Sequence record: OR805294.1
Length of the DNA stretch: 64,000 bases
Reading direction: 5' to 3' (one strand)
In this document: positions 1 to 64,000 of the stretch, one piece after another
Position numbering within the stretch: the first letter of the stretch is position 1
Layout: every line of letters starts with the position of its first letter
Program-made: the position numbers and the translations under genes
Notes under the pieces: generated by a model
Databases searched by the model: none
What the model was told of the DNA's origin: nothing
The model's input: the letters and a program-made list of their open reading frames with translations, nothing else

Positions 1-27
1 ATGCACCCTTTTATTTTTTATTTAGAT

Positions 28-1596
28 ATGGCAGCAGAAGATTATTTAATTAAAAAGGCTTTTAAAAAGGTCTTATACACAGACAAACAGATAGAAGAAT
101 TAAAAAAATGCATGGATCCTATAAATGGTCCTATGTATTTTATGACAAATTTTGTCTACATTCAGCATCCTACAAAAGGTCGTCTGTTATTTAAACCGTT
201 TCCATATCAAGTAGGTTTATTAGAAGCATTTCACAATTATAGATATTCTATAGCTATGCTAGGAAGGCAGCTAGGTAAATCTACTGTAGCTGGATCTTAT
301 TTACTATGGTACGCAATGTTCGTACCTGATAGTTTTATTTTAGTTGCATCGAAAACAGGCGGCGACGCCAAAGAGATCATGGGTCGAATTAGGTTTGCAT
401 ATGAAAGTTTGCCAGATCATATTAGGGCAGGTGCAATTACTTATAATAAACACAGTATAGAATTTGATAACGGATCTAAGATTAAATCAACTACTACTAC
501 CGAAAATACAGGTAGGGGAATGTCTATTTCGCTAGTATATTTAGATGAAATGGCATTCGTGCCGTACAATGTGGCTATAGAAATGTGGACTTCTCTATCA
601 CCTACATTATCCACTGGCGGTAAATGTATAATAACTTCTACGCCTAATACCGACGAGGATTTGTTTGCCGATATATGGCATAATGCAAACAAATTAACTG
701 ACGAATACGGAAATGAACGAAAAATAGGTGCTAATGGATTTAAGCCGTTTAAAGCTACTTGGAAAGATCATCCTGACAGAGATGAAAATTGGGCAACAAT
801 AGAACGTGAAAAGATAGGGGAAGAAAGATTTCGTAGAGAACACGAAGTGGAGTTTATTTCTTTTGAAGAAACTCTTATAAATTCTATAAAATTAAATCAA
901 TTAGAATCTAAAACTCCTATAAGAAAAACAGGCCAAGTCCGTTGGTATGAAGAAATAAAGCCGACAAATACATATGTTGTTGGATTAGATCCATCTATGG
1001 GAGCCGGCGGCGACAATGCTGCAATACAAGTGTTAGAATTACCTACAATGAAACAAGTAGCTGAGTGGCAGCACAACAGAACACCAGTCGAAGGTCAAGT
1101 TAGGCTGTTAAATGAAATACTTACAGAAATACAAAACGCAGGTGTAGTAGAATTATATTGGTCGTTGGAATCTAATAATTTAGGAGAAGCTGCATTAGTA
1201 GTAATACGTGATACAGGAGAAGAATATTTTCCTGGGACATTTTTGCATGATCCTGTAAAACAAGCAGGGGCGAATAGTCGTAAAAGACAAGGTTTTCTTA
1301 CTACTAATCGGACAAAAATAGAAGCATGTTCTAGATTGAAATCCTTAATAGAAAATAATAAAATAAAAATATCATCTTCTGCATTGATTAGTGAATTAAA
1401 GAATTATGTACACAGAGGAGCCACGTTTGAAGCTCGACCAGGAACTACAGACGATTTGGTGTCTGCACTTATATTAACACTAAGGATGACTCAGTTTATT
1501 GCATTATGGGATGATAATACAAATGGTGCAATCAGTGCAAGTATAGAAGTTGTCGATGAGGATGATGATAGTATGCCTATGCCTTTCTTATTTTAA
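28..1596 (+). CDS. terL: Terminase large subunit (T4 gp17-like)
   Basis: Walker A LGRQLGKST, Walker B YLDEMAF, ITSTPN, nuclease motifs GLDPS and TDDLV. The frame is open from base 1; ATG 28 is the preferred start. Confidence 0.95.
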   Translation: MAAEDYLIKKAFKKVLYTDKQIEELKKCMDPINGPMYFMTNFVYIQHPTKGRLLFKPFPYQVGLLEAFHNYRYSIAMLGRQLGKSTVAGSYLLWYAMFVPDSFILVASKTGGDAKEIMGRIRFAYESLPDHIRAGAITYNKHSIEFDNGSKIKSTTTTENTGRGMSISLVYLDEMAFVPYNVAIEMWTSLSPTLSTGGKCIITSTPNTDEDLFADIWHNANKLTDEYGNERKIGANGFKPFKATWKDHPDRDENWATIEREKIGEERFRREHEVEFISFEETLINSIKLNQLESKTPIRKTGQVRWYEEIKPTNTYVVGLDPSMGAGGDNAAIQVLELPTMKQVAEWQHNRTPVEGQVRLLNEILTEIQNAGVVELYWSLESNNLGEAALVVIRDTGEEYFPGTFLHDPVKQAGANSRKRQGFLTTNRTKIEACSRLKSLIENNKIKISSSALISELKNYVHRGATFEARPGTTDDLVSALILTLRMTQFIALWDDNTNGAISASIEVVDEDDDSMPMPFLF

Positions 1597-1627
1597 ACTA
1601 AATATAATTAAATTGGATTTAGATTTA

Positions 1628-3118
1628 ATGAAACTATTTGAAGTCTTTACTTTATATGAAGATAAAGCAGAACTGATTGTGAAAAATCAGGGACCCAAAC
1701 TCCTTACTGCTGCTAAAAATTATGGATCGAATATTCGTACGGCTGAAGAAATAATGAATGTTCTTAAGAGTGCAGATCCCACATCTGATCAGAAATACTT
1801 GCAGTGGATTACTAATAGATTTATTGCAGGTGAATTTAGATTAGAAGATACTAATAGAATAAGGGCAGATCTTATATCATTCGAGAGATATAAACGTGTT
1901 TTACCGAAAAAAGATATAAATCAGTATAAAACACTAGGAGAATTGTATGCAGTAATTGACCCATTAAATGACGCAGCAACAGGCAACGATCTGATCGGTG
2001 TATCTAATAAACAAGTTAAAAAGCATGCATATAATGCCAAACGCCAAGAATTAATTTCGTCTGGTCAGGCAGATGTAATTTATAAAGGCCAAGAAGGAAT
2101 GCTAGTTAATCCCAAAACAGAAGATGCAGCAATATTCTTTGGTCAAGGAACTAGGTGGTGTACCGCAGCAACTAGTAGTGATAATATGTTTAGTCACTAC
2201 CATAGTCAGGGACCGTTATATACTTGGTTAGGTTCTGATGGATTCAAAGCACAATTCCATTTAGAAACTAATCAATGGATGGATTCAAAAGACGAGCCTT
2301 TAGACAACGATCAAATGTCTAAGCTATTGTCAATTCCTATAATTAAAAAATTGTACGACGACGGTATAATTAAATCTGAGAAATCGCTTGTCGGAGATCG
2401 CGGCGGCTTCGATGACGAATATGATAATAGACTATCGGATGACTATTATTTCGACATGTGGGCTGATCGAAAATACCGTATCAAACGACATATTGAGAAA
2501 CACGGCATGTCTGAGTATTTAATAGATACACTTTCTGTTAAAGATCCTTTATTACCGTTGTTTGTTTTACCAGAATACTCAAAATACCCTGCGTCGAAAT
2601 CACTCGATGATTATTTTTTAAAATTATCCAAATTAGAACCGCTTGACCAATATAAAGAGATAAATGGGTATTTTGAAAGTGATATGTTACTTCGATTAAC
2701 TAGATACCTTGAAGATTCTACAGGGTCTCATTCTAAATCTTTAGATGATGCTGGATTTAATTTTGTTCGTCGATTACTGGACATAGGCGGAAAGGATTTT
2801 GATTTAATAATATCGAACTATCTAAAACATGTAGCTGAGAATTCTAAAACAAAACAATACCTTCTGTCTAATCTTCCGTTAGCTGTTGAGATTGCTAATT
2901 CGATTGAATGGCCGGAACTTATGACAGCAATTGAGCATGAGCTTAGCAATGCTAAAACACCAAAAGAAGAGAACGATGCAATAAAACTAGGCAGTGAGTT
3001 AATGTTTAAATCTAATAGCCTGCCTGTATCTAAATGGTTTATTAATTTACTTAAAACTACAGATGCAGGTAAACGATACTTATCATCATTACCTGAGTAT
3101 GACAACACAAAACAATAA
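1628..3118 (+). CDS. Hypothetical protein with GTRWCTA (PcfJ-like) motif, probable late/head protein
   Basis: Long ORF. The track start at 1550 overlaps terL; ATG 1628 follows CTAAATA at 1598. Confidence 0.6.
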   Translation: MKLFEVFTLYEDKAELIVKNQGPKLLTAAKNYGSNIRTAEEIMNVLKSADPTSDQKYLQWITNRFIAGEFRLEDTNRIRADLISFERYKRVLPKKDINQYKTLGELYAVIDPLNDAATGNDLIGVSNKQVKKHAYNAKRQELISSGQADVIYKGQEGMLVNPKTEDAAIFFGQGTRWCTAATSSDNMFSHYHSQGPLYTWLGSDGFKAQFHLETNQWMDSKDEPLDNDQMSKLLSIPIIKKLYDDGIIKSEKSLVGDRGGFDDEYDNRLSDDYYFDMWADRKYRIKRHIEKHGMSEYLIDTLSVKDPLLPLFVLPEYSKYPASKSLDDYFLKLSKLEPLDQYKEINGYFESDMLLRLTRYLEDSTGSHSKSLDDAGFNFVRRLLDIGGKDFDLIISNYLKHVAENSKTKQYLLSNLPLAVEIANSIEWPELMTAIEHELSNAKTPKEENDAIKLGSELMFKSNSLPVSKWFINLLKTTDAGKRYLSSLPEYDNTKQ

Positions 3119-3146
3119 ATACAACTAAAGTTTTGAGGTAAGAATT

Positions 3147-4637
3147 TTGATTAATTATAACAGAACTGCTAAAAAAATATTTTCTGTATTAAAAGGGCAC
3201 AGCTATCGGGTAAAAATGTATGACCTAACAGGCAATGAAGTGATAGACCCGGAAAAAGCTCGTCGATTTTATGTTCAATATCCGAACATGATGATAACAC
3301 TAGATGAAGACACTGGTGAAATTCGTATGAGCAAAAACAATAATATTTCTTTAACTGAATACGAAAGCACATTAGTTCAGTTAAAGAACATAGCAGTGCA
3401 TTACATGCTAAATTTTACCTTGAAAGACTTCGGGAGAGAAATAACACCGAGGGATTTTGCATACCAAGCAAAAGTTAAAAAGGAAAAAGAAATGTCTAAC
3501 GGATCTGTATCTGAATCTATATCTCCTCTAGCTGGTTCTAGAAAAACAAGTTATCAAACAATAGAAAATGTTAAAATACATGTAAAGCATAAGACACATG
3601 TCGACGAAGAGATTAGGGGAGCTCGTTCTAGAAATATTTCTGCAATTTTTATAGAACACTCGGGAGAAAGGTTTCGTTTTCCTCACAATAATTTAGTTGG
3701 TGCCCGCGCCATGGCAAGACATATACAGCAAGGCGGTAATCAATACGATTCGATCGGTTCTTATATAATAGAAAGCTGTGCTAACTATACTAAGTTAAGA
3801 GAATTTATGAGATATATTCGTTCTAATAATCTTATAACAGAAGATAGCAACGATGTTATTGTTAATATTAAGGAAAGTATAGATAGTATAGCTACAGATT
3901 TAAAACGTCTATCCGGTGTAAATACTTACGGTATAGTAAAATCTAGGATCGAAGAAACGGAAGAAACAGAATGCGATGTATCTGATGTAGATAAGTTTAA
4001 GGATATGTTTACTATTCGTAAGTTTGACGATAAGTTTACTGATGTTCTTCCTATAGTGAGTAAACTCGTTAAGGAAAAACAATCATATTTAAAGAAAATA
4101 GAAGAAGCAGTTTCTAAACAAATTTATATAGAGTCTATGCCTATTTTAGAAACTAATGCTATAATATATGAAAATCCTAATATTAAGTTAGGACATAGCT
4201 TACAAGAACTTAGTTCTAGAATATTAGAAAATACATTATTAGCTAATTATATTTCGTCGATGGGATCTAAGCTAATAAAAGAAAATACTTTAAATAAATT
4301 CGAATGTTCTATAATCAAATCATTTTTTGAAAACGTTAGTGTTAAAAAAGCAAATACTAATCAAACTAATGGGTTATTTGCAGAATCGATCAACGAATTT
4401 GGAATAAATATTCCTGACTTCCCGGATAATAACCCCTTTAATAAAAATAAAGACAACAAATACAGTAATTCAGATTTAGATAAACACGCATCTGATCAAA
4501 AAGTAGATGCAAATGACACTGTCTCTAAAATTGATTTTATTATAAGCAATAGCCACGGAAGATATAATGACAGAGAAAAATTACTAAAATTGCCAGATGA
4601 TGTTATTAACAGAATATATTCCAAAATTGCTAAATAA
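3147..4637 (+). CDS. Conserved hypothetical phage protein
   Basis: 496-aa ORF, TTG start with SD GAGGT, AATAAATA at 3114. Confidence 0.7.
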   Translation: MINYNRTAKKIFSVLKGHSYRVKMYDLTGNEVIDPEKARRFYVQYPNMMITLDEDTGEIRMSKNNNISLTEYESTLVQLKNIAVHYMLNFTLKDFGREITPRDFAYQAKVKKEKEMSNGSVSESISPLAGSRKTSYQTIENVKIHVKHKTHVDEEIRGARSRNISAIFIEHSGERFRFPHNNLVGARAMARHIQQGGNQYDSIGSYIIESCANYTKLREFMRYIRSNNLITEDSNDVIVNIKESIDSIATDLKRLSGVNTYGIVKSRIEETEETECDVSDVDKFKDMFTIRKFDDKFTDVLPIVSKLVKEKQSYLKKIEEAVSKQIYIESMPILETNAIIYENPNIKLGHSLQELSSRILENTLLANYISSMGSKLIKENTLNKFECSIIKSFFENVSVKKANTNQTNGLFAESINEFGINIPDFPDNNPFNKNKDNKYSNSDLDKHASDQKVDANDTVSKIDFIISNSHGRYNDREKLLKLPDDVINRIYSKIAK

Positions 4638-4717
4638 AATTATTATCAAGATCATTGAACTGGATTCGAAATAAAATTAATTCTGTATACTTTGCATATT
4701 ACACTAAAAATAAATGG

Positions 4718-4746
4718 TTGACAAATAGATAACTGCATTATATAAT
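4718..4746 (+). promoter_or_regulatory. Consensus sigma70 promoter of ssb
   Basis: TTGACA-17 bp-TATAAT. Confidence 0.9.
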
Positions 4747-4759
4747 TACACCATAACTT

Positions 4760-4803
4760 AGTTTTGCAGCTAACCCGAGCAAAACTGTATTAAAAGGGTT
4801 TAG
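4760..4803 (+). promoter_or_regulatory. Candidate H-type RNA pseudoknot in ssb leader
   Basis: Stem AGTTTTGC/GCAAAACT; loop AACCC (4772-4776) complementary to GGGTT (4796-4800). Confidence 0.5.
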
Positions 4804-4835
4804 GATAAAATAAAAAATATTAAGGATAATTCATT

Positions 4836-5822
4836 ATGGCTTCTCTTGCTGAACTACGTCAAAAATTAAAAGATCAAGAAACAAAACGTGGCACAAAATC
4901 ATCTGGCAGTGCAGATAAAAGTAATTTCCCATTCTGGGACATGAATGAAAACGACAGTGCTACTGTAAGATTTCTTCCTGATGCAAACACTGATAATACC
5001 TTTTTCTGGGTAGAAAAACAACAAATTAAAATTCCATTTAGTGGCATTGTAGGTATGAATAGTAAACCTACAGTTGTTACTGTACCGTGTGTAGAAATGT
5101 GGGGGGAATCTTGCCCTATTCATCAAGAAATCCGTCCATGGTTTAAAGATCCTTCGTTAGAGAAATTGGCGCGTACTTATTGGAAGAAACGTTCTTATAT
5201 TTTCCAAGGACTTGTACGTAAGTCACCTCTTGTAGAACAAGAACTACCAGAGAATCCTATTCGCAAATTTACATTCGGAAGTCAGATTTTTAATCTAGTT
5301 AAATCGTCTCTATTAGACCCCGAAATGGAAAACATTCCCACTGATTATTTAAATGGTACTGATTTCCAGATAACTAAATTAATGAAGGGCCAATATGCCG
5401 ATTACGCTACATCTAAATGGGCAAGGAAAGAATCTTCGTTAACTGAAGAAGAATTCCAGGCAATCCAAACATATGGTCTGTATGATTTAAGTAAATTTTT
5501 ACCTGCTAAACCTGATGCAGAAGCATTAGCTGCTATATTCGAGATGTTCGAAGAATCAGTAGAAGGTAAAGAATATGATCCGCAGCGTTGGGGGAAATAC
5601 TATCGCCCGTACGGGGTTGAAGTTCCTACTAATACTTCCGTGAGTGTACCTGTATCTAAGCCAGAACCTAAGACTACGGTATCTAGTTCTTCAGTTATAG
5701 AAGACGATAACGATGATCTTCCTTGGGAAGATACTACTAAACCTGTAGAGCCTGCCAAATCTGCTTCTAATGCGCAAGATATAATTGCGCTCATCCGCGC
5801 CCGCCAAAACAGCGGCAACTAA
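4836..5822 (+). CDS. Single-stranded DNA-binding protein (T4 gp32-like)
   Basis: Position before uvsX, VRFLP motif, C/H/C cluster PCVEMWGESCPIH, acidic low-complexity C-terminus. Confidence 0.85.
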   Translation: MASLAELRQKLKDQETKRGTKSSGSADKSNFPFWDMNENDSATVRFLPDANTDNTFFWVEKQQIKIPFSGIVGMNSKPTVVTVPCVEMWGESCPIHQEIRPWFKDPSLEKLARTYWKKRSYIFQGLVRKSPLVEQELPENPIRKFTFGSQIFNLVKSSLLDPEMENIPTDYLNGTDFQITKLMKGQYADYATSKWARKESSLTEEEFQAIQTYGLYDLSKFLPAKPDAEALAAIFEMFEESVEGKEYDPQRWGKYYRPYGVEVPTNTSVSVPVSKPEPKTTVSSSSVIEDDNDDLPWEDTTKPVEPAKSASNAQDIIALIRARQNSGN

Positions 5823-5826
5823 ATAG

Positions 5827-5855
5827 AGAGAGGGGATCGCTGATCCCCTCTCTTT
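5827..5855 (+). terminator. Intrinsic terminator after ssb
   Basis: 12-bp stem AGAGAGGGGATC/GATCCCCTCTCT, 3-nt loop, short T run. Confidence 0.7.
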
Positions 5856-5928
5856 AATATAACCTAAAATAGCCAAAAAGTACAACTACAATGTTGGAAG
5901 GACGGCAGTATTATAAAAAGGACATTTT

Positions 5929-6174
5929 ATGACAAAACCATTCGATATTTCTAAATTTAGAAAAGATATTACCAAAAGTATCACTGGCATTAGTACAGGA
6001 TTTAATGACCCAACTATTTGGATTAGTACCGGCAACTATACTCTTAATTATCTCATTAGTAGCGACTTTAATAAAGGCGTACCTATGGGTAAAGTAACTA
6101 TGTTTGCTGGCGAGTCGGGTTGTTTGCCTGAAACTGCTAAAGTGAAAATTAGACTATCTAAGAAGCAATCTTAA
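5929..6174 (+). CDS. uvsX: UvsX/RecA-like recombinase N-terminal fragment (64 aa) fused to a 17-aa N-intein
   Basis: WISTGNYTLNYLIS...GVPMGKVTMFAGESG is a RecA N-terminus ending inside Walker A, followed by CLPETAKVKIRLSKKQS-stop. Confidence 0.92.
   Translation: MTKPFDISKFRKDITKSITGISTGFNDPTIWISTGNYTLNYLISSDFNKGVPMGKVTMFAGESGCLPETAKVKIRLSKKQS
6121..6171 (+). mobile_element. Split intein N-fragment (IntN, 17 aa)
   Basis: Block A Cys1-Leu-Pro starting directly after GESG, stop after 17 codons. Confidence 0.88.
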
Positions 6175-6183
6175 CTGTCCAGT

Positions 6184-6223
6184 GTCTCCGTCGAGGATAA
6201 ATACTTTTATCTAAAACGGAGAC
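6184..6223 (+). promoter_or_regulatory. RBS-sequestering hairpin with embedded late promoter upstream of the endonuclease gene
   Basis: Outer stem GTCTCCGT/ACGGAGAC covers SD GGAGA; inner stem GATAAA/TTTATC; GATAAATA at 6196-6203. Confidence 0.7.
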
Positions 6224-6226
6224 TTT

Positions 6227-7660
6227 ATGGGAAATTACAATGTTCTTTCTACAAAAAACTTTAAGAAGCTATGTAATGAGTTAAACATAGTAACGATATC
6301 AGAAAAGTACATTTCTGATATACGTAAGATAGAAGATTCTGCTAAGAGCAAAGTGGATTCTGCATCTCAGCGTATGATATTAACTATGATAACTGTGAAA
6401 GTTCCCGACTTATATGATGCATATAACAGATACTATCAGCTCAGAACAGATGGTATTAGTACAAAAACTCAAGACAGTATTTCTTATATTTTTGGAAAAG
6501 ACTTCCTCGAATCTGTTAATTTACTAATCAGTAATAGATATAAAACTGCATTCCGTAAAGGAATGACAGTGGAAGAGACATTTATAACACGTAATAAAGA
6601 CTTTTCCAATAATGGTGTGTATTATAACCAGATGACTGATAAGCAAAAGAAACGTTTATCATTATTGCTTAGTGTGTATACACCAGAAAGGTTGGAGTTT
6701 TATAAAAAGACAATTTCGTTTTTTATTAAGTTAGATTTGACTAATTATGCAGGAAGAATGAAAAGACTGATGAAACTGGGATCTAGTACGTCTTTATATG
6801 CTAGCGTATTACGGTATGGTAAATCTGTCGGAAAAAGCACACATTCATCTGTATCTGCGGTAAAGAGAAACTATTTGCCTACTTCGATACAATATTGGAT
6901 GGCAAAGGGGTTTGATGAAGATACTGCATTAGTGAAGATAAACGAACATCAACAGAAAGCAAGTGCCATGTCTTCCAAAAAACTAAAAGGCACTAGCGAA
7001 TACTCTGTTCGATCAGTTGCATATTGGATTAAAAACGGGTATAGCGAAGAAGAGGCAAAAGGGAAAGTATCTAATATACAGAATACTTGGAAAAATGTAT
7101 CTCAAGAAGAGCGTGATCGAAGAATAGAATCGTGGATGACTACAATGAGTCTTAAAACAGACGAGGAGAAATCTTTGATAAACCTTAAAAAAACTCACAG
7201 CCCGGAAGGGATAATGGCAAGGACAAATTGCGATTATGATATTGCATTTAAGCAAAGCGTTGATTTTTTTAAGAAACGAAATAATTCTTCTAAAGTATCT
7301 CAAGAACTATTTTGGGGAATTGCCGAGGATATCGATACCGATGGAGTTTACTTTTCTGAACTAAACTACGAATACCCTGTTATGGGGAAAATAGTAGATT
7401 TCTATGATTCTAAAAGCAAAACAGTAATCGAATTTTATGGAAACTTTTGGCATGCAGATAGTACATATACTGATGACACACTGATATATGGAAAAACTGC
7501 TAAAGAAATAAGAGAATCGGACATTTACAGAGAAACGTTAATTAGATCATCTGATTTGGTTAGTGATTTTATAGTAGTTTGGGAAAAGGACTTTAGGAAG
7601 AATCCGAAAGAAACAATTAAAAATTTAGTTAATATTTTAAATAATAAAAGGAAATTTTAA
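6227..7660 (+). mobile_element. Free-standing putative homing endonuclease, Vsr-like PD-(D/E)xK, between the intein halves
   Basis: C-terminal VDFYD...VIEFYGNFWHAD...VVWEKDF; two YWxxxG(F/Y)xE(D/E)xA repeats. Confidence 0.8.
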
Positions 7661-7663
7661 TAA

Positions 7664-8047
7664 ATGGAATACATCGAAAAGGAAGTAACAGTTAGTGAAC
7701 TGAAGTCTCTCTACAGTAGTAATGAATACGAAATTGAGTTAGACACACCAGATGGCTGGCAAAAACTGGGATCTTGGTTCGATAAAGGCCCTCTTAGTAT
7801 GGTGACGGTAGAAACGCAGGATGGGTTAGTTACTAGATGTGCAGTAAACCATATGATCGAAGTGGTAGACGGATCGGAAACTTTTTGGACACTTGCAAAA
7901 GACTTGTACGAAGGCCAACAAGTGCTTACTGTAAACGGTGTCTCAACAATTAGTTCTGTAACTGAAAGTGGCATCGAAGAATGTTTCGATTTCGAAATAC
8001 TCCACGAAAATCATCGTTACTATGGTGATGGATTCTCTTCTCACAAT
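7664..8047 (+). mobile_element. Split intein C-fragment (IntC, 128 aa)
   Basis: TPDG, block B-like CAVNH, block F CFDFEI, terminal His-Asn followed by Ser+1. Confidence 0.9.
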
Positions 8048-8935
8048 AGTGGCAAATCGTATATAGTATCAGGAAACATTGTAAAAGATGCACAAGAAAA
8101 GGGAATTTTTGTTGTATTACTTGATTCAGAAAATGCACTCGACGAATCTTGGCTACATGCACTAGGTGTAGACACTGGACCGGAAAAAATGTTACGCATC
8201 TCTGTATCGATGATAGATGATGTAGCAAAAATTATTAGTGATTTTGTTAAAGATTACAAGACTAATTATGCCGAACTACCTAACAATGATCGACCAAAGG
8301 TGCTTTTTGTTATTGACTCGCTCGGAATGTTATTGACACCAACGGAAACTGCACAATTTCAAAATGGTGATATGAAAGGAGATATGGGCAGGAAAGCAAA
8401 ACAATTAAAAGCATTGATTTCTAACTGTACAAATATGTTCGGCAACTTAGACATAGGCCTTGTTTGTACTAACCATACATATGCATCTCAAGATTTATTT
8501 CAGCCCGACGCTGTAATTTCGGGTGGCAGCGGCGCAGTCTATGCCGCGTCAATTGTAGTGGCAATGCAAAAGTTAAAGTTAAAAGAAGACGAAGCAGGTA
8601 ATAAAATTTCTGAAGTAGCTGGTATTCGTGCAGTATGTAAAGTTGTGAAATCTCGATATGCAAAGCCGTTTGAGACAGTAAAAGTAAATATTCCATATGA
8701 TACAGGTATGAGTCCGATATCGGGTCTATTTGACTTGTTTGAAAAAACAGGTAAACTTGTAAAACAAGGCAATAGATACAAGTACATAACCAAAGATGGT
8801 ACCGAAATGCTGTATTATAGGAAAGAATGGAATGATTACGATAAACTAAAAGTAATTATGAATGAATTTACAGACGAAGACCTAGGCAATGTCGTAGAAG
8901 TGGAAGAGGGTCATTTAGAAGAGTTCGATGAATAA
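7664..8935 (+). CDS. uvsX: C-intein (128 aa) fused to UvsX/RecA C-terminal fragment (295 aa)
   Basis: After SHN the sequence resumes SGKS (rest of Walker A), then LDSENALD, Walker B VIDSLG, CTNHTY, SGG, KSRY. Confidence 0.93.
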   Translation: MEYIEKEVTVSELKSLYSSNEYEIELDTPDGWQKLGSWFDKGPLSMVTVETQDGLVTRCAVNHMIEVVDGSETFWTLAKDLYEGQQVLTVNGVSTISSVTESGIEECFDFEILHENHRYYGDGFSSHNSGKSYIVSGNIVKDAQEKGIFVVLLDSENALDESWLHALGVDTGPEKMLRISVSMIDDVAKIISDFVKDYKTNYAELPNNDRPKVLFVIDSLGMLLTPTETAQFQNGDMKGDMGRKAKQLKALISNCTNMFGNLDIGLVCTNHTYASQDLFQPDAVISGGSGAVYAASIVVAMQKLKLKEDEAGNKISEVAGIRAVCKVVKSRYAKPFETVKVNIPYDTGMSPISGLFDLFEKTGKLVKQGNRYKYITKDGTEMLYYRKEWNDYDKLKVIMNEFTDEDLGNVVEVEEGHLEEFDE

Positions 8936-10763
8936 ATTATGCGAAACAGATCGTATTAATATTATCAAATTACACTTCGATGATTTAAAATCTGTATCTG
9001 AATTAAAGAAAATATATGGAGTCTCTTATGATGTCATTAAAACCATCATAAGAGATGAAACGAATCGTCTGCCGTTGCAAGAAACTGATATAAAAATTTT
9101 GAAATTTAAAAAACTTGTTTCAAAGGAGTTGTTATTTGAATTACATGTAATTAAAAAACAATCATTTAATGAAATAAGAAAAACTTATAAGATTAATGAA
9201 CTTCATTTAAAACAAGTGTTTAATGATTACGGAATACCAATTGAAAAGTGTTTATATACTGCTACTAACAAGAAGCGTAAAACAAAAAAGCCTGAAGATT
9301 TTACTAAAGACTTTTTCGAACACTTAGTATATAACGAAAGACGAACAATTAGTTGGATAAAAAATAATTATAACTTTAATTTTGAAGAACTAAAACATCA
9401 TTTAACACATTTAAAAATCGATTATACTAATTCGTTGCCACCTGCTGTAAAACATCAACAAGATAAAATATCTAGAGAAACTCTAGCAGAAGAATTAAAA
9501 ATTAAATCTATTGTTGATATAATAAATGAATACGGAATTTCTAGAACTTATGTAGAAAGCGTTATAAAAGAATACAATATACAGTATTTTACAAAACCGA
9601 AACATTCTATATTAAGTGGTAAAGAATCAGAAATTTATCGGATGTATTATGATGAATGTATGACTACATACCAAATAGCAGAAAAATTGGGAGTATGTCA
9701 ATACACCATATGGAAAATAATGGCAGATAACGGATGGAAAACACGAGAACCGATTAAAAAAATTGATTTGATTTGGAATGATATAAAAGAAGAAGTTGTT
9801 AAATTAATAGACAACGGTTATACATTATCTGCTTTATGTGAAAAATACGAAATAACATCTATTACTGAAAAGTTAATAGAAGAAGGTATAAAATATACAA
9901 AGGGAAATATTTCTTCTGGTCATGCAGAAATATCTGAATATGTGCGTTCATTGGGATTTAATGTAATCGACAATGATCGTACTATTATATTTCCGCGAGA
10001 AATTGATATTTTTATTCCCGAACTTAACATAGGAATAGAATACAACGGATTATATTTTCATAGCACACGAACAGAAGGAAATGTAACAAAGCATAGAGAA
10101 AAATATAGCATATGTAAACAAAAAGGTATTCGTTTAATACAAATTTTTGAAGATGAATTTATTCATAAGAAAGAACTAGTAAAGAGAAAATTAGCGCACA
10201 TTTTAGGAAAATCTAATAATAAATGTTATGCAAGGAATTGTATAGTTAAAGAAATATCGGTAGCAGACAAACGAAATTTCTTTAAAAAATATCACATACA
10301 AGAAGATTCTGCATCCTCGTATGCATATGGATTATATTATGATAATGAATTAGTTTGTGCTATGTCTTTTCTTAAAAAGAAGAAATGTACAGAACTAGTT
10401 AGATATGCATCTTCTATGCACGTGATCGGCGGATTTTCTAAGTTGTTGAAATATTGTATTAATAATAACAAAATAGATGTTATAAACACATATGCTGATC
10501 TCAGATGGTCGAATCCGACAAATAATGTATATGTAAACAATGGGTTTGATATACTGTATGAGACTGATTTTAATTACACTTATGTGAGTAAAGAGGATTT
10601 TTCAAAAAGGCTTAATAGGCAAAAATTTATGAAACACAAGTTGAAAAACATTTTATCAGATTTCGACAAATCATTAACAGAAGAAGAGAATATGAAAAAT
10701 AATGGATTTTATCGAGTATACGATGCTGGCCATTTAAAATTGCAATATAAGGTTAATAAATGA
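8928..10763 (+). mobile_element. Hef-like free-standing putative homing endonuclease with N-terminal helical repeats
   Basis: EIDIFIPELNIGIEYNGLYFHS...IRLIQIFEDE nuclease motif followed by YARNC...ELVRYAS...YADLRWS...YDAG domain. Confidence 0.75.
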
Positions 10764-10960
10764 TTACAGATGTTGAAGCAATAAATGAAATTTGGGCTGC
10801 CGTGCGACCATATATTAAGTCATCTGAGCGCATTCATGCAGCGGATGCGTTTATAGAAGTTTTAGATGAATACGGAATGCTTGATGTAGATATTCAAATG
10901 TTTGAAAAAGAACTTAAAATAGCAGCAAAAACACATTTAGGTGAAGCAGATGACGACTAA
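10760..10960 (+). CDS. Small hypothetical protein
   Basis: 66-aa ORF coupled to neighbours. Confidence 0.6.
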   Translation: MITDVEAINEIWAAVRPYIKSSERIHAADAFIEVLDEYGMLDVDIQMFEKELKIAAKTHLGEADDD

Positions 10961-11276
10961 TTTAGAATTTAGTGACGAATTTCTATCAACTGTATCGTCG
11001 TTGAAAGCCAATATAACATCCAAAAATAAAGATGCTGTCATAGAACAATTAGACAAATTGTTAGATATGGTAACAAAAGATATGAATGCGGTTATATGGG
11101 TAATACAACCTGAAAATATTAATAACCTACATATACTATGTTCTGATTCATTTAATATTCCTATTAGTCAATTTAGACTAAAACGAAGAATACCGTCAAA
11201 ATCTCAACGAGCTCATTTATTTTTAAAAGTAATTAGGATTGCACTTGCTGGAAAAGAAAATGAACAATTGGTATAA
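10941..11276 (+). CDS. Hypothetical protein
   Basis: 111-aa ORF in operon. Confidence 0.55.
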   Translation: MKQMTTNLEFSDEFLSTVSSLKANITSKNKDAVIEQLDKLLDMVTKDMNAVIWVIQPENINNLHILCSDSFNIPISQFRLKRRIPSKSQRAHLFLKVIRIALAGKENEQLV

Positions 11277-11724
11277 CATTGTCTATGCAGATTTATCTAA
11301 GATACCTGATTTCATTTCTTTTTTTGAAAAAGAAATAGATATTTCTAAGTCTACAGAAATGTCTTTAAAGGGTAAAACGTTAGAGAAACATTGCGCAGAG
11401 TTGCCGGGTATAGTAGAGAATAGATTTGCACAGCTTCAAGAAATTGAAGCTGTACTAGAATTACTTAATATTCAGTATAAACAAGAAAAAAGCGACAGAT
11501 TCAAATTTTATCTACAGCAGTTTCCTAAAGCACTTTCTTCTAGGGATGCAGAGAAATATGCAGAAGGAGATCCACTTGTAGTAAACAGGGCAATATTAGT
11601 TAATGAAGTTGCATTGCTAAGAAACAAATATCTTTCGCTAATGAAGGGTTTAGATTCTAAGAATTGGATGGTAGGCCACATAGTTAAACTTCGTTGTGCA
11701 GGACTAGACGACGCACAAATTTAA
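11260..11724 (+). CDS. uvsY: Recombination mediator UvsY-like protein
   Basis: Helical protein with LSSRDAEKYAEGD and KGLDSKNW motifs, between uvsX and uvsW; ATG 11260 preferred. Confidence 0.7.
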   Translation: MNNWYNIVYADLSKIPDFISFFEKEIDISKSTEMSLKGKTLEKHCAELPGIVENRFAQLQEIEAVLELLNIQYKQEKSDRFKFYLQQFPKALSSRDAEKYAEGDPLVVNRAILVNEVALLRNKYLSLMKGLDSKNWMVGHIVKLRCAGLDDAQI

Positions 11725-11736
11725 ATAGGATTCGTA

Positions 11737-13188
11737 ATGGCAAAGGATTGCAAATTAGTAATAAAAGATGAAGTAAATATTGCATTTACTGGACTTGATA
11801 TAAACACTCGTAGAAAACTATCTGATTCGTTAAAATTCTTTTTACCTCATGCAAGACACCAACCTGCATACAAGTTAGGTAGATGGGATGGATGTATTAG
11901 ATATTGTGATATAGCCGGACGTTCGTATCTTAATTTTTTAGATATACTTATTCCTATTGTAGAAAATAGTGGTTATTATATAACCATAGAAGATAATAGA
12001 CAACCGTTTTCGTGTAATTTTGAACCAATAGATGCTAACTCATATTCTCATATTACTTGGCCTGTAGGACATCAATATGAAGGGCAGAATATTGTTCTAC
12101 GGGATTATCAAGTAGAGGCAGTGAATAATTACTTAGCTAATACACAGAGTATAGCAACATTGCCTACTGGTTTTGGAAAAACATTAGTTACTGCTGCATT
12201 AGCACATAAAGTAGAAAAGTATGGAAGAACAATAACAATTGTTCCATCTAAAGACTTAGTTACCCAAACGGAACGGGATTTTAAAAACTTCGGATTAGAT
12301 ACTGGCGTTTATTTCGGAGATAGAAAAGAATTAGGCAAAACCCACACTATAGTTACCTGGCAAAGTATTGAAGCTATTTATAAACAAAGTAAAGCAGACG
12401 AAAATGCATTGACATTAGAAAAATTCATTGAAGGGGTAGTAGCAGTAGTAGTCGATGAAGCACATACCATTAAGGGTCAATCATTAAAAGAACATTTAAC
12501 TTCTACATTTGCTAATGTTCCTATTCGATGGGCTATGACAGGAACCATACCGGAAGAGGAACATGCCGCCGCCGCCCTCATTGCATGCATAGGTCCTGTT
12601 ACAAAAACTGTGAAAGCAAAAGAATTGCAAGAAGCAGGAATACTTAGTGAGTTGCATATAGAAGTCCTACAATTAAACGATTATCATACTTCACATCCGA
12701 ACTATGCAGCCGAATTAAAATTTCTTACTACAGACCCTACTCGTTTAAAATGGCTAGCCGAACATATAAAATCTCAAGAAGGTAATACGTTAGTGTTAGT
12801 TGATAGGCTGTCAAGCGGAGAAGAACTTCTTAAGCATATACCAGATGCTGCTTTTGTTAAAGGTGATTTAAAAAGTAAAGACAGAAGAACTGAATATAAA
12901 TCAGTTACATCAGATACAGATAAAATTATTATAGCAACCTTTGGGGTTGCATCTACTGGTATTGATATACCATACATACATAATGTATATTTATTAGAAC
13001 CAGGAAAGTCTTTTATTAGGGTAATTCAGTCTATCGGTCGCGGTCTACGCAAGGCACCCGGAAAAGACTATGTATCTGTATTTGATATTACTTCTGTTGC
13101 AAAATATTCTGCAAGGCATTTAACTAAAAGGAAAAAATTCTATAAAGAAGCAGAATATCCATTTTCTGTGAAAAAAATAGATTATTAA
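11737..13188 (+). CDS. uvsW: UvsW-like SF2 DNA helicase
   Basis: LRDYQ, LPTGFGKT, VDEAH, MTGT, STGIDIP, QSIGRGLR. Confidence 0.92.
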   Translation: MAKDCKLVIKDEVNIAFTGLDINTRRKLSDSLKFFLPHARHQPAYKLGRWDGCIRYCDIAGRSYLNFLDILIPIVENSGYYITIEDNRQPFSCNFEPIDANSYSHITWPVGHQYEGQNIVLRDYQVEAVNNYLANTQSIATLPTGFGKTLVTAALAHKVEKYGRTITIVPSKDLVTQTERDFKNFGLDTGVYFGDRKELGKTHTIVTWQSIEAIYKQSKADENALTLEKFIEGVVAVVVDEAHTIKGQSLKEHLTSTFANVPIRWAMTGTIPEEEHAAAALIACIGPVTKTVKAKELQEAGILSELHIEVLQLNDYHTSHPNYAAELKFLTTDPTRLKWLAEHIKSQEGNTLVLVDRLSSGEELLKHIPDAAFVKGDLKSKDRRTEYKSVTSDTDKIIIATFGVASTGIDIPYIHNVYLLEPGKSFIRVIQSIGRGLRKAPGKDYVSVFDITSVAKYSARHLTKRKKFYKEAEYPFSVKKIDY

Positions 13189-13189
13189 T

Positions 13190-13441
13190 ATGAATTTTTA
13201 TCAAGACGGAATTTATATAAAATTAGATGCAGATTTAAATGAACAATCGAACTTATTTAAATTAAAATCAGAATTATATGTACATTCGTATCCTACCCCT
13301 GATTTTTATAGATATATAAAAAATGGTAAAACCATGTTAGGGGTAGTATATGTCGGTTCATTAGAAACTGTATTTCTTAATATTATTAGCGGAGACTTTG
13401 ACAAAGAAAAATTTTGTGCTATAATAGAAAAATACAAATAA
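13190..13441 (+). CDS. Hypothetical protein
   Basis: 83-aa ORF in operon. Confidence 0.55.
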   Translation: MNFYQDGIYIKLDADLNEQSNLFKLKSELYVHSYPTPDFYRYIKNGKTMLGVVYVGSLETVFLNIISGDFDKEKFCAIIEKYK

Positions 13442-13451
13442 AGGTGTAATT

Positions 13452-13955
13452 TTGAAAATTTTATTAACCGAAAATGAATCATACGAATTAGATAGAGTCC
13501 CGGACGACATAGAGGATATACGGTATTGTATATTAGATTGTAATGATAAATCTAATGTAGATTTTTACTTTTTGCCTCTTATATTTTTAGAAAGTTTTTA
13601 TTCTCCCGCAGTTGTACTCAAGATAGGAAAGTACAGTATACAAATGCCCTTAGATTGGTCTATACTAGTATGCGACGAAGAATATTCTGATTTGGAAGTA
13701 GTACCACTTACTAGTCTAAATGACAGGGGGTTTCATACAATAGTATTTAATCCACTAAAACACATGGTGCCTGTTCCTTCTGAAATAACAATAACTAGTG
13801 TATTTACTGAAGTAAAGTGGTATTTCCCTAAATTAAAAAGTGGTGCTGTCCTAGTTATTCCTTTAGAAGACGGACCTAATCCGAATTGTGCATTGTTTGT
13901 AAAAGAAGGGAATAAAATTCCTGATCCTATAGATATCGCAGAGTTATTTAAATAA
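13452..13955 (+). CDS. Conserved hypothetical protein
   Basis: 167-aa ORF, TTG start with SD AAGGTG. Confidence 0.65.
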   Translation: MKILLTENESYELDRVPDDIEDIRYCILDCNDKSNVDFYFLPLIFLESFYSPAVVLKIGKYSIQMPLDWSILVCDEEYSDLEVVPLTSLNDRGFHTIVFNPLKHMVPVPSEITITSVFTEVKWYFPKLKSGAVLVIPLEDGPNPNCALFVKEGNKIPDPIDIAELFK

Positions 13956-14422
13956 TGGCAGAAGAAAGCATTTTACCGCTTTGGATGGAATTGCAAGCAT
14001 TAGATTATAATGATAGAGATTTTTATGACAAGTTAACCAATGAACAGAAGAAAGTATTTTCATCGTGGATTATAATGAGATATTCTAGTAATATAATCGG
14101 TGATAATGCAGATTGGGGTCTTATAATGACCAATGATATTGTAAATGTGGATTTTTCATTAATGTACAAGCATCCTAAATTGCAATGGATGCTATTGTCG
14201 TTGTGTGGAACTGGAAGAAAAGAACAACGTAAATGGATTGCTCCAAATAAAAAGAAAAAAAAGAATCCGAGGAAAGAATTTATTTTTAAAATTCATCCAA
14301 ACGCAAAAGATGATGAAATCGATATGCTTGCAGATTTGTACACTGATGCAGAATTAAAGGATATTATGTTATCCTACGGTTATGAAGATAAAGAAATAAA
14401 AGATATTTTAAAGAAGAAATAA
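13955..14422 (+). CDS. Putative clamp-loader small subunit (T4 gp62-like)
   Basis: Size, FSSWIIMRYSS and HPKLQW...KW motifs, replication context. Confidence 0.5.
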   Translation: MAEESILPLWMELQALDYNDRDFYDKLTNEQKKVFSSWIIMRYSSNIIGDNADWGLIMTNDIVNVDFSLMYKHPKLQWMLLSLCGTGRKEQRKWIAPNKKKKKNPRKEFIFKIHPNAKDDEIDMLADLYTDAELKDIMLSYGYEDKEIKDILKKK

Positions 14423-14435
14423 TTCTAGTAAGTAT

Positions 14436-15143
14436 ATGCAAGCATCTAAGAAAAATAAAAAGGCAACATCGATGGCAAAGTGCGAGTTTTGTAGTAAAGA
14501 ATTTAAGTCAGAACGAACAATAGCTGCTCATTTGTGTGTTAAAAAGAAGAGGTTTGCAGAAAAAGACACAGTCGGGTCTAGACTGGGATTTAGGGTATTT
14601 CAGCGATTCTACGAACTAACTACTTCTTCTAAAACACCTAAATCTTTTAGAGAATTTATTGATAGTAAATTTTATATAGATTTTGTTAAATTTGGAAGAC
14701 ACCTAATAGATATTAATCCTATTAACACAGATGAATACATAGATTTCATAATAAAGAACGCTATACCGCTGTCTGATTGGAAAAAAGACTATGTATATGT
14801 AAGATATCTTAAAGAATATACTCAGAAAGAACCTGCACAAAAAGCACTAGAACGAACTATAATCGAGATGGGCACTTGGTGTACTGAAAATAATGTAGAT
14901 ATTGTAGATTTTTTTGAAAAAGTTAATACAGTAGAGGCAGTATATCTTATTAAATCAGGAAAGCTTAGTCCGTGGGTGTTATATCTGGCATCTTCTTCTG
15001 ATAAATTGTGGGTTAGAATAAATGAAGAACAAGAAAAATTTATTCAAACTGCTGTAGATTTTGACTGGTGGCAAAAGAAATTTATTGCAAATAAGGATGA
15101 TGTTGACTTTATAGTGTCTGTATTGACAGAGGCTAAGTTGTAA
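14436..15143 (+). CDS. Hypothetical protein with N-terminal zinc-finger-like motif
   Basis: CEFCSKEFKSERTIAAHLC. Confidence 0.65.
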   Translation: MQASKKNKKATSMAKCEFCSKEFKSERTIAAHLCVKKKRFAEKDTVGSRLGFRVFQRFYELTTSSKTPKSFREFIDSKFYIDFVKFGRHLIDINPINTDEYIDFIIKNAIPLSDWKKDYVYVRYLKEYTQKEPAQKALERTIIEMGTWCTENNVDIVDFFEKVNTVEAVYLIKSGKLSPWVLYLASSSDKLWVRINEEQEKFIQTAVDFDWWQKKFIANKDDVDFIVSVLTEAKL

Positions 15144-15144
15144 T

Positions 15145-15747
15145 ATGGCAAAAGTAGTTACTGATGTTGATATTGACGTAGCAGATAGGTTAACAGTTTT
15201 GTCTGGACTACAACATATATCTGCTAAATTAGACGGAGTAGGAAAGAAACATTTATCTGGTGTATATTTTCAACCCATTCCGTTTGATCCGGAACAAAAC
15301 ATGAGCAACATAGATTATAAAGTTGCAGAAGAATTAGGCTACATGAAGATTGATCTTCTTAACGTGAGTATATACGAACAAGTTAGATCAGAGGAACATC
15401 TAAAGAAATTAATAGATAAAGAACCCAACTGGTCTTATTTTGAACATAAACAGATAGTTCAAAATTTATTTCATTTAGGAAATTATGCTGATCTAGCAGT
15501 AGGAATGAAACCGAAAAGTGTAGAACAGTTAGCAATGTTGCTGGCTGTTATACGTCCGAGTAAGTATCATTTACAATATAAACCTTGGGATATTATTGCC
15601 AAAACTGTGTGGGATAAGCCCAGCGACGGGTCATATCATTTTAAAAAAGCACATGCCATTAGTTATGCACTTGCAATTGTTGTTCAGTTGAATTTATTAG
15701 AAGAAGAAGCAGAACAAGAACCCGATCCATTTAAGTTATTTTCCTGA
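15145..15747 (+). CDS. dnaE: Minimal DnaE (Pol III alpha)-like polymerase, catalytic half
   Basis: DVDID, KHLSGVYF, KIDLLN, LAVIRP and FKKAHAISYA match DnaE PDFDVDF, HAGGVVI, KFDFLG, VALFRP and FNKSHSAAY. Confidence 0.85.
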   Translation: MAKVVTDVDIDVADRLTVLSGLQHISAKLDGVGKKHLSGVYFQPIPFDPEQNMSNIDYKVAEELGYMKIDLLNVSIYEQVRSEEHLKKLIDKEPNWSYFEHKQIVQNLFHLGNYADLAVGMKPKSVEQLAMLLAVIRPSKYHLQYKPWDIIAKTVWDKPSDGSYHFKKAHAISYALAIVVQLNLLEEEAEQEPDPFKLFS

Positions 15748-16129
15748 TTAAAGATACTTGTCGTCTTTTTATTCTCTTTTTGAGCATATTGTTAAGAGAA
15801 GTACATGGTCCGAAAACTATTTTTATATCTTTGTTTACTAGGGTTTTTAGGCAATATCTAAATTCTGCCATTTCGTTTGGCATGAATATATTTATTGGTA
15901 ATATCCTAGAAGATTCCCACCACCAACAGTCACCGCATTGAAGAAATATATCTTTGTGTTGACTGTTTTTTAATGATTTAAAATCATAAAAACTTATATA
16001 TTTGTCATCCGAATTTTGAATAATTCCTATATAGAAATTTTCTAAGTGTTGTATGCCACTCAAAAATGGAAATTTTTCAGATAATTCTGCTAACTCTTGA
16101 TCTATTGTATTATTATTTGTGTTGTCCAT
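15731..16129 (-). CDS. Conserved hypothetical protein
   Basis: 132-aa ORF, AATAAATA on - strand at 16149-16156. Confidence 0.65.
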   Translation of the reverse strand: MDNTNNNTIDQELAELSEKFPFLSGIQHLENFYIGIIQNSDDKYISFYDFKSLKNSQHKDIFLQCGDCWWWESSRILPINIFMPNEMAEFRYCLKTLVNKDIKIVFGPCTSLNNMLKKRIKRRQVSLIRKIT

Positions 16130-16191
16130 GATTTTCTTCTCTCTTTATTATTTATTCCTTTAACACTAACCGTTTTAATATAAATACGTGT

Positions 16192-17061
16192 ATGACATTC
16201 CATACATTATATAAATATGATAATTTTGTAGAACTGTTATATGATAACGGTATACTTTCTTGCAATTGTAAATTATTGGATAATAGACCTATGCATTCAC
16301 AAACAATAAAACTATACAAAGGTGTAGATAATCAAGTAAAATTTAGGGTTTATAATCCTGATAGACGATTAGTAAATATTCATGGACTTTCTGTGTTTGC
16401 TAGTTTAATTAATACAGAAAATAAAGAACGAGTGCTAGTAAAACAGTGTGATATATATGAGCAGTCTCCTGGCATTTTTGTATTGTCTATATTAGAAGGA
16501 GATCTAATAAATGTGCCTAATGGATATTACACTTTAAGTATAATAGGACAAGAAGAATTTATTCCCGGCATATCTAATATAGATGGACTCCCTGTAATTA
16601 GTACGCCGTTTTATACAAATACATCATCTGATATACAACTGTATGCAGAAGTTAGAGATAGCTTAGAAAAGGCGCCCATAGACACTATAGTTGCTACTGA
16701 ATGGCGAAAAGTAATAAACACTGATTATACTTTTAATTATTACAATGCAGGTCCATTTCCATCTAATAGAGTAAAAAATTATAGATCGGGTGTGCATACT
16801 ATTGCAATATATGCAGAAAATTTCACAGGTAAATTTGAAGTATATGGTACATTAGACCAAATTCCTTCGCTAGAAGACGAATTTAGTTCTTGGTTTCCGA
16901 TTAATTTAAGATCTATGTTTGATTATATTCAATTTAATAATTTCACTGGAATAATGCCATATACTTTTCAAGCAAATGTTCTTTGGTTAAAATTCCGTTG
17001 GTATCCGGATTCGACAATCCCAAACAATGGAGAAATTTCTAAAGTAATGTTAAGAAGTTAA
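16192..17061 (+). CDS. Hypothetical late (probably virion) protein
   Basis: 289-aa beta-rich ORF, TATAAATA at 16179-16186. Confidence 0.6.
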   Translation: MTFHTLYKYDNFVELLYDNGILSCNCKLLDNRPMHSQTIKLYKGVDNQVKFRVYNPDRRLVNIHGLSVFASLINTENKERVLVKQCDIYEQSPGIFVLSILEGDLINVPNGYYTLSIIGQEEFIPGISNIDGLPVISTPFYTNTSSDIQLYAEVRDSLEKAPIDTIVATEWRKVINTDYTFNYYNAGPFPSNRVKNYRSGVHTIAIYAENFTGKFEVYGTLDQIPSLEDEFSSWFPINLRSMFDYIQFNNFTGIMPYTFQANVLWLKFRWYPDSTIPNNGEISKVMLRS

Positions 17062-17090
17062 TTGACAACGAAAAACGTACATGCTATAAT
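17062..17090 (+). promoter_or_regulatory. Consensus sigma70 promoter of primase-helicase
   Basis: TTGACA-17 bp-TATAAT. Confidence 0.9.
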
Positions 17091-18119
17091 GTGCGCGTGA
17101 TTAGCGAACTTTTAAAACAAGAAATAACTTCTAGACTTCCGTATTTAAAGCCAGGAAACAAAGGATGGTTAGTTTGTAATTGTCCTTTGTGTGTCGCTAT
17201 GGGTACAACTGCTGATAAGCGAAAACGGTTCGGTGTTATGTTTGAATCGGATGGAACAATAGGGGTCCATTGCTTTAACTGTACATTTGTAACAAAATGG
17301 ACTCCGGGGGCTCTGATAGGAGAGAAAATAGAGTTCCTTCTACGACATATAGGTACATCCGATGATGATATTCGTAAACTTAAATTCCAGGCATTTAGAG
17401 AGAAAGAAGCAGGAGACATATTTAAAACTCCCGAACTAGAATTAAGTATTAAAACTAATTGGACTACTACTAGTCTTCCTAAAAATTCTAAACCTATATT
17501 AGAATGGTTAGAAATATCTCCCAATGATCCCAATCTTCTTAAATGTGCAATGTATGCCTTATCTAGAGGATTTCCGGATATGTCTAATATATATTGGTCC
17601 CCCTCTCAGAAATTTTTATGGAATAAACGAATAATACTTCCGTTCACATATAATGGAAAAGTTGTAGGATATTGCGGAAGATATTTTGAAGAACAACCAA
17701 ATGAATTAGAAATAAGAAGATATGAAAATAGATTCCCCGAACATTTTGTGTATGGGTTAGATTCCCAAAGATCCTACAATAGAAAATATGTTATACTAAC
17801 GGAAGGAGTAATAGATGCTATAATGGTAGATGGAGTATCTACCATGGGTTCTGTAAGTAAACATCAAGCAAATATAATAAACTCGCTAGGCAAAGAAATA
17901 ATAGTATTGCCTGATTTTGATAGTAACGGCAGTCATTTAGTAGATTCTGCTTTAGAATATAACTGGTATGTATCATTTCCTAATTGGGATAATAATATAA
18001 AAGATGCTAGCGAAGCATCCCAAAAATATGGAAGATTACTTACAGTTCAGAGTATTATATACGGTATCGAACGGAATTCTACTGCCATACGAATTAAAAG
18101 AAAAATAAAAGGAATATAG
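17091..18119 (+). CDS. DNA primase (T4 gp61-like)
   Basis: Zn-binding CPLC...HCFNC, TOPRIM LTEGVIDA and PDFD, KDA. The true start may be GTG 17097. Confidence 0.88.
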   Translation: MRVISELLKQEITSRLPYLKPGNKGWLVCNCPLCVAMGTTADKRKRFGVMFESDGTIGVHCFNCTFVTKWTPGALIGEKIEFLLRHIGTSDDDIRKLKFQAFREKEAGDIFKTPELELSIKTNWTTTSLPKNSKPILEWLEISPNDPNLLKCAMYALSRGFPDMSNIYWSPSQKFLWNKRIILPFTYNGKVVGYCGRYFEEQPNELEIRRYENRFPEHFVYGLDSQRSYNRKYVILTEGVIDAIMVDGVSTMGSVSKHQANIINSLGKEIIVLPDFDSNGSHLVDSALEYNWYVSFPNWDNNIKDASEASQKYGRLLTVQSIIYGIERNSTAIRIKRKIKGI

Positions 18120-18120
18120 T

Positions 18121-19560
18121 GTGAAACAAAACAAAGACGTAGTAAAGGATTATAATACTGGCGTAGAAGATTTGTTTATAAAATTTTTCTTAACTGACCC
18201 AGAATTGTTTATTAGATGCCGATCTATAATACAACGAGACCACTATTCGGATAAGATTAACCAAAAAGTTATAGATTTTCTAAATGAGCATGCAGATAAA
18301 CATAGTACTCTTCCTACTGTAGAACAAGTATCGGCCATAACAGGAAAATCATTTGAGCTATTAGATAACATACACGATAGCCATAAAAATTGGTTTTTAG
18401 AAGAATACGAAACATTTGCTAGGCATAAACAACTAGAGAATGTAATATTAGAGTCTCCTGATTTATTAGTTACCGGCAGGTACGGAGAAGTTGAACAAAA
18501 AGTTAAGAATGCAGTTTCTATTGCATTAGTTAAAGATTTAGGTACTGATTATTTTGGAGATCCACTGTCCAGACTTAATGCCATTAAAGACAGAAAATCG
18601 TTAGTGTCAACTGGCATGAAAGATTTAGATGCAAAACTGTACGGTGGTTTTGAGCGCGGAGCTCTAAATATTTTTGCAGGACAATCAGGTGCCGGCAAAT
18701 CTATATTCCTACAAAATATAGGATTAAATTGGGCTATAGCAGGACTTAACGTAGTTTACCTTAGTTTAGAATTAAGCGAAAACTTATGTTCTATGCGCAT
18801 AGATTCTATGAACACAGGCATTGATACAAAAGAAGTTTTACGCAGGGTAGATGACGTAGCTATAAAAGTTATTGAATCTAAAAAGAAAACTAAAGGCTCC
18901 CTTCGAATTAAGCAATTGCCTAACGGTTGTACAGCCAACGATATACGTTCTTATATAAAAGAATACGAAATTCAAACAGGATTAAAAGTAGATGCAATAA
19001 TGTTAGACTATTTGGATTTGTGTATGCCTATAAGTAAAAAGGTAAGTCCATCGGATCTGTTTGTTAAAGACAAATACGTTTCTGAAGAATTAAGGAACTT
19101 AGCAGTCGAGCTTCAAATTCTATTAGTCACTGCATCGCAGTTAAACAGAAATTCACACGAATCTGTAGATTTCGGACATGAACACATTTCTGGAGGTATT
19201 TCTAAGATTAATACTGCCGATAACGTAATAGCTATTTTTACAACGCAAGCTATGAGAGAAAATGGAAGATATCAAATTCAATTTCTTAAAACACGTTCGT
19301 CGTCGGGTGTCGGGCAGAAAGTAGATCTTGCGTTTGATCAAAGAACACTAAGATTATCTGATTTAGATCCAGAACAAGCTAGCGCATTATCTGAGAATAC
19401 AAGGAGTGTTATTGATAAACTCCGCGCAGATAGGTCATTAGACACACCTAATAATAAAGATACTCATGTACAAAAGACACCTGTTATTGAACAAAAACCG
19501 GCAGAATCTATGGTAGAAAAAAGTGCCCGGCTTCGTAATCTACTTAGCGGCAACAGATAA
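18121..19560 (+). CDS. Replicative DNA helicase (gp41/DnaB-like)
   Basis: GQSGAGKS, LSLELSE, MLDYLD, TASQLNR, LKTRSS. Confidence 0.92.
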   Translation: MKQNKDVVKDYNTGVEDLFIKFFLTDPELFIRCRSIIQRDHYSDKINQKVIDFLNEHADKHSTLPTVEQVSAITGKSFELLDNIHDSHKNWFLEEYETFARHKQLENVILESPDLLVTGRYGEVEQKVKNAVSIALVKDLGTDYFGDPLSRLNAIKDRKSLVSTGMKDLDAKLYGGFERGALNIFAGQSGAGKSIFLQNIGLNWAIAGLNVVYLSLELSENLCSMRIDSMNTGIDTKEVLRRVDDVAIKVIESKKKTKGSLRIKQLPNGCTANDIRSYIKEYEIQTGLKVDAIMLDYLDLCMPISKKVSPSDLFVKDKYVSEELRNLAVELQILLVTASQLNRNSHESVDFGHEHISGGISKINTADNVIAIFTTQAMRENGRYQIQFLKTRSSSGVGQKVDLAFDQRTLRLSDLDPEQASALSENTRSVIDKLRADRSLDTPNNKDTHVQKTPVIEQKPAESMVEKSARLRNLLSGNR

Positions 19561-19600
19561 TAGTAATAGTAGATAAATATAACGAATAGGGGATACTGAT

Positions 19601-19840
19601 GTGAGTACTAGACGTAGTATTTTAGAAGAACTTAATAATTATGTTCCTTCTAAGAGCAAAGAAGAATTGATAGAATATAGAGCAGAACATATAATACAAT
19701 CTGCAATTCATCTAATTGAGTATATCGAATCTAATTACTCTGATGCAGACGCAGAGCAATTAGAAAAAAAATTACTTAGTAGTATCAAATACAAGGATGC
19801 TAAACGATTTAGTAAGTCAGTGAGAAAACTTAAGGAATAA
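19601..19840 (+). CDS. Conserved hypothetical protein
   Basis: GTG start, SD AGGGG, GATAAATA at 19572. Confidence 0.65.
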   Translation: MSTRRSILEELNNYVPSKSKEELIEYRAEHIIQSAIHLIEYIESNYSDADAEQLEKKLLSSIKYKDAKRFSKSVRKLKE

Positions 19841-19842
19841 TA

Positions 19843-20454
19843 ATGAAAAAAGTATTCGAAGCTAGTACATTTGACGATTTCATTGGGTTAAACAGTCCGG
19901 TAGCACAACAGAGCAGCTATATGCATGAAGCACCGGATGTATCTGATGCAGAATCTTCTTCTAAAAAGAAGATAGCTTCTAAACAACCTAATAAAAAAGC
20001 GCCTACTAAACGTACTACTAAAGAAGTCGTTAAACAATTTGTTAAAAAAGCAAGTGAAGATAATGCAAAAGTAGGTCCAGAAAAAAAAGAAACTGATCCA
20101 GAATATGTAAAGCAGTTTCTTATAGGTTTAGGATATCCGGAAGAGCAGGTGCAAGATATAATTCAAGGTAAATTAAAAGTCCAAACAAAAATACCTGAAA
20201 TTATTCCAGATACACAAAAACTAGAAACAAAACCTGAACAACCTAAACAAACACAACGACCAGCGACCACCCGCGCTCCCGAGCCAAGACCTGACATAGC
20301 AGGCGAACTTAACTCCTACACTAAAGCTAATACATTTGAATTGACTCCAGAACAACAGGAAGACATGGAGCGTATTCAAAGATTTGTAACATCAGGTGTG
20401 TTAAATAAAAGACAACTTCTTACGCTAATACGAGAATTAGAAAACGATGACTAA
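19843..20454 (+). CDS. Hypothetical low-complexity protein
   Basis: 203-aa K/E/P/T-rich ORF. Confidence 0.6.
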   Translation: MKKVFEASTFDDFIGLNSPVAQQSSYMHEAPDVSDAESSSKKKIASKQPNKKAPTKRTTKEVVKQFVKKASEDNAKVGPEKKETDPEYVKQFLIGLGYPEEQVQDIIQGKLKVQTKIPEIIPDTQKLETKPEQPKQTQRPATTRAPEPRPDIAGELNSYTKANTFELTPEQQEDMERIQRFVTSGVLNKRQLLTLIRELENDD

Positions 20455-21646
20455 TAAAACTTTTAAAAGATTTTTATCTACAGAAAAATCTAAACAGGAA
20501 TTAAAAGATCTAAACCGTCTCTATGAATCTGTGCGTAACGATATTTCGGAGTTTACTACAATCATAGAGGCATTTATTTCTCCGGGAGAAATAGTAAATA
20601 TATTCAACATTGCTTCTAAGAAAAGAGGATCTGGTAAAGGATTTTTAGGATCCTTTACCTCTGATAACAGAAGTGCATCAAATGCTGCCAATCAAGTTAA
20701 ACAGCGAATAGAGCCCGTAATAGACCAAATATATGATCAGGCAGAACAAACTGAAATATCACATGAAGTTCAGTCAGATGATAAAGAAACTGCCGAAGAA
20801 GCTCAGCGTAAACTTAATAAACAGGCAATAAAAGATAAAGTAGATATAAAGACTGCATTATCTGGCCAAAGACGAGCAGCAGATGTTAATAAAATGGTAG
20901 ATTATTTAATGAGACAGCTATCTAATTCTGCCGCCGCTGCATTTATATCATCTACTTTATCTGCCGCCGCAGAATCTGCTAAAAAAGGAACAGTAGCAAA
21001 CGAAATATTTGCGATGTTATCATTTGCATTAGATAAAGTCAATAAAGAATTAGATGATACTTCCTCTACAAATGAATCTATTATAAACGAAGGACCATTG
21101 GATTTTTTATCGAGGGCTTGGTCTAGAGTCACAGACACTATCGGCAATTCAAATGTAGGACAAAATGCATCTAATAAGCTAGATGTATTAAAGGGACAAT
21201 TAGGTCTAAATGGCGGTCGCGGCGAAGTTGATGCAGATATACTAAAACGAGTATGGAAGAATAAATATCACGGTTCTACTGATAGTGCAGATATAGAGCA
21301 AATTCTCAAAGATTTTAAATTTAGTGATAGAGAAATCAAAAATATATTCAAAGAAGCAGGAATTACAAAAGAAGAAGATTATAACGAAGAATTGGTTAGG
21401 GTAGCATCTCTTATTAAGAAAGCAGGGTTGCGAGCGCCCGTACTATCATGGCTAAAAAGAAACCAATCTAGATTGTATAAACTTCTTCCTGAAAGTATCG
21501 AATCTCCTATAATGGAAAAGTCTACTTTATCTGACAAAGATGTTTTAGATATTATTACTCAATTAACTTCTGAGACTGAACACCGAGATACCAATGAACT
21601 CGATCCAGATAATGAATCTAAACGGTTAAATAGAAAACATCGGTAA
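20447..21646 (+). CDS. Hypothetical protein, possible head-internal protein
   Basis: 399-aa helical ORF with several I/L-x-E motifs. Confidence 0.6.
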   Translation: MTNKTFKRFLSTEKSKQELKDLNRLYESVRNDISEFTTIIEAFISPGEIVNIFNIASKKRGSGKGFLGSFTSDNRSASNAANQVKQRIEPVIDQIYDQAEQTEISHEVQSDDKETAEEAQRKLNKQAIKDKVDIKTALSGQRRAADVNKMVDYLMRQLSNSAAAAFISSTLSAAAESAKKGTVANEIFAMLSFALDKVNKELDDTSSTNESIINEGPLDFLSRAWSRVTDTIGNSNVGQNASNKLDVLKGQLGLNGGRGEVDADILKRVWKNKYHGSTDSADIEQILKDFKFSDREIKNIFKEAGITKEEDYNEELVRVASLIKKAGLRAPVLSWLKRNQSRLYKLLPESIESPIMEKSTLSDKDVLDIITQLTSETEHRDTNELDPDNESKRLNRKHR

Positions 21647-21660
21647 TATTATTTTCTATA

Positions 21661-21706
21661 AAAATCCCGTTACTGCTTGACGCAATAACGGGATTTTTGC
21701 TATTAT
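21661..21706 (+). terminator. Intrinsic terminator with overlapping sigma70 promoter
   Basis: Stem AAAATCCCGTTA/TAACGGGATTTT; TTGACG at 21677-21682 at the hairpin apex; TGc-TATTAT at 21701. Confidence 0.75.
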
Positions 21707-21730
21707 AACTTCGAATAATAAGGTAATAGT

Positions 21731-23071
21731 ATGAATATTGCAGAAATACAAAAACACAAAGGGATTAAACATTTAGATAACTTAACACTCACAGAATTAG
21801 TATCATTTGTTAATTCCATGCATGAAGCTACTATAACAGAAAAAATAGACGGTTACTATTTATGTATGGGGTTAGATAATATAGGTCTATTTACATCCAG
21901 GGAAGGTAAGGGTGGAACTAGAATTTATAATATTTCTGCATTAGAAAAGACATTTAAGAATGTATACCATATAATAGCCCACACCCTGTTAGAACAAAAT
22001 AAAGACATTTTAATTAAAAGTGGATTATCAGTTGGAGATATATATGAAATTGAAGTATTATACGGGAAGATACCCAACGTAATTGAATATGACGGCATTA
22101 ATCGAATTGTGTTTTTAAGAAATTTAAACGGCAATTCGTTTGATTGTGTATCTACAGCAATGAATAACATAAGAGATTGTGTTGAGTTGTCTATACCTGT
22201 GGTAAATGACAATGGTGTAGGTTTTACTGAAGAGACGAGTATAACAGAATGGGAATTTTCTAAATTAGAAAGTATAAAACTATCTAATGTTAATCTTCAA
22301 TTAGATACAATTTTAAAAGATATAGTAGACTTTGCTAGTTCTCCTTCTAAAATAGAAGGGATGACTAATTTAAAATCAATTGAACTTAAAGTGACTAGTA
22401 GGTTAAATAGCGAGAAAGTTACTGAAGATAGCAAACAACTCATTAAAGATAATAGAGAGTATATTTTCAACAAAACAAAAGAGTTTTCTTCTAAGTTAAA
22501 AGAACGTATATTAAATGATATATCTTTAAAATCTAATTTCGGTGCTACTTTTGTAGAAGGATATGTAATACGTACACCTAGTATGCAAGTAAAAATTGTA
22601 GATAAGACTTTATTTACTGAAGTAAATGAATTTTATCATATGTACAGTAATGCACTTTGTAGATTGGCAACGAATGATAATATCTCCGGACAAACTTCTC
22701 TATTTAGTGAAACTTTTATAAAAGTAGGCAAAGTCCTCGGCAATAAAAATCTAGGCACAGTTAGGCGCAAACAAGTAAACATTGATGATAGAATTCTAAA
22801 TAATATAGATAAAAATGTAATATTAGGAATACTATCTGAATCTATAAACGAGCTAGACACTTTTACTAAATCTTATTTAAACAGATATAAAGATATGGAA
22901 AAAGTAGTATATAAATCGTATATGAAATATACATTTAGATATAACGATTCTGTTCATACAAAAACATTAGAAGCAATTTCTAATCTTAGGAATAGATTGT
23001 ATAATGCGAAAGAAATAGTTAGTAATTCTAGTTCTGTAAAAGAATTATTTAACAAGTTGGCGTCTATATAG
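21731..23071 (+). CDS. Hypothetical protein with ligase-like nucleotidyltransferase motifs
   Basis: TEKIDG (motif I-like), VEGYVIR (motif IV-like), QVKIV (motif V-like). Confidence 0.5.
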   Translation: MNIAEIQKHKGIKHLDNLTLTELVSFVNSMHEATITEKIDGYYLCMGLDNIGLFTSREGKGGTRIYNISALEKTFKNVYHIIAHTLLEQNKDILIKSGLSVGDIYEIEVLYGKIPNVIEYDGINRIVFLRNLNGNSFDCVSTAMNNIRDCVELSIPVVNDNGVGFTEETSITEWEFSKLESIKLSNVNLQLDTILKDIVDFASSPSKIEGMTNLKSIELKVTSRLNSEKVTEDSKQLIKDNREYIFNKTKEFSSKLKERILNDISLKSNFGATFVEGYVIRTPSMQVKIVDKTLFTEVNEFYHMYSNALCRLATNDNISGQTSLFSETFIKVGKVLGNKNLGTVRRKQVNIDDRILNNIDKNVILGILSESINELDTFTKSYLNRYKDMEKVVYKSYMKYTFRYNDSVHTKTLEAISNLRNRLYNAKEIVSNSSSVKELFNKLASI

Positions 23072-24091
23072 ATGGCACATTTAAGTAAAACTCAACTATT
23101 AAAAAGAAATAATTGGGATATATTTCTTAATAAAATAGAAAATAGAGAGTATTTTACACTAGTAAATGGTAGTAAAATAAAATTAGGATATAAGTCTACT
23201 GTAGCTAATTCTAAATTTGTTAAATTTTTACGTTCTTCAGGTTTAGAGAAGTCGCTAGAATCGTTAAAAGATGGGAATAAAATTGTATTCCCGTCCGGTA
23301 GCGATACTGTAGCCCTTTCTGAAATATTAAAATCTAGTGAATTTGGCGGAAAACCCGGAAGCAAACAGTTATTAGAAAGGCAAGAGCATTCCTTTGTATC
23401 TATAATAAATAATGAAACAAGTAGTTGCCCTGTCACTATTAATGCTAATTTAAAAATAGAAAATGTTACAAATGCATATAAATATAGTGGGAGAAACAGT
23501 TTAGGAAAAGAACCGTACACTGATGTTGTTCTTAATACAGTTAACGGAGCGTGCTACAATATAAGTATGAAAGGTGTTACGTCACCGTCTATAGCAGGTG
23601 GTGGCCTAGCAGGCATAAACGTAATAGCACCCGGATTTATGAACGAACCGTTGCAATGTGCTATAGAATACTTTAAAAACAAAGGATATAAACAGGGTCA
23701 CGAATTTTCTAAAAATGACCCAGCGGATGTATTTTATAAAATTCCAGTTTCTGTTGCTACTAAGATAGTAAAAGGTACAAAAGAAATGGGAGGACCCATA
23801 GATTATCTATACATAGGTCCCATGGATGTAAAATATTCTGTTACAGATAATGTAATTACATTTAATGGTAAATTTTTAACTGTTTCTGATTTAATAAATT
23901 CGGAAGAATTATATATTAGGATTAGGCGACGGTCAAATGACCAGACACTAACATATATTGATGTAGATACATTTGGATATCCTAGCTTATTTACTAGTCA
24001 ATCCGAGCCTAACAGACGGATAGAAGTTTATAAGAAATCCCAAATGCCAAGGAACGCAACAATAATTAATAAGGGTTTACAATGCGATTAG
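23072..24091 (+). CDS. Putative PD-(D/E)xK nuclease-fold protein
   Basis: KSSEFGG, ERQE, YTDVVL...NISMKG. Confidence 0.4.
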   Translation: MAHLSKTQLLKRNNWDIFLNKIENREYFTLVNGSKIKLGYKSTVANSKFVKFLRSSGLEKSLESLKDGNKIVFPSGSDTVALSEILKSSEFGGKPGSKQLLERQEHSFVSIINNETSSCPVTINANLKIENVTNAYKYSGRNSLGKEPYTDVVLNTVNGACYNISMKGVTSPSIAGGGLAGINVIAPGFMNEPLQCAIEYFKNKGYKQGHEFSKNDPADVFYKIPVSVATKIVKGTKEMGGPIDYLYIGPMDVKYSVTDNVITFNGKFLTVSDLINSEELYIRIRRRSNDQTLTYIDVDTFGYPSLFTSQSEPNRRIEVYKKSQMPRNATIINKGLQCD

Positions 24092-24327
24092 ATGAAATAC
24101 AAAGTAAAACTCCTGTATCCGATATTACTAAGGATATAGCTTTCGATAAGAGTTTATATCAAAAGGTCATTAAAATAATTAATAAGAGAATTAAATTAGG
24201 CGACCTCGGCGCAGGCGCAGCGAAGCGATCTGTAATAAAACGTTGGAAAACAGGCGATCGCATTGCGCAAGGTTATAATGCAGATTTGAGCAAAATAAAT
24301 CTATCAATATCGGACGTATTAAAATAA
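24082..24327 (+). CDS. Small hypothetical protein
   Basis: 81-aa ORF coupled to neighbours. Confidence 0.55.
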   Translation: MRLDEIQSKTPVSDITKDIAFDKSLYQKVIKIINKRIKLGDLGAGAAKRSVIKRWKTGDRIAQGYNADLSKINLSISDVLK

Positions 24328-25040
24328 TGAGCGGAAATGCATTTGGTCAATTAGAACCAGTGAGCTTATCGGTATTACCAGATATAGTGTTGTCGTTAGA
24401 AAGTATTCTTAGTTTATCTTTATCGAATAACTATTTAGGATCTACTGGAAAATTTCCAGTAACAGGTGATATAGATTTAGCAATAGATAAAGATTATATA
24501 ACGTTATCTGATTTTAAATCTTTATTATTATCTTCGTTTGGTCAAGAAAATGTAATCCAACATGGCGGACAGCCATCTTTCTCTGTTAAATATCAGCACA
24601 CCGATACTAAATATTATCAGGTAGATTTTATGCACGGGGAAGTTAATTGGCTAAAATTATATTATTTTAGAGATGAAAACTCAGCATACAAAGGATCTCA
24701 TAGAAATTTAGCAATTTCTGGAATTTTCCAAACACAATTCTTGGATCCCACTACTGAATATGTTTCTAGATATATATGGTCGCCTGTTAGGGGTATGGTA
24801 CGAATAAATCGATATTACGATACATCTATACCTGACGTTACTATATCGCAAACTACTCATCCTACTTTAATAAAATATGTACTAGGGGCTAATATAAATT
24901 CTTTAGAGGATTTATATAATTTTATTCCGTATTATGAAGGAGATCCAGAAGCGACGTATTCTGCTATAGCAAATAATTTTAAAAATGCTAATATAGTGGA
25001 CGGTTTTGTATTTCCTACAGAAATACAAAAATATATTTAG
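24327..25040 (+). CDS. Pol-beta-superfamily nucleotidyltransferase
   Basis: LGSTGK...GDIDLAID signature and third acidic residue in YQVDFM. Confidence 0.7.
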   Translation: MSGNAFGQLEPVSLSVLPDIVLSLESILSLSLSNNYLGSTGKFPVTGDIDLAIDKDYITLSDFKSLLLSSFGQENVIQHGGQPSFSVKYQHTDTKYYQVDFMHGEVNWLKLYYFRDENSAYKGSHRNLAISGIFQTQFLDPTTEYVSRYIWSPVRGMVRINRYYDTSIPDVTISQTTHPTLIKYVLGANINSLEDLYNFIPYYEGDPEATYSAIANNFKNANIVDGFVFPTEIQKYI

Positions 25041-25047
25041 GATTTTT

Positions 25048-25479
25048 ATGTCTAGTTATCAATCACGTTTTGACAAAATTATGTCGTCTATAGACAATAC
25101 AACTAATATAAAAGTAGACTGGGATGACATAAAAAACAATGGAACTCAAGCAGAATTTCATAGAAAGCACAAAGGTGAAGTTATATTTGGGTACAACTTT
25201 GGCGGAAAATTTTACTATAAACACGGCAATGTAATTAAGTCACTTCCGTATCCCGGTCTAGAAGAGAGTGTATCTTTGCAAGAAAGTAGACCTACTAGAT
25301 TAATAGACCTTATTTCTAGTATAGGAAAGTGTGATTTTATAAAAGATATAGTTTCTATAAAATCTACAGCCAACGGCATAGTTGCGTTAGTTAGTACAAC
25401 GGATGGAAATGCATATGAAATAACTCTTATTCCGGCAGAATACTCTACAAAATTTCCGGAAAAAACTAATAAACAATAG
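25048..25479 (+). CDS. Hypothetical protein
   Basis: The track start at 25006 overlaps the previous gene; ATG 25048 follows AGGA. Confidence 0.55.
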   Translation: MSSYQSRFDKIMSSIDNTTNIKVDWDDIKNNGTQAEFHRKHKGEVIFGYNFGGKFYYKHGNVIKSLPYPGLEESVSLQESRPTRLIDLISSIGKCDFIKDIVSIKSTANGIVALVSTTDGNAYEITLIPAEYSTKFPEKTNKQ

Positions 25480-25545
25480 AAAAAGATAAATAACTATAGC
25501 TACAAAGGAAACTTTGTATAAATTAATTAATGGAGAATATTTAAC

Positions 25546-25848
25546 ATGGTACAAAAAGTACATGGCGGCATCTTAGCAGGTACTAACTTAACTGGTCATC
25601 TGCAATATCTAAAAATCGAAGTTGCTAGCGTTGACGTAAACCCGCAATTACCTAACAGCGTAGCAGAACAAGTATATCGCACTGTTTCTTTAAAATCGAC
25701 TCTAGTTATTATAGAATTCGATGCCGGTGTAATGCATGTTGCTGTAGAAAATGCTGGCGACGGCTGGACCAAGGCAGACCTAGAAGCTGCATTAACTGCT
25801 GCTGGTTTGACTGGTACTGTTACTGTAGGTAAGTTTACTGTAGTTTAA
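25546..25848 (+). CDS. Small late protein, probable virion component
   Basis: GATAAATA at 25485, SD GGAG, N-terminus MVQKVHG. Confidence 0.6.
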   Translation: MVQKVHGGILAGTNLTGHLQYLKIEVASVDVNPQLPNSVAEQVYRTVSLKSTLVIIEFDAGVMHVAVENAGDGWTKADLEAALTAAGLTGTVTVGKFTVV

Positions 25849-25871
25849 TATAGTTAACTTAAATGAAACTT

Positions 25872-25894
25872 GAAAGGGCTTAATAAGCCCTTTC
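25872..25894 (+). terminator. Probable terminator
   Basis: GAAAGGGCTTA-A-TAAGCCCTTTC inverted repeat. Confidence 0.6.
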
Positions 25895-25966
25895 TTGTTC
25901 TTAGTGTGTAGAAAAAACTTTACATATGCGATAAATACCTATATAATATGTGTATAGGTAATAGCA

Positions 25967-26431
25967 ATGACACAAAAAATTCATGGTACTAGTAGTGCCC
26001 AACAAAATCTAACTGCCGATGTACCCTATTTTATTGTATATGCGCAATCCGATAAGGCATATACTGATCCCGAAAACGCAGAAGGGATAAACATCTTAGT
26101 AACAAATAATATACATGATATAAGCCAAAAGAATTTCGAAATACTTCTTCAAAGTATAGGTCTCAGAGCTATGCCAGTTATAATGAATAATCCTGTTCCT
26201 GTTGCTAATTTAGCTGCATATGGTGCCCCTACATTAATTGGCGAAGGATTTGTATGGAAATTCGCATGTGAAATGCCGGAAGTGTTTACTAATTATAACC
26301 CATATGGTACACCCGGAACAACTGGGTTATTAGTAGACGAACTAGATGGCATTATATTGCCGTCAGGTACCATTATAAGAACATATGGGTCGGGTTTAAA
26401 CATAGAATTTGTGAGATCTTCATTAATATGA
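25967..26431 (+). CDS. Late protein, probable paralogue of 25546-25848
   Basis: GATAAATA at 25930, N-terminus MTQKIHG. Confidence 0.6.
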   Translation: MTQKIHGTSSAQQNLTADVPYFIVYAQSDKAYTDPENAEGINILVTNNIHDISQKNFEILLQSIGLRAMPVIMNNPVPVANLAAYGAPTLIGEGFVWKFACEMPEVFTNYNPYGTPGTTGLLVDELDGIILPSGTIIRTYGSGLNIEFVRSSLI

Positions 26432-27054
26432 ATAAAATAAAATTAGAACAAATATTAAAAGAACAATTTGGTTTAAACGAACTAGAATTACGTTCATTTA
26501 TGAAATATATTTCATTTAAGGATTTTGTGGCATTAACTGAGAGTCAAGACCACATAGATTCTGACATTATAAAACATATAGTAGAATCATTAGATAATAG
26601 TTATTCTGCTGTAAGGGATACTTCAATTGCACCAAGTCAACAACAAAAAATTACTGCTGCTGATTTAACTAATTTAAAAGATACTCCTAATTTTAAGAAA
26701 TTAAAAACTGGTGATAAACTTACAATTGCCAATCCCGAATCCGGAAATCCTAAAGATGTAACAGTAAAAAATAAAACAATAGCAGGCAATACTATTACTA
26801 TTAATACTTCCGACGGCGGTTCGATTGTTCAATCGGGCGATAGTATAATTCCGGTTACTCCTAACATGTCTGCAGACGATGCAACAAAAGAAATCGATCG
26901 TATAAAAAAATTAGCCGGTATATCTAATGATTCGGCTGTAGATGAATCATCATTTATGTCATCTGCTGCTATAAGTGGTGTAGTAACTCCATTAGGTGAA
27001 ATAAAACGTAGACATAAGAAACCTAAAAAGCCCGGTCCCAAACCAAAAAAGTAA
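26428..27054 (+). CDS. Hypothetical late protein
   Basis: 208-aa ORF with basic C-terminal tail. Confidence 0.6.
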   Translation: MNKIKLEQILKEQFGLNELELRSFMKYISFKDFVALTESQDHIDSDIIKHIVESLDNSYSAVRDTSIAPSQQQKITAADLTNLKDTPNFKKLKTGDKLTIANPESGNPKDVTVKNKTIAGNTITINTSDGGSIVQSGDSIIPVTPNMSADDATKEIDRIKKLAGISNDSAVDESSFMSSAAISGVVTPLGEIKRRHKKPKKPGPKPKK

Positions 27055-27055
27055 T

Positions 27056-27511
27056 ATGCCTAAAAAAATAAACAAAAAGAAAATATTAGAGACATTTGAT
27101 GAAGTAATATCATCTACTATACTATCATTAAATGAAGATGAGTTAGAATTATTAGCAGATAAAAAGAATGAATCTGTATATGGTAGTTATGTAATTAAAT
27201 ATAAAAATGATAAGTGGATAATAGTTAATTCCGATACAGCAAGAAAAGAAAACATTTCTTTTAACTTATACAGTACGGCATACTGCTATGCTATGTGTAT
27301 GGAAAAGAATTTAATAAACGGAAAAAGAAAAGTTCTAAATTGGGAATCTAGTTACACAAAACATTTAAATGATATAGTTCATTATTCGTATTCTAAACGA
27401 TTTGCTAATTTAGAAGATACTTGTATGTATGATGACAGAATTTCTGTTGCTAAACACAACATAGTTAAGCTAAAGCGCGCAATTAGATCCTTTAGGTTAT
27501 CTAATAAATAA
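27056..27511 (+). CDS. Hypothetical protein
   Basis: 151-aa ORF. Confidence 0.6.
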   Translation: MPKKINKKKILETFDEVISSTILSLNEDELELLADKKNESVYGSYVIKYKNDKWIIVNSDTARKENISFNLYSTAYCYAMCMEKNLINGKRKVLNWESSYTKHLNDIVHYSYSKRFANLEDTCMYDDRISVAKHNIVKLKRAIRSFRLSNK

Positions 27512-27547
27512 TGATAAATATATACAAAATTATAAGGTAATTTAGCT

Positions 27548-28735
27548 ATGTTTTTGAAAGACGTTAAAATTACAGAATCAAAAAAATTTAAGAAAATAAA
27601 TTCGATGTTAAAATCGAGTTACGGTGTATCATTATCTGAGTCGGCGTCTGTCGAAGAACTAGAAAAACTCAAAGAATCTGTTGTAAAATCAATTATTAAT
27701 AATAGAATCAATAATATTTCTGCATCGTCACCCGAGCATGCTAAATGCATTTTAATGAAAGAAGGCATTGATACTTTGTTAGAAATGCATAGATCAGTAG
27801 ATGGTAGGGTAGATTCGGCATCATATAATAATGTATTATCTACTCTATTTAAAGATGCAGTAAATTTATTAAAACAAGGCGATGACATAGACGATGCTAT
27901 GAGATCCACATTAAATTCGTATCGTTCTAGTTCATACAGATTTAAAGACGACGATATAGCATTAGATTTAAGAGCTAGATTAGAACATTATTTAAATTCT
28001 AACTCAGATGATACTATGTTAACTGATTCGTATGATTGGTCAACTGTATCGCAATCTCAACGAGATGCAGCAAACGAATTATTGAAACAAAAAGGAAGTA
28101 AATTGGCTGATTTAGAATTAGAGCCATACGGCGACCGAGCAGACTTTGAACGCCATGGTCGTGAAATATACAAACATCCCAGCCTAACTAAAGGTATTTC
28201 AGTGAAAGAATCTAGAAAATTAAATGAAAACGAAGTAGAACAAGCAGAAGTAGTTATTGCTGCTAAAGGTTTCGGTCAAGAACTGCAAACTATGGTAGAA
28301 AAGTTAGGCAGACTTATGAACGAAGACTTAGGTGCAGTATCTGATCAAATGCGTCAAACTTACGGCGCCGCTACAGCAAATAGATTCCAGTCAGAATTAC
28401 TTGCTGATTTCAATAGTATAGTAGACACCTTACGCAGTACAAAAGACCGCATCGATAATGCAGTAGATATGCTTTCTACTGGAAGTACATATACCGATAT
28501 GGATGGAATAGAAACTGCTGGCACTGATGTCGATATGGATGATCAACTAGAAATAGGCGACGATTTAGGACTGGGAATAGAGGATAATTTCGGTGCAGCC
28601 GACACTGAAGAACCGTTAGGTCGTTCCATGAAAGAATCTAACTCAACAAGAAGTAATAAACTAAAAAAATTATCTGAAAGTTTAGTTTCATTACAGGCAT
28701 CTATAGATAAATTGAAATCTTCTAGGAAACAATAA
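27548..28735 (+). CDS. Acidic late protein, possible head scaffold/core protein
   Basis: GATAAATA at 27513, coiled-coil and D/E-rich segments, multiple I/L-x-E sites. Confidence 0.55.
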   Translation: MFLKDVKITESKKFKKINSMLKSSYGVSLSESASVEELEKLKESVVKSIINNRINNISASSPEHAKCILMKEGIDTLLEMHRSVDGRVDSASYNNVLSTLFKDAVNLLKQGDDIDDAMRSTLNSYRSSSYRFKDDDIALDLRARLEHYLNSNSDDTMLTDSYDWSTVSQSQRDAANELLKQKGSKLADLELEPYGDRADFERHGREIYKHPSLTKGISVKESRKLNENEVEQAEVVIAAKGFGQELQTMVEKLGRLMNEDLGAVSDQMRQTYGAATANRFQSELLADFNSIVDTLRSTKDRIDNAVDMLSTGSTYTDMDGIETAGTDVDMDDQLEIGDDLGLGIEDNFGAADTEEPLGRSMKESNSTRSNKLKKLSESLVSLQASIDKLKSSRKQ

Positions 28736-29050
28736 GTGAAGATTAAAGATATATTAGTCGAATCAGACGAATATGTAGATAGACTAGAAAGTTCTTTGTT
28801 TGATATTATAACGGCAGCAAAAGCTGCCGGTTTGTCCACTATTAGTACAAAAAGGGTAACAGACAAATTAATTTCTATGGGTTATTCTGTTACACCTGAT
28901 CAAGTTGTTTCTCAATTAGAAAATGTACCCGGCATTACTAGTGTAAATGGGCAAGTCATAACAATAGGTAACACAACAGATATTACTGACAAAGAAGATG
29001 ATAAGTTTTCTAAAGAAGTATCTAAATTAGCTATGCAGGATCTAAAATAA
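28736..29050 (+). CDS. Hypothetical late protein
   Basis: GTG start, MKIKDILVE N-terminus. Confidence 0.6.
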   Translation: MKIKDILVESDEYVDRLESSLFDIITAAKAAGLSTISTKRVTDKLISMGYSVTPDQVVSQLENVPGITSVNGQVITIGNTTDITDKEDDKFSKEVSKLAMQDLK

Positions 29051-29385
29051 TGAGTTGTGGATCTGGATTTATACGTGCTGAAGATGCAAGGATAATGAGT
29101 AGAGATAATAAAACTATCTTTACAGAAATATGCGGAATTCAGCAAGCAATACTAACAGCAATAGACATGAAGCAACTAAGCGTCTATGTTAAATCAGGTA
29201 CACCTATAACTAATGACACACTCGATGAAGATTACTATAAAGTATTTATGAAACAAAAAACAGATAGGGCTATCACTGATCAGTTCGAATTCATAACACA
29301 ATACTTTACTGATTTGGGATATGTAATCAAACTTCAGTTAAATCCTAACACTCAATCTAGCCTTCAGTGGTATATTACTTGGTAA
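29050..29385 (+). CDS. Hypothetical late protein
   Basis: 111-aa ORF. Confidence 0.6.
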   Translation: MSCGSGFIRAEDARIMSRDNKTIFTEICGIQQAILTAIDMKQLSVYVKSGTPITNDTLDEDYYKVFMKQKTDRAITDQFEFITQYFTDLGYVIKLQLNPNTQSSLQWYITW

Positions 29386-29412
29386 TATACCACTAATTTT
29401 CATTGTCTGTTC

Positions 29413-29441
29413 TTGACATATTTATAGCCTTATATTACAAT
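29413..29441 (+). promoter_or_regulatory. Sigma70 promoter
   Basis: TTGACA-17 bp-TACAAT. Confidence 0.85.
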
Positions 29442-29448
29442 ACAGGCT

Positions 29449-30114
29449 ATGTTAATACAAAAATTCAATTATACTTTTTGCGATCGTGTAGATTCTCCGG
29501 CAGGTAGAAAATACAAAACACCAGACGGAAAATTATTGCCTTCTGTTACTACTATATTAGATTTTGTTACCGATAAGTCATTTCTAACTGATTGGCGTGA
29601 AAGGGAAGGTGAAGAAAACGCAGCTAAAATAACAGAGTCGTCTTCATACACAGGAACGCATTTGCACCAAAACTTAGAAAATTTTCTTAACGGTAGTTCC
29701 GAAATTAACGGAAATCCTATGGCTAAAATGATGTTTGGTTTAATTAAACAGAACGGACTGAAACATCTATCAGAAGCATGGGGTACTGAAGTCCCATTAT
29801 ATTATCCTGAATTATATGCAGGTACTACAGACTTAGTTGGTGTATATAAGGATAGAGAATCAATAATAGATTTTAAAAATGCAAGAAATGTTAGGAAAAA
29901 AGAATGGATTGAAAATTATTTTAAGCAATTAGTTGCATATGCAGAAGCTCACAACATCATGTATGGAACTAATATAACTACTGGTGTTATACTTATGGCA
30001 ACACAAACAGGAATGTTTCAGGAATTTATTATAGAAGCAGATGAATATTCTGAATATAAGAATATGTGGTTTGATGATGTTATGAGATATTATACTGAAG
30101 TAGTATTGGCATAA
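29449..30114 (+). CDS. PD-(D/E)xK exonuclease (RecB/YqaJ-like)
   Basis: LPSVTTIL, GTHLH, TEVPL, AGTTDL, IIDFK, QLVAYA. Confidence 0.85.
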   Translation: MLIQKFNYTFCDRVDSPAGRKYKTPDGKLLPSVTTILDFVTDKSFLTDWREREGEENAAKITESSSYTGTHLHQNLENFLNGSSEINGNPMAKMMFGLIKQNGLKHLSEAWGTEVPLYYPELYAGTTDLVGVYKDRESIIDFKNARNVRKKEWIENYFKQLVAYAEAHNIMYGTNITTGVILMATQTGMFQEFIIEADEYSEYKNMWFDDVMRYYTEVVLA

Positions 30115-30145
30115 ATATAATACAAAATAAAATGGAATTTTTAGC

Positions 30146-31345
30146 ATGGCCGATCCGTATTTAACACAAGATATAATAGTAGCACGAATAGAAAATAGAA
30201 GAGGTCGTCGTGTTAACTTGCCGCAACCACTAAGACCGGGAGAACTCGGTTGGTGTATGGATACTAAGCAATTATTTATTGGCGTGTCTGACGAAGATGC
30301 AGTAGCAGCCGTTGAATTGTTTAGGGGAGAACCTCTTGGATCCCAAGATTTAGTTAACCAAACGTTATTACACAATATTTTTACTTTTGTATCGGAGCCA
30401 ACTACATTAACTGATGCTGAAAAGCAAAATCTAGCAGAATTGGCTAAATTCCCGCAGCTATATTATGTTTCTGATACTAACAGAGAAAGCATTAATGAAT
30501 ACGAACGAAATATAGAGATTATTCGTAGTGTTAAGACGTCTGTACTCCAGTCAACAGGTAGCGCCTCTGATATTAGATATACATTGATGTATTCGTGGAC
30601 TATTGATTCCTCTGATCAGTATACGTTTAAATTTTTTGCAGGATGCCAACCGCCTGATTCGTTTAATCTGACAACTATAGCTAACAATTCGTATATTATA
30701 GATAATACTGTAAACTCTGCATACAATAACGGTATAGTAATGGACGCAGGGATATTATTTACTGATACTGTATACGAATCTGCTAGTTTAAGTGTATTAA
30801 TAAATGAATATATTACTGCAGACAGTGACAAAGCATATGTAACTACAAAACAAAACGTAGAAATACTAACAGAATACTTTAAAACTACTAGTAGTACAGA
30901 TGTAATAGTAAATAGTCCTATAACATACGAATTAGAGCCTTCTAATTCGTTTACTTTAGTAAAAACTATAGATATAATAAACGGCGGCAACTACGAAACT
31001 AGTCCAATGACGTTTGATGGTTCGGTATCTGATACATTTAATATAGATTATTCTATAAGTTTTGATGACATGCAAGGCCCAGTTATGGGCAGCGATGGCA
31101 GGTTTGTTCAAACCGGAACATTAAATATTATTTTATCTAAAGGATCAGAAACTGTAGTTGTTTCAGACACATCTGTTGAGCATAGATCTTCGGTGGGATA
31201 CGACGCTGATGTAGATTTTAGTGGAGAATATGTAGCACCTAACACAGTAAATATAACATACAGGCATAATTTTCCGTCGAGGGTACTTCTTAAATTAACT
31301 ACAAAGCGTTGGATTTCGTGGGATAACGAATCAGTTCAGAATTAA
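30146..31345 (+). CDS. Probable tail/baseplate structural protein
   Basis: N-terminal RPGELGW..DT..LFIG motif typical of tail appendage proteins, S/T-rich body, CATAAATA at 30110. Confidence 0.55.
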   Translation: MADPYLTQDIIVARIENRRGRRVNLPQPLRPGELGWCMDTKQLFIGVSDEDAVAAVELFRGEPLGSQDLVNQTLLHNIFTFVSEPTTLTDAEKQNLAELAKFPQLYYVSDTNRESINEYERNIEIIRSVKTSVLQSTGSASDIRYTLMYSWTIDSSDQYTFKFFAGCQPPDSFNLTTIANNSYIIDNTVNSAYNNGIVMDAGILFTDTVYESASLSVLINEYITADSDKAYVTTKQNVEILTEYFKTTSSTDVIVNSPITYELEPSNSFTLVKTIDIINGGNYETSPMTFDGSVSDTFNIDYSISFDDMQGPVMGSDGRFVQTGTLNIILSKGSETVVVSDTSVEHRSSVGYDADVDFSGEYVAPNTVNITYRHNFPSRVLLKLTTKRWISWDNESVQN

Positions 31346-31361
31346 CAAATAGAAATAATAA

Positions 31362-31796
31362 ATGACAGATTGGAATAATCTCCGGGCAGATAAACGGATT
31401 GCTGCCTGGAGACAGCATAGACTCTCCTTAAAAACTCTACCCATTAATCAAGCATTACTAGAAATTGCAAACTTTTTTGCAGATATGCCATTAGGACCTA
31501 GAACCATTGATTTTTATAATCCTAATACTTGGCCAGATCCGTGGGACATTCTTGCTGATATTAAATTTTGTGAAAATTCTATATCATTAATGATGTACTA
31601 CACTGTTATTTCTGTATTCCCTGATGCAAATATTAAAATGTATGTTATAGATGATACAGAACAAAGATTTATGGTACCTGTTGTAGATGGTATGGTATTA
31701 AATTATTATCCGAGAGATGTAATAGAATTAAATAATCTAACAAATATAACTGTAATAGACATTTACAGTAAAGAACACATAAGAGAACTAAACTAA
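31362..31796 (+). CDS. Conserved hypothetical protein
   Basis: 144-aa ORF with WPDPW motif. Confidence 0.6.
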   Translation: MTDWNNLRADKRIAAWRQHRLSLKTLPINQALLEIANFFADMPLGPRTIDFYNPNTWPDPWDILADIKFCENSISLMMYYTVISVFPDANIKMYVIDDTEQRFMVPVVDGMVLNYYPRDVIELNNLTNITVIDIYSKEHIRELN

Positions 31797-31804
31797 GGAA
31801 ATAT

Positions 31805-34090
31805 ATGAAAGGGATTTTTGTTATTAAACGTGACGGTACCAAAGAAGAATTTGATCCAGAAAAAATTCATAAAATTTTATATTGGGCAACCGAGGGTCTA
31901 ACAGGTGTATCTGTGTCTCATTTAGAAATGAAGGCACAATTGCAATTATACCCCGGCATCACAACTGATACTATTCATGAAATTTTAATTGCTGCTGCAC
32001 ATGAATTAATTTCTGAAGAAAGTCCTAATTACCAATGGGTTGCAGCAAGGCTTCGACTGTTTCAAATTAGAAAAGAAGCATTAGGTCAGTATGATACCAT
32101 TCCTGTTTATGATTTAGTACAAAGAAATATCAAATTAGGATATTATACAAAAGAGCTGTTAGATTGGTATACAAAGGAAGAATGGGATCATTTCGATAAT
32201 GTAATAGATCATTCGAGGGATTTTAACCATGCCTATGCAGGTATGGAACAATTTCGTGGAAAATATTTAGTTCAAGATAGAGTTACTAAGAAAGTATTTG
32301 AAACCCCTCAATACCTAAATCTTTTAGTTGCAGCAACTATGTTCCATAAATATACAGGAAAAGAACGAGTTGCTATAGTAAAAGAATGTTATGATTTATT
32401 AAGTACTGGTGTAATTTCCTTGCCAACACCTATTATGGCAGGTCTTAGAACCTCTGTAAAACAATTTAGTTCATGTGTATTAATCGAAACTGATGATAGC
32501 TTAGATTCCATAAATGCTACAACTAGTTCTATTGTTAAATATATTAGTCAAAAGGCAGGGATAGGCATACACGGCGGTCATATACGTGCATTAGGGGCAA
32601 AGATAAGAAATGGTGATACAAAACATACTGGCGTAACTCCGTTTTATAGAATGTTCCAGGCTGCTGTTAAATCTTGTTCTCAAGGCGGCGTACGAGGCGG
32701 CGCCGCTACACTTTCTGCTCCCTACTGGCATCTAGAAATTGAAACAATTCTTAATCTTAAAAATAATAAAGGAACTGAAGAGAATTCGGTCAGACACATG
32801 GATTATTGCATACTGTTTAACAGATTTGCATATTCTAGATTGTTAGAAAATGGTAATATAACATTATTCAGTCCGAACGAAGTGCCTGATTTACAAAAAG
32901 CGTTTTATGATGATCAAAAAGAATTTGAACGTCTTTATGTAAAATACGAAAATACTAAGGGAATTATTAAGCATACTATTAGTGCTGAAGAACTATTTGA
33001 TAAGTTTATAACAGAACGAAAAGAAACTGGCCGTATATATTTAATGAATATTGATCATGCAAATGATCATGGTGCATTTATTCCCGAATTTGCACCGATT
33101 AAAATGACAAATTTGTGTACCGAAATTACACTTGCAACTAAACCTCTTAAACATGTATATGATGAAGAAGGTGAAATAGCGTTATGTACACTTGCAGCAA
33201 TTAATTTAGGTTTAGTTAAGAAAAAAGAAGATTTGCAACGACCTGCCGAAATATTAGTGAGAGGTTTAAACGAGTTACTAGATTATCAAAATTATCCGAT
33301 TCCTGCCGCAAAAAATTCTACACTTAAATATCGTCCGTTGGGAATAGGAGTTATTAATCTTGCATATTGGTTAGCTAAAAATAATTTCAAATATACTGAT
33401 AACAGCGGATTAGAAGCATGGGATGAGTTAATGGAAGCATTCCAGTATTATTTAATTAAAGCTAGTTCGGATATAGCAAAAGAAAAAAATGCTACAATAC
33501 CGGGATGGGATAATATAAAATATAGCAGGAATATTTTCCCTATAGATACTTATAAAACAAGTGTAGACCAATTAGTTAAAAATGTACAAAGAATGCCATG
33601 GGATGAACTGAGAGAACAAGTAGCACAATATGGCATGTATAATAGTAATTTATCTAGTTTTATGCCATCGGAGACATCTGCGCAAATAAGTAATGCAACT
33701 AATGGCATAGAACCGCCCAGAGCATTTATTAGTGTAAAAGGATCGGGCGAAGGTAGACTTAAGCAAGTGGTACCTGGATTCCCTAAACTAAAGAATAGAT
33801 ACGAACTGTTATGGGATATGAAGAGTTGTACTGGTTATTTAAATCTAGTAGCAGTTGCACAGAAATATCTAGATCAGGCAATTTCTACAAATACATTTTA
33901 TAATCCAGAACACTACGAGAATGATGAAATTCCGAAATCAGTAATGATCAAAGATCTGCTATATGCATATAAAATGGGTTTAAAAACACTTTATTACCAT
34001 AATACATACGATGGTCAAACAGACGACGTAGAGGCTGATATTTCATCTGCTATTGCTGACGAAGAAGATTGCGATTCTTGCAAAATATAA
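31805..34090 (+). CDS. nrdA: Ribonucleotide reductase class Ia alpha subunit
   Basis: ATP cone VIKRDG, QFSSC, TNLCTEI, CTL, C-terminal CDSC. Confidence 0.97.
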   Translation: MKGIFVIKRDGTKEEFDPEKIHKILYWATEGLTGVSVSHLEMKAQLQLYPGITTDTIHEILIAAAHELISEESPNYQWVAARLRLFQIRKEALGQYDTIPVYDLVQRNIKLGYYTKELLDWYTKEEWDHFDNVIDHSRDFNHAYAGMEQFRGKYLVQDRVTKKVFETPQYLNLLVAATMFHKYTGKERVAIVKECYDLLSTGVISLPTPIMAGLRTSVKQFSSCVLIETDDSLDSINATTSSIVKYISQKAGIGIHGGHIRALGAKIRNGDTKHTGVTPFYRMFQAAVKSCSQGGVRGGAATLSAPYWHLEIETILNLKNNKGTEENSVRHMDYCILFNRFAYSRLLENGNITLFSPNEVPDLQKAFYDDQKEFERLYVKYENTKGIIKHTISAEELFDKFITERKETGRIYLMNIDHANDHGAFIPEFAPIKMTNLCTEITLATKPLKHVYDEEGEIALCTLAAINLGLVKKKEDLQRPAEILVRGLNELLDYQNYPIPAAKNSTLKYRPLGIGVINLAYWLAKNNFKYTDNSGLEAWDELMEAFQYYLIKASSDIAKEKNATIPGWDNIKYSRNIFPIDTYKTSVDQLVKNVQRMPWDELREQVAQYGMYNSNLSSFMPSETSAQISNATNGIEPPRAFISVKGSGEGRLKQVVPGFPKLKNRYELLWDMKSCTGYLNLVAVAQKYLDQAISTNTFYNPEHYENDEIPKSVMIKDLLYAYKMGLKTLYYHNTYDGQTDDVEADISSAIADEEDCDSCKI

Positions 34091-34095
34091 TATAA

Positions 34096-34116
34096 AAAGG
34101 GAACATTGTTCCCTTT
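34096..34116 (+). terminator. Inverted repeat between nrdA and nrdB
   Basis: AAAGGGAACA-T-TGTTCCCTTT. Confidence 0.5.
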
Positions 34117-34143
34117 ATTACACACAATATAAGGATAACATAC

Positions 34144-35283
34144 ATGAAATTTAAAACATTTGAACCAGAACAGTTTGATGCTACTAAAGAAGCTATGTTC
34201 TTCGGTCGGCCAATAAACGTATCTAGGTTTGATAGACAAAAATATTCATTTTTCGAAAAGCAAACTAGAAAACAGATAGGTTTCTTCTGGGTACCAGAAG
34301 AAATAGCAATGGATCAAGATAAAGATGATTTTCATCGCAAATTAGACGCAGCCGGCAAACATATTTTTACATCAAATCTCAGTTATCAGATTTTACTAGA
34401 TTCTGTTCAGGGTAGAGCACCTAATATTGCACTTACTCCGTTTGTGTCTATTCCGGAATTAGAAGGATTTATTCTTGCATGGACTTTTATGGAAAGTATA
34501 CATTCGAGAAGTTATTCTCACTTAATTAGGAATGTGTACCATGATCCAAAAGATGTGTTAGATAATGTAGTAAAAATAGAACCTATCGTCGAACGTGCCA
34601 GCGCAGTTACAAAATACTATGACGAGTTTATAGAATATGGTAATTGGTACAATATGCTAGGATATGGTAACCATATTGTAAACGGTAAAGAAATAGATAT
34701 AAATCCGAAAAAACTAATGACATTATTCTATAAAATGATGGTAGCCATAAACATACTAGAAGGTGTCAGATTTTATGTTTCGTTTGCATGTACATGGGCA
34801 TATAGTGAATCGTTAAAATTAATGAATAAATCTGCAAAAATAATTAAAATGATTTGCAGAGACGAAAACGTACACTTGGCAGTTACTACTACTATTCTTA
34901 AAAAGTTTGCAGATGGCTCAGAAGGCGAAGCATGGAAACAAATTGCAGAAAATTGCAAAGATGAAGTTTATGCTATGTATGAAGAAGCCGTTCAACAAGA
35001 ACGTGAATGGGCAGATTATTTGTTTAAAGACGGTTCTATCGTAGGTTTATCATCTGCCATACTAAAACAGTATGTTGAGTTTATTGCAGATAGACGTTTG
35101 CATGCATTAGGTATGCAAAAAATATACAAACATGCTAGTAATCCGCTTCCGTGGACAGAGCATTGGATTGGTTCTAAAACAACCCAAGTAGCGCCGCAAG
35201 AAGAGGAAATTACTTCGTATACTCAGGGCGGAGTAAAAAATGATATTTCTGAAATTTATAATACAGGATTTAGTTTAGACTAA
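34144..35283 (+). CDS. nrdB: Ribonucleotide reductase class Ia beta subunit
   Basis: LLDSVQGR, MESIHSRSY, LEGVRFYVSF, RDENVH. Confidence 0.97.
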   Translation: MKFKTFEPEQFDATKEAMFFGRPINVSRFDRQKYSFFEKQTRKQIGFFWVPEEIAMDQDKDDFHRKLDAAGKHIFTSNLSYQILLDSVQGRAPNIALTPFVSIPELEGFILAWTFMESIHSRSYSHLIRNVYHDPKDVLDNVVKIEPIVERASAVTKYYDEFIEYGNWYNMLGYGNHIVNGKEIDINPKKLMTLFYKMMVAINILEGVRFYVSFACTWAYSESLKLMNKSAKIIKMICRDENVHLAVTTTILKKFADGSEGEAWKQIAENCKDEVYAMYEEAVQQEREWADYLFKDGSIVGLSSAILKQYVEFIADRRLHALGMQKIYKHASNPLPWTEHWIGSKTTQVAPQEEEITSYTQGGVKNDISEIYNTGFSLD

Positions 35284-35307
35284 ATAAATTAAAATACAGG
35301 AGTTCAT

Positions 35308-36330
35308 ATGCCAGAAGCAGTAAGATTAGGAGATATATGTAGCGGTCATCAAATTGGATATCCGCCGCGCCCGAATGTTCAGGGTAGTCCTAACGTATTC
35401 GTGAATAATTTGCCAGAACACCGAGTAACAGATAAGTGGGATGTGCATTGCAGTCCCGCCGGGTCCTGTCACAATAGTACGATGGCAGTAGGATCTCCTA
35501 ACGTATGGGTAAATAATCTTCCTGCTGCTAGGCTAGGCGATTTAGTCGGTTGTACTTCGTTGGCAGCTCAGGGTAGTCCTAACGTTTTTATTAATAACGG
35601 CAACACTGATCCTATAATAGTAGATGATGTAATATTACCTAAAGACCAGAATGAATATATCAACGCAGTAGGAATTCTTCCTTGCGGTCCTTTAGATTAT
35701 CAGGAAGGCGATCCTATTGCAGATGAATATGAAACAAATTCGGGGGGAGGACATTATCCTCCCCTACCCCAAACAACACCACCGCCGCCCATATCTAAAC
35801 CTCCTGTAGATGAAAATAATAATATTCCCCCGGCGCGTCCGCCGATACCCACAGAATGTCCGGTCATAACAGGTAGCATAGATTATTCTATTAGATTAAG
35901 TCCTAATTTTACAATAGGGGATTTATCTATAAAAGCCACATTTCCTCATGCTATAAAAGCACAACGTGGTCTAACTGTAAATGAAATAGTATGTAATCTT
36001 AAAAGTTTAGCAGAGCATTGCTTAGAACCTATTATAGCACAATATCCGGGAGCTAGAATAAATTCCGGTTTCAGGAATGTACAAAACGGTAAGTCTGATC
36101 ACGAAAAGGGTTTTGCTGCCGATTTACAATGGCCAGGAAAGTCGTATGATCAATTATGGCAAATGGTTTTGTGGGTAAAAGATAATGTCCCGTACAAACA
36201 ACTTATATGGGAGCATGGCAACATGCCTTGGATACACATCGCATACGCAAGGACCGGCGAAACGTCTGCTACTAGGGTAATGACTATGTATCAGAATCAA
36301 TATAGTCCCGGATTAAAGAAAATGCGTTAA
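35308..36330 (+). CDS. PAAR (gp5.4-like) spike-tip protein fused to a peptidase M15 domain
   Basis: AVRLGD...GSPNVFVN...PAARLGD repeats, Pro-rich linker, then LSPNF...SGFR...SDH...AAD...WIH. Confidence 0.85.
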   Translation: MPEAVRLGDICSGHQIGYPPRPNVQGSPNVFVNNLPEHRVTDKWDVHCSPAGSCHNSTMAVGSPNVWVNNLPAARLGDLVGCTSLAAQGSPNVFINNGNTDPIIVDDVILPKDQNEYINAVGILPCGPLDYQEGDPIADEYETNSGGGHYPPLPQTTPPPPISKPPVDENNNIPPARPPIPTECPVITGSIDYSIRLSPNFTIGDLSIKATFPHAIKAQRGLTVNEIVCNLKSLAEHCLEPIIAQYPGARINSGFRNVQNGKSDHEKGFAADLQWPGKSYDQLWQMVLWVKDNVPYKQLIWEHGNMPWIHIAYARTGETSATRVMTMYQNQYSPGLKKMR

Positions 36331-36370
36331 CTAAATACATTAACTAGACACAAACACACAAGGAGAAAAA

Positions 36371-36595
36371 ATGTCTGCTAGTAAAACACCGTACGAAATT
36401 AGACTTAATATTTTAGAACTTGCTTATAAAATCGTAAGAGATAAAAAACAAGCAGATTATATAAGTAAAAGCATACATTCGTCTGGAAGTGTTGTCATAA
36501 CAGAATGTATAGACATTTCGGCAGATGAAGTAATAGAAGTAGCAAAAAAGCTTAATTCGTTTATTTCTACGTCTGAAAAGAGACTAAATGGTTAA
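36371..36595 (+). CDS. Small conserved hypothetical protein
   Basis: SD AGGAG, TPYEIRL motif. Confidence 0.65.
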   Translation: MSASKTPYEIRLNILELAYKIVRDKKQADYISKSIHSSGSVVITECIDISADEVIEVAKKLNSFISTSEKRLNG

Positions 36596-36803
36596 AATCC
36601 AAATACCTATACTAGATGAAAATAAACGCGACATGATGTTGTGGTGTTCTGAGAACGTTAGTCCTGCAGATTATTATATCATGTCGTCGTATGATAGTGA
36701 AAATTACAGAATATGTATTACTTTTGCGTTCTTTGAAGAAAGTGATGCACTTATGTTTATGTTATACTTTTCTATCCCTGACAGTAATATTTATAGACAT
36801 TGA
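36588..36803 (+). CDS. Small protein of the WCxEN paralogue family
   Basis: WCSEN...FAFFEESDALMFML. Confidence 0.6.
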   Translation: MVKIQIPILDENKRDMMLWCSENVSPADYYIMSSYDSENYRICITFAFFEESDALMFMLYFSIPDSNIYRH

Positions 36804-36828
36804 CTTGCTACTACAACAGTTGTATAAT
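36800..36828 (+). promoter_or_regulatory. Sigma70 promoter
   Basis: TTGACT-17 bp-TATAAT. Confidence 0.85.
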
Positions 36829-36860
36829 GTAACTATATTAGTACAACTGGATGAATAAAC

Positions 36861-37622
36861 ATGAACTTAGCACACTGTACTTCAGGCTATTCGAAAATGC
36901 TAGTTATTAGTGATATTCATTCGGCAGCTGACAAACTAAAACAAGCGTTAGACTATGCAACTAAACATGACATGTTTGTTGTATTTCTCGGCGATTTAGT
37001 CGACGGTGTAGTTAATGCAAAACCTATGGAAACTCTATTAATGGTAAAATCGGTAATAGAGAATAACTGCGGTGCATTAATTATAGGAAATCATGATGAC
37101 AAATTCTATCGCTGGGCGCAAGGTAACGAAGTTGTGTTGGGTAACCAACAGCAATCTACGTTAGAAAGCATAGGCGATTATTTAATTTCTGAATTTTCCG
37201 ACTGCATAACAGACATTATAACCAATTGCAATGCATACTACTATGCATATTTAAACAATTGGTTATTTGCTCACGGTGCAGTAGCAGAATCCATGTGGGA
37301 TTATCCTGTAGCAGTATCAAAGTATGAGAGGTATATGTTACTGTACGGTCAAACCAATGGTCAACGTGATAATACAGGCTTTCCCGTTAGACTTTATAGT
37401 TGGACGGATTATGTCCCTTCAGGTAAATGGTGTATAGTAGGACACGATAGAGCACCTTTTCACGGAAAGAAAATAACACACCCCGTAATACATGTAAACA
37501 ATAATAAAGGTAGGACTATCTTTATGGACACGTCGTGCGGGAAAATACCGGAAGGTAAGCTTAGTTGTGCAATATTGGATATACAATCTGTTATTAGATT
37601 AGAGAAATTTATAGCAATATGA
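36861..37622 (+). CDS. Metallophosphoesterase resembling the Pnkp 3'-phosphatase domain
   Basis: SDIH, GDLVD, GNHD, AHG, LYGQT.G..D..GFPVR, VGH, MDTSC. Confidence 0.8.
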   Translation: MNLAHCTSGYSKMLVISDIHSAADKLKQALDYATKHDMFVVFLGDLVDGVVNAKPMETLLMVKSVIENNCGALIIGNHDDKFYRWAQGNEVVLGNQQQSTLESIGDYLISEFSDCITDIITNCNAYYYAYLNNWLFAHGAVAESMWDYPVAVSKYERYMLLYGQTNGQRDNTGFPVRLYSWTDYVPSGKWCIVGHDRAPFHGKKITHPVIHVNNNKGRTIFMDTSCGKIPEGKLSCAILDIQSVIRLEKFIAI

Positions 37623-37987
37623 AATACTTGGCTGTAGTTGGCAGTAGAGGGTACATAGATTCTGACTTTATATTCTTGGTATTGGATGCACTTTTTACAG
37701 AATATATGTACGAAGGTATAGTATCGGGCGGATGTAAAAATAGTCCCGATGAAATAGCTGCTATATACGCAAACTTAAATAATATACCATTACTAGAAAT
37801 AAAACCAGACTGGAAACAATACGGTAAATCTGCAGGTTTCAAAAGAAATGTAGAAATATGGGATAACGCACATTCTGGTGTTGCATTCTGGGATGGAGTC
37901 AGTAAAGGAACAAAACACAGCTTCTATATAGCTAAAAGTCAAAATAAAGATATAATAATTTTTAAAGGAAAGGAGTTGTATGAATGA
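37619..37987 (+). CDS. SLOG/YspA-like (DUF2493-type) protein
   Basis: VVGSR, VSGG, AGFKRN, FWDG.SKGT. Confidence 0.75.
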   Translation: MKYLAVVGSRGYIDSDFIFLVLDALFTEYMYEGIVSGGCKNSPDEIAAIYANLNNIPLLEIKPDWKQYGKSAGFKRNVEIWDNAHSGVAFWDGVSKGTKHSFYIAKSQNKDIIIFKGKELYE

Positions 37988-38300
37988 TAGTTTTATGTTC
38001 TATGGCCAAATAATTAATTTTGTTGTTTTTGCCATAGTGGTTATTGTATCGTTTATTAAGATGATTTATATTATAGCTGACGATGAAACTGAAGACACTT
38101 TATCTGAAAAAATAAACAAACATCTGTTCGATTGGTTTTGGTTAGCAATAGGACAATTTTTATTCTGTTTTATTCCGTTATTATACACTGCATTCTGGGC
38201 AATTATTGTATTACAACACGTATTGGTTTTTATAACAAAACAAATAATAAATTCGAACTATATTCGAAAATACAGAACATTTAACAAACTTAAAAAATAA
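37980..38300 (+). CDS. Small membrane protein
   Basis: Two to three hydrophobic segments. Confidence 0.55.
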   Translation: MNDSFMFYGQIINFVVFAIVVIVSFIKMIYIIADDETEDTLSEKINKHLFDWFWLAIGQFLFCFIPLLYTAFWAIIVLQHVLVFITKQIINSNYIRKYRTFNKLKK

Positions 38301-39196
38301 TGAATAATTACGATCCGCAATATTTAAACATAATTAAAACTATTTTAGATACAGGTATAGATAGGGATGATAGGACCGGAATAGGATCCAGGGCCATTTG
38401 GGGTGCAAATATGCACATAAACTTAACAGAAGGATTTCCTATTCAAACTTCACGACGTGCATCATTAAGAATTGCATTCGAAGAACTTATGTGGATGCTA
38501 AGAGGGCAAGTAGATTCTACAATTTTAAAAAATAAAAACATTAACATCTGGGAAGGAAATACTACTAGAGAATTTTTAGATAGTAGAAAATTAAATTATT
38601 TGCCAGTAGGCCATATCGGCAAAGGATATGGATTCCAGATGAGAAATTTTGGAGGTCATTATTCTACTGTAAACGGAATCACAGATTACAGTAAACTTGA
38701 CAATACTGGCATAGATCAGATAAAAAATTTAATAGAATCTTTAACTAAGGATCCACACTCTAGAAGACACATTGTTTTACACTGGAATCCTACCCAATTA
38801 GATGATGCTGCCTTACCTAGTTGTCATTTATATCATCAGTACCAAATTCTTGATGGAAAATTAAATAGTAGTTTTGTTGCAAGAAGTCAAGATATATGCT
38901 TCGGCACACCCACTAATATAATGTTTTATTCTCTATTAAATCATTTTATAGCAAATGTACTCGGAATAGAACCGGGGATATTATACTATTCTGGAATGGA
39001 TGTCCATATTTACAACAACCAAATGGACATGGCAAAAGAATTAATAACCAGGACCTGGCATGACTTACCTAAGCTTATAATTAAAAAGGATTTAAAGACT
39101 TTAGATGATATATTGTCACTTGAATTCGAAGATATAGAACTAGAAAATTACAAATGTAATCCAGATGTTTCTAATAAACCTAGGATGGCTATATAA
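38300..39196 (+). CDS. thyA: Thymidylate synthase
   Basis: EELMW, SRR, LPSCH, RSQD, PTN (Asn, dUMP-type), HIY. Confidence 0.95.
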   Translation: MNNYDPQYLNIIKTILDTGIDRDDRTGIGSRAIWGANMHINLTEGFPIQTSRRASLRIAFEELMWMLRGQVDSTILKNKNINIWEGNTTREFLDSRKLNYLPVGHIGKGYGFQMRNFGGHYSTVNGITDYSKLDNTGIDQIKNLIESLTKDPHSRRHIVLHWNPTQLDDAALPSCHLYHQYQILDGKLNSSFVARSQDICFGTPTNIMFYSLLNHFIANVLGIEPGILYYSGMDVHIYNNQMDMAKELITRTWHDLPKLIIKKDLKTLDDILSLEFEDIELENYKCNPDVSNKPRMAI

Positions 39197-39507
39197 TGAA
39201 AACTCCGATCAATGTAACATACGATATAGTTGATGTAGTGGAAATTTTAAAAAAAGTAGAGCAATTATTATCTACGCCAGATATTGTAGACATTTTAGAA
39301 AAAGAAAATATAATGGATAAATTAAAAGGCGAAGATCATGTATATACATCTGAGTCTTTGCTAAGTATGCTAACTGCTATGTGTGCTCGCATAAATGAAA
39401 TTCAAACAGATATATCATTGATAAAAAATACAGTTAATTCTATTAAAGATGCAATTGTATCAATGCCTAAAACAACCCCGTTGCCTCATATTCCGCATTT
39501 ATTTTAA
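39196..39507 (+). CDS. Hypothetical protein
   Basis: 103-aa ORF. Confidence 0.55.
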   Translation: MKTPINVTYDIVDVVEILKKVEQLLSTPDIVDILEKENIMDKLKGEDHVYTSESLLSMLTAMCARINEIQTDISLIKNTVNSIKDAIVSMPKTTPLPHIPHLF

Positions 39508-39556
39508 CTATGTAGTTAATGTTGTTAAAACGTATCTAAATATCTTTGTCATTAGG

Positions 39557-39585
39557 TTGACACGGAAGAAAACGTATAGTATACT
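39557..39585 (+). promoter_or_regulatory. Sigma70 promoter of folE operon
   Basis: TTGACA-17 bp-TATACT. Confidence 0.85.
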
Positions 39586-39655
39586 ATACAAATAATTAAA
39601 GCAAAGTGCAGGCGGCACTTTGCTTATCAAACTAAAATGATTTCAGGAGGAAATC

Positions 39656-40345
39656 GTGTCGTTAAACAAAACTAAAACTGATGCCGAACTAGGCAAAAAA
39701 GTACAGCAATATTTAATCCAACAAGGAGTAGAAACTCCTATGCAAGAGCAGACTCTAAACGTTAAAGAGCGGATAGATAAAATTGAATCTCATTTTGTTG
39801 AAATTATGAATGCACTTGCGTTGGATCTTTCTGACGATAGTCTTGCAGAAACGCCTCGCCGAGTAGCAAAAATGTATGTATCTGAGATATTCTATGGGTT
39901 GGATTATGAGGCATTTCCTAAATGCACTACTATTGAAAATAAATTTAATGCAAATGAAATGGTCTTAGTAAAAGATATAGATTTATATTCTCAGTGCGAA
40001 CATCATATTTTACCAATAATTTCTGGATCATCTTCCGGTAGAGGTGGAATATCGGTTGCTTATATTCCTAAAAATAAAGTAATAGGTCTCTCTAAATTAA
40101 ATAGAGTGGCAGAATTTTTCTGCAAGCGACCTCAAGTTCAAGAACGACTCACATTGCAAATATTTCATGCATTACGGTATATTCTGGAAACAGACGATGT
40201 TGCTGTTTTGATTAACGGAAGGCATCTGTGTGTGGAATCTAGGGGCGTAGAAGATACAAGTTCGAGTACGATAACTTCTAAATTAAGTGGTGCATTTAGC
40301 AACGATCCTGCCACCCGTGCAGAATTTATGTCTCTTGTAAAATAA
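39656..40345 (+). CDS. folE: GTP cyclohydrolase I
   Basis: ETPRRVAKMY, CEHH, GLSKLNR, QVQERLT, HLCVESRGV; GTG start with SD AGGAGG. Confidence 0.95.
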   Translation: MSLNKTKTDAELGKKVQQYLIQQGVETPMQEQTLNVKERIDKIESHFVEIMNALALDLSDDSLAETPRRVAKMYVSEIFYGLDYEAFPKCTTIENKFNANEMVLVKDIDLYSQCEHHILPIISGSSSGRGGISVAYIPKNKVIGLSKLNRVAEFFCKRPQVQERLTLQIFHALRYILETDDVAVLINGRHLCVESRGVEDTSSSTITSKLSGAFSNDPATRAEFMSLVK

Positions 40346-40349
40346 CAAA

Positions 40350-40382
40350 AACTACTATGGATAGATACTATCCATAGTAGTT
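40350..40382 (+). repeat. 15-bp inverted repeat between folE and queD
   Basis: AACTACTATGGATAG-ATA-CTATCCATAGTAGTT. Confidence 0.7.
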
Positions 40383-40412
40383 ACACATAGCATATTAATA
40401 AGGAATATAAAA

Positions 40413-40931
40413 TTGTGGCAGATTAATAAAAGTTTCAGTTTTGCATATGCTCACAGAGTCCATAATCAACACTTAGATGCAGATTTAGTTGAAGACACCA
40501 AATGCAAATGCAGGCATTTACACGGACATACAGGTAAAGTAGTTATTCATTTAACTGGAACTTCTTTAGTAAACGGTATGGTAACTGATTTTAAGCATTT
40601 AGGTTTTCTTAAAAAATTTATAGATGACGTAATCGACCATAAGTTTATTATAGATGCAAACGATCCTAATTTTAGTAAGATAACCAATGCATCTAAATAT
40701 TCTACTATAAGTTTTGAGCACTATGGAATATTCGATACGTCTGAAGAAACAGTAGAACACGAAAAGGAACATGCAGATAGTTTTGTAATAGTAGATTTTG
40801 TTCCTACTGCAGAAAATTTAGCTAAATGGATTTGGGAATATGCTGAAAGCATTTTAGAACAAAAAGGTATAACTGTTTCTAAAGTAGAATGGTGGGAAAC
40901 TGATAAAGCTTGTGCAACATATATTGCATAA
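40413..40931 (+). CDS. queD: 6-carboxytetrahydropterin synthase (QueD/PTPS)
   Basis: AHR, CRHLHGH, IDHKF, PTAENLA, WET. Confidence 0.9.
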   Translation: MWQINKSFSFAYAHRVHNQHLDADLVEDTKCKCRHLHGHTGKVVIHLTGTSLVNGMVTDFKHLGFLKKFIDDVIDHKFIIDANDPNFSKITNASKYSTISFEHYGIFDTSEETVEHEKEHADSFVIVDFVPTAENLAKWIWEYAESILEQKGITVSKVEWWETDKACATYIA

Positions 40932-40948
40932 TATAAAGGTAGATATAA

Positions 40949-42175
40949 ATGTCGAAAGAAACATGCTCTTATTGCAATAAAGGCAAAGATGATGTGTCTA
41001 AGTTGTTTCGTAGCCCTGCTAAATATGGATCAAATGTATATATATGTGACCAGTGTGTAACTCAGTGCAACAATTTTTTAGAAACTGCTGAAACAAATGA
41101 TCGGGAATCTAATAAATTAGAAATAAAATACACACCTGAAGAACTAAAGGAATTGCTAGATAAAGACATTGTAGGGCAAGATCACGCAAAAGAATTACTA
41201 AGTCTAGCAGTGTATAATCATTATAAACGGGTAAACTATAACACTACTGAACATGATGTAGAGTTATCTAAATCTAACATAATGCTACTGGGACCTTCAG
41301 GCAGCGGTAAGACATTTTTAATATCTAGTATATCTAAATTGTTAAACATACCTTTTGTTTCTGTAGATTCTACTTCGCTAACAGAGGCAGGATATGTCGG
41401 CGATCATGTAGAGACTATATTTACTAGATTAATCGCAGAAGCAAATGGTGACATAGAACTAGCGCAACGTGGAATCGTATTTATAGATGAAATAGATAAG
41501 AAACGTTCTAAAAAAGGAACAAATTCTGCAGGATCTGATGTTTCCGGCGAAGGTGTCCAACAGTCTTTACTTCGGGTGCTAGAAGGAACAACAATTAAGT
41601 TAGAACTAAATTCTAACAGTATGTTTAGTCCTAGACAGGAAATTATGTTTGACACAACTAACGTTTTGTTTATAGTTGGCGGCGCATTTATAGGATTAGA
41701 TGCAGTAATAAATAAAAGACTTAGTTCTACTAAATCTCAAATGGGATTTGGTTCCGAAGCTGGTAAACCCATAGAAGGTAGTTTATTCTATGTAGAACCG
41801 GAAGATTTGTATACATACGGTTTTATAAGAGAATTTGTGGGGAGATTTCCTGTTCTTATTGCGTTTCATGATGTAACAGAGACTATGCTTCGTCGAATTC
41901 TAGTAGAGCCTAAAAGTTCTATACTTAAACAATATCAAACTATGTTTAAATTAGATAACATTGAATTAGAATTCGATGAAGATTTTATAAAATCTGTTGC
42001 TACTACAGCGTTTAATAGGAAAACAGGCGCACGTGGTTTAAGAACTATTTTAGAAAAAGAACTATCTAGTATAGCATATAGATTGCCTTCTATAAGACGA
42101 GAAGGGTTTAGCAAGATTATTATACACGAACTAGGAAAACATAATTTCATAAAAGGGCAAAATGAAGACATTTAA
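40949..42175 (+). CDS. clpX: ClpX AAA+ unfoldase
   Basis: C4 zinc domain CSYC...ICDQC, GPSGSGKT, EAGYVG, FIDEID, DVSGEGVQQSLL, MGF loop, TGARGLR. Confidence 0.96.
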   Translation: MSKETCSYCNKGKDDVSKLFRSPAKYGSNVYICDQCVTQCNNFLETAETNDRESNKLEIKYTPEELKELLDKDIVGQDHAKELLSLAVYNHYKRVNYNTTEHDVELSKSNIMLLGPSGSGKTFLISSISKLLNIPFVSVDSTSLTEAGYVGDHVETIFTRLIAEANGDIELAQRGIVFIDEIDKKRSKKGTNSAGSDVSGEGVQQSLLRVLEGTTIKLELNSNSMFSPRQEIMFDTTNVLFIVGGAFIGLDAVINKRLSSTKSQMGFGSEAGKPIEGSLFYVEPEDLYTYGFIREFVGRFPVLIAFHDVTETMLRRILVEPKSSILKQYQTMFKLDNIELEFDEDFIKSVATTAFNRKTGARGLRTILEKELSSIAYRLPSIRREGFSKIIIHELGKHNFIKGQNEDI

Positions 42176-42368
42176 TATAATTACTGGTCTTACTGTAGAA
42201 GTAAGACACGATAACTTTAACCAAGCACTTAGAACTTTTACTAAAAAGGTTCAAAATTCAGGAAAATTAAAAGAAGTTCGAGAACGCGAATTCTATGAAA
42301 AGCCTTCTGTAAAAAAGACAAAAGCTAAAAAAGCAGCAATTCAACGCCAGAAAAAGAAAAAAATATAA
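42162..42368 (+). CDS. rpsU: Ribosomal protein bS21
   Basis: VEVR..NFNQALRTF.KK...RE.EFYEKPS..K..K.AA. Confidence 0.88.
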   Translation: MKTFNIITGLTVEVRHDNFNQALRTFTKKVQNSGKLKEVREREFYEKPSVKKTKAKKAAIQRQKKKKI

Positions 42369-42370
42369 TA

Positions 42371-42706
42371 ATGGATCTTTGCAGAATTTTAAATAATGAA
42401 CTTATGTTTTGCAGAAATCGTAGGAATAAACTCTATTATAGCATCCGGCAATTGAATAACGTTGACATTCCTGTAGATCCTGCAGATTCTTTACTTATTT
42501 TCAGCATAAAAAAGGATATAGAACAGCTCCAATCTTATAAAGATGTTATATCCGAATGCAGCAGACTTGAACAACGTATAATCTGTATAGATAAAACTGT
42601 GCAGCATATCCGTCGGTATTGCAACCACGAATTTGTGTATCACAATACTAATTATCATACAAATACAGATGCAGAAAAATGCATTTATTGCGGATTAATA
42701 ATTTAA
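42371..42706 (+). CDS. Hypothetical protein with C-terminal Cys/His cluster
   Basis: CNHEF...CIYCG. Confidence 0.55.
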   Translation: MDLCRILNNELMFCRNRRNKLYYSIRQLNNVDIPVDPADSLLIFSIKKDIEQLQSYKDVISECSRLEQRIICIDKTVQHIRRYCNHEFVYHNTNYHTNTDAEKCIYCGLII

Positions 42707-42707
42707 T

Positions 42708-43178
42708 ATGGCATATTTTTCGACTAAGAGATTTGGACCTATTTCCACCGGTCATCGTCAATGGAAAGATACGGGTCATTGCAGCAGAATACACGGCTAC
42801 GGAAGAACAGTGAAGATTATTTTTTCTGCTACTACATTAGATGATAAAATGTGGGTAGTAGATTTTGGTGGATTAAAAGATTTTAGGAAATGGCTTGAAG
42901 AACAATGGGATCATAATGTTTTAGTTGCATCTGACGATCCCAAGTTAAATATACTTAAACAAATGGAACAAGAAGGTCTAGTTAAATTAAATATAATGGA
43001 TGTTAAAAAAGGTCATGGTCCTGGGATAGAAGGTTCATGTAAGCATTTGTTTGACTATTTAAATCCTATTATAGAAAAGCATTCTGGCGGAAGATGTTGG
43101 GTCCATAGTATAGAAATATGGGAACACGAAAACAATTCCGCTATATATGAAACGTATAAGTCAACATTTAAAAGATAA
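42708..43178 (+). CDS. Second, divergent QueD/PTPS-family protein
   Basis: GHRQW, CSRIHGY, VDFGGLK, WDH, WEHENNSA. Confidence 0.85.
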   Translation: MAYFSTKRFGPISTGHRQWKDTGHCSRIHGYGRTVKIIFSATTLDDKMWVVDFGGLKDFRKWLEEQWDHNVLVASDDPKLNILKQMEQEGLVKLNIMDVKKGHGPGIEGSCKHLFDYLNPIIEKHSGGRCWVHSIEIWEHENNSAIYETYKSTFKR

Positions 43179-43185
43179 ATAACAT

Positions 43186-43256
43186 TAGTATTCCACGAGG
43201 AATACTATACAACGAGTGCCATATTGGGCTCACACTATATCTTGCGTAAAGGAGAT
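43186..43256 (+). promoter_or_regulatory. ROSE-like RNA thermometer candidate in hsp20 leader
   Basis: Three hairpins; the last pairs ATCTT(G)C with GGAGAT, leaving a bulged G opposite the SD. Confidence 0.55.
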
Positions 43257-43261
43257 TAAAA

Positions 43262-43693
43262 ATGCAAAAACATGTTATAATGTCATCTAACCTAGCTAAT
43301 TATAGATATGCACTAGGTGCAACTGATTTACTTAATACTATTACTAATGAACTTAGTAGCCAGAAGTTTCCTCCCCATAATTTGATAAAGAATGCAGACG
43401 GTAGCTATTGTCTTGAATTAGCTCTTGCCGGTTATGATAAATCCGAGCTAGATGTTTATGTAGATAGTAGAGAACGACTGTTAGTAATAGAAACAAAACC
43501 GGAACGAATTTTTAAAACTGAAGTAGAATACGAACACAAAGGTATTTCTAGTAAAGATTTTTCTGTCAAATTCAGACTTGTAGACGATCTTATAAATATA
43601 TCTTCGTGCGGTATGAAAAATGGCATTCTAACAATAAAAATTCAACCGCCAAGTCCTGCAGAATCACAACGAAAAGTAATTGATATAGAATAA
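43262..43693 (+). CDS. Small heat-shock protein (Hsp20/IbpA-like)
   Basis: FPPHNL, LELALAGY, HKGIS, NGILTI. Confidence 0.92.
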   Translation: MQKHVIMSSNLANYRYALGATDLLNTITNELSSQKFPPHNLIKNADGSYCLELALAGYDKSELDVYVDSRERLLVIETKPERIFKTEVEYEHKGISSKDFSVKFRLVDDLINISSCGMKNGILTIKIQPPSPAESQRKVIDIE

Positions 43694-43700
43694 TGTTTAC

Positions 43701-43732
43701 AAATAAAAAGCTGGTATTCCAGCTTTTTATTT
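43701..43732. terminator. Intrinsic terminator after hsp20
   Basis: 14-bp stem AAATAAAAAGCTGG/CCAGCTTTTTATTT. Confidence 0.8.
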
Positions 43733-43743
43733 TGCTATATAAC

Positions 43744-43771
43744 TTGACGACACTGTTTAAACATATATAAT
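43744..43771 (+). promoter_or_regulatory. Sigma70 promoter of clpS
   Basis: TTGACG-16 bp-TATAAT. Confidence 0.7.
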
Positions 43772-43807
43772 AATGTGTATCAATTACGATCAACTTGGGA
43801 TTTAAAA

Positions 43808-44110
43808 ATGACTGTAAAGGTAGCTAATAAAGTTGAAACTTCGTCTACTGTATTTCAACCTAAGAAATATAATGTAGTTTTCCACAACGATAACAAAACC
43901 ACTATGGAATTTGTTATGCAATTGTTAGTATATATATATGACTACGATGCATCTAGCGCATATAATACAATGATGGAAGTACATGAACGCGGCGCAAAGA
44001 TTGTAGGCAGCTATACAAAAGAAATTGCAGAATCGAAACAGTCTAAATCTGTTCAACTTGCTATTAACAACGGTTATCCTGATTTTAAAGTAACTGTAGA
44101 AGAATCGTAA
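43808..44110 (+). CDS. clpS: N-degron adaptor ClpS
   Basis: PKKYNVVFHNDNKTTMEFV...MMEVHERG; ATG 43808 preferred. Confidence 0.92.
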   Translation: MTVKVANKVETSSTVFQPKKYNVVFHNDNKTTMEFVMQLLVYIYDYDASSAYNTMMEVHERGAKIVGSYTKEIAESKQSKSVQLAINNGYPDFKVTVEES

Positions 44111-44122
44111 TACAGCAAAAAC

Positions 44123-44142
44123 GGGGGTAGACACCTACCCCC
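44123..44142 (+). terminator. GC-rich hairpin after clpS
   Basis: GGGGGTAG-ACAC-CTACCCCC. Confidence 0.6.
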
Positions 44143-44184
44143 TTCCCTATTATAATAAATAAAGCATATAGGGATATAAGAATT

Positions 44185-44733
44185 ATGAATGATTCCATAA
44201 AGAAATACATATCTATTGCAGAAGCTGCATCGTCCGTAAAGAAAATTCCTATCCCGTATTCCGTAAGTAGTCTTAGTCCTACTTTCTCTAAAGATTTAGT
44301 AGAACTACATTACGGAACACTCTATTCTAATTACATATCTTCGGTAAACAAAGACCCCAGTAATAAATTTTCGTTTGCAGGTGCATACTTGCATGGAATT
44401 TATTTTAGTCAATTTACTGATTCTCAAAAAAGATATTCTCCTTCTGGGATATTGTTAAAAGATATAAAATCTAAATTTACTTCATTTTCTAAATTTAAAA
44501 ATGAGGTTATATCTGCATGCATGGATGTTCATGGTTCCGGATGGATTTATGTTTCTAATACCCTTGTAATAAAGGAAATCCCAAATCACGAAGTAAGAGA
44601 CGATATATTCTTACTTATTGATTGTTGGGAGCATGCATATATGCTCGATTATAAAGCAGACAAGAAGTCATACTACGAGAATATATGGAATATATTTAAT
44701 TGGGAATATCTGGAGGGTATGTATTCTCAATAA
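44185..44733 (+). CDS. sod: Fe/Mn superoxide dismutase
   Basis: Ligand motifs LHY, LH and DCWEHAY, plus GSGW. Confidence 0.9.
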   Translation: MNDSIKKYISIAEAASSVKKIPIPYSVSSLSPTFSKDLVELHYGTLYSNYISSVNKDPSNKFSFAGAYLHGIYFSQFTDSQKRYSPSGILLKDIKSKFTSFSKFKNEVISACMDVHGSGWIYVSNTLVIKEIPNHEVRDDIFLLIDCWEHAYMLDYKADKKSYYENIWNIFNWEYLEGMYSQ

Positions 44734-44752
44734 ATAACTTCGGTGAATACTT

Positions 44753-45037
44753 ATGAGAACTAAAAAGCATTGGGATGAATGCCTCTTTTCTTTATCTTAT
44801 GAAACTGCACAACACATGGCATTTGAATTAAAGGAATTTGCCAAGCAAGCAGGATTTAATCCAAACGGTATTAAAGTATTGTCGAAAAAACAAATTCATA
44901 AATATGTAAAAGCTGATGCAGCTATTATGTGGGGCGAAGGTCCAGAGTGTTGGGCTAATTCGTTATTGTTTAAAGATTTATTAGGAGTATACGTATCTAC
45001 CTATAAGGGTAACACAATTCTATTTCATGACAGGTAA
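44753..45037 (+). CDS. Hypothetical protein
   Basis: 94-aa ORF. Confidence 0.55.
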   Translation: MRTKKHWDECLFSLSYETAQHMAFELKEFAKQAGFNPNGIKVLSKKQIHKYVKADAAIMWGEGPECWANSLLFKDLLGVYVSTYKGNTILFHDR

Positions 45038-45046
45038 TGCAAATAA

Positions 45047-45340
45047 ATGATAGATATACACACTATTGGAAAAGATTACACAGTAATCAATAAAAGAAAT
45101 GGTGTATCTGTAACAGTTAGTGTGGTATTTTATAAAGATATTTTACGCAATATAAAACCATATTCTATAACTCAACCTATAGACCAATATGTAATTTATG
45201 TTTGTGAACAAATTAAACCAACTAAACCATATCACTGGCATACTAATTATTCGGAAACTATTAACTTAGAACATTTAATAAAAGAAACATTACAGAATAA
45301 TAAACAATTATTAATAATACAAGATTTATATACAGACTGA
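45047..45340 (+). CDS. Hypothetical protein
   Basis: 97-aa ORF. Confidence 0.5.
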   Translation: MIDIHTIGKDYTVINKRNGVSVTVSVVFYKDILRNIKPYSITQPIDQYVIYVCEQIKPTKPYHWHTNYSETINLEHLIKETLQNNKQLLIIQDLYTD

Positions 45341-45407
45341 TATGGATAGCTTTTGCAAAAAAAAGCTTGAAGATCGACACAAACGCATGACGTAATAAGG
45401 ATTATAA

Positions 45408-45635
45408 ATGAAAACATTTGATTTTACTTTTGGAGTATATAGAGCTAAACAGTGTGAATGGAAAGGAAATTCTAAAACACAATGCGGAGCAAAACCTATA
45501 GAAGGCAAAGCATATTGTTTAGAACACTTTAAAAAGGCATATGTTAATATTTCTGAAGAAATGTTAGATAAACAAACAGAAGCACAGTTAAAGAAATTAG
45601 AAAAAGAAATGCCTGTGGTAATCGAAGAAGAGTAA
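45408..45635 (+). CDS. Small Cys/His-motif protein
   Basis: CEW...CG...YCLEH (GcrA C-terminal-like pattern). Confidence 0.55.
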   Translation: MKTFDFTFGVYRAKQCEWKGNSKTQCGAKPIEGKAYCLEHFKKAYVNISEEMLDKQTEAQLKKLEKEMPVVIEEE

Positions 45636-45666
45636 AAACAATCCCCGCAATTGCGGGGATTGTTTT
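45635..45666. terminator. Perfect 32-bp palindrome, probable bidirectional terminator
   Basis: AAAACAATCCCCGCAA|TTGCGGGGATTGTTTT. Confidence 0.75.
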
Positions 45667-45680
45667 ATAAGGAGATAAAA

Positions 45681-46325
45681 TTGGAACTTAAAACAAATGA
45701 ACAGAAATCTATAATAGGAACATTTGCAACTTTAATGTTAACTAGAATATTTGCAGCCGCTGGCGCATATTTAGCATTAACTATGCCAATTCTTAATATG
45801 AATTTACTTGTGTGTATATTTTCATATTTTGCTATAATGTTTATTATAGATTGTATTAGAACAAATGTGTATGTGTCTATTGTAGGGAGTGTATTTTTAT
45901 TATTTTGGCAAGGAATAACATTAGGGAATGGATTAACTGCGTTACTAGGGGAAGTAGCGCCATTATTAGTTTTAGTTATGTTTACTATAAGTTCGTTTTT
46001 ATATATGTTTCTTTGTGCAAACGCAATTATGTCAAAAAACATTTTTAGTTTCGCGTCGTCATTTAATGTTTCTATAGCAATGACTTTGCTTGTGACTATA
46101 GTAATGTCCATATTATTAGATCTATCAGTCAGTTATTGTATAGGCAGTATGATAATAAACGTGATTAATTGCGTGGTAATACTCAAAACATTAGAAGATT
46201 GTATAAACGAAAAATGTGAAAATATATCTATGCAAAAACTATCTACAACTGTAGTATTATTTTGGTACGATACAATAATGGAGTCTATAGAGAAACTTTT
46301 AAAACTATTTACATATAAGCGGTAA
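45681..46325 (+). CDS. YccA/Bax-inhibitor-1-like multipass membrane protein
   Basis: About 7 hydrophobic segments; recognisable similarity to E. coli YccA; TTG start after AGGAG; directly upstream of ftsH. Confidence 0.6.
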   Translation: MELKTNEQKSIIGTFATLMLTRIFAAAGAYLALTMPILNMNLLVCIFSYFAIMFIIDCIRTNVYVSIVGSVFLLFWQGITLGNGLTALLGEVAPLLVLVMFTISSFLYMFLCANAIMSKNIFSFASSFNVSIAMTLLVTIVMSILLDLSVSYCIGSMIINVINCVVILKTLEDCINEKCENISMQKLSTTVVLFWYDTIMESIEKLLKLFTYKR

Positions 46326-46365
46326 ACAGTTATATTACACACATAACCCCTTATAGGATCAAATA

Positions 46366-48096
46366 ATGCAACATATTGTTAAGTTCATAAAAAATAACAG
46401 ATTTATTATTTTATTTCTTGTAATATGCATAACTGGACTTGCGTTAACGATTAATTACAAGCCGACTAGTGTGTCTATAAACACCTTTTTATCAGACGCA
46501 ACGAGCGGTAAAATAATTAGTGTTAAATTAAAAGAAGATGGACAAACACTACAGTATGTTACTAATACCTCAGACAGAAGAAAAGTAACATTCCCCGGAG
46601 ATACAAGTAAATTAATAGAATCATTTCTTGAAGCAGGTGTTCCTGTAGTAACAGAAGAACCTTCTACTCTTAGTCCATTCCTTACTAGTTTGGTGTCTGG
46701 ACTTATAGTAATGTTAGTATTTTTAATTTTAATGGTATTCGTTTTGAAGCGAATGGGTCCTGGTTCTTCATTAGATGCAAAAAGTAAATCCAAACTTCGC
46801 AAGATAGAACCAAAAGACATCGAAGTAACGTTTAACGATGTAGCTGGTCATACTCACGAAATAAATGAAGTAAAAGAGTTAGTTGATTTTATTGCTCATC
46901 GAACTAAGTATTCTAGCATGGGAATAGATGTTCCTCGCGGAATTCTAATGCACGGCAGCCCAGGCGTCGGGAAAACACTCTTAGCAAAGGCAATGGCAAA
47001 AGAGGCAAATGTTAATTTTTTCTATGTTGCTGGATCTGAGTTTAATGATACATTTGTCGGTGTAGGTGCAAACCGTGTAACAGATATGTTTAAAAAAGCA
47101 AAGGAAGCTGCGCCGTGCATTATTTTCATAGACGAAATTGATGCACTTGCACAACAACGTTCTACTAAAATATCTAATGGGTCAGACCAAACACTCAATC
47201 AGTTATTAGTAGAAATGGATGGAATGCAAGATAACGATGGTATTACAATTCTTGCAGCTACTAATAGACTAGATATATTAGACCCGGCTGTTATTCGTCC
47301 TAAACGATTTGACAGAATTGTTCAACTAAGTTTACCCGATGTGGGGATTAGACAGAAGATTTTAGAAATAAATGCAAATGGAAAAACATTTGAAGACAAT
47401 GTAGATTTTTCAGTAATAGCAAAAGGAACTCCAGGATTCTCTGGTGCTGAGTTAGCTAAACTAGTCAATGAGGCTGCAATCTATGCAGTAAGGTCTGGAC
47501 AAACTGTAATTACCCAGGAGCATATAGAACGAGCAAAAGATAAGGTGTTAATGGGTGAAAATTCGACAAAGAAATATACCCAAGAAGAATTGCTTCGTAC
47601 TGCATACCATGAAGCCGGTCATGCAATATCAGGTGTAATTTACAAATCTAATGATAACTTGCATAAAGTATCTATCATTCCTCGAGGTCTAGCACTAGGT
47701 GTAACTGTATTTCTTCCTAACGAAGAGCCTTCTGTTAGCAAAGAGCAGCTCATGAATAAATTAGTTACTTTAATGGCAGGCCGTGCAGCAGAAGAACTCA
47801 TATACGGTGAGTCTGCAATATCCACCGGCGCGAGTTCAGATATAAAGAGAGCAACCGAACTTGCAGTATACATGACTACATCGTGTGGTTTCGGTAGTAT
47901 AGGACCGGTTGCGACATCGACCCTGTCTAGTTTGCAATCTAGTGCAGAACAAGATGCAGCAATTCTAGTAAAAGATGCGTACAATAAGGCCATAACATTA
48001 CTTTCGGATAAAAAGGCTGAATTAAAACTTGTAGCAGACTTGTTAATGGAAAAAGAAACAATAGATTGTGCAGAAGTAGAACAAGTTCTTGCATAA
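46366..48096 (+). CDS. ftsH: ATP-dependent zinc metalloprotease FtsH
   Basis: Two TM segments, GSPGVGKT, FIDEID, SRH AATNR...RFDR, HEAGH, TGASSD. Confidence 0.96.
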   Translation: MQHIVKFIKNNRFIILFLVICITGLALTINYKPTSVSINTFLSDATSGKIISVKLKEDGQTLQYVTNTSDRRKVTFPGDTSKLIESFLEAGVPVVTEEPSTLSPFLTSLVSGLIVMLVFLILMVFVLKRMGPGSSLDAKSKSKLRKIEPKDIEVTFNDVAGHTHEINEVKELVDFIAHRTKYSSMGIDVPRGILMHGSPGVGKTLLAKAMAKEANVNFFYVAGSEFNDTFVGVGANRVTDMFKKAKEAAPCIIFIDEIDALAQQRSTKISNGSDQTLNQLLVEMDGMQDNDGITILAATNRLDILDPAVIRPKRFDRIVQLSLPDVGIRQKILEINANGKTFEDNVDFSVIAKGTPGFSGAELAKLVNEAAIYAVRSGQTVITQEHIERAKDKVLMGENSTKKYTQEELLRTAYHEAGHAISGVIYKSNDNLHKVSIIPRGLALGVTVFLPNEEPSVSKEQLMNKLVTLMAGRAAEELIYGESAISTGASSDIKRATELAVYMTTSCGFGSIGPVATSTLSSLQSSAEQDAAILVKDAYNKAITLLSDKKAELKLVADLLMEKETIDCAEVEQVLA

Positions 48097-48123
48097 TATT
48101 AAGTAATTAAATAAGGCACTATT

Positions 48124-49494
48124 ATGATTCGTACAATTTTAGACGAAATCGGAAATACTACTAAACGAACTACTAAATTAGCTATTCTAGAAAGAAACAA
48201 GGATAATGACACATTAAAAAAAGTAATACATTTGGCATTAAATCCATTTATTAACTTTTATATAAAGAAAATACCAGAATTCACGCGAACAGATACCATT
48301 CTTACCTTAGAACAAGCACTAACCGAATTATCTGTTCTATCTGATAGAATAAAAACAGGTAATGCTGCAATATTGCATCTAACATATATTCTTTCTAGTT
48401 TAACAGATGACGATGCAAATGTAATTATTCGGATTATTAGAAAGGATTTACGCGCAGGGATACAAGATGCTACAGTTAATAAAATATGGAAGGATCTAGT
48501 ACCTAAGTATCCGTGCTTGCTAGCAGAACCTGCAACAGAAAATCTTCTTAGTAAATGCAAATTACCATATTATTCTCAGATAAAATCGGACGGAACTAGA
48601 ATTAATATTCATGTTAGTAAATCCGGAATTGTTTCATTTTATGGAAGATCGGGTAAATCATACGATTTTAAAGATATTTTAGATGACGCATTTGTTTCGC
48701 TAATTAAATATTTCGACGAAGATATGGTTTTTGATGGCGAATTAATAGTTGTAGATTCTAATAATAATATACTCCCCAGACGGACAGGAAACGGTATCAT
48801 AAGTAAAGCACAAAGTGATACCATTACAGATAATGAAATAAAGAATGTAAGAGCAATTCTTTGGGATTGTATTCCTCTTAGATGTTTTAATGAACATAAA
48901 TGCACTACACCCTATTCTAGTAGATTCGAAAGTTTATCAAATGCAATACATAAATTGCAAGTAGATGATGATTATATAGAAAGTAAAATATATAATACTA
49001 TTTTAGGAAATATAGGGCAAATTAGGTTAGCAGAAACTCGTCTCCTTTATAACAAAGAGGAAGTAAAAATCTTCTTCGACGAAGCAATATCTAGAAACGA
49101 AGAAGGCATAATGGTAAAATGTCCTGATAGTATATGGGAAAATAAACGAAGTAAGTTGGTATTAAAATATAAATCAGAAAAAGTATGCGAATTAATTGTA
49201 ACTGGGTTTAATTACGGAACAGTAGGTACTAAAACAGAACATAAAGTTGGATCATTAATATGTGAAAGTTCAGACGGTAAGGTAATAGTCAACATATCCG
49301 GTTTAACTGACAGCGAACGCGATGATGCAACAGCAAATTTTGAAAATAAATGGAAACATAGCATAGTGAGTGTTATGTATAATGAAAGAATTAAAAGCGT
49401 AGACCGAATGGATGTTGATTCGCTTTTTCTTCCTAGATTTTTAGAAATAAGAACAGATAAATTTGAAGCAGATTCTAGCAAAGATATAAAATAA
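48124..49494 (+). CDS. ATP-dependent DNA ligase (T4 gp30-like)
   Basis: KSDGTR, FDGEL, EGIMVK, WENKRS, LFLPRF. Confidence 0.93.
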   Translation: MIRTILDEIGNTTKRTTKLAILERNKDNDTLKKVIHLALNPFINFYIKKIPEFTRTDTILTLEQALTELSVLSDRIKTGNAAILHLTYILSSLTDDDANVIIRIIRKDLRAGIQDATVNKIWKDLVPKYPCLLAEPATENLLSKCKLPYYSQIKSDGTRINIHVSKSGIVSFYGRSGKSYDFKDILDDAFVSLIKYFDEDMVFDGELIVVDSNNNILPRRTGNGIISKAQSDTITDNEIKNVRAILWDCIPLRCFNEHKCTTPYSSRFESLSNAIHKLQVDDDYIESKIYNTILGNIGQIRLAETRLLYNKEEVKIFFDEAISRNEEGIMVKCPDSIWENKRSKLVLKYKSEKVCELIVTGFNYGTVGTKTEHKVGSLICESSDGKVIVNISGLTDSERDDATANFENKWKHSIVSVMYNERIKSVDRMDVDSLFLPRFLEIRTDKFEADSSKDIK

Positions 49495-49503
49495 GGATAT
49501 TTT

Positions 49504-49665
49504 ATGATAAATGTAGGCGACGATGTTATTATTAAAACCGAATTTGGCGAGACATGCGGCATTGTTATAAAATTTATATCTAATAAAACTATTGCTATAG
49601 TAGAATTAGAAGACGGTAACGAAATAGAAATAGGTAAAGGCGACTTAGAGTTGAGTAATAAATAA
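49504..49665 (+). CDS. 53-aa small beta-barrel (KOW/SH3-like) protein, not in the ORF track
   Basis: Translated by hand: MINVGDDVIIKTEFGETCGIVIKFISNKTIAIVELEDGNEIEIGKGDLELSNK; SD AAGGA. Confidence 0.6.
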   Translation: MINVGDDVIIKTEFGETCGIVIKFISNKTIAIVELEDGNEIEIGKGDLELSNK

Positions 49666-49684
49666 TAAAAAAGGATATATTATT

Positions 49685-50194
49685 ATGACATTACCTTCTT
49701 CAGGTTCTCTTTCTACACAGCAAATTAACGTTGAATTAGGAAATCCACAAGATGCTCGGTTAGATGTAAACGCTGCCGAAATGAGGATATTATGTGGTGC
49801 AGCAACTACAGGGCAAGTAAGTATTGCTGGCGCATATGGTAGAATGCCAACAGGACAATATATATTAACTTCTGCTCAGTTGCAAGCTGCACCGAATGCC
49901 CAATATGGATATAGAGTGTTTGCGACAGGTTCTAAAATAAACAATATTGTTTTTAAAGGATACAATTTAACTATAGTTGCATGGAATGATTACGATAAAG
50001 TGCTAGGAATAGGTGTCGATCAAACTAATGCACCAACCAACTTAGTAACTAATTTCTGGAGTTCTGTAACCGGTTATTTAGGTGCACCAACACAATATAC
50101 TTCAGATTTAGGAGGTAATACAGTATACGGATGGACCTGGAATGGTACAAATCCATTCCCTGTATCTTCGGTTCAAATGGTGCAAATTGTGTAA
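49685..50194 (+). CDS. Probable tail-fibre-associated virion protein
   Basis: N-terminal MTLPSSGSLS..QIN.ELG motif common in phage fibre proteins. Confidence 0.55.
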   Translation: MTLPSSGSLSTQQINVELGNPQDARLDVNAAEMRILCGAATTGQVSIAGAYGRMPTGQYILTSAQLQAAPNAQYGYRVFATGSKINNIVFKGYNLTIVAWNDYDKVLGIGVDQTNAPTNLVTNFWSSVTGYLGAPTQYTSDLGGNTVYGWTWNGTNPFPVSSVQMVQIV

Positions 50195-50224
50195 AATAAA
50201 AGGGCATTGAGCCCTTTTATTTTA
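50192..50224. terminator. Intrinsic terminator
   Basis: 14-bp stem TAAAATAAAAGGGC/GCCCTTTTATTTTA. Confidence 0.8.
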
Positions 50225-50255
50225 TCATAATTGTGTATATATTTTATATATTTGG

Positions 50256-50264
50256 TGTTATAAT
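50256..50264 (+). promoter_or_regulatory. Extended -10 promoter
   Basis: TGtTATAAT 26 nt upstream of ATG 50291. Confidence 0.55.
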
Positions 50265-50290
50265 GTATACAATAACAAGAGAATATTATA

Positions 50291-51064
50291 ATGACACCAC
50301 GTTTAAAAGAATTACTAGAATCACTTATAATTTTAGATACAGAAACTACACATTTAGATACTCGTGTAGCAGAAATAATAGAATTAGGTATAGCGTCTTA
50401 TACTAACAAATGGACTTATAGTAGTGAATTATTTAAACCCAGAGTTAATCATGCGCAAATAACTCCTAAAATAAGTTCTATAACTGGCATAACAGATCGT
50501 ATGGTAGAGGGAAAACCTACTTTTGCCGATGTAGTCGACCAATACAAATCTATTACAAGCTGCCAACTAATAGTTGCACACAATGCTCCGTATGATAAAA
50601 AGGTATTAGAGAGATATAACATAGCATCTAGCACTAATTGGTTGTGTACTTTAAAACTTGCACGATATGCATATCAAACCGATCCTACTTTTGAAGAATT
50701 TAAATTATCTTATCTAAGATATAAATTAATGTTAGATATTCCTGACGATTTCGTAGCGCATAGAGCAGGAGAAGATGCATATATGTGCGGTGTATTATTG
50801 GAACGAATAGTAACTGATTTAGAGTCTAAGAATAAATTAGATAGTGATATACCGTATGCAGATCAACTTATAGAAATATCTAATAAGCCGTTAATGCTTT
50901 CGTCTATGCCATTTGGCAAACATAAAGATAAACCCTTAGATGAAGTTCCAATGGACTATTGGATTTGGGCATTAAATAATTTAGATGCATTAGACGAAAC
51001 AAAACCCGAATATAATAGAGACTTAGCGTATACATTAGAACAATATTTGAGCGACAAGATATAA
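50291..51064 (+). CDS. DEDDh 3'-5' exonuclease (epsilon/ExoX-like)
   Basis: LDTETT, AHNAPYD, CTLKLAR, AHRA.ED, C-terminal MPFGKHK module. Confidence 0.9.
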   Translation: MTPRLKELLESLIILDTETTHLDTRVAEIIELGIASYTNKWTYSSELFKPRVNHAQITPKISSITGITDRMVEGKPTFADVVDQYKSITSCQLIVAHNAPYDKKVLERYNIASSTNWLCTLKLARYAYQTDPTFEEFKLSYLRYKLMLDIPDDFVAHRAGEDAYMCGVLLERIVTDLESKNKLDSDIPYADQLIEISNKPLMLSSMPFGKHKDKPLDEVPMDYWIWALNNLDALDETKPEYNRDLAYTLEQYLSDKI

Positions 51065-51090
51065 AAATGCCCCGTACGGGGCATTTTTAT
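51061..51090. terminator. Perfect 30-bp palindrome between convergent genes
   Basis: ATAAAAATGCCCCGT|ACGGGGCATTTTTAT. Confidence 0.8.
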
Positions 51091-51458
51091 CTATCCATAA
51101 TATTTCCGGGACCATATGGAATATCGTTGTATTGTTTATAACTAGGATCTATTTTTTGGTAAGGCTCAAACGGTAATCCTGCACGTTCTTTTGCCATTTG
51201 TAAACCTCTAAAACCAGGAGATTGTGTATCGTCGTTTTTTGGATGATTATTAAATGGTTTGTTGGCAGGATTTTTCGGAATAGTTTTAAATACAGGAGTC
51301 GGTCCGTCACCTGTCATACCCAAAACTGCATATCTCTTAATCTGTTTTTGATTATTAGTATATAATTCTGGATTGTAAAATGCATCAATGTCAGTGTTTG
51401 CAGCACCGTACAATTCTATATGTGTTTTATTTTCTAGTATTATTTCTTTTATTTTCAT
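51087..51458 (-). CDS. Hypothetical late protein
   Basis: GATAAATA on - strand at 51464-51471; start MKIKEIILE at 51458 preferred over track start 51473. Confidence 0.65.
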   Translation of the reverse strand: MKIKEIILENKTHIELYGAANTDIDAFYNPELYTNNQKQIKRYAVLGMTGDGPTPVFKTIPKNPANKPFNNHPKNDDTQSPGFRGLQMAKERAGLPFEPYQKIDPSYKQYNDIPYGPGNIMDR

Positions 51459-51492
51459 AACAATATTTATCATACTAAACTTTAATTATAAC

Positions 51493-51521
51493 TAGACGAT
51501 GTATAATAACATTGCTATTAT
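51493..51521 (+). promoter_or_regulatory. Sigma70 promoter of clpP
   Basis: TAGACG-17 bp-TATTAT with TG extension. Confidence 0.6.
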
Positions 51522-51554
51522 ATACACAACGTAAACAAACACAGGACTTATTAT

Positions 51555-52226
51555 ATGAGCTACAATTATACAGCACAAGGACAATATCCTACCGAAGCTG
51601 GTTTGATCCCCATGGTTGTCGAAAATAACGGCAACGGCGAACGTAGTTGGGATATTTATTCCCGTCTTCTAAAAGAGCGTATTGTTTTTCTTAATGGTCC
51701 AGTTCGCGACGAGATGGCATCCGTAATTGTTGCCCAGCTTCTTTTCCTCGAATCGGAATCGGCAGAACAGCCCGTTTCGATGTATATTAACTCTCCGGGC
51801 GGCAGCGTTACTGCTGGTTTGTCTATTTATAACACGATGGAATATATTTCGTGTCCCGTTAATACCATCGTGTTGGGCCAAGCATGCAGTATGGGGTCTT
51901 TCCTAGCACAAGCAGGTACTCCGGGGCATCGTTACGTGTCTAGCGAATCCCGCACTATGATTCATCGAGCCAGCGGCGGCTTCGGGGGATTCGGCGGCAC
52001 AACTCAACAAGTTGAGTTAGGAATTGAAGATGCTGTCCGCCATGCGGCAGAACTATCTAAAATTAACAAGCGTCTCACTGAGCTGTATGTTCATCATAAC
52101 ACTGCTGGCAAGACGTTCGACGAATTTATCGAAATTATGAAATTCGACACATTCCTCTCTGCTCAAGAAGCAGTTGAGTTCGGGTTGGCAGACAAAGTAT
52201 TCCGCACTAAAGCTGACCTGAAGTAA
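51555..52226 (+). CDS. clpP: ClpP protease
   Basis: [25 protein letters not shown], triad ACSMG / MIH / FDTF. Confidence 0.96.
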
Positions 52227-52252
52227 CTATTCACTGTAGCTGGTGATAATTT

Positions 52253-52277
52253 AAGGGGACTTCGGTCCCCTTTTTTT
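52253..52277 (+). terminator. Intrinsic terminator with cUUCGg loop
   Basis: AAGGGGAC-TTCG-GTCCCCTT followed by T run. Confidence 0.9.
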
Positions 52278-52349
52278 GTGTGAGCACTATTTGTTTAAGG
52301 TAATTTAAATAACACTATATAAATGTTGTGTGTAGTGTTTTAAATGCAT

Positions 52350-52378
52350 TAAAAACCCCGCATAATGCGGGGTTTTTA
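52350..52378. terminator. Near-perfect palindrome, probable bidirectional terminator
   Basis: TAAAAACCCCGCAT-A-ATGCGGGGTTTTTA. Confidence 0.75.
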
Positions 52379-52435
52379 GTAATTGTGTTACAGCGCAAAC
52401 ACATAAACATTATACGCTAAATTGTGTTAAAAATG

Positions 52436-52666
52436 CTACTCGTCTATGTAATATTTAATGCGTTGAAATACTAACTCATCATATTCTTTAAATCTTACAC
52501 GGGTTCCTAGCCTAACACATTTGTTTATTCCGAGCTCTGCTACTACATCGATAGCATCTTTTATATTTTTAAACTGTAATTGATTGTTTTTCCAAGAATT
52601 CCAGTTTGTAATATATGTTTTTGCATGCATATAAGATTCGTTGTATGTTTTTTGCTCTTCAGACAT
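52436..52666 (-). CDS. Hypothetical protein
   Basis: 76-aa ORF with SD AGGA. Confidence 0.55.
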   Translation of the reverse strand: MSEEQKTYNESYMHAKTYITNWNSWKNNQLQFKNIKDAIDVVAELGINKCVRLGTRVRFKEYDELVFQRIKYYIDE

Positions 52667-52697
52667 TGTATTTTCCTATATATTAAACGAAAACAAC

Positions 52698-52725
52698 TTG
52701 CTTTTGTATAAAATTATGTTATAAT
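52698..52725 (+). promoter_or_regulatory. Sigma70 promoter
   Basis: TTGCTT-16 bp-TATAAT with TGn extension. Confidence 0.65.
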
Positions 52726-52753
52726 TCTAGCATAATAAAAAGGAGTAAGTCAA

Positions 52754-53011
52754 ATGGATTTTAGTAATCTTCCTAAGAAACAATACACCACTACAGGAAA
52801 CTATGTACAGGCTACTACTATTTTTAAAAATAAAAATACAGAATGGACTTTTGTAGATCTAGAACTAGATTTATCTGATATTGTAAATAAATCTTTGGTA
52901 ATTTGGTGTGATGAAAACGTAGAATCTAAATGGACCATGCTCGGCGGATCTAAATTTGGGTTCGAAGATGGCTCGGAAGCGCTAATGTTCAAATTACAGT
53001 TTGGACTTTAA
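52754..53011 (+). CDS. Small protein of the WCxEN paralogue family
   Basis: WCDEN...FGFEDGSEALMFKL; SD AGGAG. Confidence 0.7.
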   Translation: MDFSNLPKKQYTTTGNYVQATTIFKNKNTEWTFVDLELDLSDIVNKSLVIWCDENVESKWTMLGGSKFGFEDGSEALMFKLQFGL

Positions 53012-53026
53012 TAGGAGCTAATAACA

Positions 53027-53227
53027 ATGATGAGCCTAGATGATAAATTGCAAATTATAAATTCTTCTAGTTTAGAAGATTTGTATATTTTCCAAGAAAC
53101 TTACAGTAAGCTATTAGAAGATAATAGGTATTGTTATGATAAAGATGTTGAAATACTTTGTTCAACAACTAATGAGCGTATTAGGCAAATCTCACGAGAA
53201 TTCATCAACAATACGCATAGATCCTAA
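53027..53227 (+). CDS. Hypothetical protein
   Basis: 66-aa ORF with SD AGGAG. Confidence 0.5.
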   Translation: MMSLDDKLQIINSSSLEDLYIFQETYSKLLEDNRYCYDKDVEILCSTTNERIRQISREFINNTHRS

Positions 53228-53393
53228 TCCCCACACTGCAGAAACATTACACAAACTTATACTCTGGTGTAATGAAAATTGTAGATATAAATGGGAATTA
53301 GATGTAGAACATAATTCAGGTAAAATTACTAGATATATATTTACTTTTAGAAATAAAGAAGAAGCAGTAACATTTGGATTAATACATAAATGA
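53172..53393 (+). CDS. Small protein of the WCxEN paralogue family
   Basis: WCNEN...FTFRNKEEAVTFGL; start uncertain (53136 or 53172). Confidence 0.6.
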   Translation: MSVLGKSHENSSTIRIDPNPHTAETLHKLILWCNENCRYKWELDVEHNSGKITRYIFTFRNKEEAVTFGLIHK

Positions 53394-54424
53394 TTAGAAT
53401 ACCGGAAGAAATTTTTGTAGGAACTAGAATTCCCAATACATCAGGAACACAAAAAACTAACCAAATTCCTGCAGGTGGAATGTGTCCTTACGAAAAAACA
53501 AGACACCAGAAAATGGAGTCTATAAATAGATATTATAAAAATAGCACTACTGTATACGCAAACCAGCCCTTGCCGGGATTTACTATAATTAAATCATCAA
53601 CTTGGCGAGGAAATACTAGTCTGTGGACTGTATGTGATCCTAGAGGGTTTACAATAGAGATAAGCTCAAACAACATTACTTCTATTCTAAGTTGTGGCAG
53701 CATCTCAGAAGGATTAATCCAAGACAAATGTGTGTGGGGATATGATTCTGGTGAAAACGTGTTAATACCGGAATCGTCTAGTCTATATAAATCTGCCAGA
53801 GAAAATACTAAACTATTAGAGTCGAAAATTAAATTATCCGAAGTTCCTATAGGATCTTGGGTGAAATTAAAATCTAAAGTAGAGTGCGTATATCTAGGAT
53901 CATTTAATTTTATAGAACTTTGCGGACAATATTATTATCAAACTAAGAGTCATTCATATGAATTACTATCTACTGCAAAGAAAAAATTGCTCTTTGCAAA
54001 AATAGATAATATTAGTAATACATTAACATATTTTATAGAATCTACAAATAAGATTGCAACTGTAGGTAATGTATTAGACGAGTTTAGTGACAAAGATGTA
54101 AATAGGGATAATTTTAATAAAATTGCATCAGATCAATACACTAAACTAGACAAATACGATTGTATTGTGCCTTTTAATATCTTTGGTGCATTTAACAAAA
54201 AAGTAGAAATAGAAAATGTAAATGTATCTAGTGATATAGACGAACATGCATATTCTATAAAATTAATGTACCACGTAATGGGACATTTTACACTTGGTAG
54301 ACGCAATTATAATTATTATATATTTAAACCGGATGGCACGCATAAATTATCTGTAGAATGGAATTCTAGAAATCCATTGCCAAGTACAACAGAACACGGA
54401 TATTTGAATATTAAATTTAAATAA
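53390..54424 (+). CDS. Conserved hypothetical phage protein
   Basis: 344-aa ORF with DPRGF.IEIS..N motif. Confidence 0.65.
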   Translation: MIRIPEEIFVGTRIPNTSGTQKTNQIPAGGMCPYEKTRHQKMESINRYYKNSTTVYANQPLPGFTIIKSSTWRGNTSLWTVCDPRGFTIEISSNNITSILSCGSISEGLIQDKCVWGYDSGENVLIPESSSLYKSARENTKLLESKIKLSEVPIGSWVKLKSKVECVYLGSFNFIELCGQYYYQTKSHSYELLSTAKKKLLFAKIDNISNTLTYFIESTNKIATVGNVLDEFSDKDVNRDNFNKIASDQYTKLDKYDCIVPFNIFGAFNKKVEIENVNVSSDIDEHAYSIKLMYHVMGHFTLGRRNYNYYIFKPDGTHKLSVEWNSRNPLPSTTEHGYLNIKFK

Positions 54425-54900
54425 TGAACATATTAGATAAAAAATGGAAAACCAGGTTAATAGAATTAACTAAATTAATAGCGTCTTGGTCTAAAGATCC
54501 ATCTACTAAAACGGGTGCATTAATTGTAACTAAAACCGGAGAACCTGTTAGTTTTGGGTTTAATGGGTTTCCGAAGGGAGTAGATGACGACGAATCTCTT
54601 TATAATAATAGAGAGTTTAAGTTATTAGCGTGCGAGCACGCAGAACGAAATGCAATATATCAAGCTACTGTATCATTAAAAGGATGTGTTTTATATACAA
54701 CTCATCATCCGTGTGCATCTTGTGCAAGGGCTATTATTCAGTCCGGAATAACACATGTTATAATAGACGAATCTATATTAATACAAGACACTGGATATAA
54801 TGACCGATGGACAGAAGAATTAAAAGTATCTAAATGGCTATTTAATCAAGCAAACGTAACAGTATTAACGTCAGGGGATGACAATGAGCACAAACAATAA
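54424..54900 (+). CDS. dCMP deaminase
   Basis: SKDPST, GFNGFP, HAERNAI, PCASC. Confidence 0.92.
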   Translation: MNILDKKWKTRLIELTKLIASWSKDPSTKTGALIVTKTGEPVSFGFNGFPKGVDDDESLYNNREFKLLACEHAERNAIYQATVSLKGCVLYTTHHPCASCARAIIQSGITHVIIDESILIQDTGYNDRWTEELKVSKWLFNQANVTVLTSGDDNEHKQ

Positions 54901-55285
54901 TTATACTAAATTTGTACAGAAACTACTTAGTGAACCGAGTTCTAATTTTGATGCATATATCGATGCACTAAAAAAGCTCAAAGCAAATGGCTGTAAGATA
55001 GAAACATTAGATACTGCAAGCCAAGGTATGCTAGCAGAATCGGGTGAATTTGGGGAAATTGTTAAGAAACTTAAATATCAAGGAAAAGAATATACAGATG
55101 ATGTAGTATATCATCTAAAACGAGAATTAGGCGACGTAATGTTCTATGTTGTTTCGGCTTGTATTGCACTCGATATTTCCCTAGATGAAATAATTGGCAT
55201 GAATGTAGAAAAACTAGAGGCACGGTATCCGGGAGGAAAATTTAATGTCTATGAATCCGAAGTTCGGAAAGAATCCGATATATAA
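54878..55285 (+). CDS. MazG-like NTP pyrophosphohydrolase
   Basis: AESGEF.EIVKK, ELGDVMFY, N.EKLEARYP. Confidence 0.88.
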   Translation: MTMSTNNNYTKFVQKLLSEPSSNFDAYIDALKKLKANGCKIETLDTASQGMLAESGEFGEIVKKLKYQGKEYTDDVVYHLKRELGDVMFYVVSACIALDISLDEIIGMNVEKLEARYPGGKFNVYESEVRKESDI

Positions 55286-55682
55286 CAATATTTATAAAGA
55301 TATAAGTGGTCAAAGCGACGTATCTAGTGATCCATTTAAATTATATAATAATCCGTTAATGACTCATTTTGATGTAGCAGAACACATATGTTTTGTCAAA
55401 ACAGTATGCGGAAGGATTGTACCGTTATGCAATATATTAGAACTTTCTGAAAAAGTTACAGTCGATTGCGACGTAGGAATTGTGGATATAATCTCAGATA
55501 ACCAAGCGCAGCTTTATATAAATTGCAAAACACAGGGAGGATCTGCATGGTATGGTGTTGATGTGTCACCTGATAATTATAGAGAATGTTTAGGTGAGGA
55601 ATTCTATTATAAAAATTATGCTATAGTGAAACATGCAATTATCTTGGCTTGGACAAAATATATGTTGCAACATGCGCGATAA
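55245..55682 (+). CDS. Hypothetical protein
   Basis: 145-aa ORF; start uncertain. Confidence 0.5.
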   Translation: MSMNPKFGKNPIYNNIYKDISGQSDVSSDPFKLYNNPLMTHFDVAEHICFVKTVCGRIVPLCNILELSEKVTVDCDVGIVDIISDNQAQLYINCKTQGGSAWYGVDVSPDNYRECLGEEFYYKNYAIVKHAIILAWTKYMLQHAR

Positions 55683-55729
55683 TAATATATTATAAGTACA
55701 AATCAACATAACTACCGGGTATCGACGCA

Positions 55730-55999
55730 ATGTCTACGAACAGCAATGCCAAGGATGTTAAGTTCGAAATCGACTTCGACGACGTTGAGCAGTTTAATAA
55801 ATTTGTTTCTTTTATGAACAGTCAGTTTGGTCATGGTAGAAAAAATTGGTCGGCAGGATCGCCGCGGTATTCTATTAAACGGATTCTCTTGCAGCGTTCT
55901 GCCCGGTTTGTTAGAACTAAAAAGCCGTTTCCGGTTCGTGTGTACAATACCGACATGGATGCCGAACATATTCTTGTTCTAATAAAACTTTGTTTATAA
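55730..55999 (+). CDS. Hypothetical protein with distinct codon usage
   Basis: 89-aa ORF rich in C-ending codons. Confidence 0.65.
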   Translation: MSTNSNAKDVKFEIDFDDVEQFNKFVSFMNSQFGHGRKNWSAGSPRYSIKRILLQRSARFVRTKKPFPVRVYNTDMDAEHILVLIKLCL

Positions 56000-56274
56000 T
56001 AAAAGGTAAGGGAATGAAAGTATTAGTCACGGAAGACTCAACAATAATACCACTAAACACAATTGCTGAAGTTAAGTACCAGAAATCCACGGAAGAGTAT
56101 GTAGTTTCTTTTATATCTGGAAAAATTAGAATAGAAATTCTAACAAAATATGGGCGTACTCATATAGTAAATTTAAGGGATCAATCAAATATAGATGCAT
56201 CATTTGCTAATGCTAGTGATGAAATTATTTATAAAAAATTTCTAGATTCGTGGATTTTGTCACTGAAACCTTAG
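55990..56274 (+). CDS. Hypothetical protein
   Basis: 94-aa ORF; start may be ATG 56014. Confidence 0.5.
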   Translation: MFIIKGKGMKVLVTEDSTIIPLNTIAEVKYQKSTEEYVVSFISGKIRIEILTKYGRTHIVNLRDQSNIDASFANASDEIIYKKFLDSWILSLKP

Positions 56275-56507
56275 GCAACTTTTTGAAAAGAAAGATGCTA
56301 AAAATTACAATTAAATCTGATTATAATAATACAAGAAAAATTAGAAAATGGCTATTTACTGAGTTTAGAAATGATATAGGGTGGCACGACACGTTTAAAG
56401 ACGGAGAACGATACGAAGTATTTTATTTTAATTCACCCGAATCTGAAATAATAGCTAGGATAAAATACCCATATATATTTATTAATGGAATATCAGAAAG
56501 AACATGA
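56250..56507 (+). CDS. Small protein, distant member of the WCxEN family
   Basis: KW...W...FYF pattern. Confidence 0.5.
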   Translation: MDFVTETLGNFLKRKMLKITIKSDYNNTRKIRKWLFTEFRNDIGWHDTFKDGERYEVFYFNSPESEIIARIKYPYIFINGISERT

Positions 56508-56839
56508 AAAAATTATATTCCGATTATTTAGTATCTGAAGATAATCCCTTGATGTACATGAGCACTAAACCTGTTTATTATAGTAGATGGTCGCCTGCTT
56601 GTAAGGATTACTCTAGTGATGAAATAGATTCATATAGAAGAAAAATAGATAATATAATAAAAGAAATGCGCCGGACTTCTGAATTTGTTGGTGTAGCTGT
56701 AGATGCCAATGACTTCAAATATATTGCTTTTAAGAATCACGACGATGCTGTGTATTTTACATTAAGTGTTGGGTCTGAATTTACTAGAGTATATGTATGG
56801 CGCACTGGTTTACTTTTTCATATAACGACAAATGACTAA
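56504..56839 (+). CDS. Hypothetical protein with family-like C-terminus
   Basis: IAFKNHDDAVYFTL. Confidence 0.55.
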   Translation: MKKLYSDYLVSEDNPLMYMSTKPVYYSRWSPACKDYSSDEIDSYRRKIDNIIKEMRRTSEFVGVAVDANDFKYIAFKNHDDAVYFTLSVGSEFTRVYVWRTGLLFHITTND

Positions 56840-57134
56840 ACACTGGGACCTATCAAAGTATTCTGTAGATATAGGCGGCGAAGATGGAAATGTATTTTTC
56901 CTTGTGGCAAAAATAAACCGAATAATAAAAGAATTATATTCTACAGAAGATTCTATAATATTTACTAAAATGGCTTGGTTTAAAGATTATGAAGCCATTG
57001 GTATCGATGCGAAACCGACATACTCAGACATACTAAACAGAATTATAGAACTTACAAATATTACCTACATTAGTACATATAAATTGCCACTAGACGACGT
57101 ACATTATACGCTTTATACTACGCATATACTTTAA
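56832..57134 (+). CDS. Hypothetical protein
   Basis: GEDGNVF motif. Confidence 0.55.
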   Translation: MTKHWDLSKYSVDIGGEDGNVFFLVAKINRIIKELYSTEDSIIFTKMAWFKDYEAIGIDAKPTYSDILNRIIELTNITYISTYKLPLDDVHYTLYTTHIL

Positions 57135-57156
57135 TAACCGCCGCTGGAGACATGCA

Positions 57157-57657
57157 ATGGCAACTGTGAACCAAAAAAATACTTCTGTAAATGCCCAAGC
57201 TACCGATGCAAATGCAGATCCACTAGCGCACCGCAAGGTAATCGGGGAAAAAGAGAAAAAAGCTATTGCTCGTAAAATGCGAGTATTGCGACTGAAATAT
57301 TTTTTCGCCGAATTAAAGGAAAAAATTTGCAGTATTCGTTTTACTAAACATCATCTAATTCATTGGCGAAATACTATGTGGCTCAACGCTGCATTTTTTC
57401 TCCGCGGCTTAGTAGGGATTATGACCTTCGGCCTTGTTGAGTTAGAACTAACTGGCAAACCGTCTACTTACCGAGCTGTTTCTGCTGCTGTGCTCCGAGA
57501 GAACCTGGAGCGACAGCTAGCAGAGACAGAAGCATATAAGTCCGGAGAACAAGTCCTAGTAGGTACTAGTAGTTCGGATTCAAAACGGCAAACAGTTGCC
57601 GATGCGAGTGAAGATGAGTTGGACGACTGGCTCAAGCACTTTTCCGGACGCAGCTAA
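57157..57657 (+). CDS. Hypothetical protein with one hydrophobic segment and distinct codon usage
   Basis: SD GGAG, visibly higher GC than neighbours. Confidence 0.65.
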   Translation: MATVNQKNTSVNAQATDANADPLAHRKVIGEKEKKAIARKMRVLRLKYFFAELKEKICSIRFTKHHLIHWRNTMWLNAAFFLRGLVGIMTFGLVELELTGKPSTYRAVSAAVLRENLERQLAETEAYKSGEQVLVGTSSSDSKRQTVADASEDELDDWLKHFSGRS

Positions 57658-57672
57658 GACCTGCATAGTTGT

Positions 57673-57712
57673 AAAAGGGCACTTGACAAGTGCCCTTTTT
57701 TTGCCATATAAT
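57673..57712 (+). terminator. Intrinsic terminator with overlapping sigma70 promoter
   Basis: Stem AAAAGGGCACTT/AAGTGCCCTTTT; TTGACA spans the loop (57683-57688); TATAAT at 57707. Confidence 0.8.
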
Positions 57713-57732
57713 ATAGGAAAAGGAATTTCTAT

Positions 57733-58029
57733 ATGATTAACGGCGATTGGTCTAAATTAACAGATGAAGAATTGCAGTCTAGATTGATGAAAGCAAGGGA
57801 ATATTTAAATCAAGCACATATGGCTGGCCATCATACATTAATACACAGTGTAGAAATAACACTGGCACAACTAGAAGAAGAATACGAATACAGGATGACC
57901 AAGGCACGTAATGAGCAATTAACAAAAGAAAATATGGCAAAAGGTATAGATCCCCTTGCTCCTATTAATTTAGGTAAAGTATCGGGTGACCCAACTGCAT
58001 TAGACCGTATAACAAAAAGGAACAAATAA
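57733..58029 (+). CDS. Hypothetical protein
   Basis: 98-aa helical ORF. Confidence 0.6.
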   Translation: MINGDWSKLTDEELQSRLMKAREYLNQAHMAGHHTLIHSVEITLAQLEEEYEYRMTKARNEQLTKENMAKGIDPLAPINLGKVSGDPTALDRITKRNK

Positions 58030-58737
58030 ATGTTTGCTGACGTACAAGGGTTTTATTCTTTTAAAAGAAAATTTAAAACACACGTTCTTACTTCTGTATT
58101 AAAAGAAACTGAATGGGAAATTATAATTGGATTCGTTCCTGCAAAGGATGCAAGCAACGGAGAAGATTTAATTGATTTTGAAGTTCAAAAAAATATAATA
58201 GATTACTGGATTTCTAATTACGTAGAAGGCAGTATTATCGTTGATATGAGCGATACTAGAATTTCTATGTTGTATGATATAGCAGAAAATAACATAATAG
58301 GTGTTCCTAGTTTTCCTAAAGATTTAAAAACGCTAGCAATGGTTTTTCATTCTAAGATTTCATCTATAACAGATGGTAAGCTATCTATAGGTGACATTAT
58401 TATATCAGACGATAGTAATTTTAGTTACACATTTGGAAAACATGTAGATGAAATATACGATCTTCCTACAATAGACGATATGTTTCCTAATGAAGATGAA
58501 AAACCTATATGGGACGTGCCGTGGTGGGATAGGGTTGATGTAGATACATTTGATTATGTTCCTGATTTAGAAAATCGTACATTAGAAGAAGTACAAATGT
58601 CTGTTTGTACAAGACATGTGTTAAATGATATTAACGATAAGTTCGAAGCTGCAATAAAAGAAGAATTGGGTATAAATGTAGAAGCTGAAGACAATGTTGT
58701 AGACATAGTTGATGTTTTAAATGAACGACAAATATAA
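58030..58737 (+). CDS. Conserved hypothetical acidic protein
   Basis: 235-aa ORF overlapping the start of the dnaE N-half. Confidence 0.6.
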   Translation: MFADVQGFYSFKRKFKTHVLTSVLKETEWEIIIGFVPAKDASNGEDLIDFEVQKNIIDYWISNYVEGSIIVDMSDTRISMLYDIAENNIIGVPSFPKDLKTLAMVFHSKISSITDGKLSIGDIIISDDSNFSYTFGKHVDEIYDLPTIDDMFPNEDEKPIWDVPWWDRVDVDTFDYVPDLENRTLEEVQMSVCTRHVLNDINDKFEAAIKEELGINVEAEDNVVDIVDVLNERQI

Positions 58738-59230
58738 TAGAAAAGAAATAACTATATCAACAGGCATAAATATCCTTTTGCAAGGGAACCAGCTGGGAGA
58801 TCCACTCTTTGTTGACAACGAAGACATAAACAAGTATAATATGCACGTAGAACAAGTGTTAGGGTTGCATAAACTTAATACAACGAAACACTTAACCTGT
58901 TCTGTTGATGAATTTCATGAAAAAATGTCTTCAGAATGGTTTATGCCACCGGAATTTAAAAATATAGATATAGATTCTTTTATATTAAATTTATGTGACA
59001 CTAATGCACAAAAAGAAAGAGTATTAATGGAACTGAAACTCTTTCAAGAACGCGGTTTATACAATATGCTAAGATTTATGATATATTTTGTATCATATAT
59101 GAGGGAAAATTGCCTTATCTGGGGTGTGGGTCGCGGGTCTAGTGTTGCATCTTATGTATTATTTTTAATAGGCGTGCATAAAGTAGATTCACTAAAATAT
59201 AATTTAGATATAAAAGAATTTCTAAAATAA
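58721..59230 (+). CDS. dnaE: Minimal DnaE (Pol III alpha)-like polymerase, N-terminal palm half
   Basis: ERVLMELKLF...WGVGRGSSVASYVLFLIGVHKVDSLKYNL...EFLK matches DnaE ERLETEL...[24 protein letters not shown]...RFL. Confidence 0.85.
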   Translation: MNDKYNRKEITISTGINILLQGNQLGDPLFVDNEDINKYNMHVEQVLGLHKLNTTKHLTCSVDEFHEKMSSEWFMPPEFKNIDIDSFILNLCDTNAQKERVLMELKLFQERGLYNMLRFMIYFVSYMRENCLIWGVGRGSSVASYVLFLIGVHKVDSLKYNLDIKEFLK

Positions 59231-59242
59231 AAGGAGTTAATT

Positions 59243-59584
59243 ATGCAAAAAAAATCTAACAATGGCGTATTAGTAGATATGGATTCACTCCGTATTCAAA
59301 ATGAAAATGTAGTTGCAGTAGGAAACATGAATGTTAACGCAAAAGGCGACAAGTTGGGTCCAGGCGGCGAAATTATAGAAACTGCCGCCGAGCGAGTTCA
59401 CAGATACCATTCTGAACATCAAACAGAAACTGCAACAGCTTCTATCAAACCCAATCTAGATGAAGAAGATGAGCACGAAGAAGTAGTACAACCTAAAAAA
59501 GTTACAAAAGAAAAACGTAAGAAAGAAATTATAGATGACGAAGGGAACATTACTATAACAGAAGATAGTAATAAAGATATTTAA
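59243..59584 (+). CDS. Conserved hypothetical protein
   Basis: AVGNMNVNAKGD.LGPGG motif; SD AGGAG. Confidence 0.65.
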   Translation: MQKKSNNGVLVDMDSLRIQNENVVAVGNMNVNAKGDKLGPGGEIIETAAERVHRYHSEHQTETATASIKPNLDEEDEHEEVVQPKKVTKEKRKKEIIDDEGNITITEDSNKDI

Positions 59585-59586
59585 AA

Positions 59587-59913
59587 ATGAATATAATACC
59601 ACTTCATAACAATATTATTGTAACTAATTTTAAAAAAGGCGAACGCACGGTAGGCGGTATTATTTTTACAGATGATAACGGTAAGTCACACGGCATCCGC
59701 GCTCGGTGGGCACAAGTATCCCATATAAGAGAAGATCAAAAAGATACATTTGTTGTAGGCCAATGGGTGTTAATTAAGCACGGGCGCTGGTCCCGTCCAG
59801 TACACACTACAGATCAAAATGTATATTACTGTGCTGAAATAGATTCTATTTTATTGATATCCGATGAAGAGCCAGAAGACAATATAATAGTAGAAACACG
59901 AGTTTATAATTAA
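59587..59913 (+). CDS. groES: GroES-like co-chaperonin
   Basis: IIPLHNNIIV...T.GGII...VGQWVL. Confidence 0.7.
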   Translation: MNIIPLHNNIIVTNFKKGERTVGGIIFTDDNGKSHGIRARWAQVSHIREDQKDTFVVGQWVLIKHGRWSRPVHTTDQNVYYCAEIDSILLISDEEPEDNIIVETRVYN

Positions 59914-59926
59914 GGCATAATATCTA

Positions 59927-60856
59927 ATGAAAGAATTATGGACAGAAAAATATCGTCCTAAAAAAGTAGAAGATTACGTATTTACTAGTGAACAACAAAA
60001 GAAGCAAGTACAAAGTTGGATAGACAATAAAAGTATTGGAAATCTTTTGCTTACTGGTACACCCGGTGTAGGCAAAACTACTTTAGCTAGGTTACTGTTA
60101 AATGAATTAGGAGTAATGGATGCCGATTGTCTGTTCATTAACGCATCTAGAGATAACGGTGTAGATTTTATTAGGGACACAGTTAGTGGGTTTGCTTCTA
60201 CATTACCGTTCGGCGATTTTAAATATATTATACTAGATGAGTGCGACCATTTAAGTATAAATGCACAAGCAACACTTCGTGGAATATTAGAGCAATATTC
60301 AAATTCTTGTAGATTTATTCTTACAGGTAATTATCAAAATAAAATTATCCCTGCATTACATAGTCGTTGTCAGAGTTTCCACGTAGAAAAAGTAGATGAA
60401 GTCGAATTTACTACACGAATGGCGACTATACTTTTAAATGAAGGCATTAGTTTTGAATTAGAAGTGTTAGACGATTTCGTAAAATCTACGTATCCTGATC
60501 TTAGAAAATGCATTAATGTACTTCAGCAGAATACAACTAGTGGTGTATTAGAAATACCGCAAGCATCTAGTGTAACAACAGAAGATTATAAGATTAGTGC
60601 AATTGCTCTGTTTAAAAATGGAAAATATTCCGAAGCAAGGCAACTTATATGTAAACAAATACGACAAGAAGAGTATGATGATATGTATAGGTTTATGTAT
60701 GATAATTTAGATCTTTGGGGTGATACTGATGATCAAAAAGATAGTGCAATTCTTATTATTAGAAATGGCTTATCTAAACACTCATTAGTTGCTGATCCGG
60801 AAATAAACTTATCAGCAACAATTATAGAACTAGAACGAAACAGACGAGGACTTTAA
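59927..60856 (+). CDS. Clamp-loader large subunit (T4 gp44/RFC-like)
   Basis: LWTEKYRP, GTPGVGKT, NAS, ILDECD, SRC, PDLRK.IN. Confidence 0.92.
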   Translation: MKELWTEKYRPKKVEDYVFTSEQQKKQVQSWIDNKSIGNLLLTGTPGVGKTTLARLLLNELGVMDADCLFINASRDNGVDFIRDTVSGFASTLPFGDFKYIILDECDHLSINAQATLRGILEQYSNSCRFILTGNYQNKIIPALHSRCQSFHVEKVDEVEFTTRMATILLNEGISFELEVLDDFVKSTYPDLRKCINVLQQNTTSGVLEIPQASSVTTEDYKISAIALFKNGKYSEARQLICKQIRQEEYDDMYRFMYDNLDLWGDTDDQKDSAILIIRNGLSKHSLVADPEINLSATIIELERNRRGL

Positions 60857-60857
60857 T

Positions 60858-61220
60858 ATGGTTTCAACTAAACGAGCATACATTGTACTGACTCATCGAT
60901 ATTCACTAAAGAAATACACTAAAGACCAATGGGAAGTAACAGAAGAGTGTTCATTTCTTAATAAATTGCCGAATTCTGTGTTGCTTCAATCGTCTGTTAT
61001 TTTAGATGCAAAGACAGAAACTGTATATAAAAATAGAACAGAAGGCAATGCATCATATAACGAAATTGCAAAATATGTTGCCGAAAAATATCCCATTCAG
61101 TTTGGGCAATTTTATAGCCTTTTAGGTAAAGAGAATCCATTTGCAATAAAAGAATCAAATACTGCCAGCGAAGAAACCACAGAACCCGAAAATAGCGAGA
61201 CAGAATCTAGTGAGCAATAA
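60858..61220 (+). CDS. Hypothetical protein
   Basis: 120-aa ORF. Confidence 0.55.
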   Translation: MVSTKRAYIVLTHRYSLKKYTKDQWEVTEECSFLNKLPNSVLLQSSVILDAKTETVYKNRTEGNASYNEIAKYVAEKYPIQFGQFYSLLGKENPFAIKESNTASEETTEPENSETESSEQ

Positions 61221-61806
61221 TCTTATACTAGTAGATGTTGATGGTGTACTTTTAAAATGGTATCCCGAATTTTTAAATTTTTTGAAATCTAAAAACCTTA
61301 TACCGCAAGATAGTAATATTGTTGCATCTACGTATGATATGGCATCTGACTTAAAATTAGATAAAGATGCCATTAATGAACTTATAACAGAGTTTAATAA
61401 TTCTAGTGCAATGCGATATCTGTCTCCCATGGATAACGCAGTAGATGCTATTAATAAATTAAAAGATAAAGGATTTAGTTTTGTTGCTATTAGTAGCTTA
61501 AGTGGGAAAGAACATGCACTAGATAATAGAAAATACAATATCTCTGAAGTATTCGGCAAAGAAGTGTTTGATGAAGTCCACTGCATAGAGCCTGGACTAA
61601 GTAAAGAAGAATTGTTAAAGAAATATTCTAAAGATGCAATTCTCTGGATAGAAGACCATCCAGGTAACGCAGAATTAGGTCACAAACTCGGTATAAAAAC
61701 TGTTCTTGCACTTCATCCTCATAATACAAATGTAAAAACTTCTAAAAATATTATAAGGATTGATATAGACAAACTTTGGACCGAAATAGAAAATATTGTA
61801 AACTAA
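61210..61806 (+). CDS. HAD-family 5'(3')-deoxyribonucleotidase
   Basis: LVDVDGVL, ISS, K...WIED. Confidence 0.8.
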   Translation: MSNNLILVDVDGVLLKWYPEFLNFLKSKNLIPQDSNIVASTYDMASDLKLDKDAINELITEFNNSSAMRYLSPMDNAVDAINKLKDKGFSFVAISSLSGKEHALDNRKYNISEVFGKEVFDEVHCIEPGLSKEELLKKYSKDAILWIEDHPGNAELGHKLGIKTVLALHPHNTNVKTSKNIIRIDIDKLWTEIENIVN

Positions 61807-61808
61807 CA

Positions 61809-61842
61809 AAAATAAAACCCTAACTAGTTAGGGTTTTATTTT
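61809..61842. terminator. Perfect 34-bp palindrome
   Basis: AAAATAAAACCCTAACT|AGTTAGGGTTTTATTTT. Confidence 0.75.
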
Positions 61843-61860
61843 GGGTTTAATAATTAGACA

Positions 61861-61890
61861 AAATAAAAGGGGCATATGCCCCTTTTATTT
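61861..61890. terminator. Perfect 30-bp palindrome
   Basis: AAATAAAAGGGGCAT|ATGCCCCTTTTATTT. Confidence 0.75.
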
Positions 61891-62662
61891 AATTAATGTC
61901 CTTATACATTTCTAAAATATCTTCAATCAGTGGATGACGTTTAATATCCTTTGAAGTAAATTTAATGACACTTATGTGTTTATTGCCGCCTGCTTTATCG
62001 AGTCTTTCTAAGAAATCTTTTAGTCCATTTATTTCGAAGCCCCGATCGTGTTGCTCTATATCGCCGGTAACAATCATTTTACAATTCTCACCTATTCTTG
62101 AAAAAAGCATTTTAGACATGTTAGGCGTTGTATTCTGTATTTCGTCTGCTAATATAACACAATTTTTAAATGTTCTGCCTCTCATATATGCAAGGGGAGC
62201 AATTTCTATAATTTCTTCCATAAGCATTTGTTCTATTTCGACAGGGGAATAATATTCTTTAAACACATCCATTATTGGTATTACCCAAGGAGCCATTTTA
62301 TCTATTAGCGTGCCTGGCAAAAAACCGTGTTCTTCGTCGACTGATACTGCTGGCCTAGTAATTACAATCTTATCGCATTTACCTTCTTTATATGCTTTAA
62401 TTGCATACATAGATGCTAGTAATGTTTTTCCAGATCCCGCCGGACCTGTTGCAAATACAATGTGCTGTGTATCGTCTTCTAATGCGTCTACATATTCTTC
62501 TTGTGCTAAGCTTTTTGGTATTAGCTTAACTTCTTGTTTTCTTTGTATAGATCTTACTTGTTTAGTATTAGTAGACGGCTGAACAACATTGTTAGTTACT
62601 AGATGAAAGGTACTGTTAGGACCTTCGCTTGCTCGAGCTTTGCGCTTATCACGTTGTTTCAA
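61889..62662 (-). CDS. phoH: PhoH-family ATPase
   Basis: GPAGSGKT, ITRPAV, GFLPG, PLAYMRGRTF, DEIQN, TGDIEQHD, RHPL; TTG start with SD AGGAG. Confidence 0.96.
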   Translation of the reverse strand: MKQRDKRKARASEGPNSTFHLVTNNVVQPSTNTKQVRSIQRKQEVKLIPKSLAQEEYVDALEDDTQHIVFATGPAGSGKTLLASMYAIKAYKEGKCDKIVITRPAVSVDEEHGFLPGTLIDKMAPWVIPIMDVFKEYYSPVEIEQMLMEEIIEIAPLAYMRGRTFKNCVILADEIQNTTPNMSKMLFSRIGENCKMIVTGDIEQHDRGFEINGLKDFLERLDKAGGNKHISVIKFTSKDIKRHPLIEDILEMYKDIN

Positions 62663-62826
62663 AAGTATGACTCCTGGTTAAAATCTTATTTTTAGTGTGA
62701 TAATATGTATAAAGACCTAATCTTTACATTGTTATTTATGTGTGTTATTATACATTAAGACTTAAGAAAAATCTACATCTAATTTTAAATATTAAGATTA
62801 ATGTGTAGATAAATATAATATATTAT

Positions 62827-63360
62827 TTGGATAGTAAAATGAACAAACACAATGCAGATACTGCTAGAGAGAATTTAGTTCAAATAGCAGGAAATAATAA
62901 AGTATTAGATATGCTCATAGAATTAGAAAAAACATTAGATAACTGTAATGTTTTTTCTTATGCAAACTGGAATAAAGGAGAATTAGTTGCTGGACCCTTT
63001 ATTTCTAGATATTGGGTTACTACTACTTGGATGTACAATGAAAAAGATATGCCGGATCCCGATGCAGGATTGCGTTTACTAAAATACGGTTGCAAAGTAA
63101 AGTACGAAAGGGATGTTTTTTTAGAACCAAAAAAAGTAACAGGTAGACCTGACTACGAAAACCCATCCACTAAACAAGCAAAAATAGAAGAATTGCCTAT
63201 TTGGTTAGTGACAATAACTATGCCTAGGAAATTTATAGACGAAGCAATAATAGATGGCATGCAGGATTTCTCTAACGTAGATGATATAGATCCTAGTGCA
63301 ATAGCTGATGTAGAAGCAGCAGGCGAAAACGGAATAAACGATGTAGATGGAAATCTATAA
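62827..63360 (+). CDS. Conserved hypothetical late protein
   Basis: GATAAATA at 62808; start may be ATG 62839. Confidence 0.65.
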   Translation: MDSKMNKHNADTARENLVQIAGNNKVLDMLIELEKTLDNCNVFSYANWNKGELVAGPFISRYWVTTTWMYNEKDMPDPDAGLRLLKYGCKVKYERDVFLEPKKVTGRPDYENPSTKQAKIEELPIWLVTITMPRKFIDEAIIDGMQDFSNVDDIDPSAIADVEAAGENGINDVDGNL

Positions 63361-63389
63361 AATTATTCCATATTATAAAGGGGTATATA

Positions 63390-64000
63390 ATGTTAGCTAG
63401 ACACTCATTAAAAGGAACCGTATTACCTATAATTTCGGTGGATGAGTATATGCCTAAATCTGGAACACAGGAAGAAGTTATAGTCATTGCATTCTATACC
63501 ATTGACGAAGACCCTGCGTTTGATTTAGACGATTTTATAGAAAAAAGTTTTATAGAAGTATTAGATGTTGATGTAAGTCCCAATCCCGACGAAAACGGAA
63601 ATTATTTAGTATTTGTAGAATTAAAAAGAAAAGCAGGCTTCTTTGAAAAATTTTACAAGATTATAAAAGATGTAGAAAATGTTTCTGGAAAGCAAGACTG
63701 GTTAGTGAAGGCATATCTTTGTAACGAATTACTACCATACAATGACGAAAGACTATTAGATTATATAATATTACTAGGTGACGAAGAAGCATCAATAACA
63801 GAAAGTGTAATATCTATGCTTACTGATAGCGATATATCTTCTGCTCACATAGATGATTCTAGAATATACATATCTAATTCTCATAGAACAGTAAGTTTTG
63901 AGCCATTGTATATAGGCGAAACAGCATTTAATAGTTTAAAACTAAATGAATGTGCTATAGAACTATCTAATGTAGATAGTAATGTTGCTTTATTATCGGC
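63390..64000 (+). CDS. Conserved hypothetical protein, runs off the window end
   Basis: Open frame MLARHSLKGTVLPIISVDEY... with no stop to base 64000; not in the ORF track. Confidence 0.7.
   Translation, partial: MLARHSLKGTVLPIISVDEYMPKSGTQEEVIVIAFYTIDEDPAFDLDDFIEKSFIEVLDVDVSPNPDENGNYLVFVELKRKAGFFEKFYKIIKDVENVSGKQDWLVKAYLCNELLPYNDERLLDYIILLGDEEASITESVISMLTDSDISSAHIDDSRIYISNSHRTVSFEPLYIGETAFNSLKLNECAIELSNVDSNVALLS

Follow-up and report, generated by a model that had tools for sequence, protein, structure and literature searches.

How can a phage that carries its recombinase gene in two separate pieces make UvsX? We address this question for the first 64 kb of the genome of Pseudomonas phage Ettore (OR805294.1), a PA5oct-like jumbo phage of the genus Wroclawvirus; this 64-kb stretch is referred to below as the window. 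As read from the open reading frames (ORFs), the locus runs on the + strand in the order N half with IntN, spacer, endonuclease gene, and IntC with the C half. Non-coding DNA between the two uvsX halves amounts to only 52 + 3 nt. The features are as follows.

5929–6174, + strand: uvsX N piece, 81 aa (64 extein residues and the 17-aa IntN)
5929–6120, + strand: uvsX N-extein, 64 codons, ending in ...KVTMFAGESG, the first half of Walker A
6121–6174, + strand: IntN, 17 codons (CLPETAKVKIRLSKKQS; Cys codon 6121–6123), followed by TAA at 6172–6174
Between the N piece and the endonuclease gene: 52-nt non-coding spacer bearing an RNA hairpin
6184–6223, + strand: RNA hairpin, called from folding energy compared with shuffled sequences
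6227–7660, + strand: free-standing gene of 477 aa, assigned to a Vsr-like homing endonuclease
7646–7663, + strand: probable start signals for translation of the C piece, read from the sequence
7664–8935, + strand: uvsX C piece, 423 aa (128-aa IntC and 295 extein residues)
7664–8047, + strand: IntC, 128 codons, MEYIEKEVTV...HRYYGDGFSSHN (Asn codon 8045–8047)
8048–8935, + strand: uvsX C-extein, 295 codons from SGKSYIVSG plus the stop codon (Ser+1 codon 8048–8050)
6109–8152, no strand: zone of almost no variation among Wroclawvirus genomes, extending from the cassette 12 nt to the left and 105 nt to the right
8928–10763: second endonuclease gene, adjoining the uvsX C piece, 1836 nt

An earlier note on this DNA had described an ORF at 5929 ending in ...FAGESG-CLPETAKVKIRLSKKQS with a TAA at 6172, and an ORF at 7664 that opens with 128 residues ending in HRYYGDGFSSHN and then continues as SGKSY. 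Both were present as described, and residue counts gave the same 17-aa IntN, 128-aa IntC and joined UvsX of 359 aa (64 + 295). The note was silent on the 477-aa gene that separates the halves. Database records label the 81-aa piece 'hypothetical protein', 'UvsX-like recombinase' or 'RecA-like protein', and label the endonuclease 'hypothetical protein'; no intein is mentioned among the listed features of the Wroclawvirus records examined. The neighbourhood of uvsX is a recombination module with SSB (gp32-like), UvsY-like and UvsW-like genes, and the gene order from SSB to uvsX agrees with that of Escherichia phage phAPEC6.

The exteins were identified by profile and pairwise comparisons. The N-extein matched PHROG 97, 'UvsX-like recombinase' (E=3e-13), and the C-extein matched Pfam RecA (E=2e-10); PHROG 97 also matched the recombinase at E=2e-46. 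Residues 15–64 of the N piece aligned to residues 18–67 of the intein-less RecA-like protein of phAPEC6 with 66% identity, and the C piece from residue 129 onward aligned to residues 68–363 of the same protein (SGKSFIVSG...) with 56% identity; zero residues were missing and zero were duplicated at the junction. The UvsX structure 9gbg gave the same picture: residues 26–64 aligned to 26–64 and C-piece residues 129–368 to 65–291, and the two stretches meet at the junction, neither gapped nor overlapping. When the pieces were joined, the resulting GESG|SGKS was identical to GESGSGKS of phAPEC6 and fitted Walker A (GxxxxGK[ST]). The claim that excision of both intein parts yields an intact GESGSGKS P-loop is thus borne out by both alignments. 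Judged from these alignments, the break in uvsX is exact, and a chance resemblance is ruled out.

The sequence between the exteins was then compared with known inteins. IntC matched the 'VidaL' entries of the PDB, 6vgv and 6vgw, with E=1.1e-35 and 63 of 120 residues identical (52.5%). In the alignment of IntN to 6vgv, ESG-CLPETAKVKIRLSKK was paired with ESG-ALPKEAVVQIRLTKK, and 10 of 15 positions were identical; a 24-residue query ending in IntN had 6vgv as its sole PDB match, a weak one (E=1.6). Within the 6vgv chain, IntN aligned to residues 4–18 and IntC from residue 23 onward. The catalytic Cys is replaced by Ala in 6vgv, which we take to be the deliberate C1A of the crystal construct. The resemblance of both halves to VidaL, which the earlier note had pointed out, held.

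The residues of the splicing chemistry (Cys1, His-Asn and Ser+1), likewise claimed earlier, can all be read from the sequence. Position 1 of IntN is a Cys directly after GESG. Block B of IntC reads C59-A60-x-N62-H63, with H63 in 100% of 98 family sequences and T57 conserved in 97%; the Thr of the canonical block B TxxH is replaced by Ala (A60-V-N-H63), as in VidaL (CAFNH). Block F is C107-x-D109-F110...H117-R118-Y119, and block G is S126-H127-N128, followed by Ser129, the +1 nucleophile. D109, F110, H117, R118, Y119, S126-H127-N128 and Ser129 were each conserved in at least 98% of the family. At the columns conserved in at least 90%, IntC carried the family-majority residue in 30 of 31, the exception being E66 in place of Gln, and every residue invariant across 99 family members was retained. 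The net charge was +4 for IntN and −17 for IntC.

The alignment to 6vgv placed the break at S1, behind the first beta-hairpin, where VidaL is split too. VidaL was found in an Antarctic lake metagenome, and to our knowledge VidaL-type inteins have been represented only by metagenomic sequence. VidaL splices fast, occurs split in nature and has an IntN of 16 aa, and its split site has been assigned to S1, after the first beta-hairpin (PMC13014065). The inverted split described in the earlier note, with a short IntN and a long IntC, is real (17 and 128 aa); within its family, an IntN of 17 aa is not exceptionally short, because that of VidaL has 16 aa and the commonest tail length among 63 metagenomic N halves was 15 aa. 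The note had also stated that UvsX must be made by trans-splicing. Homology, collinearity and residues all agree with a split intein, but 'must' goes beyond them; from the sequence we infer that the uvsX pieces are joined by protein trans-splicing.

If the pieces were not joined, uvsX would be left unrepaired, either as a dead remnant or as a non-covalent two-subunit recombinase in which intein remnants serve as a dimerisation handle. Genes that are split by endonucleases and function without splicing are known (PMC2677866; compare nrdA of phage Aeh1, which is split but has no intein). However, among 10 Wroclawvirus genomes the exteins had 31 variable sites in 1080 nt, 11 in the N-extein and 20 in the C-extein, and all of them were synonymous, leaving one protein sequence per half. 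Purifying selection on both extein halves is strong, and with 31 synonymous and 0 non-synonymous differences uvsX is not dead. The two-subunit form must also be set against the catalytic intein residues, all retained and invariant, against the 145-residue insert, which if unexcised would interrupt the GxxxxGKS phosphate-binding loop, and against VidaL, the closest characterised relative, which splices. We therefore regard an unrepaired uvsX as very improbable. The sole expression evidence is an ESI-MS/MS detection mark on the C-piece gene in the PA5oct record.

The 477-aa protein encoded between the halves was unmatched in direct Pfam and PHROG searches. Residues 1–370 were all-helical and repeat-containing and are probably DNA-binding; the nuclease domain spans residues ~370–477. 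Homologues with 37–42% identity were found between split uvsX halves in other, independent contigs. An hhalign comparison of the family profile with E. coli Vsr (E=5.6e-5, probability 66%) aligned D391/H409/D432 with Vsr D51/H69/D97, E402 with F62, and F407-W408 with F67-W68. D391, E402, G405 and H409 were invariant in the family, and D432 was conserved in at least 90%. Pfam DUF559 and MTES_1575 matched 4/18 and 7/18 family members, respectively, at ~3e-5, and a PDB profile search returned Vsr at E 1.2–1.7. An AlphaFold model had pLDDT >90 in the nuclease domain; with the full-length model, the highest-probability Foldseek matches were Vsr 1cw0 (0.84, TM 0.52) and DUF559 3hrl (0.84, TM 0.67), both non-significant with E of ~2. 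From the profile alignment, the conserved residues and the homologues between other split halves we assign the 477-aa protein as a Vsr-like homing endonuclease, whose gene is the probable cause of the uvsX split.

Upstream of this gene, the spacer hairpin has an outer stem (6184–6191/6216–6223) and an inner stem (6195–6201/6206–6212). Its minimum free energy was −22.8 kcal/mol (z = −4.3), and 0 of 200 shuffled sequences folded as well. The 3' arm contains GGAG (6218–6221), the endonuclease ribosome-binding site, 6 nt before the ATG, and the hairpin is predicted to be able to hide this site. The segment GATAAATA (6196–6203) resembles a T4-type late-promoter box. Three unrelated metagenomic loci had a hairpin at the equivalent place with different stem sequences (z = −4.9 to −5.3). 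At the other end of the gene, AAAAGGAAA lies within the last endonuclease codons and is followed by TAA TAA and then by the ATG at 7664; as read from the DNA, this region is probably the translation start signal of the C piece. In the fractured-gene model the half gene downstream receives its start signals from the invading element (PMC2677866), and the AAAAGGAAA region is consistent with such supplied signals.

These data also bear on the reading of the 1.5-kb insert as a group I intron with an endonuclease ORF, whose removal would leave an mRNA encoding a cis-splicing contiguous mini-intein. Such introns with Vsr-like endonuclease ORFs do occur in recA genes of Bacillus and of phages (PMC2677866). 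Against this, an Rfam covariance search of 5700–9100 with E up to 10 found no group I intron and no other Rfam family, and only the 52 + 3 nt given above are non-coding. An ATG of its own opens the C piece, right after two stops and with AAGGA nearby. Dozens of homologues share this start, with a comparable lead-in of 3–5 residues before EKEVTV (for example MNYIEKEV, MSYIEKEV), as is expected of independently translated proteins. An intron is thus a still more remote prospect than an unrepaired gene.

We propose an explanation that joins the observed anatomy, homologies, conserved residues, hairpin, purifying selection and variation pattern of the locus: uvsX is, with high likelihood, a 'fractured gene', in which a VidaL-type mini-intein was invaded by an endonuclease cassette and the two pieces are trans-spliced to UvsX. 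The mini-intein would separate Gly64 from Ser65 of mature UvsX in the Walker A loop, and the mobile cassette would have entered the variable loop that follows the first beta-hairpin of the intein, bringing the Vsr-like endonuclease gene and the upstream hairpin that may hide the ribosome-binding site, together with a new translation start for the downstream half. Two polypeptides would be made, one of 8.9 kDa (N-extein and the basic 17-aa IntN) and one of 47.3 kDa (the acidic 128-aa IntC and C-extein). Opposite charges would help these to associate, and the intein would then fold; Cys1 would form a thioester, Ser+1 would attack it, and cyclisation of Asn128 would release the intein. The predicted product is a 359-aa UvsX of ~39.8 kDa with an intact P-loop and the junction peptide VTMFAGESGSGK, which would act with the neighbouring gp32-like, UvsY-like and UvsW-like proteins. 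We further infer that the endonuclease cleaves cassette-free uvsX, enabling homing: repair of the cut allele would copy the cassette in, and the cassette seems to have spread of late among Wroclawvirus phages.

The arrangement was found at 99.5–100% identity in 11 Wroclawvirus database records, which represent 10 phages, as PA5oct is present in both GenBank and RefSeq. The records originate from Switzerland, Spain, Japan and Thailand; PA5oct and MIJ3 are given without a country. The earlier note had named a sequencing or assembly artefact, in the stop at 6172 or in the separation of the halves, as a way in which its reading could fail. With the identical arrangement in 10 phages, recorded by different laboratories in at least 4 countries and different years, and with its recurrence in unrelated metagenomic contigs, the reading survives, and we rejected an artefact as virtually inconceivable.

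Variation was distributed unevenly over the locus. IntN and IntC had 0 variable sites each, and the whole intein-endonuclease cassette had 2 in 1927 nt, compared with the 31 of the exteins (Fisher p=2.8e-12, 10 genomes). Both changes lay in the endonuclease and both were non-synonymous. In neighbouring genes the density was ~2.3 variable sites per 100 nt (6 genomes, p=7e-15), and the flanks differed by 2–3%. This low variation of the cassette suggests a recent homing sweep. No empty (cassette-free) uvsX allele is known in the genus, with 11 of 11 sequenced relatives carrying the cassette; the sweep is therefore deduced from variation alone.

A recombination event or selective sweep unrelated to homing, or strong constraint at the DNA level, could also have made the cassette nearly invariant. 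A donor–recipient pair is unobserved, as every sequenced genome has the cassette, and the two non-synonymous endonuclease changes might hint at relaxed constraint. However, synonymous sites were invariant too, across 640 codons of the cassette; the low-variation zone consists of the cassette and short flanks, as expected of co-conversion tracts; and the adjoining second endonuclease gene showed normal variation (30 sites in 1836 nt). We consider these non-homing causes rather unlikely, though they deserve more weight than the alternatives to trans-splicing.

The metagenomic uvsX intein family offers a further view of how the split may have arisen. It comprised 63 split N halves and 36 contiguous examples, extracted by a pattern that required a Cys after GxxG; Cys1 was present in all 63 tails and all 36 contiguous relatives, which is no independent test of its conservation because the pattern demanded it. 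The Ettore IntN fits CLPxxAxVxIR, the pattern of the 63 N halves. The 36 contiguous mini-inteins are inserted in uvsX where the Ettore intein is, and they have a single length-variable loop, after CLPxxAxVxVR, and the break of the Ettore intein falls exactly in this loop. A contiguous mini-intein is also present in uvsX of Salicola phage SCTP-2. Split and contiguous forms were mixed in the intein tree, which requires at least 3 transitions between them, although the tree is poorly resolved, with only 11 of 94 inner branches well supported. The Ettore intein fell outside the well-supported 19-sequence group of VidaL itself. Homing in its full extent, that is, a cassette that is an active homing element swept recently across countries, with invasion at S1 recurrently splitting contiguous uvsX mini-inteins, is a tentative proposal to which we give slightly less than an even chance.

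The Ettore intein shares with VidaL the insertion point ESG | SGK in a uvsX-type P-loop, the Cys1, His-Asn and Ser+1 residues, the S1 split, the CAxNH of block B and the block F/G motifs. The differences are an IntN of 17 rather than 16 aa, the sequence divergence of both halves given above, and a source in cultured P. aeruginosa phages with complete genomes.

The locus as a whole resembles the fractured genes of Dassa et al. (2009), in which the halves of a gene with a split intein are separated by a free-standing endonuclease gene of the Vsr-like or GIY-YIG type (PMC2677866). Both have three ORFs on one strand, a non-coding spacer (27–51 nt there and 52 nt in Ettore), a Vsr-like endonuclease with Glu at the Vsr Phe62 position, and a phage DNA-metabolism gene as host; the hairpin design also agrees, with a hairpin before the endonuclease ATG that carries the late-promoter-like TATAAATA. 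In contrast, those genes are metagenomic fragments and uvsX is absent from their eight host enzyme types (PMC2677866). Apart from one, the terminase intein, their inteins combine a long IntN with the canonical split site, whereas the Ettore intein is split near its N-terminus.

Other natural split inteins are less similar. The AceL-TerL, GOS-TerL and 'Cat' inteins are likewise cysteine-dependent and of phage origin, with a short IntN (25–37 aa) and a long IntC, but their host gene encodes terminase and they are split at S2, after the first helix, rather than at S1. Terminase inteins of cultured phages (Vi01-like Salmonella phages and Vibrio phage Kuja) were ~31% identical to IntC. The PolB16 OarG intein has an S1 split and a 15-aa IntN, but it is cysteine-less (Ser1), resides in PolB, is slow to splice and was found in a sheep-gut metagenome (PMC10189870). 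Phage MIJ3, of the same genus, has a split PolB intein with an endonuclease gene between its halves (PMC6892783); that intein is split conventionally, its N half holding blocks A, N2, B and N4, and its endonuclease is of the HNH type. The MIJ3 report does not mention a uvsX intein (PMC6892783), and a MIJ3-type PolB intein was not present within the 64-kb window.

VidaL serves in protein labelling and protein editing, and VidaL-type inteins are valued for a tag of only ~16 residues on one partner. As the ligation tool suggested in the earlier note, the Ettore intein would be an incremental, 52%-identical VidaL orthologue rather than a new class; it may be orthogonal to VidaL, which would allow labelling with two inteins at once. 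The Ettore uvsX intein is real and useful, the working of inteins is understood as before, and the family is common in metagenomes. What is new is a VidaL-type intein and a fractured gene in the complete genomes of ten cultured phages that grow readily on a laboratory strain, where the full context is visible: the recombination module, the regulatory hairpin and the second endonuclease gene adjoining. The locus makes splicing during infection, the limiting or timing of recombinase activity, and endonuclease homing testable. If the homing reading is true, Wroclawvirus and the laboratory strain PAO1 would be the first culturable system for fractured-gene homing and for short-IntN trans-splicing in vivo.

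The uvsX gene of Pseudomonas phage Ettore, a PA5oct-like jumbo phage (288-kb Wroclawvirus) of the family Arenbergviridae whose isolation host is P. aeruginosa PAO1, is divided between two ORFs with an endonuclease gene between them. Both ORFs were read in the sequence as the earlier note had claimed, the first ending in FAGESG and an intein tail with a TAA at 6172, and the second resuming at SGKSY after 128 IntC residues. The 3.2-kb uvsX stretch is 100% identical to Ettore (OR805294.1), with matching coordinates, and was also present in ten more Wroclawvirus records, at 99.5-99.9% identity.

Features of the split uvsX locus and its surroundings
4836-5822, + strand: gp32-like SSB gene (Pfam gp32, E=2e-9)
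5929-6174, + strand: uvsX N piece with IntN, an 81-aa ORF with the C-terminus FAGESG-CLPETAKVKIRLSKKQS and the stop codon TAA at 6172-6174
6184-6223, + strand: spacer hairpin (52-nt spacer, -22.8 kcal/mol, z = -4.3)
6227-7660, + strand: 477-aa endonuclease gene, Vsr-like by family profile
6227-7330, + strand: non-nuclease part of this endonuclease, residues 1-370, all-helical
7664-8935, + strand: IntC with the uvsX C-extein, a 423-aa ORF with HRYYGDGFSSHN as residues 117-128, then SGKSY
8928-10763, + strand: second free-standing endonuclease gene, 611 aa (PHROG 3339 'homing endonuclease', E=4e-95)
11260-11724, + strand: UvsY-like mediator gene, named from the PAC2 record
11737-13188, + strand: UvsW/RadD-like helicase gene, a member of the recombination module

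Escherichia phage phAPEC6 has an intein-less homologue, a RecA-like protein of 372 aa, whose gene occupies the corresponding position immediately after the SSB gene. Residues 15-64 of the N piece corresponded to its residues 18-67, ending KVTMFAGESG (66% identity), and residues 129-421 of the C piece to its residues 68-363, starting SGKSFIVSG (56% identity), with zero residues missing or doubled at the extein junction. Alignment to the UvsX structure 9gbg gave the identical junction; the N and C pieces were used as separate queries in all searches. The joined exteins make a protein of 359 aa (~39.8 kDa) in which the junction, GESG/SGKS, is the Walker A loop; the proposal that removal of the intein restores a 359-aa UvsX with an intact GESGSGKS P-loop was thus borne out by collinearity with both references. 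Trans-spliced UvsX would give the tryptic junction peptide VTMFAGESGSGK. In the PA5oct GenBank record the C-piece gene is labelled 'structural protein, ESI-MS/MS', indicating that it is translated; this label fits spliced and unspliced protein alike. The SSB is labelled likewise, and the N piece and the endonuclease are listed without the label. Database names for the 81-aa piece are 'hypothetical', 'UvsX-like recombinase' or 'RecA-like protein'.

The likeness of both intein halves to VidaL, which the earlier note had put forward, was confirmed by alignment. The deposited 'VidaL' structure (PDB 6vgv/6vgw) matched residues 5-131 of the C piece (E=1.1e-35), with 63 of 120 aligned IntC residues identical. 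A 24-residue query ending in IntN had the VidaL chain of 6vgv/6vgw as its sole match in the whole PDB, ESG-CLPETAKVKIRLSKK standing opposite ESG-ALPKEAVVQIRLTKK with 10 of 15 residues identical; the Ala in the crystal chain is taken to be a substitution for Cys1. These alignments indicated that VidaL has the native exteins ESG/SGK and the same insertion site. From these exteins, we take VidaL to be the intein of a uvsX gene. Published work describes it as naturally occurring and cysteine-dependent, with its split at S1, after the first beta-hairpin, an IntN of 16 aa and a half-time of ~1 min (PMC13014065); its IntN compares with one of 17 aa in Ettore, at a common insertion site.

Among 98 family members, the Ettore intein carried the family-majority residue in 30 of the 31 columns that were at least 90% conserved, the sole departure being E66, where Gln is usual. 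It retained T57, C59, A60, N62 and H63 of block B, C107, D109, F110, H114, N116-Y119 and G121-G123 of block F, and S126-H127-N128 of block G. The net charges computed from sequence (IntN +4, IntC -17) fit a capture of the short, basic IntN by electrostatic attraction.

With IntC as query, a word-indexed search returned 103 relatives. Sixty-two start with Met and then IntC, as in the Ettore C piece, and 36 are contiguous UvsX proteins with a mini-intein of 133-158 aa at the same Gly/Cys...Asn/Ser site. The contiguous forms share CLPxxAxVxVR, then a loop of widely varying length, then xVTVxELK, and the break in the Ettore intein falls inside this variable loop. Split and contiguous forms were intermingled in an intein tree built from 99 rows and 120 columns, which is weakly resolved; parsimony required 19 changes between them, of which well-supported branches force at least 3, and the Ettore intein lay outside VidaL's own group.

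When the N piece was the query, 63 N halves with an IntN tail were recovered, the tails being of 15 aa (28 cases), 16 aa (12), 17 aa (9), 18 aa (5) or longer (9). The 17 residues of the Ettore IntN are thus an ordinary length in the family. The 15-aa tails also mean that natural IntN partners shorter than the one of VidaL exist. In this cysteine-dependent family, represented by metagenomic uvsX N halves (P0128-P0239), the commonest natural IntN is as long as the 15 aa quoted as 'record-short' for the cysteine-less PolB16 intein.

When 1.84 billion cluster representatives were scanned in full, 381 matches reached E<=0.001 and 78 reached E<=1e-10. In 50,697 phage records, relatives above 35% identity were confined to three groups: 11 Wroclawvirus records; Salicola phage SCTP-2 (52%), in which the intein is contiguous and lies beside a second intein; and one uncultured phage. 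Wroclawvirus is thus the sole cultured carrier of the split form in these records. A viral-contig scan with IntC found two loci only, both with contiguous inteins. Some uvsX genes (loci L007 4758-6844 and L022 2743-4713, and protein P0084) combine a contiguous VidaL-type intein with a second intein further downstream, at ...ISGG/C; the second intein is contiguous in SCTP-2 and P0084 and apparently split in L007.

We then considered the 477-aa protein encoded between the halves, which the earlier note had left uninterpreted. Alone, it had no significant match in Pfam, PHROGs or PDB sequences, and its Vsr link emerged only from the family profile. Its homologues share 37-42% identity, two carry the source annotation 'very short patch repair' endonuclease, and three (L005, L016 and L017, on unrelated metagenomic contigs) also lie between uvsX halves, flanked by an N piece (~80 aa) and a C piece (~420-430 aa). 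An 18-member profile matched E. coli Vsr at E=5.6e-5. D391, H409 and D432 aligned opposite the Vsr catalytic residues D51, H69 and D97, F407-W408 opposite the intercalating F67-W68, and E402 opposite F62; all of these positions show little or no variation within the family. The Vsr-like endonucleases of the fractured genes described in 2009 likewise have Glu opposite Vsr F62 (PMC2677866). The AlphaFold model was confident in the nuclease domain. In a Foldseek search with the full-length model, the highest-probability matches were Vsr and a DUF559 protein (E ~2); no match was significant, and the best E-values belonged to unrelated helical proteins. Fold-level support is weaker than the profile support. 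Residues 1-370 contain repeated YW-x-K-G-[YF]-S-E-E-E-A-K-like modules, e.g. IQYWMAKGFDEDTA and VAYWIKNGYSEEEAK, which are kept across the endonuclease family; the region had no Pfam family match, and the repeats are probably a modular DNA-binding array. On L005, a 196-kb contig, a terminase C-terminal piece (1-1153) with a faint intein match directly follows a GIY-YIG-like gene; this contig may therefore hold another fractured gene besides uvsX, of the atypical terminase type.

The endonuclease GGAG lies in the 3' arm of the spacer hairpin, 6 nt ahead of the ATG, and the hairpin interior holds GATAAATA at 6196-6203. A hairpin with different stem sequences occupies the corresponding spot in three metagenomic loci (z = -4.9 to -5.3); the ribosome-binding site is likewise in the 3' arm, and the exact TATAAATA occurs in two of the three. 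The design matches that reported for fractured genes and the Aeh1 nrdA endonuclease, in which the endonuclease is kept untranslated on read-through transcripts and released on transcripts starting inside the hairpin (PMC2677866). By analogy, we infer that the hairpin would control endonuclease translation in Ettore. The C-piece ribosome-binding region is inside the final codons of the endonuclease gene. A group I intron in the split uvsX was rejected, as no Rfam family, group I or other, was detectable in 5700-9100. A terminator between the halves was looked for as well; the + strand showed no terminator-like site in 4600-11000. A perfect sigma-70 consensus (TTGACA-17 nt-TATAAT; 4718-4746, + strand), the sole 12/12 match in 4600-11000, precedes the SSB gene by ~90 nt. 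The interval from this gene to the N piece holds a GC-rich palindrome (5827-5853; 12 bp, 3-nt loop) that was flagged as terminator-like for the minus strand; positions 5827 and 5839-5841, in or beside the loop, vary among isolates.

Ten Wroclawvirus genomes were aligned over 5800-9000. The two exteins had 31 variable sites in 1080 nt, forming ten haplotypes. The N-piece and C-piece proteins were the same in all ten genomes, so all extein differences are synonymous. Such strong purifying selection on both halves of the recombinase speaks against uvsX being a dead gene. In contrast to the exteins, the 1927 nt from IntN to IntC had 2 variable sites, both non-synonymous and in the endonuclease (Fisher p=2.8e-12). 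Over 14.6 kb compared in six genomes, the cassette had 0.1 variable sites per 100 nt, and neighbouring genes, including the second endonuclease at 8928-10763, had 1.5-3. The ancestor of the cassette is much more recent than that of its flanks. The simplest reading is that the cassette spread laterally and recently by homing with short co-conversion tracts (low-variation zone, 6109-8152); we infer this spread, because a cassette-free Wroclawvirus allele is absent from known records. In the same six genomes, the ORF at 1565-3118 (+ strand), which separates the large terminase gene from the gene of a virion structural protein, was hypervariable, with 563 variable columns in 1554 nt (~36 per 100, where nearby sequence has 2-3 per 100). 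Gene replacement or a hot spot of diversity may account for this.

The 611-aa endonuclease gene starts 8 nt before the uvsX stop codon. Its product has HTH domains and a weak MTES_1575 nuclease match, and relatives are annotated 'Hef-like homing endonuclease'. BLASTP gave no kinship with the 477-aa protein beyond weak nuclease-motif resemblance (E=0.98). The gene is absent at the syntenic phAPEC6 locus and, unlike the intein cassette, shows normal isolate variation (30 sites in 1836 nt), indicating that uvsX is flanked by two independent endonuclease insertions. Together with uvsX, the SSB, UvsY-like and UvsW/RadD-like genes make up a recombination module of the T4 style.

Neither VidaL nor the fractured-gene arrangement is new; both are established. 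The paper on phage MIJ3 describes a conventional split intein in PolB of the same genus, with no mention of uvsX, RecA or an Ettore-type intein; the PolB split intein was looked for in the 64-kb window and was absent. An earlier description of a uvsX split intein in PA5oct-like phages may still exist, none being found in the literature searched. What the Ettore uvsX locus adds is a culturable host-phage system together with a population signature of recent mobility.

Follow-up and report, generated by a model that had tools for sequence, protein, structure and literature searches.

A hairpin enclosing a late-type promoter box as a probable translation switch for a Vsr-like homing endonuclease in the split-intein uvsX gene of Pseudomonas phage Ettore

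The 52-nt spacer that separates the first piece of a split uvsX gene from a free-standing homing endonuclease gene in Pseudomonas phage Ettore is, in our judgment, quite likely a temporal translation switch for that endonuclease, a Vsr-like enzyme encoded inside the split intein of uvsX. On transcripts started upstream, at a sigma-70 promoter before the gp32-like gene, and reading through the uvsX N-piece, the 5' arm of a hairpin (6184-6191) would pair with the Shine-Dalgarno (SD) region (6216-6223), and an outer helix would also mask part of the AUG. With the SD and AUG masked in this way, ribosomes would not be loaded and the nuclease would not be made from read-through RNA. Late in infection, host RNA polymerase equipped with the gp55-like sigma factor of the phage would recognize the box GATAAATA within the hairpin (6196-6203) and start transcription at about position 6209, yielding an RNA that would lack both 5' arms, would be unstructured, and could be translated into the nuclease. 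We infer the start site, the early read-through, and the translational block, and hence the timing: synthesis of the endonuclease is probably confined to late infection.

The window, that is, the whole stretch of DNA that was analyzed (64,000 nucleotides, sequence record OR805294.1), corresponds to Ettore bases 1-64000 and was 100% identical to Ettore over 3.2 kb around the spacer. PA5oct, MIJ3, Paride, and seven other records matched the same 3.2 kb with at least 99.5% identity. These PA5oct-like phages, the group to which Ettore belongs, are jumbo myoviruses of 285-288 kb in the genus Wroclawvirus and need the host RNA polymerase (PMC7318152). The features of the locus are listed in Table 1. 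The sigma-70 promoter 5' of the gp32-like gene is the likely source of early or middle read-through transcripts, and the palindromic hairpin that follows gp32 may be a partial terminator or a stabilizer. GenBank records label both the uvsX N-piece and the endonuclease as hypothetical, gp274-276 are unmentioned in the text of the PA5oct paper (PMC7318152), and a split DNA polymerase is the only such gene described for these phages in the MIJ3 paper (PMC6892783). The two endonucleases that flank the uvsX C-piece were compared and are unrelated to each other.

Table 1. Positions of the features discussed in the text, numbered from the first base of the window
Feature	Position	Strand	Basis and remarks
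sigma-70 promoter, TTGACA-17-TATAAT	4718..4746	+	12/12 consensus matches; 5' of gp32-like gene
gp32-like single-strand DNA-binding protein gene	4836..5822	+	Pfam PF08804, E = 1.7e-9; annotation
12-bp G+C-rich palindromic hairpin	5827..5853	+	directly 3' of gp32 stop codon
uvsX N-piece	5929..6174	+	phrog_97 UvsX; 81-aa ORF; stop codon 6172-6174
Spacer, 52 nt (5' UTR of endonuclease gene)	6175..6226	+	sequence reading, folding
Outer 4-bp helix, 5' side	6178..6181	+	pairs with 6228-6231, covering U and G of AUG
5' arm (anti-SD), GTCTCCGT	6184..6191	+	folding; covariation
Inner 7-bp stem-loop	6195..6212	+	GGATAAA (6195-6201) with TTTATCT (6206-6212); 4-nt loop
Late-promoter-type box, GATAAATA	6196..6203	+	between hairpin arms; positions -13 to -6
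Predicted late transcription start (A)	6209	+	6 nt after box; inferred from T4 spacing rule (PMC2988020)
3' arm, ACGGAGAC	6216..6223	+	contains SD GGAG (6218-6221), 5 nt before ATG
Free-standing homing endonuclease gene, 477 aa	6227..7660	+	ATG at 6227
uvsX C-piece, 423-aa ORF	7664..8935	+	PF00154; phrog_97
Second homing endonuclease gene, Hef-like	8928..10763	+	8-nt overlap with uvsX end; without hairpin

The two uvsX pieces carry the halves of a split intein. The N-piece aligned with the opening 65-70 positions of phrog_97, the profile for UvsX; its N-extein (5929-6120) ends in GESG and is followed by a 17-aa intein-N (6121-6171) whose first residue is Cys. The C-piece opens with an intein-C of 128 aa (7664-8047) that ends in SSHN, and the C-extein, which begins at 8048 with SGKS, is the RecA/UvsX core (PF00154; phrog_97 positions 83-445). 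The C-piece product has been detected by MS/MS in PA5oct virions. Since GESG ends the N-extein and SGKS starts the C-extein, the Walker A motif GESGSGKS would be rebuilt only by protein trans-splicing of the uvsX pieces. The intein-C aligned with VidaL (PDB 6VGV, E = 8.5e-36, residues 5-128), and this homology, the very short intein-N that starts with Cys, and the C-terminal HN followed by Ser at +1 are the marks of a VidaL-type intein. The arrangement N-extein/intein-N, stop codon, endonuclease, intein-C/C-extein is that of the "fractured genes" of Dassa et al. (2009), and by its predicted gene products the locus belongs among them, with uvsX as the host gene.

Pfam, PHROGs, NCBIfam, and PDB sequence searches with the endonuclease gave no match, and it was identified only through structure prediction and fold comparison. 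Residues 350-477 of the AlphaFold model had pLDDT values of 85-97, the N-terminal part was helical, and the C-terminal domain (residues 354-475) was modeled as a Vsr-like nuclease. VIA-align comparison with E. coli Vsr gave Z scores of 11.2 (1CW0) and 10.3 (1VSR), with an rmsd of 2.6 Å over 107 residues, and the Foldseek probability for a Vsr-like fold was 0.93. Residues E382, D391, E402, H409, and D432 are invariant among the homologues, which two sources name very-short-patch-repair endonucleases and which, in metagenome contigs, share 33-42% identity with the Ettore protein. Judged by the fold of its model, the 477-aa ORF is a Vsr-like, putative homing endonuclease of the EDxHD type.

The spacer was predicted by RNAfold to form a hairpin of -22.8 kcal/mol, compared with a mean of -10.9 kcal/mol for 200 dinucleotide shuffles (z = -4.24), none of which was as stable (0/200). 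Its stability ranked fifth among the 465 start regions (-55 to +18) of the whole phage genome. Also among the 25 most stable start regions of the genome are terminator-like hairpins with T-runs, doubtful ORFs, and tRNA genes. None of the further homing endonuclease genes of phage Ettore, which were checked as well, had a comparable hairpin, which makes the hairpin a property of the cassette and not of the genome. An initial annotation had located the spacer and the arms correctly on the sequence and had described the SD as buried in the hairpin, as the folding bears out; it had also given the inner stem, which is present, six pairs where there are seven. On RNA started upstream, the SD is thus predicted to be sequestered in a stable hairpin of the I-TevI/segB/mobE type. 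The stop codon of the N-piece lies 9 nt from the 5' arm, and terminating ribosomes could transiently open the hairpin and cause some leak. The spacer was 100% identical across all ten distinct PA5oct-like genomes; since they contain no spacer substitutions, these genomes provide no covariation information.

The box count was made on the whole Ettore genome (287.7 kb), assembled from the annotated record. There were 32 copies of GATAAATA, 25 of them intergenic, whereas intergenic DNA makes up 9% of the genome (binomial p = 2e-20). A start codon on the same strand lay no more than 60 nt downstream in 27 of the 32 copies, at a median distance of 24 nt. Upstream placement was found for 3 of 39 copies of TATAAATA, 7 of 48 copies of AATAAATA, and 3 of 27 copies of CATAAATA, so that the T/A/C-ATAAATA forms combined (13/114) differed strongly from GATAAATA (Fisher p = 7e-15). 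Eleven of the 27 upstream copies precede genes annotated as virion structural, baseplate wedge/hub, tail sheath, or tail tube, and several further copies stand at the opening of structural modules. At the predicted +1, thirteen bases beyond the G that opens the box, A stood in 21 of the 32 copies (p = 2e-4), and no conserved -35 region was found upstream of the genomic copies. Within the window, the frequency of GATAAATA was at chance (8 observed versus 10.8 expected), and the T4 consensus TATAAATA was under-represented (12 observed versus 21 expected).

The genome also encodes a gp55-like late sigma factor, ETTORE_0452, which matched phrog_12791 (E = 8e-82) and phrog_234, a late sigma family (E = 1e-17), and had no match in Pfam and NCBIfam searches. 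An 8-bp A+T-rich box that lacks a -35 element and stands before structural genes has the form of a T4-type late promoter, here with G at -13. The initial annotation had taken the box, which it correctly placed between the arms, for a near-match to the T4 box. We rejected a degenerate or weak T4 box, since TATAAATA is enriched neither in the window nor upstream of genes; because GATAAATA is biased to upstream positions and TATAAATA is not, the G-form is a real motif and not a weak T4 look-alike. From its position bias, the A at +1, the gp55-like sigma factor, and the motifs of related phages, the box in the hairpin is, at the level of sequence, a perfect copy of Ettore's own late-type promoter motif.

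In T4 late transcripts the box spans positions -13 to -6 (PMC2988020), and the same spacing predicts a start at the very base near which the initial annotation had put it. A late transcript started there would lack the 5' arm, and its computed behavior agrees with the earlier proposal that loss of this arm frees the RBS: RNA from 6209 was predicted to be unfolded (0.0 kcal/mol), and its SD region had a mean unpaired probability of 0.79, up from 0.31 in the full RNA. A box that equals the genome-wide motif, the +1 predicted from it, and the predicted unfolded state of the truncated RNA together point to a late promoter between the arms.

Similar boxes have been described in other phages. For CBB and GAP32, jumbo phages of the RaK2-like group, a gp55-like sigma factor and an ATAAATA late motif before structural genes have been predicted (PMC5259590); the late-promoter variant of Aeh1 is (a/g)CTAAATA (PMC2988020). 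The Ettore motif resembles these in being a short box of the -10 type that has no -35 element, precedes structural genes, and is variable at positions -13 and -12; it differs from them in that the first box position is G in PA5oct-like phages and that TATAAATA is not enriched upstream. The published promoter analysis of PA5oct reported sigma-70-like motifs only and did not mention the GATAAATA box (PMC7318152), and a full-text literature search for the box string returned primer sequences only.

Covariation in homologous cassettes, which the initial annotation had named as a check on the hairpin, was found. Eleven related but diverged uvsX cassettes were collected from metagenomes, and all 11 share the order N-piece of ~80 aa, spacer of 34-78 nt, endonuclease, and RecA-type C-piece of ~425 aa, one of them (L023) in part, as its short contig holds only the endonuclease and, before it, the last part of the N-piece. 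An IMG/VR scan for relatives yielded only two distant ones. Seven of the ten spacers tested for a hairpin had z values of -3.4 or lower. The 3' arm contains the SD in the window and in five relatives (L004, L008, L009, L022, and L023) and covers the start codon and first codons in three others (L006, L025, and L026). RNAalifold on six spacers gave a 14-bp helix in which 9 of the 14 pairs had compensatory double changes; 86.9% of the cells in this alignment were paired, versus 42-55% when the partner was slid by 1-3 columns, and none of 500 shuffles reached the observed value. A TAAATA box occurred in 9 of the 12 spacers, versus 1.1 expected (0/2000 shuffles), in the form TATAAATA in four, GCTAAATA (Aeh1-type) in three, AATAAATA in one, and GATAAATA in Ettore; the spacers of three close relatives (L013, L022, and L025) had no recognizable box. 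Where a start 6 nt after the box leaves a leader, the predicted late RNA lacked the 5' arm in all cases (8/8 spacers). At one locus, L020, the spacer has been lost and the two ORFs overlap (ATGA), and the switch is therefore not obligatory. Box, sigma factor, fold, and covariation thus back in silico the logic that had been proposed at the outset, namely that of I-TevI and segB, in which a hairpin over the RBS encloses a late promoter.

The box distribution also bears on the reading that the hairpin is a constitutive translational block with no internal promoter, in which leak or coupling to the N-piece would be the sole source of the endonuclease and GATAAATA would owe its presence to chance or serve only to form the inner stem. 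The box bases do build that stem, and L020 manages with no spacer at all, its ORFs overlapping, but we consider this reading improbable, given the promoter-like position of most genomic GATAAATA copies (27/32), the presence of TAAATA at the same place in 9 of 12 related spacers, and the persistence of the box while the inner sequences of the relatives vary.

The locus is present in four RNA-seq runs of one 2020 study, as assembled contigs that carry no strand, end, or time information. A published time course of PA5oct (GSE130190) sampled infection at 5, 15, and 25 min; in PA5oct the spacer region lies within 134,900-135,100. In X4, the most fragmented run, one contig (5737-5982) spans the terminator-like hairpin after gp32 and another (6118-6765) spans the spacer hairpin unbroken, so that RNA or cDNA continuous through this hairpin does exist. 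Assembler word depth in X4, a poor measure of expression when taken from contigs, fell from ~8,500 in the uvsX N-piece to ~2,500 over the initial stretch of the endonuclease gene. That fall, and a G+C-rich stem right behind a stop codon, would suit a hairpin that is mainly a transcription terminator or attenuator between the N-piece and the endonuclease and keeps the nuclease mRNA low at all times. We regard a terminator as quite improbable, however: only three U residues follow the stem, a terminator scan made no call, and the contig runs through the hairpin. In the relatives, moreover, the 3' arm follows the SD or the start codon in every case and covaries with its partner, for which a terminator has no need.

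It is very unlikely that the inverted repeat is a DNA operator, resembling the homing site, at which the endonuclease represses its own gene as I-TevI does in T4 (PMC2988022). Positions 6208-6225 match the end of the N-piece (6155-6172) at 13 of 18 bases, but such a match was reached in 19 of 300 shuffles and is not significant, and the covariation, which is of the RNA type and includes G-U pairs, is better explained by an RNA helix. A DNA-operator role could be an additional layer. The reading that we rate lowest of all, an RNA processing or stability element such as a target for RNase III or for a RegB-like nuclease at GGAG, a RegB target in T4, would accord with the different depth profiles of the uvsX pieces and the endonuclease gene, but the helices are short for RNase III (8 and 7 bp, interrupted) and the conserved promoter box would be left unexplained.

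The combination of an RBS-sequestering hairpin and an internal late promoter in homing endonuclease genes was reportedly described by Gott in 1988 and by Gibb and Edgell in 2007 and 2009. It is established for T4 I-TevI and has been proposed for I-TevII, I-TevIII, segB, and Aeh1 mobE (PMC2988022). Like I-TevI, segB, and mobE, the Ettore endonuclease lies within an essential gene of DNA metabolism and is predicted to have its SD in a stable hairpin on early or middle read-through RNA and to be translated from a late RNA without the 5' arm. Unlike in those systems, the host gene is uvsX, with a split intein in place of an intron or of a direct split as the interruption, the encoded enzyme is Vsr-like and not GIY-YIG or HNH, the box is GATAAATA, and the carrier is a 288-kb Pseudomonas jumbo phage in which the system is known from sequence. 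The T4 genes e, soc, 49, 25, and 26 share the logic of late-only translation with occlusion of the RBS on early RNA (PMC2988022), although those genes are not mobile.

Among the fractured genes of Dassa 2009, 15 of 16 endonuclease 5' UTRs contained hairpins, ten with TATAAATA (PMC2677866). The Ettore locus shares with those loci the N-extein/intein-N, the free-standing Vsr-like endonuclease, and the intein-C/C-extein. It departs from them in three respects: uvsX is absent from their eight fractured host genes (PMC2677866), the Ettore intein is split atypically, near its N terminus, and those loci are metagenomic fragments, whereas the Ettore locus sits in a cultivated phage for which RNA-seq data already exist. 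The very short intein-N (17 aa) recalls that of VidaL (16 aa; 6VGV/6VGW) (PMC13014065). VidaL, however, is a metagenome-derived protein-engineering tool, and natural gene control was outside the subject of that work. The initial annotation had gone on to call the element domesticated, a view that we do not find supported, because self-restraint is usual for selfish homing endonucleases and is known for this class of locus (PMC2677866).

The mechanism is thus already published for I-TevI, segB, Aeh1 mobE, and fractured genes, and it is not a new one. Four points only are new: uvsX as the host gene, a Pseudomonas jumbo phage that is in culture and has RNA-seq data as the carrier, an atypically split intein of the VidaL type, and the G-variant box with its distribution. 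Most known cases of the device come from T4-like phages or from metagenomic fragments; the Ettore locus is a cultivable one, in a P. aeruginosa jumbo phage whose close kin are under study for therapy. The annotation of three genes listed as hypothetical or incomplete (uvsX N-piece, endonuclease, and intein-bearing C-piece) is corrected. An ultra-short split intein of the VidaL type is placed in a natural context in which it would be regulated, with splicing predicted. PA5oct-like phages acquire in GATAAATA, at ~27 sites, a candidate late-promoter consensus, whose G(-13) variant is absent from the PA5oct promoter analysis (PMC7318152).

The box differs from carrier to carrier: GATAAATA in the PA5oct-like phages is their genome-wide motif, GCTAAATA is the Aeh1-type consensus, and TATAAATA is of the T4 type. 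A tentative proposal, to which we give not quite an even chance, is that the box is re-tuned to the late-sigma "dialect" of the carrier phage, with covariation preserving the stem at the SD. In that case the module of hairpin and promoter would either move together with the endonuclease, adapting at each invasion, or be rebuilt each time, and endonuclease cassettes could report the late-promoter specificity of uncultured phages.

The distribution of hairpin and box was also analyzed in a wider sample of the endonuclease family, 75 members at a greater distance, in which some loci are near-duplicates, so that the counts are somewhat inflated. At least 31 of the 75 are followed by an intein-C-like ORF without a match to the UvsX core, and in these loci the fractured gene is probably not uvsX. 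For 21% of the 75 endonuclease genes, a strong hairpin was predicted to cover the start of translation, versus 3% of their neighbors (p = 1.6e-5), and hairpin z values differed between the two groups (Mann-Whitney p = 2e-10). Of the 70 distinct upstream regions in the wider family, 33 carried TAAATA, compared with 10 of 149 controls (p = 1e-11).

GATAAATA, the box lying within the hairpin over the RBS of the uvsX-interrupting endonuclease gene, behaves across the Pseudomonas phage Ettore genome as a box of the late-promoter type. Of the 32 copies in the whole genome, 27 are followed at short distance by a start codon, and virion, tail, or baseplate genes are found downstream of many of them. 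The motif is not mentioned in the published promoter analysis of PA5oct (PMC7318152). Outside the window (L018), two mutually facing copies lie in a palindrome at Ettore 237621 (+) and 237648 (-), between a baseplate-hub gene and the first gene of the portal module; they resemble a divergent pair of late promoters.

Features of the uvsX region and further GATAAATA copies in the window
Feature	Position	Strand	Remarks
Sigma-70 consensus promoter	4718-4746		12/12 matches; ahead of gp32-like gene
Hairpin, 12 bp, G+C-rich	5827-5853		directly 3' of gp32-like gene
uvsX N-piece	5929-6174		
uvsX C-piece	7664-8935		
Second homing endonuclease gene	8928-10763		unrelated to first; HTH domains, weak MTES_1575 match
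GATAAATA copy	19572	+	
GATAAATA copy	25485	+	
GATAAATA copy	25930	+	
GATAAATA copy	27513	+	
GATAAATA copy	43174	+	
GATAAATA copy	51471	-	
GATAAATA copy	62808	+	

The hairpin following the gp32-like gene was spanned by an RNA-seq contig. In one RNA-seq run (X4), assembler word depth was 10,000-50,000 over the uvsX C-piece (7655-8640) versus 2,500-6,000 over the endonuclease gene (6276-7654), a several-fold excess, contig depth being a weak measure. The difference could reflect an internal promoter near the 3' end of the endonuclease gene or differing RNA stability.

The second endonuclease gene has neither a hairpin nor a GATAAATA box of its own, and its first 8 nt are shared with the end of uvsX, which suggests that it is translationally coupled to uvsX. 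Beyond the window, at Ettore 87802-93028 (L015), a homing endonuclease gene likewise divides the gene for DNA polymerase B, as described earlier for MIJ3 (PMC6892783). No hairpin was found upstream of this endonuclease gene, which overlaps the N-part of the polymerase.

uvsX itself is a fractured gene with an atypically split, VidaL-type intein. Its intein-N comprises 17 aa, and its intein-C, which matches VidaL (PDB 6VGV, E = 8.5e-36), comprises 128 aa. The break point falls within the Walker A motif, and the N-piece is labelled hypothetical in public records. A related uvsX cassette at L020 (500-610) has no spacer; there, the stop codon of the N-piece and the start codon of the endonuclease gene overlap in the sequence ATGA, an alternative arrangement of the coupling type. 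At another related locus (L082, 1-600), the uvsX homologue has an intact Walker A site, an intein-like Cys-Leu-Cys-Pro start occurs downstream of that site, and an endonuclease relative lies ~1 kb away, so an insertion site other than Walker A may be in use. At no fewer than 31 of the loci L027-L103, a distant endonuclease relative is followed by an ORF whose similarity to the uvsX C-piece is confined to the intein-C portion, indicating that the endonuclease and VidaL-type intein probably travel together in host genes besides uvsX.

Follow-up and report, generated by a model that had tools for sequence, protein, structure and literature searches.

A split minimal DNA polymerase III α in Pseudomonas phage Ettore: two distant genes for the putative subunits of one C-family nucleotidyltransferase

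Two genes that lie far apart in the genome of Pseudomonas phage Ettore raise the question of whether two separately encoded chains form a single polymerase, and of what such an enzyme would do in a phage with a replicase of its own. The DNA analysed here, referred to as the window, is a stretch of 64,000 nt that is identical to nt 1–64000 of Ettore, a phage of the PA5oct group (family Arenbergviridae) with a genome of 287,740 bp. Both open reading frames are on the + strand and have the boundaries and lengths that an earlier note on this DNA gave them: the C half (15145–15747, 200 aa, ETTORE_0017, PA5oct gp220) starts with MAKVVTDVDID, and the N half (58721–59230, 169 aa, ETTORE_0087, PA5oct gp288) has the C-terminal end ...GRGSSVASYVLFLIGVHKVDSLKYNLDIKEFLK. 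The earlier note read them as an intein-less DnaE-type polymerase in two pieces, and they are indeed the N- and C-terminal parts of a C-family polymerase core, colinear with DnaE at the break. A split minimal Pol III α has been described in "group 2.2" jumbo phages by Iyer et al. (2021, Viruses 13:63, PMC7824862) as a phage-specific enzyme made of two proteins, the N-terminal one binding NTP and the C-terminal one Mg2+/template; they are encoded by distant genes alongside a family-B polymerase and lack the other Pol III domains. That paper views the minimal Pol III α as a model of the ancestral state, names PA5oct in a different section from the split polymerase, and notes a deazaguanine system in PA5oct. 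The Ettore halves are likewise separate, distant genes for an NTP-binding and a Mg/template-binding part, and the Rak2-related jumbo myovirus that has them also carries a family-B polymerase together with replication genes of T4 type. The Ettore pair is the same gene pair, with no difference in kind, and the in silico priority belongs to Iyer et al., who independently reached the same interpretation and made the same functional guess as the earlier note. The present check thus confirms an observation that was already known as a discovery and contributes three testable details. A natural fused form and a link to an exonuclease, both absent from the text of PMC7824862, are additions to the published description, and a nine-gene synteny is the third detail. 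A literature search found no bench experiment on any member of the split family.

The N half is recognized by standard profiles. It matches Pfam PF07733 (DNA_pol3_alpha) over profile positions 22–94 of 260 with E 4.3e-9, its score of 36.8 bits exceeding the cut-off of 23.9, also matches NCBIfam DnaE models and phrog_11127 (E 1.9e-45), and aligns without gaps to residues 322–392 of E. coli DnaE. Residues ~96–169 are the first part of the palm, and residues 1–95 are an extension specific to the family. The loop G137-R138-G139-S140 (59129–59140, + strand) corresponds in the DnaE alignment to R362-G363-S364 of E. coli; it is the nucleotide-binding G-S motif of Pol-β-like nucleotidyltransferases and is invariant in 51 homologues. 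The position of E. coli R390 is occupied by a near-invariant Glu (E166). Folded alone, the N half gives an AF2 model with a pLDDT of 87.7, for which Foldseek ranks 1–5 in the PDB are Pol III α or PolC (probability up to 0.98, E 2.3e-2).

The C half alone has no match in Pfam, NCBIfam or the PDB (phmmer), and it is tied to Pol III α through PHROGs, a family profile and fold comparison only. It matches phrog_11778, "DNA polymerase" (E 1.7e-63), and positions 579–679 of the 1190 positions of the DnaE-like phrog_405 (E 7e-7). A profile built from 50 C-half sequences matched only Pol III α chains in the PDB (E 0.012), in colinear pieces located at residues 413–424, 566–664 and 773–788 of M. tuberculosis DnaE1 and at residues 401–421, 595–641 and 753–767 of E. 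coli DnaE. The AF2 model of the C half folded alone has a pLDDT of 90.4, and Foldseek ranks 1–13 in the PDB are all Pol III α (probability up to 0.99, E 1.6e-3). The Foldseek TM-scores of both halves are low, which is expected for half-domains folded singly and makes the fold comparison weak evidence alone. Judged by its motifs, the C half is the remaining palm followed by cut-down fingers. D7-V-D9-I-D11 (15163–15177, + strand) corresponds to D401-F-D403-V-D405 of E. coli, in which the first two Asp are catalytic carboxylates, and K68-I-D70 (15346–15354, + strand) corresponds to K553-F-D555, with D70 as the third catalytic carboxylate; residues 553–555 of E. coli DnaE were checked and read KFD. 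D7, D9, D11, K68 and D70 are invariant in 50 homologues, and the claim that all three catalytic Asp are intact holds for D7, D9 and D70 and extends to the GS loop (50–51 homologues). The fingers are represented by two reduced motifs, R137-P138-x-K140 and F-K-K-x-H170; the RPxK and FKKxHxxxY motifs are specific to Pol III α fingers and are invariant.

The halves meet without gap or overlap, to within one residue in E. coli numbering. The stretch of DnaE quoted in the earlier note for this join is correct when compared with E. coli residues 356–410; L168/K169 of the N half correspond to L392/N393, and the equivalence of D7 and D401 places M1 of the C half at about residue 395. Together the halves have 369 aa, 32% of the 1160 aa of DnaE, which agrees with the earlier estimate of a third. 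DnaE and PolC have the same Pol-β-like palm, with the GS loop, DxD, KxD and the RPG and FNKSH motifs of the fingers arranged in the same order, but are single chains of 1000–1400 aa with PHP, thumb, full fingers, clamp-binding, OB and tau-binding parts, all of which the two-chain phage form lacks. Compared with E. coli DnaE, the DxD-to-KxD spacing in the C half is 61 residues versus 152, the RP-to-FxKxH spacing is 29 versus 117, and 34 residues versus 404 follow FxKxH; by these spacings ~90 residues of the thumb, ~88 of the fingers and 370 of the C terminus are absent. Without a thumb and with little of the fingers left, stable binding of a primer-template is not assured. The missing domains might have been encoded as further genes, and the search for them covered the 287,740-bp genome: no PHP, thumb, clamp-binding or OB part was found in the halves or elsewhere. 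E. coli DnaE, searched with phmmer --max against the 1455 ORFs of at least 50 aa, matched only the N half (residues 322–392), with E > 1.9 for all other ORFs, at a sensitivity limited by the single-sequence query. No further DnaE piece or paralogue was found by whole-genome phmmer and HMM scan, and the annotation of Ettore 100–287 kb contains no additional polymerase part and no annotated sliding clamp. PADLOC, applied to the two halves and to the immediate upstream neighbour of each, gave no defence or anti-defence match.

The absence of inteins was also borne out, as a Pfam scan (E <= 1) revealed no intein domain in either half, while the same library, as a positive control, finds Intein_splicing in both parts of the family-B polymerase. 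At the break the N half ends in ...EFLK and the C half begins with MAKVVTD. The split dnaE of cyanobacteria (dnaE-n and dnaE-c of Synechocystis) is likewise encoded in two far-apart pieces, but these carry intein halves and are spliced to full-length DnaE, whereas the phage pair features no intein domain, is broken inside the palm at another site, and has a product in two chains. T4-like phages also have genes in pieces, such as the split gp43 of Aeh1-type phages and the split NrdA, where an essential replication enzyme is made as separate polypeptides that reassemble, and insertion of a mobile element may be the origin of the split there as here. The T4-like splits (gp43, NrdA and the family-B polymerase) are located beside an inserted element and occur in particular lineages only; in contrast, the Pol III α split spans tens to hundreds of kb, features no element at the ends, and is ancestral to the family in a midpoint-rooted tree.

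Decaying fragments of a captured bacterial dnaE could in principle have the same appearance, as about a third of DnaE is left and the C half escapes Pfam and NCBIfam. This reading is refuted by the conservation data. There are 96 phage records with the C half and 92 with the N half, and their genus counts match closely, so that the co-occurrence in related jumbo phages that had been proposed as a check is observed; recurrence of the same split pair in about 92–96 phage genomes excludes chance, and both genes are intact in all ~92–96 isolate genomes that carry them. Metagenomic sequences add at least 1050 clusters of the C half (185–216 aa) and at least 5465 of the N half (169–182 aa). The break point is constant in all sampled homologues, where N halves end in ...EFL[KR] and C halves begin with M(x0-5)DxDxD, break point and lengths are the same across hundreds of 50%-identity clusters, and the catalytic residues are invariant. 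Instead of the relaxed selection that decay would produce, purifying selection was found: the dN/dS between Rak2 and PBECO4 is 0.096 for the C half and 0.058 for the N half (0.06–0.10), at saturated dS. Cellular genomes are practically devoid of the mini family, which among 185,579 species genomes is found on 4 MAG contigs, all with the phage gene order. The distance between the halves varies: it amounts to 30 kb for Vibrio phage 2.275.O, 33.9 kb for Rak2, 43.6 kb for Ettore, 182 kb for Atu_ph07 and 224 kb for Phosso.

A rare natural fusion bears directly on whether the halves belong to one enzyme. The fused N-to-C proteins P0312, P0391 and P0392 (375–376 aa) were found on four contigs from four samples and carry the halves in DnaE order, joined via a linker of ~9 residues. 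The DnaE model TIGR00594 spans the junction, with residues 92–206 of P0312 matching model positions 302–417. The fused gene is located at the C-half locus and has a dN/dS of 0.13–0.34. In the C-half tree, for which only a midpoint root is available, the fused forms are one clade (support 100) inside a clade (support 98) with 8 genuinely split C halves. Fusion as the ancestral state was considered and rejected, since the midpoint-rooted tree nests the fusion among split forms and makes it derived; this nesting supports one shared enzyme. The fused form also lends itself to biochemical and structural work as a single chain. A different reading, in which the halves act separately and non-catalytically, for example as replisome-binding decoys or adaptors, and their common origin is mere history, would account for genes that lie 30–224 kb apart in different modules in every isolate examined and for the 95-residue family-specific extension of the N half. 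It is very improbable, as the metal ligands and GS loop, invariant in thousands of sequences, make sense only for catalysis, the genus-wise record counts of the halves match closely, and the in-frame fusion in DnaE order and the purifying selection point to joint function; moreover, the DnaE regions that bind beta, tau or epsilon are absent from the phage proteins.

The preferred reading, to which we assign a probability of roughly two in three, is a single minimal C-family nucleotidyltransferase with one subunit from each gene and an active site across two polypeptides. The N half would supply the first strand and helices of the Pol-β-like palm with the GRGS triphosphate-binding loop, and the C half would supply the strands with the metal-binding carboxylates D7, D9 and D70 and with K68, followed by the reduced fingers. 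Because the break is inside the catalytic fold, between the G-S loop and the DxD strand, neither half is expected to be active alone, and association would have to be non-covalent. We infer a non-covalent heterodimer, which is backed by the fusion, the fixed split site, the matching genus counts and the purifying selection. Catalytic activity and templated DNA synthesis by the pair are probable, and an accessory, non-replicative role is plausible. The enzyme should be a short-patch, poorly processive polymerase, since the thumb, PHP, clamp-binding, OB and tau-binding parts are absent. It would act beside the family-B replicase within the replication and recombination machinery, and its likeliest jobs may be to extend primers or recombination intermediates or to fill gaps. 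T4 itself, to our knowledge, replicates without such an enzyme. If active, the pair, with about one third of the length of DnaE, would be smaller than any known C-family polymerase, and it would be one of the rare enzymes whose catalytic fold needs two separately encoded chains to come together. It would then mark the smallest core with which the bacterial replicase family can work and bear on the origin of that family, and it would mean that two unrelated polymerase families are in use side by side in a group of T4-related jumbo phages that is large and abundant.

The pair might instead be an active nucleotidyltransferase that is not a conventional templated DNA polymerase, such as a terminal transferase for end-tailing, a dedicated primer extender from which the family-B polymerase takes over, or a modified-nucleotide enzyme. 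Nucleotidyltransferase palms of the Pol-β type carry out many non-polymerase chemistries, and primer extension with a hand-over is known for B. subtilis DnaE, which passes primers to PolC, and for Pol α in eukaryotes. The missing thumb, the reduction of the fingers to a small part, the Glu at the position of E. coli R390, and the constant location of the C half two genes upstream of the primase and helicase are consistent with such an activity. For a modified-nucleotide enzyme one can add the QueD, QueE and FolE-like genes of 7-deazaguanine synthesis at 39740–43178, but no neighbourhood link connects the split genes with these modification genes. The retained RPxK and FKKxHxxxY finger motifs point to primer-template handling, and a non-templated or otherwise unconventional enzyme is unlikely.

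The family-B polymerase that was to be looked for elsewhere in the genome is present beyond the window, in two parts at Ettore 87802–90213 and 91889–93028 (87802–93028; Pfam DNA_pol_B_exo1 and DNA_pol_B). In the PA5oct-group phage this polymerase is itself split by an intein and an HNH gene (PMC6892783). The window additionally encodes a stand-alone DnaQ-family (ExoX / Pol III epsilon-like) DEDDh 3'-5' exonuclease at 50291–51064 on the + strand (PF00929, E 2.9e-17), which matches the NCBIfam models for ExoX (1.8e-30) and epsilon (8.5e-23), both under cut-off. The exonuclease occurs in 91 phage records with genus counts nearly equal to those of the split polymerase, and in Rak2-like and Vibrio phages its gene precedes the C half by 4.3–6 kb; in PA5oct it adjoins neither half, and the Xanthomonas and Agrobacterium members yielded no match at E <= 1e-10. 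The exonuclease is a possible proofreader in trans, as its distribution suggests a partnership with the split polymerase. In B. subtilis, DnaE is an accessory, primer-extending polymerase beside PolC. By analogy, the phage enzyme may be compared with it as a C-family polymerase without its own proofreading next to a main replicase; B. subtilis DnaE differs in that it is full-length and clamp-binding, and its partner replicase is also C-family.

Each half is located within a conserved replication module, and the T4-type replication genes reported alongside the pair are found within the window (SSB, UvsX, UvsW, primase, DnaB and clamp loader). The C half belongs to an array that runs from a UvsW helicase to primase and DnaB helicase, and the N half is located beside the clamp loader. 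The array starts with the annotated UvsW-type helicase (11737–13188, + strand), which is kept in position with 47–52% identity in Rak2, Atu_ph07 and four MAG contigs. Three conserved + strand genes follow upstream of the C half, at 13452–13955 (167 aa), 13955–14422 (155 aa) and 14436–15143 (235 aa), and their order is kept in the same genomes and contigs. They match phrog_11279, phrog_11758 and phrog_11058 and have no assignment in Pfam or NCBIfam; the third features a weak C2H2-like finger at its N terminus and its stop is one base before the C-half ATG. The three proteins are candidate accessory subunits. It is possible, if rather doubtful, that the halves join with the exonuclease, and perhaps with these three proteins, in a "mini Pol III core" of the phage, which would act as a specialised second polymerase in a replisome of mixed family-B/family-C type. 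Such a core would extend primers or intermediates of recombination and would be the smallest C-family polymerase that works, and we know of no virus with this division of labour.

The 3' end of the C half is overlapped by a conserved gene on the - strand (15731–16129, 132 aa), which keeps its position in every locus examined, the fused genes included. The downstream end of the array, on the + strand, consists of a virion protein (16192–17061), a DnaG-type primase (17091/17199–18119) and a DnaB/gp41-type helicase (18121–19560). The N half is followed on the + strand by genes at 59243–61806, of which the first (59243, 113 aa) precedes a GroES/gp31-like gene (59587–59913; Pfam Cpn10 and phrog matches), an RFC/gp44-type clamp loader (59927–60856) and the genes at 60858 and 61210, in an order that is kept in Rak2 and Atu_ph07. 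The gene order around the halves as a whole is conserved in PA5oct, Rak2, Atu_ph07 and the four MAG contigs.

A separate observation at the C-half locus concerns its tail, ...PDPFKLFS, a candidate clamp-binding tail that is kept as a lead only. Similar tails are found in the family-B polymerase (...HFDSLFGW) and in the ORF at 13452 (...IAELFK); 25 of the 1455 ORFs end in this way, and the tail is missing in Rak2, PBECO4 and most metagenomic C halves. Perfect matches to the sigma-70 consensus precede both operons and are predicted promoters on the basis of sequence. The match at 13398–13425 (TTGACA-16-TATAAT, + strand) precedes the run of 13452, 13955, 14436 and the C half, and that at 57683–57712 (+ strand) precedes the run of 57733, 58030 and the N half. 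The window contains 5 such perfect matches, all on the + strand, versus 0.15 expected, and they are also found before the SSB and primase genes. A further perfect candidate promoter is located within the N-half ORF itself (58812–58840). The PA5oct omics paper places the replication genes in middle/late transcription.

The genes for a proposed split minimal Pol III alpha in the Pseudomonas phage Ettore are real, and reading them this way agrees with Iyer et al. (2021, Viruses 13:63, PMC7824862). The predicted enzyme is unusual, though it was already described in 2021. Nucleotides 1-64000 of the Ettore genome (OR805294.1, 287,740 bp) match the window with 0 mismatches, and both ORFs described in the earlier note, the C half (15145-15747, +, 200 aa) and the N half (58721-59230, +, 169 aa), were confirmed there. 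That both halves are homologous to the Pol III alpha core is firmly established. The N half matches Pfam DNA_pol3_alpha with 36.8 bits (E 4.3e-9, above the threshold of 23.9) and ten NCBIfam DnaE models, and it aligns with E. coli DnaE 322-392 free of gaps. The C half has no match in Pfam, NCBIfam or single-sequence PDB searches; its PHROG family is phrog_11778 'DNA polymerase' (E 1.7e-63), and it also matches phrog_405 (DnaE-like, 1190 positions) at positions 579-679. The PDB matches of a C-half profile of 50 homologues are Pol III alpha chains only, in colinear pieces: the DxDxD..R motif (M. tuberculosis DnaE1 413-424, E. coli 401-421), the stretch from KxD to RPG (566-664 and 595-641) and the FNKSHxxxY helix (773-788 and 753-767). 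The E. coli DnaE sequence was taken from the K-12 genome, and the string quoted from it in the earlier note is correct. The DxDxD motif at D401/D403/D405 and KFD at 553-555 anchor the alignment and thereby place the end of the N half at the N393 equivalent and the beginning of the C half at ~395, so that the proposed joining without gap or overlap is seamless to within one residue.

The phage enzyme has 97 residues upstream of the aligned N-half start, compared with 321 in E. coli. The DxD to KxD interval, which spans the thumb, is 61 residues in the phage and 152 in E. coli, followed by 67 and 84 from KxD to RP, 29 and 117 from RP to FxKxH, and 34 and 404 from FxKxH to the C terminus. The thumb of E. 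coli DnaE was reportedly placed at 433-510 by Lamers et al. in 2006. The earlier note had considered that the missing DnaE domains might exist as other genes. A search of the complete genome with E. coli DnaE, run with all heuristics off and covering the 1455 stop-to-stop ORFs of 50 aa or more, gave the N half as the sole match (E 1.2e-4), all others having E > 1.9. The family HMMs of the N half and the C half each find one copy in the Ettore genome, and no further polymerase parts are listed in the deposited annotation.

Ettore is a jumbo myovirus (Arenbergviridae, genus Wroclawvirus, PA5oct group) with T4-type replication genes, of which the window is annotated with SSB, UvsX, a UvsW-type helicase, a DnaG-type primase, a DnaB/gp41-type helicase, ligase, ribonucleotide reductase and an RFC/gp44-type clamp loader. 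The family-B polymerase that was to be looked for elsewhere in the genome is present outside the window at 87802-93028, with its own exonuclease domain. It is encoded by two genes, 87802-90213 and 91889-93028, with a free-standing homing-endonuclease gene in between. Pfam finds Intein_splicing in both parts, as well as DNA_pol_B_exo1 and DNA_pol_B, and the MIJ3 paper agrees with an intein-split family-B polymerase. A Pfam scan found no intein domain in either half of the Pol III alpha, as the earlier note had held, though the family-B parts show one. Ettore thus carries two split polymerases, one by intein and one without any. Directly after the UvsX-like recombinase gene, and overlapping it by 8 bases, comes a gene for a 611-aa 'homing endonuclease' (7664-10763, +); the annotation has seven more homing-endonuclease genes in other parts of the genome. 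Iyer et al. (PMC7824862) proposed that the split enzyme may cooperate with the family-B enzyme in one-strand synthesis or repair.

AlphaFold2 with family alignments gave confident models of both halves, with pLDDT of 87.7 (N half) and 90.4 (C half). The C-half model features a five-stranded sheet (strands 8-12, 25-29, 34-41, 53-57 and 69-73) with DxD on the first strand and KID on the last, and a helical region thereafter. The N-half model is helical, and its WGVGRGSS segment (131-140) has no assigned secondary structure and is the 10-residue block of lowest confidence, with a mean pLDDT of 69. Such a segment would be consistent with a strand that depends on the other chain. The G-S loop and the DxD strand are parts of a single minimal fold in Pol-beta-type nucleotidyltransferases, and therefore the break falls inside the catalytic core. 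In Foldseek searches of the PDB, the 13 best matches of the C half are all Pol III alpha (probability up to 0.99, E from 1.6e-3) and the five best of the N half are Pol III alpha or PolC (probability up to 0.98, E 2.3e-2), with modest E-values and TM-scores for both.

The tblastn searches of phage records found the C half in 96 and the N half in 92 (E <= 1e-15 for the latter). The genus counts of the two halves match: Escherichia 34/33 (C/N), Pseudomonas 11/11, Klebsiella 11/10, Salmonella 8/8, Erwinia 8/8, Xanthomonas 4/4, Yersinia 4/4 and Agrobacterium 2/2. The halves are always far apart, at 30 to 224 kb. In a metagenome collection of 5.8 billion proteins the C half has at least 1050 clusters (185-216 aa) and the N half at least 5465 (169-182 aa), some of them on contigs of up to 355 kb, and an exhaustive profile search of 1.84 billion representatives gave 558 C-half clusters at 50% identity, almost all <=220 aa. 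The break point is identical throughout, with N halves ending in ...EFL[KR] and C halves opening with M(x0-5)DxDxD. The invariant residues are D7, D9, D11, R15, K68, D70, N73, R137, P138, K140, K167 and H170 in the C half and R100, E104, W134, G135, G137, R138, G139, S140, S144, Y145 and H153 in the N half. Decay of the genes, for which relaxed selection would be the sign, is ruled out by Nei-Gojobori dN/dS values of 0.096 (C half) and 0.058 (N half) between Rak2 and PBECO4, with dS saturated at ~2. A pattern-limited scan that took one genome from each of 185,579 bacterial and archaeal species yielded four loci, each on a MAG contig with phage gene order; the family is apparently restricted to phages. 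In GenBank, one or both genes already carry the label DNA polymerase (III alpha) in the records of Ettore, MIJ3, PAC2 and many Rak2-like phages. For the Atu_ph07 C half, gp074 (4001-4579 of the examined segment), RefSeq sets the start too far downstream, so the DxDxD motif is lost; the ORF extends upstream of it (…MKNIPDIDIDFYDRD…).

One match of the exhaustive search, P0312 (375 aa), features both parts in a single chain, with 44% identity to the N half at residues 80-180, 40% identity to the C half at 189-374 and the junction ...IKEFIK-DNKEGIYNIA-DFDID.... It has two relatives at 78-81% identity. The fused gene reads through without a break on four contigs, each from a different sample (G+C 25-27%), and it occupies the C-half locus, followed by homologues of the minus-strand gene 15731-16129 and of 16192-17061. 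The NCBIfam DnaE model spans the junction (residues 92-206 = model 302-417, 54 bits). Within the fused clade dN/dS is 0.17-0.25 overall, with the N part at 0.21-0.34 and the C part at 0.13-0.17. A tree of 129 C halves groups the fused sequences into a single clade (support 100) nested in a support-98 clade with eight genuinely split C halves that start with Met and DxDxD, and therefore, with the tree rooted by midpoint only, the fusion is secondary and of single origin. By the classic gene-fusion argument, the fused sequences suggest that both products function as one enzyme, in DnaE order. No mention of a fused form was found in Iyer et al. (PMC7824862), and no experimental study of the split polymerase was found in the literature. 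That the two products form one active enzyme has good indirect support and is likely; for the model as a whole, one minimal Pol III alpha-type enzyme from two predicted subunits, the confidence is 0.65. Two fused-gene contigs carry a C5 DNA methylase gene (PF00145; 940-1830 and 405-1295) directly upstream, overlapping the fused-gene start.

The C half is part of a deeply conserved array made up of the UvsW-type helicase, ORFs 13452 (167 aa), 13955 (155 aa) and 14436 (235 aa), the C half, minus-strand ORF 15731 (132 aa), the virion protein 16192, primase and the DnaB-type helicase, an order kept in Rak2, Atu_ph07 and four MAG contigs. In PA5oct, Rak2 and Atu_ph07, the genes on the 3' side of the N half are a 113-aa ORF, a GroES/gp31-like gene and the gp44-type clamp loader. 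ORF 14436-15143 (+), which stops one base short of the C-half start (TAA-T-ATG), encodes a conserved protein of 235 aa in which there is a weak C2H2-like zinc finger (CEFCSKEFKSERTIAAHLC). Its homologue is in the same place in 7/7 split-form relatives examined and is absent upstream of the fused genes. The window features five perfect sigma-70 consensus sequences (TTGACA-N16-18-TATAAT), all on the plus strand, vs 0.15 expected by shuffling. Four of them lie immediately in front of the SSB gene (4718-4746), the operon ending with the C half (13398-13425), the primase gene (17062-17090) and the operon containing the N half (57683-57712), and the fifth (58812-58840, TTGACA-17-TATAAT) is inside the N-half ORF at codons 31-40. 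This candidate promoter could drive the downstream 59243, GroES-like and clamp loader genes, and it could also give a shorter N-half product from M69, which is about where conservation with Rak2-like phages starts (residue 66). PA5oct relies on host RNA polymerase. Because promoter consensus sequences precede both operons and the host polymerase is used, both halves are plausibly expressed alongside the other replication genes. The PA5oct proteins gp220 (C half) and gp288 (N half) carry no virion-protein flag.

ORF 50291-51064 (+) encodes a stand-alone DnaQ-family DEDDh exonuclease (PF00929, E 2.9e-17), for which the closest NCBIfam models, ExoX and Pol III epsilon, are both under their cut-offs. 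It occurs in 91 phage records, with genus counts nearly equal to those of the split polymerase; members from Xanthomonas and Agrobacterium give no match at E <= 1e-10. In Rak2, K64-1, Muenster, KP13-7, ph0011 and Vibrio phage 2.275.O the gene shares the strand of the C half and lies 4.3-6 kb upstream of it, in Rak2 directly before uvsW; in PA5oct it adjoins neither half. A free exonuclease that travels with an exonuclease-less split polymerase is a possible proofreader, a link that is suggestive because the family-B polymerase already has an exonuclease domain.

The C-terminal tails of the family-B polymerase (...HFDSLFGW), the C half (...PDPFKLFS) and ORF 13452 (...PDPIDIAELFK) share an acidic or Pro-rich stretch followed by LF, which could be a clamp-binding tail. 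The ORF 13452 homologues end in ...IQDLHLGL (Rak2) and ...LPDTLDISQLV (Atu_ph07), and the LF tail of the C half is conserved in the PA5oct lineage only. The deposited annotation of 39740-43178 (+) includes GTP cyclohydrolase, two QueD-like genes and a ribosomal protein S21 homologue, and a QueE-like gene is located at Ettore 98648. The GTP cyclohydrolase, QueD-like and QueE-like genes fit the 7-deazaguanine DNA-modification system that PA5oct has according to Iyer et al. (PMC7824862), who name this phage in their DNA-modification section.
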